From NCBI RefSeq assembly GCF_001457595.1, contig NZ_LN831039.1:2670001-2702000 (forward strand): DNA of 32,000 nucleotides, in the 5' to 3' direction. This DNA is from Mycolicibacterium smegmatis (GTDB lineage: Bacteria > Actinomycetota > Actinomycetes > Mycobacteriales > Mycobacteriaceae). Under the pieces are notes generated by a model. The model was not told where the DNA came from and did not search any database. It saw only the letters and a list, made by a program, of their open reading frames with translations. Both the position numbers and the translations under genes were made by a program. Of this stretch, positions 1-32,000 are shown one piece after another (position 1 is the first letter of the stretch; the number at the start of each line of letters is the position of its first letter).

Positions 1-236
1 CGCGCCAGGCCCGCACCGTGGTGCACCAGACGGTCTCGGCCGTCAACGGCGCCCCCGACATCGGTCCGCACGGGCTGCGCCACAGCGCCGCCACGCATCT
101 GCTCGAAGGCGGCGCCGACCTGCGCATCGTGCAGGAACTGCTCGGCCACACGTCGCTGGCCACCACCCAGCTCTACACCCACGTCACCGTCGAACGGCTC
201 CGCGCCGTTCATGACCAGGCCCACCCACGCGCATGA
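1..236 (+). CDS. xerC: Tyrosine recombinase XerC, C-terminal fragment (5' end lies outside the window)
   Basis: The frame is open from the window edge. The translation [39 protein letters not shown] carries the H-x-x-R, LGH and catalytic Tyr motifs of Xer-type integrases. Its position next to the rpsB-tsf region matches mycobacterial xerC synteny. Confidence 0.85.
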
Positions 237-1114
237 TCCGTTCAGAAGTCGACCTGTCCGGCGGGCGGGTCTCCTACCTCACGTGGTCTCCCGAACGCCC
301 GAGCGGCACCGTCGTCCTGTTGCACGGAGGCGGGGTCGACAACGCCGAATTGTCGTGGGGCGGAATCGCACCCGGGCTCGCCGCGGCGGGCTACCGTGTC
401 GTCTGCCCCGACCATCCGGGTTACGGACACAGTCCACTGCCGGCCTTGCCGGTGACACAGGAGCGTCTGGTCGCCTACGTCGGCGATTTCGTCGACGCGG
501 TCGTCGACGGTCGGTATGCCATCGGTGGGCTCTCGCTCGGCGGCGGCATGACGATCGGGCATGTGCTCGACCGCCCGGACCGGGTGACCGGAGCCATGCT
601 GCTGGGCAGCTACGGCATCATGGCGAGACTGTCGGACGGACCGTTCTCGGCGATCAGGCAGGCGTTGACGTGGGCCATGGTCCGTACCGGGGTGATGGGC
701 TCGGTGATGCGCTGGACCGCGCGAAACCGGACCGCGATGAACCAGAGCGTCGCGGCCATCATCCGAAACCGCGTCTACCGCACCGACGATCTGCTGCAGG
801 CCGTGTACGCCGCCGCGGCGCAACCGGGTGGTTTCATCGCGTTCGAGCAGTGGCAGCGCGACCAGGTGCGGTGGAACCGGCAGCGCACCGACTACACCGA
901 CCGCTTACGGACGTTTCCGCGTCCCGCGCTGATCGTGCACGGCGGCCGCGATACAGGTGTACCCGTCGCCCATGCGCGCGCCGCCGCGCGGTTGATACCG
1001 GACGCCACGCTGAAAGTCGTTGCCGAGGCGGGCCATTGGGTGCAGCGGGACGCACCCGATGTGGTGCTCGACGCGATGACGACATTCCTGGCCCGGATCA
1101 GCGCAACAGCTTGA
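233..1114 (+). CDS. Alpha/beta-fold hydrolase
   Basis: 293-aa ORF. It has an HGGG oxyanion-type motif ([10 protein letters not shown]), the nucleophile elbow G-L-S-L-G and a C-terminal AGHWVQ histidine motif. The ATG overlaps the xerC stop (ATGA at 233-236). Confidence 0.8.
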
Positions 1115-2057
1115 TCACCTCGGCGAGGTGCGGCATGGCCGATTCACGGCCCGCCCACGCGTCGATGACCGTCCAGTAGCTCACCCCGTACAGGCGTTGG
1201 CGCTCCGCGAGCGCCTCGGCCATCTGCTCGTAGGTCCCGATCAGGACGAAGGGCGATTCGAGCAGGACCGACGGCTCGGTGCCGAGGGTGCCTGCGAGTT
1301 CGGCCGCGGCCGCGGCCGGGTCCTCGGTGTGGGCGACGAATTGGATGAGCGCGTTGAGTTCGATCTGCTCGAAGCGCGCACCTGCCGCGTCGCGGACCAC
1401 GCCGATGCGGTCCAGCAGTCCTGCCGGGCCGAAGTGGGTCAGGCGGATCTCGGTGGCATCGTGGTTGTGGCTGAACCCGGCGAGGCCCGCGATATCGGCG
1501 ACGCGGCCCGCCAACTGCAGTACACGCGTGCCGTTTCCGCCGATGAGCAGCGGCACGGGAACCCCGGGTGGCGCCACGAGCTCACCTGCGGCACCGCGCA
1601 CACAGTAGTGCGAGCCGTCGACATCAACCGCCTCGCCTGCCAGCAGCGGCGCGATCACCGAGACGGCTTCGACAAGCCGGTCGACCCGCACGCCCCCGCG
1701 GTCGAATTTCACACCGACGGCGTCGTACTCGGATTTCATGTGTCCGGCGCCCAGACCGAGCTCGAAGCGCCCGCCCGACATGGCTGCCAGGGTGCCGGAT
1801 TCACGCGCTACGTCGACCGGATGACGGAGATCGTTGTTGAGCACCAACGTTCCGGTGTGCAAGTGGGACGTGACCGCACCCGCCGCTGCGCAAACGGCGA
1901 ACGGCGACAGAATCGGCGCGACGTGATCGGGCACCGTCAGCACGTCGAACCCGGAATCCTCGACGCCGCGGGCAAACTCGGCGAAGTCGGTGCCACGGGG
2001 GAGGGCGGTGTGCAGGCCAAAGCGCATGGGGCGGTTGCGATGAGCGGTAGATGTCAC
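1098..2057 (-). CDS. Luciferase-like monooxygenase (LLM) class, probable F420-dependent oxidoreductase
   Basis: MRFGLH...DSGFDVLTVPDH...GRFELGLGAGH is typical of LLM/F420 oxidoreductases. A GTG at 2057 overlaps the upstream gene's stop (GTGA). The alternative start is the ATG at 2027 (MRFGL). The further upstream part of the track ORF is rejected. Confidence 0.75.
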   Translation of the reverse strand: MTSTAHRNRPMRFGLHTALPRGTDFAEFARGVEDSGFDVLTVPDHVAPILSPFAVCAAAGAVTSHLHTGTLVLNNDLRHPVDVARESGTLAAMSGGRFELGLGAGHMKSEYDAVGVKFDRGGVRVDRLVEAVSVIAPLLAGEAVDVDGSHYCVRGAAGELVAPPGVPVPLLIGGNGTRVLQLAGRVADIAGLAGFSHNHDATEIRLTHFGPAGLLDRIGVVRDAAGARFEQIELNALIQFVAHTEDPAAAAAELAGTLGTEPSVLLESPFVLIGTYEQMAEALAERQRLYGVSYWTVIDAWAGRESAMPHLAEVIKLLR

Positions 2058-2557
2058 CTCGCCGACTGTAACCCCGTTTGGAGTGGCTTGAGGCGGACCG
2101 CGGCGAGCAGGCCGAGCGGATCGACGTAGTCGGCGCGCGAAGCCGGACCCCACATCGCACCCCAGTGCAGACACGCCGCGACCGGGCAGCCGGAGTGACC
2201 CTCGTCGAGGGTGCCGATGGACTGCCCGGCTGCGACCGTGCGGCCCACCCGCACGTGAGCGCGTACCGGTTCGTAGGTGGTGCGCAGACCTCCCGGATGC
2301 GCGATCGACACCACCGGGCGGCCCGCGAGTTCACCCGCGAACACCACCGTGCCGGGCCCCGCGGCATACACGGGCTGGTGCGCCCCCGCCGCGAGGTCAA
2401 CGCCACGGTGCCCGCGCTGCCAGTTCGGCGACGGCGCGTCGAACGCGCGCGTCACCGCTGGTCGCGGGTCCAGCGGCCAGCGGAAGCGCACGGTCTCGGC
2501 GTCCGCAGGCACGGCCCAGAACAACCCAGCGCACACCACCGCTGCCATGATTCTCAT
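2054..2557 (-). CDS. Secreted M23-family metallopeptidase
   Basis: The N-terminus MRIMAAVVCAGLFWAVPADA is signal-peptide-like. It also has the HRGVDLAAG (HxxxD) motif and a late CLHWGA His motif of M23/LytM peptidases. The start was chosen at the ATG at 2557 (alternative 2548), preceded by GGAAGG. Confidence 0.75.
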   Translation of the reverse strand: MRIMAAVVCAGLFWAVPADAETVRFRWPLDPRPAVTRAFDAPSPNWQRGHRGVDLAAGAHQPVYAAGPGTVVFAGELAGRPVVSIAHPGGLRTTYEPVRAHVRVGRTVAAGQSIGTLDEGHSGCPVAACLHWGAMWGPASRADYVDPLGLLAAVRLKPLQTGLQSAR

Positions 2558-2865
2558 CACCTTCCACTTCACCGCATCCGCACCCGTGCGCCCAAGAGCG
2601 AGATCACGGCCTGTGGATGAACCGCCGACCCTGGAGGTCAGGCTGGTAAAAGCACCTGTGTCCAGCGTGTAAACTCCTACGTGCAGCTCGCCGAGCGGGC
2701 TGACTTCGCGTGTTCGCGCCTCGATCGCCTCCATGGGGTCGAATCCGGATGCCGGCGGTCCTGACCTGGGATTTCCCAGTGCGGGTCCGGCAACCAGCGG
2801 GCACCAGGGCCCGGTATCACCCGATGCCGAGCGACAACCGACAACCAGAAGAGGTATGGCTGGCC

Positions 2866-3699
2866 ATGGCCGTCGTCACCATGAAGCAGCTGCTTGACAG
2901 CGGCGCCCACTTCGGGCATCAGACCCGTCGTTGGAATCCCAAGATGAAGCGGTTCATCTTCACCGACCGCAACGGCATCTACATCATCGACCTGCAGCAG
3001 ACGCTGACCTACATCGACAAGGCGTACGAATTCGTCAAGGAAACCGTCGCCCACGGTGGCACGGTCCTGTTCGTCGGCACCAAGAAGCAGGCGCAGGAGT
3101 CCATCGCCGAAGAGGCCACCCGCGTCGGCATGCCGTACGTGAACCAGCGCTGGCTCGGCGGCATGCTCACCAACTTCTCCACCGTGCACAAGCGCCTGCA
3201 GCGCCTCAAGGAGCTCGAGGCCATGGAGCAGACCGGTGGCTTCGAGGGTCGCACCAAGAAGGAAATCCTCATGCTCACGCGTGAGAAGAACAAGCTCGAG
3301 CGCAGCCTCGGCGGTATCCGCGACATGCAGAAGGTGCCCTCGGCCGTGTGGGTCGTCGACACCAACAAGGAGCACATCGCCGTCGGTGAGGCCCGCAAGC
3401 TGGGCATCCCGGTCATCGCGATCCTCGACACCAACTGCGATCCCGACGTCGTCGACTACCCGATCCCGGGCAACGACGACGCGATCCGCTCGGCCGCGCT
3501 GCTGACCAAGGTGATCGCCTCCGCGGTCGCCGAGGGTCTGCAGGCCCGCGCGGGCCAGGGCAGCGGCGAGAAGCCCGCCGAAGGTGCCGAGCCGCTCGCC
3601 GAGTGGGAGCAGGAGCTGCTCGCCGGCGCGACCGCCGGTGCTGCCGACGCCTCCGCCGAAGGCGCTGCCGCCCCCGAATCATCCACTGACGCTTCGTAA
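2866..3699 (+). CDS. rpsB: 30S ribosomal protein S2
   Basis: [32 protein letters not shown]... is an unmistakable S2 sequence. GAAGAGG lies upstream of the ATG at 2866. The Ala/Glu-rich C-terminal tail is typical of actinobacterial S2. Confidence 0.97.
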
Positions 3700-3715
3700 T
3701 TCCAGGAAGGCTTTC

Positions 3716-4543
3716 ATGGCTAACTACACCGCTGCCGACGTAAAGCGGCTTCGGGAGCTGACCGGTGCAGGCATGCTCGACTCGAAGAACGCCCTGGTCG
3801 AGGCCGACGGCGACTTCGACAAGGCAGTCGAACTTCTCCGCATCAAGGGCGCCAAGGACGTCGGCAAGCGCGCTGAGCGTGCGACCGCCGAAGGTCTGGT
3901 CGCGGCCAAGGACGGCGCGCTCATCGAGCTGAACTCGGAGACCGACTTCGTCGCCAAGAACGCCGAGTTCCAGGCGCTCGCCGACCAGATCGTCGCAGCT
4001 GCCGTCGCGGCCAAGGCCAACGACATCGAGACGCTCAAGGCTGCCAAGACCGGCGACACCACCGTCGAACAGGCCATCGCGGACCTGAGCGCCAAGATCG
4101 GCGAGAAGCTCGAACTGCGCCGCGCGGCGTACTTCGACGGCACCGTCGAGGCCTACCTGCACAAGCGTGCCGCCGACCTGCCGCCCGCCGTGGGTGTGCT
4201 GGTCGAGTACCAGGCCGGCGACGCCGACAAGGGCAAGGAGGCCGCGCACGCGGTCGCACTGCAGATCGCCGCGCTCAAGGCCAAGTACCTCACCCGTGAG
4301 GACGTGCCCGAGGACATCGTCGCCAACGAGCGTCGCATCGCCGAGGAGACCGCCCGCAACGAGGGCAAGCCCGAGCAGGCGCTGCCGAAGATCGTCGAAG
4401 GCCGCGTGACCGGCTTCTACAAGGACGTCGTGCTGCTCGACCAGCCGTCGGTGTCCGACAACAAGAAGACCGTCAAGGCGTTGCTCGACGAGGCTGGCGT
4501 GACCGTGACGCGCTTCGTGCGCTTCGAGGTCGGCCAGGCCTGA
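3716..4543 (+). CDS. tsf: Elongation factor Ts
   Basis: [45 protein letters not shown] is the canonical EF-Ts N-terminus. AGGAAGG lies 6 nt upstream. The gene sits immediately downstream of rpsB. Confidence 0.97.
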
Positions 4544-4578
4544 CAAGCCTGAGCGGCACACCCACCGCTCACTGTGTG

Positions 4579-4624
4579 AAACCCCGCGTCATACCCGGCG
4601 ATCCCGGAGACGCGGGGTTTTGCC
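4579..4624 (+). terminator. Intrinsic-terminator-like hairpin after tsf
   Basis: AAACCCCGCGTC (4579-4590) pairs perfectly with GACGCGGGGTTT (4609-4620). The loop is 18 nt and the stem is followed by TTTTG. Confidence 0.6.
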
Positions 4625-4701
4625 GTCTTCGGAGAACAGCAAAGGGCAAGGAAACCCCGCTCGCCGGCCTGCCGTGTGGTACCACTTGGTACCGTCAACC
4701 C

Positions 4702-6162
4702 ATGGTCCACGCCTTCAGCAATGACGCTCTCGGTGATCACGATGCCGTCGGCCTCGTCGGGGAACTGGCGGCGGGCCGCGTGTCGTCCGCCGACCTCATC
4801 GAGGCCGCGATCGCGCGCGTCGAGGCCGTCAACCCCACGCTGAAAGGCCTGGCCTACGCGGCCTTCGAACGCGCCCACGCCCGTGGCGCGGCGCCCAGCC
4901 CCTACGGCGGCTTCTTCGACGGGGTACCCACCTTTGTCAAGGACAACGTCGACGTCGAGGGCATGCCCACCATGCACGGCACCGACGCGTGGGAACCGCG
5001 GGCCGTACGCGCCCACGGCGACTTCGCGCGGGCCTACCTCTCGACCGGGCTCATCGCGCTGGGCAAGACTCGTCTGTCGGAATACGGCTTCAGCGCGTCG
5101 TGTGAGCATCCGCGCCTGGGCCCCGTGCGCAACCCGTGGAACCCGGAGTACACCGCGGGAGCGTCGTCGTCAGGGTCGGCCGCGTTCGTGGCCGCGGGTG
5201 TCGTCCCCATCGCACACGCCAACGACGGCGGCGGCTCGATTCGCATCCCGGCCGCGTGCAACGGTCTCGTCGGTCTCAAGCCGTCCAGGGGCCGTCTGCC
5301 TCAGGACAAATACTTCCGCGCGATGCCGTTGCGCATCGTCTCCGACGGCGTGGTCACCCGCTCGGTCCGCGACACGGCAGCCTTCTACCGCGAGATGGAA
5401 CGCGTCTACCGCAACCCGAAGCTGCCACCCATCGGCGACGTCCACCGCCCTGGAAAGCAGCGGCTGAGGATCGCGGTGTGCACGCAGTCCATCGTCCGCG
5501 ACGCCGCGCCTGAGGTCCGCGACCTCACCCTCAAGACCGCGGCACTGCTCGAGGAACTCGGCCACCGGGTCACCCCGATCGGCAATCCGATTCCGAACCA
5601 CTTCAAGGACGACTTCCTGGACTACTGGGCATTTCTGGCGTTCGCCAGCGTGCGCGGTGGACGCCGCACGGCCGGGCCGTCGTTCGATCGCGACCGGCTG
5701 GACAACCTCACGCTGGGACTGGATCGCCGCGCCGCGCGGCGCCTGTACCGGCTGCCGCTCGCGATCGCCCGGCTGGCCCGGTCCGGGCGGATCACCCAGC
5801 GGCTGTCCAACAGCTACGACGTGGTGCTCACGCCCACGCTGGCCGAGCCGACGCTGCCCCTCGGGCGACTCGATCCGACCGCGGACTACGAGCAGATCCT
5901 GCAGCGGCTGGTCGACTGGGTGGCCTTCACACCGTTGCAGAACGCGACCGGAGACCCCGCGATCTCGTTGCCGCTCGCGCAGACCACCGCCGGCATGCCG
6001 GTGGGCATGATGTTCTCCAGCACCATCGGCCGCGAGGCGCGCCTTTTGGAGCTTGCCTACGAGCTCGAGGAGGCGCGGCCCTGGGCGCGCATACAAGATG
6101 TCACCGCGACCAAGCAGCCGCGTAAGCGGGCCGCGAAGAAGGCCACGAAAACCACGGAGTAG
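4702..6162 (+). CDS. amiC: Amidase-signature family amidase (syntenic with M. tuberculosis amiC/Rv2888c, downstream of tsf)
   Basis: It carries the amidase signature GASSSGSAAFVAAG ... GGSIRIPAA. The start was taken at MVHAFSNDALG (ATG at 4702), downstream of the tsf terminator. The symbol is assigned by synteny only. Confidence 0.8.
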   Translation: MVHAFSNDALGDHDAVGLVGELAAGRVSSADLIEAAIARVEAVNPTLKGLAYAAFERAHARGAAPSPYGGFFDGVPTFVKDNVDVEGMPTMHGTDAWEPRAVRAHGDFARAYLSTGLIALGKTRLSEYGFSASCEHPRLGPVRNPWNPEYTAGASSSGSAAFVAAGVVPIAHANDGGGSIRIPAACNGLVGLKPSRGRLPQDKYFRAMPLRIVSDGVVTRSVRDTAAFYREMERVYRNPKLPPIGDVHRPGKQRLRIAVCTQSIVRDAAPEVRDLTLKTAALLEELGHRVTPIGNPIPNHFKDDFLDYWAFLAFASVRGGRRTAGPSFDRDRLDNLTLGLDRRAARRLYRLPLAIARLARSGRITQRLSNSYDVVLTPTLAEPTLPLGRLDPTADYEQILQRLVDWVAFTPLQNATGDPAISLPLAQTTAGMPVGMMFSSTIGREARLLELAYELEEARPWARIQDVTATKQPRKRAAKKATKTTE

Positions 6163-6277
6163 GGCACAAACCGGCGTGGCGCGTGACATGACCCCGTAAC
6201 CCGGGCCGTGTCCTGTTAACGAACTCGACACCGCGAACGGCTGCGGGTGAAACATCGGGCTCGCAGCATCCCTCATT

Positions 6278-7462
6278 GTGGAAACCGCTGAATCGGTATC
6301 GCCCTCACCCACATCCACACCGCCACGATCACCGCAGATCGCCACCACCACCGGCAACACCTTCGGTTGCCTGGTGCGGTTCGCCTTCGCGAACATCCGG
6401 CGCAGGCCGGAGCGGTTCGTGCTCTCGGTGCTCGGGATCGCGCTGGCGATCGCGTGTGTGACTGTCGTGCGGACGATTTCGTCGAGCTTCGCGATCACCG
6501 GCGCCGACTCGGTGACCGACGTCCTCGGCGACGCGCAGCTGTGGGTGGTGCCCGCGGCAGGCGTGCACTACGACAACGAGGCGTCGGCACTGGTGGCCGA
6601 CGGGCCCGCACCCGCGCTCACGGTGCCCGACGGCTGGCGGGCCGTGCAGACCTCCTCGGGGGTCGTGCACATCGGCGACGCGGAGGTATCCCTGCGCGGC
6701 GACGACGAAATACCCGCGGGGCAAGCGGTTCTCGGACCCGATGTGGCAAACCGGCTCGCGGTGGCCGACGGATCTGTCGTCGACGTGAACGGCCACCCGC
6801 TGACGGCGCGGATCACCGGCTCCGGCGAATCGGTGACGGTGCCGACGAGCGTTGCCCGGTCACTGGTCGGCGACCACGGGTGGTGGACGGTGTATGCGCC
6901 TGCGGGGGAGGAGAATCGGCGCGATCTGGCCCAGAGGTTCGGTGCCGCGGTCGGTTTGCCGTACACCGCCGACCCCTCCGAGCAACCGAAAGCCGATGGC
7001 GAAGGTCTGATCTACGACACCGTGGGCGGGTCCGGGCCGCTGACCTTCGAGCAGAAATTCTCCGCACTGTTCTCCGGCAAGGTCACGAGCTCGACACTGG
7101 GCCTGATCTCCACGATCGGCCTGATCCTCGGATTCGTCATCGCGGTGTCGTCGTTCCTGGCGGCCGTGCAGGAACGCAAACGCGAATTCGGCATCATGAG
7201 CAGCATCGGCCTGGCCGACGAGGTGCTGTACTTCTTCCTCGTCGAATCGGCGATCGTGTTCGTCGCGGCCTACGTACTGGGTGTGCTCGGCGCGGGAGCC
7301 GCTGTGGCGCTGACGATTCCGGGCATCGCGACCCCGGTCGCGTGGGCACAGGCCGCCGGTATGGTCGCGGCCTTCCTTCCGGCCATGGCGATCGTCGGCG
7401 CGCTGGTACCCGTACACCGCTTGCTGCAGCAGCGGCCCGTCGACCTGTTGGGGGCGCGATGA
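6278..7462 (+). CDS. ABC transporter permease, FtsX/MacB type, with a large extracytoplasmic domain
   Basis: FANIRRRPERFVLSVLGIALAIACV (TM1) is followed by a soluble stretch of about 200 aa, then the FtsX domain (AVQERKREFGIMSSIGL... plus 3 TM). GTG start. The Pro/Thr/Ser-rich N-terminus makes the exact start uncertain. Confidence 0.8.
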   Translation: METAESVSPSPTSTPPRSPQIATTTGNTFGCLVRFAFANIRRRPERFVLSVLGIALAIACVTVVRTISSSFAITGADSVTDVLGDAQLWVVPAAGVHYDNEASALVADGPAPALTVPDGWRAVQTSSGVVHIGDAEVSLRGDDEIPAGQAVLGPDVANRLAVADGSVVDVNGHPLTARITGSGESVTVPTSVARSLVGDHGWWTVYAPAGEENRRDLAQRFGAAVGLPYTADPSEQPKADGEGLIYDTVGGSGPLTFEQKFSALFSGKVTSSTLGLISTIGLILGFVIAVSSFLAAVQERKREFGIMSSIGLADEVLYFFLVESAIVFVAAYVLGVLGAGAAVALTIPGIATPVAWAQAAGMVAAFLPAMAIVGALVPVHRLLQQRPVDLLGAR

Positions 7463-8025
7463 TCCAGAAAGGCCTTGCCTACGGCTGGTTGTCGGCGCGC
7501 AGGCGGATCAGGGAGATGGTGTTGCCGGTGGTCACCACCGCGACCGGCGCCTTCCTGGTGGTGCTGGTGTTCGCGATGTCCGCGGGCATCCGGGAGCAAT
7601 CGGCCGTCATCGGGCATGCCGAGGAGATCAATCGGGCGGTGATCCTGATCGCGGTGACGGTGTTGCTCGTAGGCGTGGTCGAGGTCGCCGTGGCGACCAC
7701 CCGCACCGTGGCGCACCGGACCCGGGAGCTCGGTGTGTTGGGCGCCAACGGTATTCCGCGCGGGCCTGTGGTGGCCGCCCTGCTCGTCGAACCGCTGGTC
7801 GCGGCCGTGCTCGGCGCCTTGGCAGGTGCGGGGGCGGCGTCGGTCACCGCGGCCGTGGTCGCTCTGGCCGGGCTCGCTCCGACGGGTGTGTCGGTCGCCG
7901 GGATCCTCGCCGGTTGCCTGATCGCGTTCGGTGTCAGCATCGTCGCGGCCGTCGCCACGAGTTTCGTGCCCACCTGGAACGCCGCGTCGCGTCCACCCAT
8001 CCGATCCCTGACCGCTGGAGGCTGA
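7459..8025 (+). CDS. Short FtsX-type ABC permease lacking the extracytoplasmic domain
   Basis: The 188-aa protein starts at an ATG overlapping the previous stop (ATGA at 7459-7462). TM1 is followed by a loop of only about 15 aa, then an FtsX domain (HRTRELGVLGANGIPRG... plus 3 TM). The rest of the 552-aa track ORF is an out-of-frame overlap. Confidence 0.7.
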   Translation: MIQKGLAYGWLSARRRIREMVLPVVTTATGAFLVVLVFAMSAGIREQSAVIGHAEEINRAVILIAVTVLLVGVVEVAVATTRTVAHRTRELGVLGANGIPRGPVVAALLVEPLVAAVLGALAGAGAASVTAAVVALAGLAPTGVSVAGILAGCLIAFGVSIVAAVATSFVPTWNAASRPPIRSLTAGG

Positions 8026-8029
8026 TCAC

Positions 8030-8752
8030 ATGACCGCACTGGATGACACCGAGGCCCCGGCCGACAACGAGGACAGCAGGAAACCCGTCATCGAGATCAG
8101 CGACGTTTGGAAGCTGCACAAACTGGGCGACGAGGTGGTCAAGGCGCTCAAGGCCGCCGAACTGCAGGTCATGCCGGGTGAATTCGTGTGCCTGATGGGG
8201 CCGAGCGGCAGCGGCAAGTCCACGCTGCTCAACATCATCGGCGGTCTCGATCGGCCCACCAAGGGCACCGTGAAGATCAGCGGGCAGGACACCGCACAGC
8301 TGACCGAGAGCCAGTTCGCCGCATTGCGCCACGACACCATCGGATTCATCTTCCAGAGCTACAACCTGATCCCGTTCCTGTCGGCGGTCGAGAACGTCGA
8401 GCTGCCACTGATGTTCGAACCGTACGACCGGAGATCGTTGCGCACACGCGCCACCGAACTCCTCGAGATGGTGGGCCTGGGACACCGGATCCACCACCAG
8501 CCCACCAAGATGTCCGGTGGTGAACAGCAACGCACCGCGATCGCACGGTCGTTGATCAGCAACCCGACCCTGGTCCTCGCCGACGAGCCGACAGCCAATC
8601 TCGACCACCGCACGGGGGAGACGGTGGTGCGCATGCTGCGCGACCTGTGCCTGACGCTGGGCGTCACGGTCGTCGCGAGCACCCACGATCCCACGGTGGC
8701 CGACGAAGCGAGCCGTGTTGTCCGGATGCGAGACGGACAGATCATCAACTGA
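8030..8752 (+). CDS. ABC transporter ATP-binding protein (MacB/LolD-like)
   Basis: Walker A GPSGSGKST, signature MSGGEQQR and Walker B LVLADEPT are all present. GGAGG lies 8 nt upstream. The gene starts 4 nt after the previous stop. Confidence 0.92.
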   Translation: MTALDDTEAPADNEDSRKPVIEISDVWKLHKLGDEVVKALKAAELQVMPGEFVCLMGPSGSGKSTLLNIIGGLDRPTKGTVKISGQDTAQLTESQFAALRHDTIGFIFQSYNLIPFLSAVENVELPLMFEPYDRRSLRTRATELLEMVGLGHRIHHQPTKMSGGEQQRTAIARSLISNPTLVLADEPTANLDHRTGETVVRMLRDLCLTLGVTVVASTHDPTVADEASRVVRMRDGQIIN

Positions 8753-8775
8753 GTCAACGGCATTGGGAGACATCG

Positions 8776-10284
8776 ATGACCCAAGAGTTAGAGGCACCAC
8801 CGCCCGCCGAACGAGACAAGCTCATGACCACCGAACTGGTGCCGGAGCAGATCCTGCCCAAGGTGATGACCACGTTCGGCCTGACCGCGGCCTATGTGTT
8901 CATCATCTGCTGGATCACCGGATCCTCGGTGATGGCGGCGGGCGGGTGGACCGCGATCCCGATGTGGGTGCTGGGCATCCTCACATTCCTGGTGCCCGCA
9001 GGCATGGCCGTCGTCGAACTGGGCAACCTGTGGCCAGGTCAGGGCGGCGTGTACATCTGGGCCACCCGCACCATGGGGGAGACGTGGGGTTTCATCGGCG
9101 GCTACCTGTCCTGGGTGCCGGTGATCCTCAACGCGGCCTCGTCCCCGGCCGTGGTGCTGCAACTGCTGCTGCTGGCCTTCCACGCCGAAATCGGCCTGAC
9201 CACCAGCATCATCCTGCAGCTGGTGATCCTGTGGACCGTCATCGGGCTGGCGTTGGCGAAACTGGCCGCCAACCAACGCATCATGAACATCGTCTTCATC
9301 GTCTACGGCGTCCTGACCCTGACGATCTTCATCTCCGGCCTGCTGTTCGCCGTCGAGAACGGTTCGGCCACACCGTTCAGCTGGGCCGAGGCCACCATCC
9401 CCAATTTCGCCGTCGCGGGCTTTCTGTACGGCACCGTGCTGCTGTACCTGCTGGGTGTGGAGACCCCGTACAACATGGGCGCGGAGTTCCTCTCGGTGCG
9501 TAAGAGCGGACCGAAGATGATCCTGTGGGGATCCACCGCGCTGGTAGCGATCTACCTGCTCACCACGCTGGGCACCATGATGGCGTTGCCCGGCGACCAG
9601 ATCGACCCGGTGACCGGTGTGATCGGGATGCTCGACGTCGCCGGATTCCCCGGCCTGATGGAAGTCGGCGCGATCGTGCTCGCCTTCATCGTCGTGGTGG
9701 CGCTGATGACCTATCAGGTCGCTTATTCGCGGCTGATCTTCGTCTCCGGCCTCGAACGGCACCTGCCGCGCATCTTCACCCACCTCAACCCGCGTACCCG
9801 CAACCCGGTGACCGCGGTGCTGATCCAGGGCGTGATCTCGTCGCTCATCCTGGTCGGGCTGTACTCGCAGAGCAGCATGGCCAACGTCACCGTCTACCTA
9901 CAGGGCGGACTGTCCACGGTGTGGCTGCTGAGCGGGTTCTTCTTCCTGATCCCGGTGATCGTGGCCCGCAAGAAGTACGCCGATCGCTATGCCAACGAGC
10001 AGTTCTGGCGCATCCCCGGCGGCATGGTCGGTGTGTGGATCACGGTGATCGTCGGCAGCCTGGCCACCGTCGGTGGCATCTACTACTCCTTCGTCACGCC
10101 GTGGATCGACGTACCGTCGGCCACCTGGATGACCTGGGTGGGCTGCATCAGCCTCGGCATGTTCGGCCTGGGTCTGATCGTCTACGTCTTCGGTCGGAGG
10201 TCGGCACACAAGGTCTCCCAGGACGATGCGCTGGCCCATCTCGCGGTGTTCGACCTGACGAAGGAGGACGAAGCGCAGAAGTAG
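8776..10284 (+). CDS. APC-superfamily amino acid/amine permease
   Basis: The roughly 500-aa protein is highly hydrophobic with about 12 predicted TM segments and APC-like motifs (GSSVMAAGGW, GQGGVYIWA). GGGAGA lies 5 nt before the ATG at 8776. Confidence 0.85.
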   Translation: MTQELEAPPPAERDKLMTTELVPEQILPKVMTTFGLTAAYVFIICWITGSSVMAAGGWTAIPMWVLGILTFLVPAGMAVVELGNLWPGQGGVYIWATRTMGETWGFIGGYLSWVPVILNAASSPAVVLQLLLLAFHAEIGLTTSIILQLVILWTVIGLALAKLAANQRIMNIVFIVYGVLTLTIFISGLLFAVENGSATPFSWAEATIPNFAVAGFLYGTVLLYLLGVETPYNMGAEFLSVRKSGPKMILWGSTALVAIYLLTTLGTMMALPGDQIDPVTGVIGMLDVAGFPGLMEVGAIVLAFIVVVALMTYQVAYSRLIFVSGLERHLPRIFTHLNPRTRNPVTAVLIQGVISSLILVGLYSQSSMANVTVYLQGGLSTVWLLSGFFFLIPVIVARKKYADRYANEQFWRIPGGMVGVWITVIVGSLATVGGIYYSFVTPWIDVPSATWMTWVGCISLGMFGLGLIVYVFGRRSAHKVSQDDALAHLAVFDLTKEDEAQK

Positions 10285-10300
10285 CCGTGACCTCGTGACG

Positions 10301-10336
10301 ACCCGGTCGGCCGAACATCGGCCGGCCGGGTTGTTC
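10301..10336 (+). terminator. Hairpin downstream of the permease gene
   Basis: ACCCGGTCGGCCG (10301-10313) pairs with CGGCCGGCCGGGT (10319-10331), with one G-U pair and a 5-nt loop. It is followed by a partly T-rich tract, TGTTCACGTT. Confidence 0.5.
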
Positions 10337-10341
10337 ACGTT

Positions 10342-10365
10342 CGCGCACACAACCGCGCACACAAC
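10342..10365. repeat. Perfect tandem duplication of the 12-mer CGCGCACACAAC
   Basis: Read directly: CGCGCACACAAC at 10342-10353 is repeated at 10354-10365, in the intergenic region upstream of the amine oxidase gene. Confidence 0.9.
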
Positions 10366-10554
10366 GAAATCCGTTGCGCCAGGTCACCACACCGTAACAC
10401 GGGGCCGTGCAGAGTTAACGTCACCGACATTGCCGACGGGATCTACCGAAACGTTCCTGCGCGAGCATTTTCCAAGCGCAGCAAGTTGCGCCGACCCTGC
10501 ACCGGTCACCCGCGATACGCGGTGATCCACCAACAGCGGAGGAAGCACACCGTT

Positions 10555-12528
10555 ATGACGATGGACAGCACGATCACGAACGTCGAGGGCGCGGCCACGG
10601 CAGCGCCGTATCCGCTGGACCCGCTGACCGGCGCCGAGATCGAGGCGGCGGCCGCCGTCATCACCGGATCCGATTACGCCACACCCACCTTGAAGTTCGT
10701 GATGATCCAGCTCGCCGAGCCGGAGAAGAACGAGAAACTGACCTTCGTGGGCATGGACGTCCCGCGCCGCGCGTTCGTGACGATGTACGACGCCGCGGCC
10801 AAACTCATCTACGAGGCAATCGTCGACCTCGGCGCGCGTGTCATCGATTCGTGGACGCCGATTCCGGGACGCTTCCCGTCCTATCTCGTCGAGCACATGA
10901 CCGGCGTGGAGGAGAAGGTGCGGGAGGACCCGCGGTGGCAGGAGGCCATGCGCAGGCGCGGCGTCACCGATTTCAGCCTCGCGATGATCGATCCCTGGCC
11001 CGCAGGGTATTACGGCGCACAGGACCACTACGACAACTCGCCGCTGGTCTGCCGGCCCCTGACGTTCGTGCGGGCCGCACCGTCGGAGAACGGCTACGCA
11101 CGACCGGTCGAGGGGCTGATCGTGACGTTCGACCTGGACAAGATGGAAGTCCTCGACATCGAGGATCACGGTGTGGTGCCGCTGCCGCCCAAGGCCGGCA
11201 ACTACACCGAGCAGTTCATGTTCGACGCCGACAACCGGCCCGCGTTCACCGAGTTCCGGCAGGACGTCAAGAAGATCGAGATCACGCAGCCCGACGGCCC
11301 GAGTTTCACCGTCGACGGGTGGAACGTCACATGGCAGAAGTGGTCCCTTCGTGTGGGTTTCAACGTGCGTGAAGGCCTGACGCTGCACGAGATCACCTAC
11401 AACGACCGTGGCACCGTGCGGCCGATCATGTACCGCGCGGCGTTGTCGGAAATGGTGGTGCCCTACGGCGACTCGTCACCGACGCATTGGAACAAAAACG
11501 TCTTCGACATGGGCGAGGTGGGGATGGGCTTCTCGGCCAACCCCCTGACGCTGGGCTGTGACTGCCTCGGTGAGATCCACTACTTCGACGGCACGGTCAA
11601 CGACTCCGACGGCAACGCCGTGACGATCCCGAACGCCATCTGTATGCACGAGGAGGACTACGGGATCTCCTGGAAGCACACGGATTTCCGCACCGGTGAG
11701 GTCGAGGTGCGTCGTTCGCGGCGTCTGGTGATCTCGATGATCTGCACCGTCGGCAACTACGAGTACGGGTTCTTCTGGTACCTCTACAACGATGCCGGCA
11801 TCGAGATGGAGGTCAAGCTCACGGGCGTGCTCACCACCGGGTCCATCCCCGAGGGCGAGACTCCGCGGTGGGGCAAGATGGTGGCTCCCGGCATGTACGG
11901 CCCCAACCATCAGCACTTCTTCAACTTCCGTATGGACATGAGCATCGACGGTCCGGGAAACAGTGTCTACGAGGTGGATTCGATCCCCGAGCCCGATCCG
12001 GAGCTCAACCCCCACCACAACGCCTGGATCACCAAGGACACCCTGGTGGCCTCGGAGTCCGAGGGTGCGCGGGACTGGGAGTTCTCGACGGGCCGGTACT
12101 GGAAGGTGGTCAACCCGTCGAAGCTCAACGAGTTCGGTGCCCCGGTCGGCTACAAGATCATGCCGAAGGACGTCATCCCGGTGATGGTGCAGGAGGGCTC
12201 GGTGATCTACGACCGCGCCAGGTTCGTCCAGCACAACCTGTGGGTCACCAAGTACGACCCCAGGGAGCTCTACGCGGCGGGCGATTACATGTACCAGTGC
12301 GCCGAGGCGCAGGGGTTGCCGCAGTACGTCGCCGACGATGCGCCACTGGAGAACACCGACGTCGTGCTCTGGTACACCGTCGGCGCACACCATGTGGTGT
12401 GTCCTGAGGACTGGCCGGTGATGCCGTGTCACTACACGGGCTTCAAGCTCAAGCCGGTCGGTTTCTTCGATGGCAATCCCGCACTCGACGTCCCTCCGTC
12501 ACCGCCGGCGGCCTGCCACAACCACTGA
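10555..12528 (+). CDS. Copper-containing primary amine oxidase (topaquinone enzyme)
   Basis: It has the TPQ consensus TVGNYEYGFFWYLY and the copper-ligand motif NHQHFFNF. Similarity to Arthrobacter-type amine oxidases runs the full length (PSFTVDGWNVTWQKWSLRVGF, EMVVPYGD, LGCDCLGEI, ICMHEED). GGAGGAAG lies upstream of the ATG at 10555. Confidence 0.93.
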   Translation: MTMDSTITNVEGAATAAPYPLDPLTGAEIEAAAAVITGSDYATPTLKFVMIQLAEPEKNEKLTFVGMDVPRRAFVTMYDAAAKLIYEAIVDLGARVIDSWTPIPGRFPSYLVEHMTGVEEKVREDPRWQEAMRRRGVTDFSLAMIDPWPAGYYGAQDHYDNSPLVCRPLTFVRAAPSENGYARPVEGLIVTFDLDKMEVLDIEDHGVVPLPPKAGNYTEQFMFDADNRPAFTEFRQDVKKIEITQPDGPSFTVDGWNVTWQKWSLRVGFNVREGLTLHEITYNDRGTVRPIMYRAALSEMVVPYGDSSPTHWNKNVFDMGEVGMGFSANPLTLGCDCLGEIHYFDGTVNDSDGNAVTIPNAICMHEEDYGISWKHTDFRTGEVEVRRSRRLVISMICTVGNYEYGFFWYLYNDAGIEMEVKLTGVLTTGSIPEGETPRWGKMVAPGMYGPNHQHFFNFRMDMSIDGPGNSVYEVDSIPEPDPELNPHHNAWITKDTLVASESEGARDWEFSTGRYWKVVNPSKLNEFGAPVGYKIMPKDVIPVMVQEGSVIYDRARFVQHNLWVTKYDPRELYAAGDYMYQCAEAQGLPQYVADDAPLENTDVVLWYTVGAHHVVCPEDWPVMPCHYTGFKLKPVGFFDGNPALDVPPSPPAACHNH

Positions 12529-12547
12529 GCCGACAGCAGGCAGAGGA

Positions 12548-12584
12548 CAGGCGCGGTATCCCATGCGGATACCGCGCCTGTTTG
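12548..12584 (+). terminator. Intrinsic terminator after the amine oxidase gene
   Basis: A perfect 14-bp stem pairs CAGGCGCGGTATCC (12548-12561) with GGATACCGCGCCTG (12567-12580). The loop is 5 nt and TTTG follows. Confidence 0.7.
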
Positions 12585-12820
12585 CGTGTGTAGTTAACTT
12601 TCTCGGTGAAGCCTGTCACGCGTTCTCAAGACGCGGCGGTATACGTACAGCAAACTCTGTGTGAACGGATGGCCAGCGCGCCACCTGCCGGGGGGCGTTG
12701 TTGGGGCCTAAATCACCTGCGTAAGCGCTGAGAACTGCGGGAGTATCTCCTGAAGGTGGCAAATTTTCGGTCGACAGTGCTGCTAAGGTCGGTACGACTC
12801 GAAACGTTCGGGGGAGTGAG

Positions 12821-12925
12821 ATGAGGGCAAACTACGTGACATTGCGTCTTACGCTGCGGGTGCTCACAATGGTGCTCACGGGCGCCGCGCTGATCGCCAT
12901 GGTGGCGTACAGCGGGGCGCGGTGA
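12821..12925 (+). CDS. Candidate 34-aa small hydrophobic protein (below the ORF-track size cutoff)
   Basis: The ATG at 12821 is preceded by GGGGGAGTGAG. The translation is MRANYVTLRLTLRVLTMVLTGAALIAMVAYSGAR, with a TGA stop at 12923-12925. 29 of 34 codons end in G/C although the surrounding region is GC-poorer. A TAAGGT -10-like hexamer sits at 12784-12789. Confidence 0.35.
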   Translation: MRANYVTLRLTLRVLTMVLTGAALIAMVAYSGAR

Positions 12926-12947
12926 CCGACGACAAGTCTTAGAAGCC

Positions 12948-14072
12948 TCAAGAGAGGGCGCGGCAGACTTCGGCGGTCGCGCGGGCCAGTGACTGCGGAC
13001 CTTCGCGCAACGCCTGCTCGATGGGCGTGCCCGGCACGGTGATCGCGACGAGGCGGTCCACGCCGTGCTCGAGGAGCACGCCGGCGTCGTCTCCGACACG
13101 TCCGGCGAATATCACCACGCGGGCTCCCGCGATGCGCGCCACCTGTGCGACGCCGAACGGGGTCTTGCCCAGGACGGTCTGCGCATCGACGCTGCCCTCG
13201 CCGGTGAACACCCAGTCGGCACCGACCACGGCCTGCGCCAGGCCCACGGTCTCGGCGATCACCTCGACACCGGGCCTGCACTCGGCGCCGAGGAAATCGA
13301 GGAGCGCGAACCCGAGACCGCCCGCTGCGCCCGCGCCGGGGAGTTCTGGCCGCGCGCGGCCCAGCGTCTCCTCGGTCACCACGGCCAACCGCGTCAGCGC
13401 GGCCTCAAGCGTCTCGACATCGAACGGGGTCGCACCCTTCTGCGGGCCGAAAACGGCACTGGCACCGCCCGGCCCGAGGAGGGGAGCCGTGACGTCGGAC
13501 GCGATCCTGATCTGGATGTCCGCCAGGCGCTTGTCGAGCCCGGACAGATCGATGCGGTCCAGCTGTGCCAGGGCCCCGCCGCCCGGTGGCAACGGATTGC
13601 CTGCGGCATCGAGCAGCACCGCGCCGAGCGCGGTGAGCATCCCGGTGCCGCCGTCATTGGTGGCCGAGCCGCCCAACCCGATCAGCAGATCGACCGCGCC
13701 ACGATCCAGCGCCGAGGCGATGAGCTGGCCGACCCCGAAAGTGCTCGCGCTCAGTACGTCTCGGTCGGCCGGTGCGACGAGCTCCAACCCGGACGCGGTG
13801 GCCATCTCGATCACCGCGAGCTTGCGTTCGGGGATGTACCCGTAGTCGGCGCGTACAGGGCGGCCGAGTGGATCGGACACGTCGACCCTCACGCGTTCGC
13901 CGGCAAGGGCGTCGACGACCGCGTCGACGGTGCCCTCACCACCGTCGGCCATCGGGACGCCGACACATTCGGCGTCGGGGAACACCGAATGCACACCCTC
14001 GCGCATTGCGGTCACCGCCTGGGAGGCGGTCATCGACTCCTTGAAGGAGTCCGGGGCAAGAACGATTTTCAT
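12948..14072 (-). CDS. Glycerate kinase (GlxK/GarK class)
   Basis: MKIVLAPDSFKESMTASQA... plus GLGGSATNDGGTGML and TGEGSVDAQT match class I glycerate kinases. The ATG at 14072 lies 7 nt after the upstream gene's stop. Confidence 0.9.
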   Translation of the reverse strand: MKIVLAPDSFKESMTASQAVTAMREGVHSVFPDAECVGVPMADGGEGTVDAVVDALAGERVRVDVSDPLGRPVRADYGYIPERKLAVIEMATASGLELVAPADRDVLSASTFGVGQLIASALDRGAVDLLIGLGGSATNDGGTGMLTALGAVLLDAAGNPLPPGGGALAQLDRIDLSGLDKRLADIQIRIASDVTAPLLGPGGASAVFGPQKGATPFDVETLEAALTRLAVVTEETLGRARPELPGAGAAGGLGFALLDFLGAECRPGVEVIAETVGLAQAVVGADWVFTGEGSVDAQTVLGKTPFGVAQVARIAGARVVIFAGRVGDDAGVLLEHGVDRLVAITVPGTPIEQALREGPQSLARATAEVCRALS

Positions 14073-14079
14073 CCGTTGC

Positions 14080-15033
14080 TCATCTGACAGGGGTGAGCGC
14101 CGGTTTCCCGGCGAGGACCGCGGCGGCATTGTCGATTGCGAGAATACCCATAGCATCGCGTGTGGACTCGCCTGCGCTCGCAATATGCGGTGTGAGCACG
14201 AGATTCGGCGTGTCGAGCAACCGGGGATCGATGTGCGGTTCGTTCTCGAAGACGTCGAGCGCGGCGCCGCGCAGCGCTCCGTTGTGCAGCGCGCTCATGA
14301 GCGCGGCTTCGTCGACGACGCCGCCACGCGCAGTGTTGACGAGGTACGCAGAAGGTTTCATCTTCGCCAGCGTGGCCGCATCGATCAGGTGGCGGGTTTG
14401 CGGAGTCAGCGGCGTGAGCACACTGAGCACATCGGATTCGGCGAGCAGGGTGTCGGTGTCGACGAACTGCACACCGTCCTCGGATGTGCCCGGTTCGCGA
14501 CTGCGTGCGGTGGCCAGAACCTTCATGTCGAAACCTTTGGCACGCTGGGCAACTGCTTTGCCGATGCGGCCGTAGCCGAGGATGCCGAGCGTCGCTGAGG
14601 CACTGATGTCCAGGCCCACCAGCATGCGAGGGCCCCACACCCACGGTTCGCGTGACCGCAGAAACCGGTCGCCGTCGAGCACGCGCCGTGTCGCGGCGAG
14701 GATCAACGCGAACGTGTGATCGGCGGTCGCACGGTCGAGCACGCCGGGCGTGTTGGTCACGGTGACACCGGCCGACACCGCGGCGTCGACGTCGATGTTG
14801 TCATATCCCACAGCCACGTTCGCAATGATCTTGAGCTGCGGTCCCGCGGCTGCCAGCAACGCGGTGTCGACGCGTTCGGTCAACGTGATGACCGCGGCGT
14901 CGGCGCCAGCGAGCCCGGCTTCGAGATCCGCCCGGCTCGGCGGGTCCTCACCACCCACCCGGAACGGGACCCCCAACGATTCCAGGTGTGCCATGGCGCG
15001 GTCGGTGAGCAGTCTCGAAACGTAGATCGTCAA
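14080..15033 (-). CDS. D-isomer-specific 2-hydroxyacid dehydrogenase (glyoxylate/hydroxypyruvate reductase-like)
   Basis: It has the NAD fold GILGYGRIGKAV and the catalytic region VNTARGGVVDE ... LDVFENEP ... TPHIASA. The TTG start at 15033 has AAGGA 6 nt upstream. The alternative start is the ATG at 14994. Confidence 0.88.
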   Translation of the reverse strand: MTIYVSRLLTDRAMAHLESLGVPFRVGGEDPPSRADLEAGLAGADAAVITLTERVDTALLAAAGPQLKIIANVAVGYDNIDVDAAVSAGVTVTNTPGVLDRATADHTFALILAATRRVLDGDRFLRSREPWVWGPRMLVGLDISASATLGILGYGRIGKAVAQRAKGFDMKVLATARSREPGTSEDGVQFVDTDTLLAESDVLSVLTPLTPQTRHLIDAATLAKMKPSAYLVNTARGGVVDEAALMSALHNGALRGAALDVFENEPHIDPRLLDTPNLVLTPHIASAGESTRDAMGILAIDNAAAVLAGKPALTPVR

Positions 15034-15090
15034 CAGCAGTCCTTGTCGCGGGCGTTTCGGTCGATTATGGCGGGTCGGCGGTGCGGTCTG

Positions 15091-15567
15091 TCAGCCGGCG
15101 GATCCGTGCACCTCGACCGTGGGTTCGATTCCGGTGGCTCCGACGACGTCGGCCCACACCTCGAACCCATGCTGGAATGCGACCACGCCGGCCTCCGGAA
15201 GTGCGATTTCGATCGCCTCGAGCACCTCTTCCGGAGATACCCCCAGGTCCAACGCCACCCGGATGTGGCCGGCGATGTGGCCGGGCGACGCCTTGAGGAC
15301 TGTCAGGCTGGTGATGAAGATCAGTTCTTTGGTGGCTTTGTCGAGTCGGCGTTGCTTGGTATATGCCGCCGAAACCAAGCCGTTCGCGGCCTTGAGGACG
15401 TCGAGGTCGGCGCGCGCCATCAATTTGTGGTAGGGCAACACATACCCGCGAGCGCGCGCCATTTGATTGACGTATTCGAGGGCCTCGGACTCACCTGGCG
15501 CGTTGTCGGTATCTGGCACATTGTTCCTTTCGCTGGTTCGGGGGCGTTGGTACTCATGACGGTTCAT
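15091..15567 (-). CDS. Carboxymuconolactone decarboxylase (CMD/AhpD-like) family protein
   Basis: ELIFITSLTVLKASPGHIAGHIRVALDLGVSPEEVLEAIEIA is typical of the CMD domain, and there is no CxxC peroxidase motif. The ATG at 15567 overlaps the GntR stop (ATGA). Confidence 0.72.
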   Translation of the reverse strand: MNRHEYQRPRTSERNNVPDTDNAPGESEALEYVNQMARARGYVLPYHKLMARADLDVLKAANGLVSAAYTKQRRLDKATKELIFITSLTVLKASPGHIAGHIRVALDLGVSPEEVLEAIEIALPEAGVVAFQHGFEVWADVVGATGIEPTVEVHGSAG

Positions 15568-16256
15568 GTCGAGTCGCCATAGAGGTCTTGGAAGATTCGC
15601 GGCAGAGCCGCGCGACTGGCCTGTGCGACGTGGTATTCGCCGGCTCGGCGAGCGCCCTCGATATCGCCGGCGATGATCGCGTCGCATATGGCGGTGATCT
15701 CGGCGAGGCTTGCCGGTTGACGATTCTCAGCAGACAGCGAGTATCGACGGAGAAGTCGAATACGTGCATGCAGCAGGCGAAGGGCCGTGGTGAGCTCTGA
15801 GTTTCCTGCACCCGCGAGCAGAGCGGCGTAGAAGGCATCCTTGGCGCCGAGGACCTCCGTCAGGTCGCCGCTCTCCATCGCCCGTGCGACGTCGGCCACG
15901 CAGTCCGCGAGTGCGCGCTTGTGCTCGACCGTTCCGCGGCGCGCAAACAGCGAGCACGCCAACGATTCCAGCGCCCCGCGAACCTCGAAGAGGTGCTCGG
16001 CGTCGCTGTAGGAGATCTTTGTGACCAGCGCGCCGCGGTTCGCCTCGATCGTGACGAAGCCTTCGCCTTCGAGTTGACGCAGTCCTTCGCGCACGACGGT
16101 GCGCGAAACGTTGTAGGTCTCGCACAGTTCGCGCTCGTTGAGGCGTTCACCTTGTTTGAGCACGCCGTGACTGATCGCGTCGCGCAGTCCGTTGACCAGC
16201 CGTAGTCGTGTCGGCGGCGCAGTGGAGGTCGTTGACGCGGTCGCGCTTTCCTGCAT
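15564..16256 (-). CDS. GntR-family transcriptional regulator, FadR/FCD subfamily
   Basis: It has the wHTH LNERELCETYNVSRTVVREGLRQLEGEGFV and a C-terminal helical FCD-like domain. The start was chosen at the ATG at 16256 (MQESAT...), which has GAGGTGG upstream. In-frame alternatives are at 16361 and 16418. Confidence 0.8.
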   Translation of the reverse strand: MQESATASTTSTAPPTRLRLVNGLRDAISHGVLKQGERLNERELCETYNVSRTVVREGLRQLEGEGFVTIEANRGALVTKISYSDAEHLFEVRGALESLACSLFARRGTVEHKRALADCVADVARAMESGDLTEVLGAKDAFYAALLAGAGNSELTTALRLLHARIRLLRRYSLSAENRQPASLAEITAICDAIIAGDIEGARRAGEYHVAQASRAALPRIFQDLYGDST

Positions 16257-16363
16257 GGGGCCACCTCGGTTCGCTCGGATACGGACGGAGTCGCCTGCCT
16301 GAAGCGATGAGATCGCTTCCCGCACGAGGCGCGCGCACGGCTGAGCGTGCGTGTCCGCCATGA

Positions 16364-16391
16364 ACTGTATGACAATCACTTCTACCGGCAA
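16364..16391 (-). promoter_or_regulatory. Candidate sigma-A promoter for the GntR operon, overlapped by a GTCATACA motif
   Basis: On the minus strand: -35 TTGCCG (16391-16386), a 16-nt spacer, and -10 TACAGT (16369-16364). The motif TGTCATACAGT spans the -10. Confidence 0.4.
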
Positions 16392-16489
16392 AGCGTGCCG
16401 AGCGCCAGTCGGATTCATATCGATGCAGGTAGAAACGCTGGTTTTGCGTGGATCAGCTTGTCATCCTTGACGCGGTGCGCTTGAGAGGC

Positions 16490-16518
16490 TTGACCGTGGC
16501 GCAAGATCGTCATACATT
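16490..16518 (+). promoter_or_regulatory. Candidate sigma-A promoter for the dehydroquinase-like operon, overlapped by a GTCATACA motif
   Basis: -35 TTGACC (16490-16495), a 17-nt spacer, and -10 TACATT (16513-16518). The motif CGTCATACATT spans the -10. The implied leader to the ATG at 16728 is about 200 nt. Confidence 0.45.
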
Positions 16519-16727
16519 CACGACTGGTAGAAATGTGGTGGGGCGCACAGTCAGGTGCGGCCCTCACGCCAAGCAGGCGACACAACCAGGCGGGTTCATC
16601 CCGCGATGCGATGCGACTCGGCAGTCGCGACTTCGAGGCGCCACGCCGTCTTTGCAGTACGACGACGACATCCTCGACCAGGTGTCCCGTGCGTCGTCGC
16701 ACCGTGTCAACGTATTCAGGAGAGAAG

Positions 16728-17264
16728 ATGACACAAAGCAGCACAAAGGTTTTCGGTTGGCAGCGCACCGGAACCCGGCCGTTGCTCATCACCTTGATCG
16801 ACGGTCCCAACATGCCCAATCTGGGCAACCGCAACAAACGTGTCTACGGACCGATCTCGTCCATCACCGCTCTGCAGGACCATGTCCGCCAGCTTGGGGA
16901 AGGGATGGGGGTGACCATCGAGGCGCTGGCGTCCAATCACGAGGGCGAGATCCTGGATGCGATCCATGCCTCCGCGGCCCGTAGCGACGCCTACATCCTC
17001 AACCCTGCCGGTTTGACCAAGACCGGTGAGCCCACGCGTCACGCGCTGGAGGAAACGGGCCGGCCATGGGTGGAGGTTCACTTCGCCAACATCTCCGCAC
17101 CACCGTGGTCGGAACGCGGATTGCCAGGTGGCCCTTGGGAATCGAACTTCACGCGATCGGCAACCGGCATGTCGATGGGATTGCGTCATCACAGCTACCT
17201 CGGCGCGCTTGTGGCCCTCGTCGCCGCAATTGACGACCCCCAGTTCCTGGGTGCCGCCGAGTGA
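16728..17264 (+). CDS. Type II 3-dehydroquinate dehydratase-like protein (divergent paralogue)
   Basis: LIDGPNMPNLGNRNKRVYG ... SNHEGEILDAIH ... ILNPAGLTKTG ... VEVHFANI matches the DHQase II scaffold. AGGAGAG lies 4 nt upstream of the ATG at 16728. Confidence 0.8.
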   Translation: MTQSSTKVFGWQRTGTRPLLITLIDGPNMPNLGNRNKRVYGPISSITALQDHVRQLGEGMGVTIEALASNHEGEILDAIHASAARSDAYILNPAGLTKTGEPTRHALEETGRPWVEVHFANISAPPWSERGLPGGPWESNFTRSATGMSMGLRHHSYLGALVALVAAIDDPQFLGAAE

Positions 17265-17656
17265 CAGGGTTCGACACGGCTTGGGAACCACAGTGGCTGG
17301 CCGTGGTCTCAGACGATGCGGAGTTCCGGCTCATCAGTCGGTGGACGGACGTGGTGTTGCGGTTGACCGACGGTCGCGTGGACCGCAGCTATCGGATCTG
17401 CGGCTCCACGATCGCCGTCGCGGATGCCGGCGAGTCCGCACCGGCGGTCACCCTCACCGGGTCACCCGAGGCGTGGACCGCGTTCCTCACCGCGACCCCC
17501 GAACCGCAAGCGCACCACATTCTCGCGATGCAGCGCCGACGTGAGGACTTTTCGATCGATGGCAAAACCGCTCTGCTGCAGAATCTCAACGTCCTCAACC
17601 GGGTCATGGAGTTGATGCGCACGGTCGCCTCCGGCTACCGACGAGGTGCGGCATGA
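17261..17656 (+). CDS. Hypothetical 131-aa protein, SCP2-like (sterol/lipid carrier fold suspected)
   Basis: The GTG start overlaps the previous stop (GTGA at 17261-17264). The pattern W..(V/L)...F........VLRLTDG......ADVTLTGSPEAW.AFL......ILAMQRR..SIDG resembles SCP2-domain proteins. The fold assignment comes from pattern memory only. Confidence 0.55.
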   Translation: MTGFDTAWEPQWLAVVSDDAEFRLISRWTDVVLRLTDGRVDRSYRICGSTIAVADAGESAPAVTLTGSPEAWTAFLTATPEPQAHHILAMQRRREDFSIDGKTALLQNLNVLNRVMELMRTVASGYRRGAA

Positions 17657-18516
17657 CCGGTTACGAACCGATTGTCGGGCGCTATCTCACGGCGGACATC
17701 GATGGGGTGCCCAACCGGATCTACATCGAGGAATCCGGGGACGGAGTTCCCGTTGTGTGCCTCCACACGGCGGGTTCGGACTCCCGGCAGTACCGCCATA
17801 TGCAGACCGACGACGAGGTTTTGAGCCGGTTCCGCGTCCTGGCCTTCGACCTCCCGTGGCATGGCAAGTCCCTGCCGCCGGACCGATGGTGGCGCCGCGA
17901 GTACCTGCTCACGTCCGAGCTGTATATCGCTTCCGTGATGGCAGTCATCGACGCGCTGGATCTCGAACAGCCGATCGTTGTCGGTTGTTCGATGGCCGGA
18001 TCGTTGGTGTTGGAATTGGCGCTCACACATGGGGATCGCATCGGCGGGGTCATCGGTTTCTCGGGTGCGGCAAAGGTCGAGGGCCGCTTCGACGACTGGT
18101 CGTTGAAGCCGGACATCAACAGCAACCAGGCCGTCCCCTCCTGGACATACGGATTGATGGCACCGCAGAGTCCCGAACCGGCACGTCGCGAGGTCTGGTG
18201 GACGTATGCCCAGGGTGGACCGGGGGTGTACCGGGGAGACACCTACTACTACAGCAACGGGATGGACCTGCGGGGCCGGGAACGCGAAATCGACACGGCC
18301 AGGTGCCCGGTGTATCTGTTCACCGGCGAATACGACTATGCGTGCAGCCCTGAAGAAACCGAGGCGACCATAGCGGCGATACCAGGAGCGCGGGGCGGTG
18401 TGATGCGTGGGATCGGCCACTTTCCCGTCGCAGAGAACTACCCGTTGTGCAAGACCTATCTGTGGCCGGCGTTGCTCGACCTCGCCGATCGCAGGGCGGG
18501 AAACGGAATCGCGTGA
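17653..18516 (+). CDS. Alpha/beta-fold hydrolase
   Basis: The ATG overlaps the previous stop (ATGA at 17653-17656). It has VVCLHTAGSDSRQY, the nucleophile elbow G-C-S-M-A-G, and a C-terminal GIGHFP histidine. Confidence 0.8.
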   Translation: MTGYEPIVGRYLTADIDGVPNRIYIEESGDGVPVVCLHTAGSDSRQYRHMQTDDEVLSRFRVLAFDLPWHGKSLPPDRWWRREYLLTSELYIASVMAVIDALDLEQPIVVGCSMAGSLVLELALTHGDRIGGVIGFSGAAKVEGRFDDWSLKPDINSNQAVPSWTYGLMAPQSPEPARREVWWTYAQGGPGVYRGDTYYYSNGMDLRGREREIDTARCPVYLFTGEYDYACSPEETEATIAAIPGARGGVMRGIGHFPVAENYPLCKTYLWPALLDLADRRAGNGIA

Positions 18517-19319
18517 ACGAGCGCGAGATTCATGAGATGAGGAGCCGATCATTGGCTGACAACCTGGGCGGAGAATTCGTGGGGCGCAGGATTCTCGTGA
18601 CGGGGGGAGCCTCCGGCGTCGGGGAGGCCTGCGTCGGTTATTTTCTGGGTCTGGGCGCCACGGTCGCGTGCATCGACGTCAAGGTACCCGCCCGTGACGA
18701 TGCAAAGTTCGTGCACCTGAGCGCGGATCTGCGCGACCGAGATGCGGTGTCTTCTGCTGTGGCTGAGATCGCCGAGCGGTTCCACGGTTTGGACACACTG
18801 GTCAACAACGCCGGTGTGAGTTTTGTGGGCACGGTCGAGGATGGCACCGAGGACGACTGGAATCGCCTGTGGGACATCAACGTAATGGGGGCTGTCCGCT
18901 CGACCCGTGCCGCCCTGCCGTTGCTCCGCCGATCGGACTCGGCCGCGATCGTGAACGTGTCATCACTGACCGCGACTTCCGGTATACGGCAGCGAGCGGC
19001 CTACACCGCGACCAAAGGCGCCATCGAATCGATGACAAGGGCGATGGCGGCCGACCTTGTCTCCGAAGGCATCACGGTGAACGCGGTGAACCCAGGCACT
19101 GTGGACACCCCGTTCATGGCCGAGCTGGCGGCGCGCGCCGAGGATCCGGTGCAGCGTCGCGCAGATTTCGAATCGCGTCAACCCATCGGCCGCATGGTCA
19201 CACCTGTCGAGGTCGCCCATGCCGTCGCATATTTCGCGCACCCGCTGAGTCGTTCCACGACCGGCAGCACGCTCATGGTGGACGGAGGAATCTTCAACCT
19301 CCACATGACGCGCGCCTGA
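18513..19319 (+). CDS. Short-chain dehydrogenase/reductase (SDR)
   Basis: TGGASGVGEA (TGxxxGxG), NNAG and YTATK (YxxxK) are present. The start was set at a GTG overlapping the hydrolase stop (GTGA at 18513-18516). The alternative is the ATG at 18537. Confidence 0.8.
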   Translation: MNEREIHEMRSRSLADNLGGEFVGRRILVTGGASGVGEACVGYFLGLGATVACIDVKVPARDDAKFVHLSADLRDRDAVSSAVAEIAERFHGLDTLVNNAGVSFVGTVEDGTEDDWNRLWDINVMGAVRSTRAALPLLRRSDSAAIVNVSSLTATSGIRQRAAYTATKGAIESMTRAMAADLVSEGITVNAVNPGTVDTPFMAELAARAEDPVQRRADFESRQPIGRMVTPVEVAHAVAYFAHPLSRSTTGSTLMVDGGIFNLHMTRA

Positions 19320-19367
19320 CCACCTGGTCACCCAAATGTCAAAAACACATGAATCAGGAGCATCTTT

Positions 19368-20123
19368 GTGAGACTTGCAAACAGAGTCGCCATCATCACC
19401 GGGGCAGCACAGGGTATCGGTCGGATCTATGCCGAGAGATTCGCCGAGGAAGGTGCGGCTGTGGTGGTCGCAGACATCAATGAGCCCAAAGCGACCGAGG
19501 TCGCATCATCCATCACGTCGCTGGGCGGCCGCGCAATCGCCGCTGCCGTCGATGTCTCGGATGTCGAATCGGTCAATCGTATGGTCGATTCCGCCGTGGA
19601 GGCGTTCGGAACCGTCGACATCCTGGTCAACAACGCCGCGATCTTCTCCACGCTGAAGATGAAGCCTTTCGAGGAGATCTCGGGCGACGAGTGGGACAAG
19701 CTCTTTGCGGTGAACGCCAAGGGGACGTTCCTGTGCTGTCAGGCTGTTTCGCCGGTGATGCGGAAGAACCAGTACGGCCGCATCATCAACATCTCGTCGA
19801 GCGTCGTGGTGACGGGCCGGCCCAACTATGCCCACTACATCGCGTCCAAAGGCGCCGTCTGGGCGTTGACCCACGCTCTGGCAACGGAAATGGGCACCGA
19901 CGGCATCACGGTCAACACCGTGAGCCCGCACGGCATCATCACCGAAATCCCGCGGGAGACCATCTCGGAAGAGGGGTGGAGGCGAAATCTGGAAGAGCAG
20001 GCACTCAAGCGCAAGGGTGATGCCTCCGACCTGGTCGGAATCCTGCTCTACCTCGCCAGTGACGAAAGCAAGTTCATGACCGGCCAGACCGTCGCCCTGG
20101 ACGCCGGTTTGCGCTTCACCTGA
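19368..20123 (+). CDS. Short-chain dehydrogenase/reductase (FabG-like SDR)
   Basis: ITGAAQGIGRIYA, NNAAIF and YIASKGAV are present. The GTG start at 19368 has AGGAG 7 nt upstream. Confidence 0.88.
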   Translation: MRLANRVAIITGAAQGIGRIYAERFAEEGAAVVVADINEPKATEVASSITSLGGRAIAAAVDVSDVESVNRMVDSAVEAFGTVDILVNNAAIFSTLKMKPFEEISGDEWDKLFAVNAKGTFLCCQAVSPVMRKNQYGRIINISSSVVVTGRPNYAHYIASKGAVWALTHALATEMGTDGITVNTVSPHGIITEIPRETISEEGWRRNLEEQALKRKGDASDLVGILLYLASDESKFMTGQTVALDAGLRFT

Positions 20124-20176
20124 GCTGCGGCTCTGCAGTTCACCCCAAAACATCTGAAGGCTCGGAGCAAACAATC

Positions 20177-21568
20177 ATGGCGAATGCACCCGGCAACAAT
20201 CTGACCCCGAAGAGTGACGATTCGGCGCGCAGGTCCGCGCTGCGAAAGGTCAACCTTCGGTTGATGCCTTTCATCTTCCTGCTGTACCTGGTCAACTACG
20301 TCGACAGAACAGCGCTGGGTATCGCCGCGCCCAACGGTATGAGCGACGAGCTTCAGATGACGGCGACCCTGTTCGGTCTGGCGTCGGGGATCTTCTTCGT
20401 CGGTTACATCCTTCTCGAAGTCCCCAGCGCCATGGCCGCACAACGGACGGGTGCACGCGTGTGGATCGCCCGGATCGCGATCACCTGGGGAGCGGTGGCG
20501 TCACTGACCGCGTTCGTCCCCAACTATCAGTGGTTGATCGTCGCGAGATTCCTGCTCGGTGTGGCAGAGGCCGGCTTCGCGCCGACAGTGTTGCTCTATC
20601 TGACGATCTGGTTCTCCAATCGCGAACGGCCGAAGGCGTTTTCGGTCTACCTGCTCGGCATTCCGATCTCGTCAGTGGTCGCGGGACCTGTGGCGAGCTG
20701 GTTGATCAATGCCGGTGACGGCGTGTTCGGCCTGAGCGGCTGGCGTTTCATGACGTTGATGACGGGCGTGCCGGCGATCATCCTCGGTGTCGCCGCACTC
20801 TTCTGGCTGACCGACCGCCCATCGCAGGCCGCATGGCTGACCGACGCCGAGAAGGAGGCGCTGATCGCAGATCACGATGAGCACACTCCGGCCGAAGCCC
20901 GTGGCCACGCCGGGGGCATGCTGTTCTCTCTGCGGTCCGGGCGCGTGTGGATCATGGGTTTCGCGTACCTGGGGGTGGTGTACAGCCTGTACACCATCGG
21001 GTTCTTCCTGCCCAGTGTGGTTTCGGGCTTTGCCGAGCGGTTCGGCACCGACTTCACCGTGATCGAGAACGGGTTCATCATCGCCGTTCCGTACGTGTTC
21101 GCAGCAGCGGCGCTCATGCTGTGGCCGCGCCATGCCACCCGGTCGGGGGATATCGGGTGGCACGTGCTGATCAGCACCGTGGTGGGCGCACTCGGAATCG
21201 TCATCGCCGCGTTCGCCGGGGATCCGTGGATCGTCATGCTGGGCGTCACGCTCTGCGCCGTAGGGGTGATCTCGGCGATGCCCCTGGTCTACAGCCTGCC
21301 GGCCCGGATTCTGTCCAGCGTGGCCGTCGGCGCGGGTCTGGCACTGGTCAACACGATCGGCAACGTCGGCGGGTTCGCCGGGCCGTTCGTCACCGGTTGG
21401 CTCAGGGACCTGTTCGGCAACGACCAGGGAGCCTTCGCCGTCGTCGCGCTTCTCCTGCTGACGTCCGGAGTGATCTCGGTGGCCGTCCAATCGCGGACAC
21501 ACTCGATCAACGAGGCCCTGCAACGAAATGACCCGGCGTCGCGTCGGCACCGCGCGACGATCGAGTGA
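20177..21568 (+). CDS. MFS transporter, anion:cation symporter (ACS) family, TtuB-like
   Basis: The N-terminal region LRKVNLRLMPFIFLLYLVNYVDRTALGIAAP...LFGLASGIFFVGYILLEVPS...GARVWIARIAITWG resembles the ACS/tartrate-transporter-type signature. About 12 TM segments are predicted. Confidence 0.88.
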   Translation: MANAPGNNLTPKSDDSARRSALRKVNLRLMPFIFLLYLVNYVDRTALGIAAPNGMSDELQMTATLFGLASGIFFVGYILLEVPSAMAAQRTGARVWIARIAITWGAVASLTAFVPNYQWLIVARFLLGVAEAGFAPTVLLYLTIWFSNRERPKAFSVYLLGIPISSVVAGPVASWLINAGDGVFGLSGWRFMTLMTGVPAIILGVAALFWLTDRPSQAAWLTDAEKEALIADHDEHTPAEARGHAGGMLFSLRSGRVWIMGFAYLGVVYSLYTIGFFLPSVVSGFAERFGTDFTVIENGFIIAVPYVFAAAALMLWPRHATRSGDIGWHVLISTVVGALGIVIAAFAGDPWIVMLGVTLCAVGVISAMPLVYSLPARILSSVAVGAGLALVNTIGNVGGFAGPFVTGWLRDLFGNDQGAFAVVALLLLTSGVISVAVQSRTHSINEALQRNDPASRRHRATIE

Positions 21569-21580
21569 GACGGCCCTCGA

Positions 21581-22009
21581 TCAGTCCACCGCGTGCGCCA
21601 GCAGTCGCTTGAGTTCGCGGCGCTGTGCCTCCGTGAGGTTTGCGAGCGCCTCCTCCTCTGCCGCCAGCGCGGCCGCCTCGGCCCGCTTGAGCAGCTTGGC
21701 GCCCTCGGTGGTGAGTTCGGCGGGTAGCGCGCGCCCGGAGGATGCCGCCTCGGGACGCCGGACGGCGCCTTTTTCCTGAAGCGCTCGCACCACGTTGTTC
21801 ATGGCTTGCGGCGAGACGTTGATGTGACGCGCCAGTTCGGCGTTGGACTGCCCGGGCTGTGCGGAAAGGATTCGCAGACAGACGAATTCGGGAAGTGTCA
21901 AACCCAGCTGCTGCAACTGCGCGGCGACGGCGGGCTGGAGCACCGCGGTCACGCGGTACATCAGAAAGCCCAGCGGCTGAACCTCGAGGATGTCGCTCAT
22001 ATCAAGCAT
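21581..22009 (-). CDS. MarR-family transcriptional regulator
   Basis: LGLTLPEFVCLRILSAQPGQSNAELARHINVSPQAMNNVVRALQEKGAV is a MarR wHTH. The start is at the ATG at 22009 (MLDMSD) or 22000. The 396-aa track ORF extension is antisense to the methyltransferase gene and is rejected. Confidence 0.85.
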   Translation of the reverse strand: MLDMSDILEVQPLGFLMYRVTAVLQPAVAAQLQQLGLTLPEFVCLRILSAQPGQSNAELARHINVSPQAMNNVVRALQEKGAVRRPEAASSGRALPAELTTEGAKLLKRAEAAALAAEEEALANLTEAQRRELKRLLAHAVD

Positions 22010-22017
22010 ATTGACAC

Positions 22018-22726
<709 letters not shown>

Positions 22727-22861
22727 ACCCCTCCGGCCGGCGACACGCGGAATTCGCAAGGCCCCGGGCATTGCCTGACGCCTGCCATGAGGCAGGATGG
22801 AGCTGCCGTCCTGGGCAATCGCCTGGATGGCTCTCTAATGCGAGGAGTGCCGAGGAGACCG

Positions 22862-23608
22862 ATGGCGGATTCGAATGTCGCCGGCCGGGCAGCACCGATT
22901 CGTCCGCTCTATACCCGCGTCCTGCTCAAGCTGGGCGGCGAGATGTTCGGCGGCGGACAGGTGGGTCTGGATCCCGACGTCGTGGCTCAGGTGGCGCGGC
23001 AGATCGCCGAGGTGGTCCGCAGCGGAGCCCAGGTGGCAGTCGTCATCGGGGGAGGCAACTTCTTCCGCGGTGCCCAACTGCAGCAGCGCGGTATGGAGCG
23101 CACGCGTTCCGACTACATGGGCATGCTCGGCACCGTGATGAACAGCCTTGCCCTGCAAGACTTCCTGCAGAAGGAAGGTATCGACACCCGCGTGCAGACG
23201 GCGATCACCATGGGGCAGGTCGCCGAGCCCTACATCCCGCTGCGCGCGGTGCGGCACCTGGAGAAGGGTCGCGTCGTGATCTTCGGCGCGGGCATGGGCC
23301 TGCCGTACTTCTCGACCGACACCACAGCGGCCCAGCGGGCCCTGGAGATCGGCGCGGAAGTGGTGCTGATGGCCAAGGCGGTCGACGGTGTGTTCACCGA
23401 CGACCCCCGGACCAACCCGGACGCCGAGTTGATCACCGCGATCAGCCACCGCGAGGTCATCGACCGCGGGCTCAAGGTGGCCGACGCCACCGCCTTCAGC
23501 CTCTGCATGGACAACGGCATGCCGATCCTCGTGTTCAACCTGCTCACCAGTGGCAATATCGCTCGGGCGGTGGCGGGTGAGAAGATCGGAACTCTGGTCA
23601 CCACCTGA
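22862..23608 (+). CDS. pyrH: UMP kinase
   Basis: [22 protein letters not shown]...[14 protein letters not shown]...[15 protein letters not shown] is canonical PyrH. The ATG at 22862 follows GAGGAG. The alternative is the ATG at 22838. Confidence 0.95.
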
Positions 23609-23655
23609 GGAGTGGAGCCACATGAGCGAACGCGACAGCGACGGGAGACGGTGAA

Positions 23656-24213
23656 GTGATCGACGAGACTCTCTTCGATGCCGAGGAGAAGATGGAGAAG
23701 GCCGTGTCCGTGGCCCGAGACGAGCTCGGCTCGATCCGGACCGGCCGGGCCAATCCGGGCATGTTCAACCGCATCAACATCGACTATTACGGTTCGATGA
23801 CGCCGATCACCCAGCTGGCCAGCATCAACGTCCCCGAGGCGCGCCTCGTCGTGATCAAGCCGTACGAGGCGTCGCAGCTCAGGGCGATCGAGGACGCCAT
23901 CCGCAACTCCGACCTGGGCGTGAACCCCAGCAACGACGGCAACATCATCCGCGTCGCCATCCCGCAGCTCACCGAGGAGCGCCGCCGCGAACTGGTCAAG
24001 CAGGCCAAGTCCAAGGGCGAGGACGCCAAGGTCTCGGTGCGCAACATCCGCCGCAAGGCGATGGAAGAACTCAGCCGCATCAAGAAGGACGGCGAGGCCG
24101 GTGAGGACGAGGTGAGCCGCGCCGAGAAGGACCTCGACAAGTCGACGCACACCTACACCGCGCAGATCGACGAACTCGTCAAACACAAGGAAAGCGAGTT
24201 GCTGGAGGTCTGA
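23656..24213 (+). CDS. frr: Ribosome recycling factor
   Basis: [37 protein letters not shown]... is canonical RRF. GTG start. The gene lies downstream of pyrH. Confidence 0.97.
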
Positions 24214-25092
24214 GTGACCGATCAGCAAGCGAGTCTCGTGGCAAGCAAACCGGTCGGAGAACCGCAGAAGAAGCAGTCCCGCGCCGGTCGTAACCTCCCG
24301 GCGGCCATCGGTGTCGGCGTGGGCCTGGGCGGCGGCGTCATCGCGATCCTGTTGTTCGCACCCCTCGTGTGGGTCGGTGTGGTCGCCGCGGCGATGGCCG
24401 TCGCGACGCACGAGGTCGTGCGGCGGCTGCGCACCGGAGGTTTCTCCATCCCGGTCGTCCCGCTGCTGATCGGCGGACAGGCCATGGTGTGGCTGACCCT
24501 GCCGTTCGGACCGGCCGGTGCACTGGGTGGATTCGGCGCCACCGTGGTGTTGTGCCTGATCTGGCGGCTGCTGTCCGGCGGACTGACCGCGGCACCGGTG
24601 AACTATCTGCGCGACGTCTCGGTGACGGTGTTCCTGGCCGCCTGGATCCCGTTGTTCGGCGCGTTCGGTGCGCTGCTGATCTATCCCGACGACGGCGCGG
24701 GCCGTGTGTTCTGCCTGATGCTGGGCGTCGTGGCGTCCGACGTCGGCGGCTACACCGCAGGCGTGCTGTTCGGCAAGCACCCGATGGTGCCCGCGATCAG
24801 CCCCAAGAAATCCTGGGAGGGCCTGGCCGGATCGCTGGTGCTCGGCATCGTGGTCTCGGTGCTGGCCGTGACGTTCCTGCTGGACAAGCCGGCCTGGGTG
24901 GGCGTGCCGCTCGGCATCATGCTGGTGCTCACCGGAACGCTCGGTGACCTGGTGGAATCGCAGGTCAAACGCGACCTCGGCATCAAGGACATGGGCACGC
25001 TGCTGCCCGGCCACGGCGGTCTGATGGACCGCATCGACTCCGTGCTGCCCTCAGCCGTCGCGACCTGGATCGTTCTGACGCTGCTGGCGTGA
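24214..25092 (+). CDS. cdsA: Phosphatidate cytidylyltransferase (CDP-diglyceride synthase)
   Basis: This multi-TM protein has the C-terminal signature SxxKRDxGxKDxGxxxPGHGGxxDRxD (ESQVKRDLGIKDMGTLLPGHGGLMDRIDS). The GTG start immediately follows the frr stop. Confidence 0.92.
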   Translation: MTDQQASLVASKPVGEPQKKQSRAGRNLPAAIGVGVGLGGGVIAILLFAPLVWVGVVAAAMAVATHEVVRRLRTGGFSIPVVPLLIGGQAMVWLTLPFGPAGALGGFGATVVLCLIWRLLSGGLTAAPVNYLRDVSVTVFLAAWIPLFGAFGALLIYPDDGAGRVFCLMLGVVASDVGGYTAGVLFGKHPMVPAISPKKSWEGLAGSLVLGIVVSVLAVTFLLDKPAWVGVPLGIMLVLTGTLGDLVESQVKRDLGIKDMGTLLPGHGGLMDRIDSVLPSAVATWIVLTLLA

Positions 25093-25956
25093 CCCGGAGC
25101 TGTTGAGCCAGCAGGCCACGGCCCCGACCACGAGGCCGACGGCGATCCCGACGTCGGGTCTTTCACCGAGCATCAGCCACGACAGGACGCCCGCCACCGC
25201 GGGGATCACGCAGAACAGCATGGTGACCGCGGGCGCGCCGTGCCTGCTGATGGCCCGTACGTACATCGACACCCCGAGCGCCGCGTTGAGCAGCACCACC
25301 CCGGCCACTGCCGCCACCGCGTGCTTGGCGTTGTGCACCGCGAACGGTGTCAGCGCCGCGAACACCGCGGCGGGGAGCAGCGCCACCGCGTTCTGTACGG
25401 CCGTGGCGGCGCGGAAGTCCACGTCGCTGCAGAACCGCTGCTGATAGACGCCGCCTGCGGACAGGCCGAGCAGCGCCGCGAGCAACAGCAGCAGTACCGG
25501 GTCGACGCCGCTCTCGGCGGCCAGCCTGCTCGCGCAGGCCGCGAGCACCGCGGCGACGCCGAGCACGAGCGCCAGGATGCGCCGTAGGCCGAGGCGGTCA
25601 CGCAGGAACGCCGCACTGAGCACGGCCGTGGTGACGGGGTTCATCGCAATCACCACCGCGCACAGCACGGCAGGAGCGCCGCGCTCGATGGCCAGGTACA
25701 GGAAGCAGAACTGCACGCCCTGCATCAGCAGGCCCGCCACCGCGACGTGAGCGAGCTTGCCGCCGCGCGGCCACGCCACACCGGCGAACCGTGCCCACGC
25801 CCCGAGGATCGCGGCGGCGAGGCTGAACCGGAAGACCAGCAACGCCATCGGTGACATCGCCGCCACCGCGGCGTTGCCGATCGGGTAGCCCAACGCGTAC
25901 AGGAATGTCACCGCCGACGCGGTGCGGGCGGGCATCCGGTCAAGGGTGTCGGACAT
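25051..25956 (-). CDS. EamA/DMT-family transporter
   Basis: The 301-aa protein has about ten hydrophobic segments arranged as two EamA-like halves. It is divergent from a LysR gene. Its 3' end overlaps the cdsA 3' end by 42 nt. Confidence 0.78.
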   Translation of the reverse strand: MSDTLDRMPARTASAVTFLYALGYPIGNAAVAAMSPMALLVFRFSLAAAILGAWARFAGVAWPRGGKLAHVAVAGLLMQGVQFCFLYLAIERGAPAVLCAVVIAMNPVTTAVLSAAFLRDRLGLRRILALVLGVAAVLAACASRLAAESGVDPVLLLLLAALLGLSAGGVYQQRFCSDVDFRAATAVQNAVALLPAAVFAALTPFAVHNAKHAVAAVAGVVLLNAALGVSMYVRAISRHGAPAVTMLFCVIPAVAGVLSWLMLGERPDVGIAVGLVVGAVACWLNSSGSRQQRQNDPGRDG

Positions 25957-26102
25957 GGGGCCATCGTGTGGTGTGCGGGACGGCCAAGTCCAACGAATAA
26001 TCGGGCCGCGGTTCGATCACAATTGCTTATCGGATCGTCCGCGGCCACCGGTGCAACGCGACGAAATTGATCGTCAGTGCTGATCGGAGTACCGTACGGC
26101 CG

Positions 26103-26993
26103 GTGGGACAGGTCTTGGACATCGCGCCACTGCGCAGTCTGGTCGCCGTCGCCGACTGTGGTGGATTTCACCGCGCGGCGGCGGTTCTGCACCTGACCCA
26201 GTCCGCGGTCAGCCAACACGTGCGTCGTCTCGAGGGTGTCGTCGGCGGCCCGATCGTCCAGCGGTCCGGGCGCGGCATGGCCTTCACCGAACACGGCCAC
26301 CGCGTCGTCACACACGCCCGTCGGATCCTCGCCGCGCACGACGCGGCGCTCGCCGACCTCGGGGCGGCGGAGGAGAAGACTCTGCTGATCGGGGCCACCG
26401 AACACGGTGCCGACTTCATGCTGCCCGGATTGACCGATGCGCTCGGCGAATGCCTGCCGGACTGGCGCGTGCGGTTCCGGTTGGACCGCAACGTCGCACT
26501 GGCCGACGCGATCGAACACGGCACCGTGGATGTCGCCGTGATGCTCGACGGCTCGGGATGGGACCGCGTCAACGCGTCGGGAATGGTCGCGCTGAAATGG
26601 ATCTCGGCACGCACCTTCACGCCCGATGGTCCGCTTCCTGTGGTGGTGTACGCCGAGCCCTGCACGCTGCGCGAGCCGGCCTTCGCGGCGCTGGAGAAAC
26701 TCGACATCGACTACCGGATCGTCGTCGAATGCGCGGACCTGTCCGGCCTGGTGGCCGCGGTGCGCTCGGGGCTCGGCGTCGCGCTGCTGCCGATGATCGG
26801 CCGACTGCCCGACGGCCTCGTGGTCGCCGACGACATGCCCGAGGCCAACCGCGCATCGGTGTTCGTCCGCGGCCGCGCGGGCGTCGACCCCGACCTGCTG
26901 GCAACCGTCGACACGGCGGTGCGCGAACTTCTCAACGACGACCGCCCGTCCGGGACAATGGTCGCGAAGACATCAGTGAAGGTATCGGCATGA
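26103..26993 (+). CDS. LysR-family transcriptional regulator
   Basis: It has the N-terminal [38 protein letters not shown] and a LysR substrate-binding-type C-terminal domain. The start is uncertain: GTG at 26103, TTG at 26067 or TTG at 26115. Confidence 0.8.
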
Positions 26994-28108
26994 AACAACA
27001 GCTCGTCTTCGAGGCACCGCGGCGGGCCATGCCGCCGCAACACCTCGCGGACCTCGACGAGACAGCACGCGCGGCCGCGGTCACCGAACTCGGGCTGCCG
27101 GCGTTCCGCGCCAAGCAGCTGGCCAACCAGTACTACGGCCGGCTCATCGCCGATCCCCAGCAGATGACCGACCTGCCCGCCGCCGTACGCGACCAGGTCG
27201 CCGAAAAACTGTTCCCCACGCTGATCAACCCGGTGCGCGAGATCCAGTGCGACGCAGGGGAGACCCGCAAAACCCTGTGGCGCGCGATCGACGGGTCGAC
27301 GTTCGAATCGGTGCTCATGCGCTACCCCCAGCGCAACACCGTGTGCATCTCGTCGCAGGCAGGCTGCGGCATGGCCTGCCCGTTCTGCGCGACCGGACAG
27401 GGTGGGCTGCAACGCAACCTGACCACCGCCGAGATCCTCGAGCAGGTACGCGCGGCGTCGTCGACCATGCGCGCAGAGCACTTCGGTCGGACTGCCGGCA
27501 CCGCCGGCGGTGGCCGGCTGTCCAACATCGTGTTCATGGGCATGGGCGAGCCATTGGCCAACTACAACCGCGTGCTCGGTGCCGTGCGACGCATCATCGC
27601 CGCGCCGCCCAACGGTTTCGGCATCAGCGCGCGCTCGGTCACGGTGTCCACGGTCGGGCTGGCCCCGGCGATCCGCAAGCTCGCCGACGAACGCCTCGGT
27701 GTCACGCTGGCGCTGTCTCTGCACGCACCCGACGACGAACTGCGCGACACGCTGGTACCGGTCAACAACCGGTGGAAGGTGAGCGAGGTGCTCGACGCGG
27801 CGCGCTACTACGCCGACACCACCGGCAGGCGCGTCTCGATCGAATACGCATTGATTCGCGATGTCAACGATCAGCCCTGGCGCGCAGACCTTCTCGGTAA
27901 GAAGCTGCACGGCGCGCTGGGGCCGCTCGCGCACGTCAACGTCATCCCGCTCAACCCCACACCCGGCAGCGAATGGGACGCCAGTCCCAAACCGGCCGAG
28001 CGTGAGTTCGTCAAGCGCGTGCGCGAACGCGGTGTCTCGTGCACGGTCCGCGACACCCGCGGTCGCGAGATCGCCGCGGCGTGCGGGCAATTGGCCGCCG
28101 AGGGCTGA
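26990..28108 (+). CDS. rlmN: 23S rRNA/tRNA (adenine-C2)-methyltransferase, radical SAM
   Basis: The CxxxCxxC cluster ([14 protein letters not shown]), GMGEPLANY and the C-terminal AACGQL are present. The sequence is close to what I recall of mycobacterial Rv2880c. The ATG at 26990 overlaps the lysR stop (ATGA). Confidence 0.93.
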
Positions 28109-28190
28109 TCCTCTCCTGCGCGAACGTGGGCTTGTGGTCGAACTTTCGGCGCAATCACGCACACAAGGCGACGTTCGATGCCGGGCCTGC

Positions 28191-28910
28191 TCAGGCGTCG
28201 GCGATCGAACGCTCGCGGACCGCTTCGATGTGGGCACGCATCGCGTCCGCGGCAGCCTGTGGGTCACCGGTTTCGACAGCGGCCAGCACGCGGCCGTGTT
28301 CGGCGACCGCCAACTCGGTGTCCACGGGCCCGCGGTGCACATTCTGTCGCATGCGTTGCACCGAGGCGCCCAGGCTTCCGACCATCCGGCGCAGGAATCC
28401 GTTGCCGCAGTGGTCGAGGATCGTCTGATGAAAACGCCAATCGGCTTCGAAATACGGCTTCAACGGGACCGGTAGGCCGTTTCGATCGCGGGTCACCCCG
28501 TCCCACTCGCGCACTGCCCACGCGGCCTCCTCGTGCGCGCGGTGTGCAGCACGCAGGTCGGGGAGCAACTCGGGATCCCGGAGCCGGGTCGCCCAATGGG
28601 CGGCAGTCGTCTCGACGACGAGGCGGGCGTCGGCGAGTTCTGCGGCCTGCTGGGCGGTCATCGGTGGCGCCACCTGGTAGCCGCGATGGGCGACTCGGTG
28701 GACCAGCCCGGTCGCCTCGATCTCGACGAGGGCCTCTCGGACCGGAGTCTGTGAGACGCCGAGATCGCGCGAGAGTCGGTCGATGCTCACCGATGTCCCG
28801 GCGGCAAGTCGTCCGTCCATGAGCATCGCGAGCAGCGCGTCGCGCACTTCGTCCCGCATGGCTCGCCGCAGGCGAGGAATAGGCGGGCTCACAGGGACAT
28901 CCACGGTCAA
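28191..28910 (-). CDS. GntR-family transcriptional regulator (FCD subfamily)
   Basis: It has the wHTH SIDRLSRDLGVSQTPVREALVEIEATGLV and a helical C-terminal domain. The start is TTG at 28910 or GTG at 28904 (GAAAGGA upstream). Confidence 0.8.
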   Translation of the reverse strand: MTVDVPVSPPIPRLRRAMRDEVRDALLAMLMDGRLAAGTSVSIDRLSRDLGVSQTPVREALVEIEATGLVHRVAHRGYQVAPPMTAQQAAELADARLVVETTAAHWATRLRDPELLPDLRAAHRAHEEAAWAVREWDGVTRDRNGLPVPLKPYFEADWRFHQTILDHCGNGFLRRMVGSLGASVQRMRQNVHRGPVDTELAVAEHGRVLAAVETGDPQAAADAMRAHIEAVRERSIADA

Positions 28911-28966
28911 ATCCTTTCATGTGACGCCGGGATGCTGCGATCCCGCCGTTTCGCCCTCGGCGGTGG

Positions 28967-29974
28967 TCAGGCGTCGAGCAAGGCCTGCGCGGTGATCTCA
29001 TCGAGCACCAGGTCGGTCGCGGCGCCGGCGCGCAATGCCCCCAGCACGGCTGCCGTTTTCGCCGGACCGCTTGCGACCAGGATCCGCGTCCGTACACCGC
29101 GCAGCTCGGACAGCGGCATGCCCGTGCTGCGCCGGTTGATCGCAATGCCGTCCGAGGTGCCGTCGGCGCGTAGGAAAACGGTGCCGATGTGTCCCACGAT
29201 CCCGTCCCGTCTCAGCTCCTGGAGATCGACCGCATCGAGGTAGCCCGACCGGTACAGATGGTCGGGAACGTCGTTGTCCAACGCGCCGACCGAGAACAGC
29301 GCCACATCAGCGTTTCGACGGATCCCGAGCACGCGCTGAATGGAGCGCTCGTGCCACATGGCCTCACGAGTTGTCGCGGAGTCGAAGAATGCCGGCGCCG
29401 GAAAGTGGTGTGCCGAGGCGGAAAACGCGCGGGCGAATCTGTCGAGGAGTTGGCCGGCATTGAGGATGTTCGACGCGGACGCGTTGGCCGAACCGTTCAG
29501 CTGAACAACCCGTGCCCCGCGGGTGGGGCTGAAGATCAGGTGCCGGGATACCGCTTCGACCGTGGCGCCCCAACCAACGGCGATCGTCATGTTGGTGCCG
29601 ACCACAGCGGCGAGCCGGCGTGCCGCGAACTCGGCGACCACCTCGAGCCGAGCCGCGAACTCAGCGGCATCCACGCTGTCAGCGATCAACGTGCGAACGC
29701 CGAGACGCTGGTTGAGCTGGGTCGCCAGGTGTGAGGAGCGGTCCGGCGTGCGATGCAGGACGAACTCGACGACGCCGTGCTGACGGGCCCGGGCGAGCAT
29801 TCGAGAAACGGTCGAGCGGGAAAGGTGCATGCGCTTGCCGACGTCTTCGACCTTCAGCCCCTGTACGTAGTAGAGCTCTGCGGCGTCGGCAACGCGGCGC
29901 CGCTCCTCATCCGTGAGATCTCCGGCGTCTGTTGCATCGCCATGAGCAGCCGAATCAACCGCATCCACCGTCAT
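28967..29974 (-). CDS. SorC/DeoR-type sugar-binding transcriptional regulator
   Basis: AELYYVQGLKVEDVGKRMHLSRSTVSRMLARARQHGVVEF is the SorC-family HTH, followed by a sugar-phosphate-binding-like domain. The ATG at 29974 is preceded by AGGTGG. Confidence 0.85.
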   Translation of the reverse strand: MTVDAVDSAAHGDATDAGDLTDEERRRVADAAELYYVQGLKVEDVGKRMHLSRSTVSRMLARARQHGVVEFVLHRTPDRSSHLATQLNQRLGVRTLIADSVDAAEFAARLEVVAEFAARRLAAVVGTNMTIAVGWGATVEAVSRHLIFSPTRGARVVQLNGSANASASNILNAGQLLDRFARAFSASAHHFPAPAFFDSATTREAMWHERSIQRVLGIRRNADVALFSVGALDNDVPDHLYRSGYLDAVDLQELRRDGIVGHIGTVFLRADGTSDGIAINRRSTGMPLSELRGVRTRILVASGPAKTAAVLGALRAGAATDLVLDEITAQALLDA

Positions 29975-30114
29975 CGGGTGCCACCTCACTTCCGTGTGCG
30001 GGCGTCTGTGCCGCCTGGCTGTGAATCATATTCCCGCCTTCCAGCCGAAAACCTGCAGATTCTGAGGGCAGATCGGGAAAACGTAGGCACTTTCTGCCAT
30101 TGACGCTGCCATCA

Positions 30115-30135
30115 CCTATACCTATATCCTATAGG
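30115..30135. repeat. Triple CCTATA repeat ending in the palindrome CCTATAGG (candidate operator/promoter element)
   Basis: Read directly: CCTATA at 30115-30120, 30121-30126 and 30128-30133, with CCTATAGG at 30128-30135. This is an AT-rich island in a GC-rich genome. TTGACG lies at 30100-30105. Confidence 0.5.
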
Positions 30136-30275
30136 AACTGGTGTTATCCAGATCACTTCGGAGAAGTATTGTCAGCTGCGCCAAAGTCGGCGACCGGTTT
30201 GCCCCGGTGATGGTGGTTCAACCGCTCGTCCACCTGCCGACCGCTACCTCGACCCGCCCACGTCACCGAAAGAAG

Positions 30276-31058
30276 ATGCACATGACAGCTCTGCACGCGT
30301 TTCCACCGCAGCGGACCGCAGTGGTCACCGGCGCCGGCTCGGCACGCGGGATCGGGCGCGCGACAGTTCAGCGCCTCGCCCGGGCCGGGTGGCACGTCGC
30401 GGCCCTCGACGTCGACGAGGCGGCCGTCGCCGAATTCGCGCGAGAGGTCGACAAGGATTCGCGCACCACGGTTTTCGGTTACGGCGTCGACGTCGTGGAC
30501 GCCGAATCGGTCGATCGCGCATTCACCGCGATCGAGGCCGAACTCCCGCCGGTCGTCGGACTGGCGCACGCGGCAGGTGTCGCCTCACCCGTTCCGTTCC
30601 TGGAACTGACGCTCGCCGAATGGAACCGGGTGCTCGACATCAACAGCACCGGCACCTTCATCGTCAATCAGCGTGCGGTGCGCGGCATGGTGCAGCGCGG
30701 CGTCGGGCGTGTGGTCAACCTGTCGTCTGCATCGGCCCAACTGGGCGGCGGTACCTACAGCAAGGTGCCGTACTCGGCATCGAAAGCTTCCGTCATCGGC
30801 CTCAGTCGAGCCGTTGCACGCGAGGTCGGCAAGTTCGGGGTCACCGTCAACGTGGTGAGTCCCGGTCCCATCGACACCGACATCATGGGTGGCACTCTCA
30901 CCGAGGAGCGCAAGGCCGAGATGGTCGAGGGCCTGCTAGTCGATCGGGTCGGCCGAACCGAGGACATCGCCGCAACCATCGAGTTCCTGCTGTCCGAGGA
31001 CGCCGGCTTCATCACCGCGGCTGTCTACAACGTCAACGGTGGCCTGGTCGTCAATTGA
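30276..31058 (+). CDS. Short-chain dehydrogenase/reductase (SDR)
   Basis: VTGAGSARGIGRAT and YSASKASV (YxxxK) are present, with the C-terminus typical of FabG-like SDRs. The start is the ATG at 30276 or 30282. Confidence 0.85.
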   Translation: MHMTALHAFPPQRTAVVTGAGSARGIGRATVQRLARAGWHVAALDVDEAAVAEFAREVDKDSRTTVFGYGVDVVDAESVDRAFTAIEAELPPVVGLAHAAGVASPVPFLELTLAEWNRVLDINSTGTFIVNQRAVRGMVQRGVGRVVNLSSASAQLGGGTYSKVPYSASKASVIGLSRAVAREVGKFGVTVNVVSPGPIDTDIMGGTLTEERKAEMVEGLLVDRVGRTEDIAATIEFLLSEDAGFITAAVYNVNGGLVVN

Positions 31059-31102
31059 GTTCGGCCCCAGTACGAATCCCCGCTCACGCACAAAGGAGTG
31101 CC

Positions 31103-32000
31103 ATGGATCTGAAGTCCGACTCGCCGCGCCAGGCTCGTCGTCAGCGTGACGCCAAGAAGGTGAAGAACCTGCGTTACTGGATTCTCGGTTGGTTGCTGCT
31201 GGCCGGGATCCTCAACTACATGGACCGCTCGTCGGTCTCCATCGCCGCTCCGCACATGATCGCCGAACTCGGGCTGACCAAGACCGACATCGGGCTCATG
31301 GGTGCGGTGTTCTCGTGGACCTACGCGTTGTGTCAGCTGCCCGCCGGCTATCTGATCGACAAACTTGGTGCTCGCAGAATGTATTTCGCGGCGGTCGGTA
31401 TCTGGTCGGTCGCGACCGCGCTGATGTCCGTCGGGCAGACCATGGCGCACTTCCTCACCTTCCGCTTCCTCCTGGGCGTCGGCGAATCGCCCAACTCACC
31501 GAACTCCAGCAAGATCACCACGGAATGGTTCCCCCGCGAGGAACGTGGCCAGGCCGCGGGCATCTGGGACTCCGGGTCGAAGTGGGGTTCGGCGATCGCT
31601 CCTCCGGTTCTCACCGTGTTGTCGCTGGCATTCGGGTGGCGCGCGATGTTCCTCATCATCGGCTTGGCGGGTCTGGTTCTGGCACTGGCCTTCTGGGCCT
31701 ACTATCGTGCCCCTGAGTCGTCCAGGCGCCTGTCGGAGGAGGAGTACCGGTACATCGTCGCCGGCCGTGACGACACCACGCAGCCGAAGGCCCACCTGCC
31801 CTGGGGCAAGTTCTTCACCTATCCGCAGACGTGGGGCATGATGCTCGGCTTCTTCAGTTCGATCTGGATCTGGAACATCTTCATCACGTTCCTGCCGCTG
31901 TTCCTCCAGGACACCCTGGATGTCTCGATCGCGCAGACCGGCTGGGTCGCCGCGATCCCGTATCTGGCCTCGGCGATCACCGGGATCTACGCAGGCCGGC
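31103..32000 (+). CDS. MFS transporter, ACS family (sugar-acid transporter-like), 3' end outside the window
   Basis: It is absent from the ORF track because there is no stop in the window. My own translation from the ATG at 31103 (AAAGGAG upstream) gives MDLKSDSPRQ...LNYMDRSSVSIAAPHMIAELGLTKTDIGLMGAVFSWTYALCQLPAGYLIDKLGARR...FRFLLGVGESP..., and the frame stays open to position 32000. It resembles GudP/DgoT/ExuT-type transporters. Confidence 0.85.
   Translation, partial: MDLKSDSPRQARRQRDAKKVKNLRYWILGWLLLAGILNYMDRSSVSIAAPHMIAELGLTKTDIGLMGAVFSWTYALCQLPAGYLIDKLGARRMYFAAVGIWSVATALMSVGQTMAHFLTFRFLLGVGESPNSPNSSKITTEWFPREERGQAAGIWDSGSKWGSAIAPPVLTVLSLAFGWRAMFLIIGLAGLVLALAFWAYYRAPESSRRLSEEEYRYIVAGRDDTTQPKAHLPWGKFFTYPQTWGMMLGFFSSIWIWNIFITFLPLFLQDTLDVSIAQTGWVAAIPYLASAITGIYAGR

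Follow-up and report, generated by a model that had tools for sequence, protein, structure and literature searches.

A cluster of ten genes lies at positions 12948–21568 of the window, the 32,000-nucleotide stretch of Mycolicibacterium smegmatis DNA that was analyzed, and corresponds approximately to MSMEG_2528–2537 of M. smegmatis mc2 155. The left arm, on the minus strand, encodes a GntR regulator, a protein of the carboxymuconolactone-decarboxylase (CMD) family, a 2-hydroxyacid dehydrogenase, and a glycerate kinase, and the right arm, on the plus strand, encodes a dehydroquinase-like (DHQ-like) protein, an SCP2-fold protein, an alpha/beta hydrolase, two SDRs (SDR1 and SDR2), and an MFS transporter. 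Genes and domains were called from open reading frames and profile matches to Pfam and NCBIfam, and the fold of the 131-aa SCP2 protein from AlphaFold and Foldseek; all ten gene calls of the original prediction proved right, that of the SCP2-like protein at the level of fold. The spacing fits the two divergent operons that had been proposed around a 471-bp spacer, with ATGA/GTGA overlaps at GntR/CMD, DHQ/131-aa protein, and 131-aa protein/hydrolase, the remaining same-strand neighbors lying 7 to 57 nt apart. The predicted accessory position between housekeeping genes also holds: rpsB and tsf precede it to the left, and pyrH, frr, and cdsA follow to the right. The accessory insert among these conserved genes spans about 4.6–22.7 kb of the window, is larger than the ten-gene cluster, and includes unrelated genes (amine oxidase, permease, ABC/FtsX pair). 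The GC content of the cluster is 0.61–0.66, against 0.68–0.70 in the flanks. Neither Pfam nor NCBIfam identified a quinate/shikimate dehydrogenase, dehydroshikimate dehydratase, dioxygenase, or tartrate dehydrogenase within the block, in agreement with the absence of quinate/shikimate, protocatechuate, and tartrate marker enzymes claimed earlier. The literature searched yielded neither a characterized orthologous cluster, in line with the claim that no characterized pathway has this gene set, nor a substrate, activity, or expression datum for any of the genes. The cluster is a real, horizontally acquired, uncharacterized catabolic island of M. smegmatis.

The regulator (MSMEG_2531; 15564–16256, minus strand) belongs to the FadR subfamily and combines the Pfam GntR HTH and FCD domains. 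An AGGTGG Shine-Dalgarno sequence precedes its ATG at 16256, while the public annotation (FadR-type, 253 aa) implies a GTG start at 16325, and the spacer is exactly 471 bp with the former and 402 bp with the latter. The 471-bp control region (16257–16727) gave no Rfam family match and contains conserved islands in the alignment with Mycobacterium sp. 21AC1, whose locus (L007) is the closest relative. Two operator-like sites of the TNGT-N3-ACNA type, TGTATGACAATC (site 1; 16366–16377, plus strand) and the inverted TGTATGACGATC (site 2; 16505–16516, minus strand), are the only matches to the motif in the 32-kb window, where 0.13 would be expected by chance. Site 1 is kept in the spacers of L007, L001, L003, L009, and L068, and the block AT.GTCATACATTC at site 2 is conserved in the alignment with Mycobacterium sp. 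21AC1. The divergent spacers share a conserved operator, GTA(T/C)GAC(A/G)A, with 14 occurrences in 3.35 kb of GntR-DHQ spacers versus two in 187 kb elsewhere. The sole consensus promoter match between 16150 and 16800 (0.2 expected by chance) is a predicted promoter-like site of the right operon (TTGACC, 17 nt, TACATT; 16490–16518, plus strand), and site 2 overlaps its predicted -10 hexamer. A FadR-type GntR repressor would bind inverted TGTATGAC(A/G)ATC sites in the spacer and, from there, would govern both divergent operons.

The cluster was compared across 15 loci of Actinobacteria and Proteobacteria, the window included. The DHQ-like, hydrolase, and MFS genes are present in all 15, the SCP2-like gene in 14 plus one fusion, GntR in 14, and CMD in 11. 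The invariant core consists of the FadR-type GntR, an ACS-type MFS, the DHQ-like protein, the 131-aa SCP2-fold protein, and a Ser-Asp-His hydrolase, and this core engine occurs in at least 14 loci of both phyla besides the window. GntR and CMD from the left arm co-occur with the DHQ-like, SCP2-like, and hydrolase genes from the right in 11–14 of the 15 loci across phyla, which, with the conserved operator in the spacer, supports the linkage of the arms. The DHQ-like protein, CMD, and hydrolase share 72–84% amino acid identity between Actinobacteria and Betaproteobacteria (77–78%, 73–81%, and 73–75%, respectively, for the window proteins against Comamonas and Paraburkholderia), which indicates horizontal transfer, and an integrase or transposase lies beside some core copies. 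An SSADH-like aldehyde dehydrogenase in four core loci argues for an aldehyde-acid product, and a SnoaL protein in six, together with the SCP2-fold partner, hints at a substrate more hydrophobic than a sugar-like acid.

The DHQ-like protein (MSMEG_2532, annotated aroQ; 16728–17264, plus strand), whose gene is preceded by a GGAGAG Shine-Dalgarno sequence, is a divergent type II dehydroquinase paralog. Its match to DHquinase_II (PF01220, 102 bits) exceeds the Pfam gathering threshold, but it reaches neither the equivalog cutoff (85.7 bits versus 169.85) nor any of the four aroQ subfamily cutoffs of NCBIfam. The catalytic Asn/Arg/Tyr/Asn/Glu/His set, which we take to be Asn 12, Arg 19, Tyr 24, Asn 75, Glu 99, and His 101 in Mtb numbering, is kept within the motifs GPN, R...Y, N.EG, NP.G, and EVH. 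Lys/Thr takes the place of His81, His that of Asp88, and a longer PPW...GGPW loop that of the Arg108/Arg112 loop; throughout the subfamily, other residues stand where the C4 and C5 hydroxyls would be bound in a dehydroquinate-specific enzyme. Since the enolate-forming set is retained, the enzyme is expected to catalyze hydration or dehydration beta to the carbonyl of a carboxylated ring or lactone, and either direction is compatible with the sequence. The protein shares 90% identity with the L007 copy and 72–78% with those of Comamonas, Paraburkholderia, Arthrobacter, Streptomyces, Thioclava, and Bordetella, but only 54–59% with a second, Bbs-like clade, and these identities place it in the core clade. 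MSMEG_2532 was reported to be non-vulnerable in CRISPRi (PMC9430761).

The 131-aa protein (17261–17656, plus strand) represents a new family, with no Pfam or NCBIfam match, Pfam SCP2 included. Its AlphaFold model (pLDDT 89.9) has its best Foldseek matches in the SCP2 proteins UbiJ-SCP2, AF1534, and SCP2 (TM 0.56–0.62), and its conserved residues (RWT, HH, RRxDF, QNL) are polar. The alpha/beta hydrolase (17653–18516, plus strand; Abhydrolase_1 and Abhydrolase_6) has a Ser113-Asp228-His256 triad, shares 63–75% identity between phyla, where its GCSM(A/G)GS elbow and numerous Arg, Trp, and Tyr positions do not vary, and is closest to the NCBIfam models PcaD and PcaDC, far under their cutoffs (PcaD 54 bits versus 256). 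Wherever both genes were located in type A loci, the SCP2-fold gene lies immediately upstream of the hydrolase gene; the ORF calls for the pair in L009, L010, and L011 are over-extended and overlapping. Because the two proteins are fused in L017 and five representative clusters (at least six lineages), the SCP2-fold protein, originally treated as a bystander, appears to work with the hydrolase as its dedicated partner. No prior description of this pairing was found in the literature searched. The CMD-family protein (15091–15567, minus strand; PF02627, 41 bits) has an uncertain start, its orthologs measuring 136–143 aa. It scores 19 bits against the PcaC model (cutoff 156), contains no CxxC motif, and keeps H47, K48, H101, E117, E120, and E125 invariant, with an identity of 73–84% to proteobacterial and other actinobacterial orthologs (93% to L007, 68% to L012). 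The original prediction had left it without a role, yet it accompanies the core in 11 of 15 loci; its absence from the other four suggests that the core may do without it.

The remaining genes have a different distribution. SDR1 (18537–19319, plus strand; adh_short_C2, 182 bits) and SDR2 (19368–20123, plus strand) are both classical SDRs. SDR1 carries TGxxxGxG and YxxxK, while SDR2 matches PDB 8cxa, deposited as a "3-oxoacyl-ACP reductase," over its full length (536 bits), BbsD (7pcs_B) with 167 bits, and most closely among NCBIfam models the pyridoxal 4-dehydrogenase SDR type (247 bits versus a cutoff of 325). Only four of the 15 core loci contain these SDRs, both in the window, L007, and the Thermocrispum locus (L017) and SDR1 alone in L012. 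Elsewhere the pair belongs to a distinct Bbs-like (type B) operon family, in which SDR1 orthologs (52–61% identity) adjoin SDR2 and a DHQ-like gene, the trio forming a conserved end in 13–15 loci. The other type B genes, identified with Pfam and NCBIfam in the representative loci L031, L037, L020, L024, and L029, encode a family III CoA-transferase, a DUF35 protein, an SCPx-type thiolase with BbsB as its closest NCBIfam match, and thioesterase-like hydrolases, and no crotonase was present. The transporter (20177–21568, plus strand; MFS_1, 168 bits) is of the anion:cation symporter-related (ACS) type, with best matches to the 2A0114 subfamily (251 bits) and HpaX (231 bits), both below cutoffs. 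It shares 90% identity with its L007 counterpart and 69% with that of L017, but only 31–37% with those of other core loci. In Thermocrispum, genes for CMD, GntR, a DHQ-like protein, and the SCP2-hydrolase fusion are accompanied by the same SDR pair and this MFS type. In M. smegmatis, the locus is a mosaic, its SDRs and MFS coming from the second, Bbs-like module family.

The reductase (14080–15033, minus strand; 2-Hacid_dh_C, 203 bits) is a D-isomer 2-hydroxyacid dehydrogenase of the glyoxylate/hydroxypyruvate reductase type, with best PDB matches to such reductases (6bii, 5aov, 2dbq) and a best NCBIfam match to glyoxylate reductase (293 bits, under the 455 cutoff); a homolog lies within 10 kb of the core in seven of 15 loci. 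The glycerate kinase gene (approximately MSMEG_2528; 12948–14072, minus strand; GarK/GlxK family) is the last of the left operon, 7 nt downstream of the reductase gene, and its product scores 467 bits against PF02595 and 437 bits against TIGR00045 (cutoff 168); it is present in three of the 15 related loci. In Mycobacterium sp. 21AC1, a five-gene DeoR/polyol module (MFS, DeoR, Zn-ADH, DeoC aldolase, FGGY kinase) separates CMD from the reductase-kinase pair, and the link of this pair to the pathway may therefore be opportunistic. Reductase and kinase are lineage-specific add-ons. With the SDRs in four loci, the kinase in three, and an MFS about 33% identical to those of most core loci, the ten genes are not the single co-conserved unit originally envisaged, and in the gene-neighborhood comparison, the DHQ-like, SCP2-like, and hydrolase genes co-occur whereas the SDRs join them in few loci. 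Oxidation, also part of the original pathway, cannot be core chemistry because most core loci contain no oxidoreductase. The original interpretation is supported in part: its gene calls, layout, accessory position, and arm linkage are retained, as is the lack of a characterized ortholog in the literature searched.

We consider it plausible, at a probability of roughly 45%, that the island serves the catabolism of an imported organic acid through a GntR-controlled, redox-free core engine with two peripheral modules, in which the DHQ-like enzyme is a neofunctionalized type II dehydroquinase paralog. The substrate is possibly an anionic polyhydroxy, perhaps alicyclic acid, and we infer the reactions and their order as follows. 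In the upstream module, the SDR pair and the different MFS would admit a compound related to the core substrate but more reduced, and the SDRs would create the carbonyl or lactone needed by the DHQ-like dehydratase for a DHQase-type beta-elimination. The core engine, consisting of the DHQ-like enzyme, CMD, and the SCP2-assisted hydrolase, would continue with PcaC/PcaD-like decarboxylation and hydrolysis. The CMD-family protein may act as a decarboxylase or double-bond isomerase and the Ser-Asp-His hydrolase jointly with its SCP2-fold subunit, on a route that could resemble the conversion of carboxy-butenolide through enol-lactone to an open-chain oxo-acid. The similarity to PcaC/PcaD is too weak to establish lactone chemistry. 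Finally, the downstream module of reductase and glycerate kinase would channel a C3 product, either hydroxypyruvate or tartronate semialdehyde, via glycerate to phosphoglycerate.

The type B operons suggest another scheme, a CoA-independent, beta-oxidation-like logic that would mirror the Bbs pathway without thioesters. Since these operons lack a crotonase, the DHQ-like protein is left as the candidate hydratase, acting on an unsaturated substituted succinate/itaconate-type acid; the SDR pair would oxidize the new beta-hydroxyl, the SCP2-assisted hydrolase would cleave the beta-dicarbonyl C-C bond by a retro-Claisen reaction, and CMD would decarboxylate the beta-keto acid. This scheme uses every right-arm enzyme of M. 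smegmatis in gene order and accords with the SDR2-BbsD match and the association of the trio with CoA-transferase, DUF35, and BbsB-like thiolase genes. It is nevertheless unlikely, as a dehydrogenase is missing from 11 of the 15 core loci (DHQ-like, SCP2-like, hydrolase) and core chemistry therefore cannot need oxidation between hydration and cleavage; the DHQ-like protein falls in the core clade, and both SDRs have full catalytic motifs, unlike the BbsC pseudo-subunit. An ordinary quinate/shikimate pathway, with an SDR as quinate dehydrogenase, the DHQ-like protein as a genuine QsuC/QutE-like catabolic dehydroquinase, and further conversion of the products by protocatechuate genes at other genomic locations, would explain the above-threshold DHquinase_II match with intact catalytic residues, the aroQ annotation, and the presence of an MFS and dehydrogenases. 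We regard it as very unlikely, given the sub-cutoff aroQ scores, the replaced hydroxyl-binding residues, the absence by Pfam and NCBIfam of an AroE/YdiB- or PQQ-type quinate dehydrogenase and of a dehydroshikimate dehydratase, the lack of any dehydrogenase in most loci, and the locking of the DHQ-like protein to the SCP2-hydrolase pair and CMD, which have no role in that pathway.

It is also conceivable, though improbable, that the cluster is not one pathway but independent units (the GntR/CMD/DHQ-like/SCP2/hydrolase core, SDR-SDR-MFS, and a hydroxypyruvate/glycerate salvage pair) loosely gathered at a variable insertion site. Co-conservation with the core is lacking for the SDRs, the M. smegmatis-type MFS, the reductase, and the kinase, the five genes in Mycobacterium sp. 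21AC1 are unrelated, and the site holds an amine oxidase, permease, and ABC/FtsX pair as well. However, same-strand genes are tightly spaced (7 to 57 nt, or overlapping), the scanned region contains no terminator-like site or further operator copy, and the whole block has a single regulator; the SDR pair and MFS type recur with core genes in Thermocrispum, and 2-hydroxyacid dehydrogenases recur near the core in nearly half of the loci.

Several known systems resemble parts of the proposed redox-free core with its two modules. The DHQ-like protein shares fold, Pfam family, and catalytic residues with AroQ (catabolic QsuC/QutE), and in the qsu/qui quinate-shikimate clusters, too, a local repressor controls an MFS and dehydrogenases; the differences are the scores under all curated aroQ cutoffs, the replaced His81, Asp88, and Arg108/Arg112 loop, the missing quinate/shikimate dehydrogenase and dehydroshikimate dehydratase, and the constant partnership with the SCP2-fold protein and hydrolase. 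Compared with the Bbs operon of benzylsuccinate beta-oxidation (BbsEF, BbsCD, BbsAB), the adjacent SDRs resemble BbsC/BbsD, and their orthologs lie in operons with a family III CoA-transferase, DUF35 protein, and BbsB-like thiolase, but the M. smegmatis cluster lacks a CoA-transferase, ligase, and thiolase, keeps the catalytic motifs of both SDRs, has the DHQ-like protein in place of BbsH (crotonase), and occurs in aerobic hosts. The reductase-kinase pair parallels the GarR/GarK, Ttu, and GRHPR-glycerate kinase ends of glucarate/tartrate/glyoxylate catabolism, where a C3 oxo-acid reductase and a GarK/GlxK kinase lead to phosphoglycerate, and the transporter is of the ACS type like DgoT, GudP, and TtuB. 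Unlike GarR, the reductase is a GRHPR-type D-2-hydroxyacid dehydrogenase rather than a beta-hydroxyacid dehydrogenase, and GudD/GarL, tartrate dehydrogenase, and glyoxylate carboligase are absent. The myo-inositol (iol) and oxidative uronate pathways, with no homologous enzymes, offer a functional analogy in logic: oxidation to a carbonyl or lactone, beta-elimination, hydrolytic ring opening, decarboxylation, and a final aldehyde dehydrogenase or reductase. As with PcaC/PcaD (4-carboxymuconolactone decarboxylase and 3-oxoadipate enol-lactonase of the beta-ketoadipate pathway), a CMD-fold protein and a hydrolase are encoded together, have these enzymes as their best curated, though weak and far sub-cutoff, matches, and may follow a logic of decarboxylation or shift before lactone hydrolysis; the cluster differs in lacking PcaB, PcaHG, and PcaIJF and in a hydrolase apparently partnered with, or fused to, an SCP2-fold subunit. 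Enzyme-attached SCP2 domains, such as those of UbiJ, SCPx, and the alkylsulfatase SdsA1 (C-terminal domain), recruit or cradle the substrate, and here too the alpha/beta SCP2 fold is joined to a hydrolytic enzyme. The 131-aa protein differs from them in having no Pfam SCP2 match, in conserving polar residues rather than a lipid-tunnel lining, and in having an alpha/beta hydrolase as its partner.

The cluster of ten genes at positions 12948–21568 of the window (approximately MSMEG_2528–2537) comprises two divergent arms. The left arm, on the minus strand, encodes a glycerate kinase of the GarK/GlxK type (12948–14072), a D-2-hydroxyacid dehydrogenase (14080–15033) closest to glyoxylate/hydroxypyruvate reductases among both curated models and solved structures, a CMD-family protein (15091–15567), and a GntR regulator with an FCD domain (15564–16256). 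The right arm, on the plus strand, encodes a DHquinase_II protein (DHQ-like, 16728–17264), a 131-aa protein without a family match (17261–17656), an alpha/beta hydrolase (17653–18516), two classical SDRs (SDR1, 18537–19319; SDR2, 19368–20123), and an MFS transporter (20177–21568) that best matches the anion:cation-symporter subfamily. All gene calls of the original prediction were confirmed by ORF listing and profile searches. Neighbouring genes either share ATGA/GTGA overlaps or are separated by gaps of 7–57 nt, so two operons are expected. The spacer between the arms measures 471 bp if GntR starts at the Shine-Dalgarno-supported ATG at 16256; the public annotation gives this regulator, listed as the FadR-like GntR MSMEG_2531, a length of 253 aa, implying a GTG start at 16325 (PMC2018728). 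The label "aroQ/MSMEG_2532" has been placed at the same locus (PMC9430761).

The island is flanked by rpsB and tsf on one side and by pyrH, frr, and cdsA on the other, and its GC content is 0.61–0.66 in the cluster versus 0.68–0.70 outside. Among the homologues found, mycobacterial relatives of the 131-aa protein occur only in M. smegmatis and two Mycobacterium isolates. The housekeeping flanks, the lower GC content, and these sparse homologues bear out the accessory character that had been proposed for the cluster. In the closest relative found, Mycobacterium sp. 21AC1, the cluster lies at the same site. The insertion between tsf and pyrH exceeds the cluster, with further genes at 4576–12528 and 21581–22726, including an amiC-like amidase, an FtsX-like permease with an ABC ATPase, an amino-acid permease, a copper amine oxidase, and a MarR and SAM-methyltransferase pair. 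The 396-aa ORF at 21581–22771(−) looks over-extended, as MarR corresponds only to its C-terminal ~170 aa, with the methyltransferase gene overlapping it on the opposite strand. Elsewhere in the window, two long ORFs with similar codon-position GC overlap on opposite strands (26450–28108(+) and 26711–28342(−)), the minus-strand one having no match in the Pfam search; a second GntR/FCD regulator (28191–28910(−)) and a SorC-type regulator (28967–29989(−)) lie nearby.

Gene neighbourhoods were compared for six collection proteins and for 59 loci retrieved by DHQ-like alignment in a scan of 185,579 species genomes, the 59 loci being compared by BLASTP, an HMM of the 131-aa family, and all-against-all clustering. 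Fifteen loci, including the window, share what we call the type A core, and their DHQ-like proteins are at least 63% identical except in Thermocrispum (57%). The DHQ-like, hydrolase, and MFS genes are each present in 15 of 15 loci, the gene of the 131-aa protein in 14 plus one fusion, GntR in 14, and CMD in 11. Variable extras include SnoaL-like proteins (six loci), an SSADH-like aldehyde dehydrogenase (four), a 2-hydroxyacid dehydrogenase within 10 kb (seven), and glycerate kinase (three). Between M. smegmatis and Comamonas, Paraburkholderia, Arthrobacter, Streptomyces, Thioclava, and Bordetella, the CMD, hydrolase, and DHQ-like proteins share 72–84% identity, compared with only 30–40% for the 131-aa protein and ~33% for the MFS transporter. 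Some copies adjoin an integrase (Comamonas) or a transposase (Thioclava), and the type A core is a mobile module. Further signs of its mobility are a group II intron reverse transcriptase/maturase adjoining the Streptomyces copy (L009:708–2138) and the transposase of the Thioclava copy, which is of the DDE type (L010:5278–6732). The Comamonas island (L001:13620–20476) is bounded by a phage-type integrase and a GAP1-N1, DO-GTPase1, DO-GTPase2, GASH, and GAAD gene set, a GTPase-centred conflict-system architecture. Directly 3′ of the core in another locus (L068:10879–16568) are genes for rhodanese, S-Me-THD (hydantoinase-like), GST, urocanase-family, and aromatic-amino-acid-lyase-family proteins, a set that we take to resemble ergothioneine/thiourocanate catabolism.

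No oxidoreductase is found within the module in 11 of the 15 type A loci, and judging from this predicted gene content the core chemistry must be redox-free. The M. smegmatis locus is a mosaic of the type A core, an SDR pair with its own MFS transporter, and a reductase–kinase pair. The same three parts occur in Mycobacterium sp. 21AC1 and, differently arranged, in Thermocrispum; the M. smegmatis transporter is 69% identical to that of Thermocrispum and ~33% identical to those of the other type A loci.

The DHQ-like protein passes only the broad Pfam model PF01220 (102 bits versus 23.3). It scores below the cutoff of the AroQ equivalog TIGR01088 (85.7 bits, cutoff 169.85) and of all four PRK05395 subfamily models (72–88 bits, cutoffs 130–195). 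The E1cB machinery is kept, both its catalytic Tyr/Arg pair and its Asn, Glu, and His residues: across 11 subfamily members there is no variation at N28, R35, Y40, N92, E116, and H118, which correspond in the alignment to the GPN, R..YG, NP, and EVH motifs of enzymes with solved structures. The residues that bind the C4/C5 hydroxyls of dehydroquinate, which we take to be His81, Asp88 of the neighbouring subunit, and Arg112 (Mtb numbering), are not kept as a set, the His81 and Asp88 positions being occupied by Lys/Thr and His. In place of the HAREEFRRHS loop there is a longer one with Trp residues, ISAPPWSxRGLPGGPW. The protein belongs to a distinct subfamily; identity reaches 77–78% for the members from Comamonas testosteroni, Paraburkholderia bannensis, and Streptomyces. 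Based on these alignments, the enzyme should still generate an enolate adjacent to a carbonyl, with water gained or lost at a carboxylate-bearing carbon, but of a different substrate, and MSMEG_2532 is unlikely to be a dehydroquinase. Discussions of shikimate-pathway redundancy and drug-target vulnerability have already adopted the aroQ label, and aroQ/MSMEG_2532 was reported as non-vulnerable by CRISPRi (PMC9430761).

The 131-aa protein has no Pfam or NCBIfam match at E ≤ 0.01, SCP2 families included. Its predicted structure (pLDDT 89.9) retrieved 6h6p, 3bn8, 8af2, and 2cx7, all SCP2 proteins, as the top Foldseek matches in the PDB (E 4e-4 to 2e-3, probability 1.0, TM 0.48–0.65), and shows the five-stranded sheet packed on helices of the SCP2 fold. 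The "SCP2-like" assignment made in the original prediction therefore holds at the level of the fold, while sequence models do not detect it. The family is small and without a name, with 33 clusters in a collection of 5.8 billion proteins and 261 representatives at E ≤ 1e-3 among 1.84 billion, and its conserved residues are polar (RWT, HH, RRxDF, QNL). In type A loci where both genes can be placed, the SCP2-like gene lies directly 5′ of the hydrolase gene, overlapping it in the window; the ORF calls available for L009, L010, and L011 are all over-extended and overlap each other. Fusions of an N-terminal SCP2-like and a C-terminal alpha/beta hydrolase domain were found in five representatives (414–434 aa) and a Thermocrispum ORF (426 aa), and by Rosetta-stone logic this makes the 131-aa protein a putative subunit or substrate-presenting domain of the hydrolase.

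The hydrolase matches Abhydrolase_1 and Abhydrolase_6 and carries the elbow and triad of the superfamily; the G111-C-S113-M-A/G-G-S elbow, D228, and H256 are invariant in 14 orthologues, the putative Ser-Asp-His triad being assigned by position in the sequence, and the orthologue alignment contains many further invariant Arg, Trp, and Tyr residues. Its best matches, all weak, are PcaD, esterases, meta-cleavage hydrolases, and zearalenone lactonase, and it falls below the PcaD cutoff (TIGR02427, 53.9 bits, cutoff 255.85). The CMD protein can be placed only in the CMD superfamily (PF02627, 41 bits); its sole curated match, the PcaC model TIGR02425, is below cutoff (19.3 bits, cutoff 155.7). The CxxC redox motif is absent from the window protein and 10 orthologues, and an AhpD-type alkylhydroperoxidase role was dropped on this ground.

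Among the peripheral genes, the glycerate kinase matches TIGR00045 with 436.6 bits (cutoff 168.45) over 372 of 375 positions and scores below the cutoffs of both the 2-kinase and 3-kinase equivalogs. The reductase is below the cutoffs of NF009714 (292.8 bits, cutoff 455) and GhrB (221 bits, cutoff 492); its nearest subfamily is glyoxylate/hydroxypyruvate reductase, also by PDB comparison. The best match of the MFS transporter, TIGR00893 (2A0114), is likewise below cutoff (251 bits, cutoff 395). SDR2 matches PDB 8cxa, a structural-genomics "FabG" entry, over its full length.

The GntR protein contains an N-terminal wHTH domain (PF00392, 57.5 bits) and an all-helical FCD domain (PF07729, 85.3 bits) and thus falls into the FadR subfamily. 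Operators of this subfamily are palindromic, of the TNGT-N(0-3)-ACNA type with a TGT-N3-ACA core, and lie close to the promoter of the regulator itself. The spacer contains two inverted operator-like TGTATGAC sites with TGT-ATG-ACA cores, TGTATGACAATC at 16366–16377 on the plus strand and TGTATGACGATC at 16505–16516 on the minus strand. The 32 kb contain these two matches and no others, where chance would give 0.13, a comparison that is circular because the pattern was read from the same sequence. Two lines of evidence are independent of it. In the spacer alignment with Mycobacterium sp. 21AC1, both sites form conserved islands and the rest has diverged. The motif GTA[TC]GAC[AG]A occurs 14 times in the 3.35 kb of GntR–DHQ spacers of nine divergent loci versus twice in the remaining 187 kb, with at least two sites in six of the nine, and the predicted TGT-ATG-ACA-type operator is conserved across six divergently organised loci. 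The second site overlaps the −10 hexamer (TACATT) of the sole promoter-like match. From this arrangement we infer that one repressor may govern both arms. Provided that the predicted promoter is genuine, transcripts of the right operon would begin with a leader of ~200 nt (16518–16727). Within this stretch lie a short inverted repeat (16657–16702) and, at 16657, another operator-like core (GTACGACGA), the third and a weaker one. An Rfam search of 12500–22000 returned no family match, hence no known riboswitch in this leader.

In our best model of the pathway, every step of which we infer, the imported acid would be oxidised by the SDRs to a carbonyl or lactone, in M. smegmatis-type loci only. 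The DHQase-type enzyme would then catalyse a beta-elimination, the CMD protein a shift or decarboxylation, and the SCP2-assisted hydrolase the opening of the ring. The products would be oxo- or aldehyde-acids; in M. smegmatis a C3 unit would be reduced and phosphorylated to phosphoglycerate, and elsewhere an aldehyde acid may be oxidised by an SSADH-like enzyme. The order of oxidation, dehydration, and hydrolysis follows the original prediction, from which the model departs in treating the SDRs, reductase, and kinase as peripheral modules and in adding roles for the CMD and SCP2-like proteins.

Three other explanations were weighed against this model. A genuine quinate-type route is the least likely, because the AroQ cutoffs are missed, the C4/C5 hydroxyl-binding positions are changed, and the DHQ-like gene resides in a module with the SCP2-like, hydrolase, and mostly CMD genes that lacks an oxidoreductase in 11 of 15 loci; among the ten cluster proteins, moreover, Pfam and NCBIfam searches gave no match to quinate/shikimate dehydrogenase or dehydroshikimate dehydratase (qsuABCD/quiABC). 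The genes might also be independent units in loose adjacency, which we consider unlikely. In Mycobacterium sp. 21AC1, five genes (MFS, DeoR, Zn-ADH, DeoC aldolase, and FGGY kinase) lie between CMD and the reductase–kinase pair, indicating that the link between this pair and the core is not a rigid one.

Also improbable is a Bbs-like sequence without CoA, in which hydration and oxidation would be followed by retro-Claisen cleavage; the evidence bearing on it comes from a second family of loci (type B). In these, the DHQ-like protein is 54–59% identical to that of the window, and SDR1 (52–61%) and SDR2 (61–71%) are encoded directly 5′ of it. The operon is strongly conserved in 13–15 loci (L020, L022–L024, L026–L031, L037, L038, L040, and L047; e.g., L031:2951–13523 and L037:1848–10504) from Variovorax, Achromobacter, Azospirillum, Sphingomonas, Nocardia, Streptomyces, Planctomycetota, and Verrucomicrobia. 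It runs from an alpha/beta hydrolase, DUF35, an SCPx-type thiolase (best NCBIfam match BbsB), IclR, and a family III CoA-transferase through thioesterase-like hydrolase(s), two SDRs, and DHQ-like to a TRAP or MFS transporter. Its logic resembles that of Bbs, but acyl-CoA dehydrogenase and crotonase are missing, and no description of it was found in the literature searched. SDR2 of the window also matches BbsD, and this match and the type B orthologues indicate that the M. smegmatis SDR pair derives from a Bbs-like module family.

Other known pathways were considered as well. Catabolism of vitamin B6 (pyridoxal/4-pyridoxate), suggested by the best match of SDR2 and the SSADH-like genes, was dropped since the core lacks a ring-opening oxygenase, an amidase, and a lactonase of the lactamase type. 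Pathways for tartrate, glucarate, threonate, apionate, ascorbate, and inositol were dropped as no signature enzyme is present. The earlier statement that no characterised pathway has this gene set stands insofar as no characterised orthologue appeared in the literature searched, which included few subscription journals. No functional study of MSMEG_2527–2538 or of the gene set appeared in that literature, where mentions were limited to a census of GntR regulators, a remark on CRISPRi vulnerability, and lists from proteomics.

Returning to the redox-free core of our model, one rather doubtful suggestion concerns its substrate: lactone or keto acids containing C(OH)(COO−)-CH2-C(=O), such as 2-hydroxyparaconate and paraconic acids (fungal itaconate derivatives). 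This motif of the DHQase substrate is also found in 2-hydroxyparaconate and in related paraconic or alkylcitrate lactones of fungi. Dehydration would give a carboxy-butenolide, followed by a double-bond shift or decarboxylation, and enol-lactone hydrolysis would release formylsuccinate and then succinate semialdehyde, a product matching the SSADH-like genes of type A loci. Next to the core, four or five of these loci have a further module (L066:2793–7327, L013:14455–19000, L014:14448–19936, and L009:10251–16744) that encodes LysR or IclR, a family III CoA-transferase, a protein of the hydroxymethylglutaryl-CoA-lyase subfamily (346 bits, above cutoff), a glyoxalase-fold (VOC) protein, and a 2-hydroxyacid dehydrogenase; the Streptomyces version adds a GntP permease and, in that one locus, a glycerate kinase. 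This module might convert ring-opened itatartarate to acetyl-CoA and hydroxypyruvate, and this would account for M. smegmatis having the reductase and the kinase. One study found a glyoxalase-fold 2-hydroxyparaconate lactonase (PA0880) in Pseudomonas but saw no assimilation of these compounds by bacteria (PMC9875883). If the suggestion is true, the core module would form a previously unknown pathway, with two enzyme activities that are new and an SCP2 subunit that is both new and obligate.

A third family of loci (type C) has tandem DHQ-like genes with a three-subunit molybdenum hydroxylase of the xanthine-dehydrogenase family, an FAD oxidoreductase, an amidohydrolase, and SSADH, adjoined by an ArgE/DapE deacylase and GntR (L069 on Mesorhizobium plasmid pWSM4875, 8524–14340; also L051, L054, L056–L060, and L062). 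It looks like an N-heterocycle catabolic cluster using the dehydroquinase fold. The plasmid search returned only distant tandem-DHQ loci.

M. smegmatis is a model organism, and here ten of its contiguous genes, one annotated as a second aroQ and one with a solved structure (8cxa), have no assigned pathway. The comparative data define a compact mobile module with a conserved operator across phyla and a new SCP2-fold protein family as an obligate hydrolase partner. With a regulator and its predicted operator, three highly conserved enzymes, and natural fusions suited to structural work, the cluster is a well-delimited target for function discovery. If the substrate is a fungal or plant lactone acid, carbon would flow by a route that is new and that might also serve detoxification; otherwise, the cluster would remain a clean example of catabolic islands built from interchangeable entry, core, and exit modules. 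As a hydrolase partner, the 131-aa protein is comparable with the SCP2 domain of alkylsulfatases. The cluster as a whole represents a familiar type of system, the catabolic island under repressor control, here with an unassigned pathway and two unusual components.
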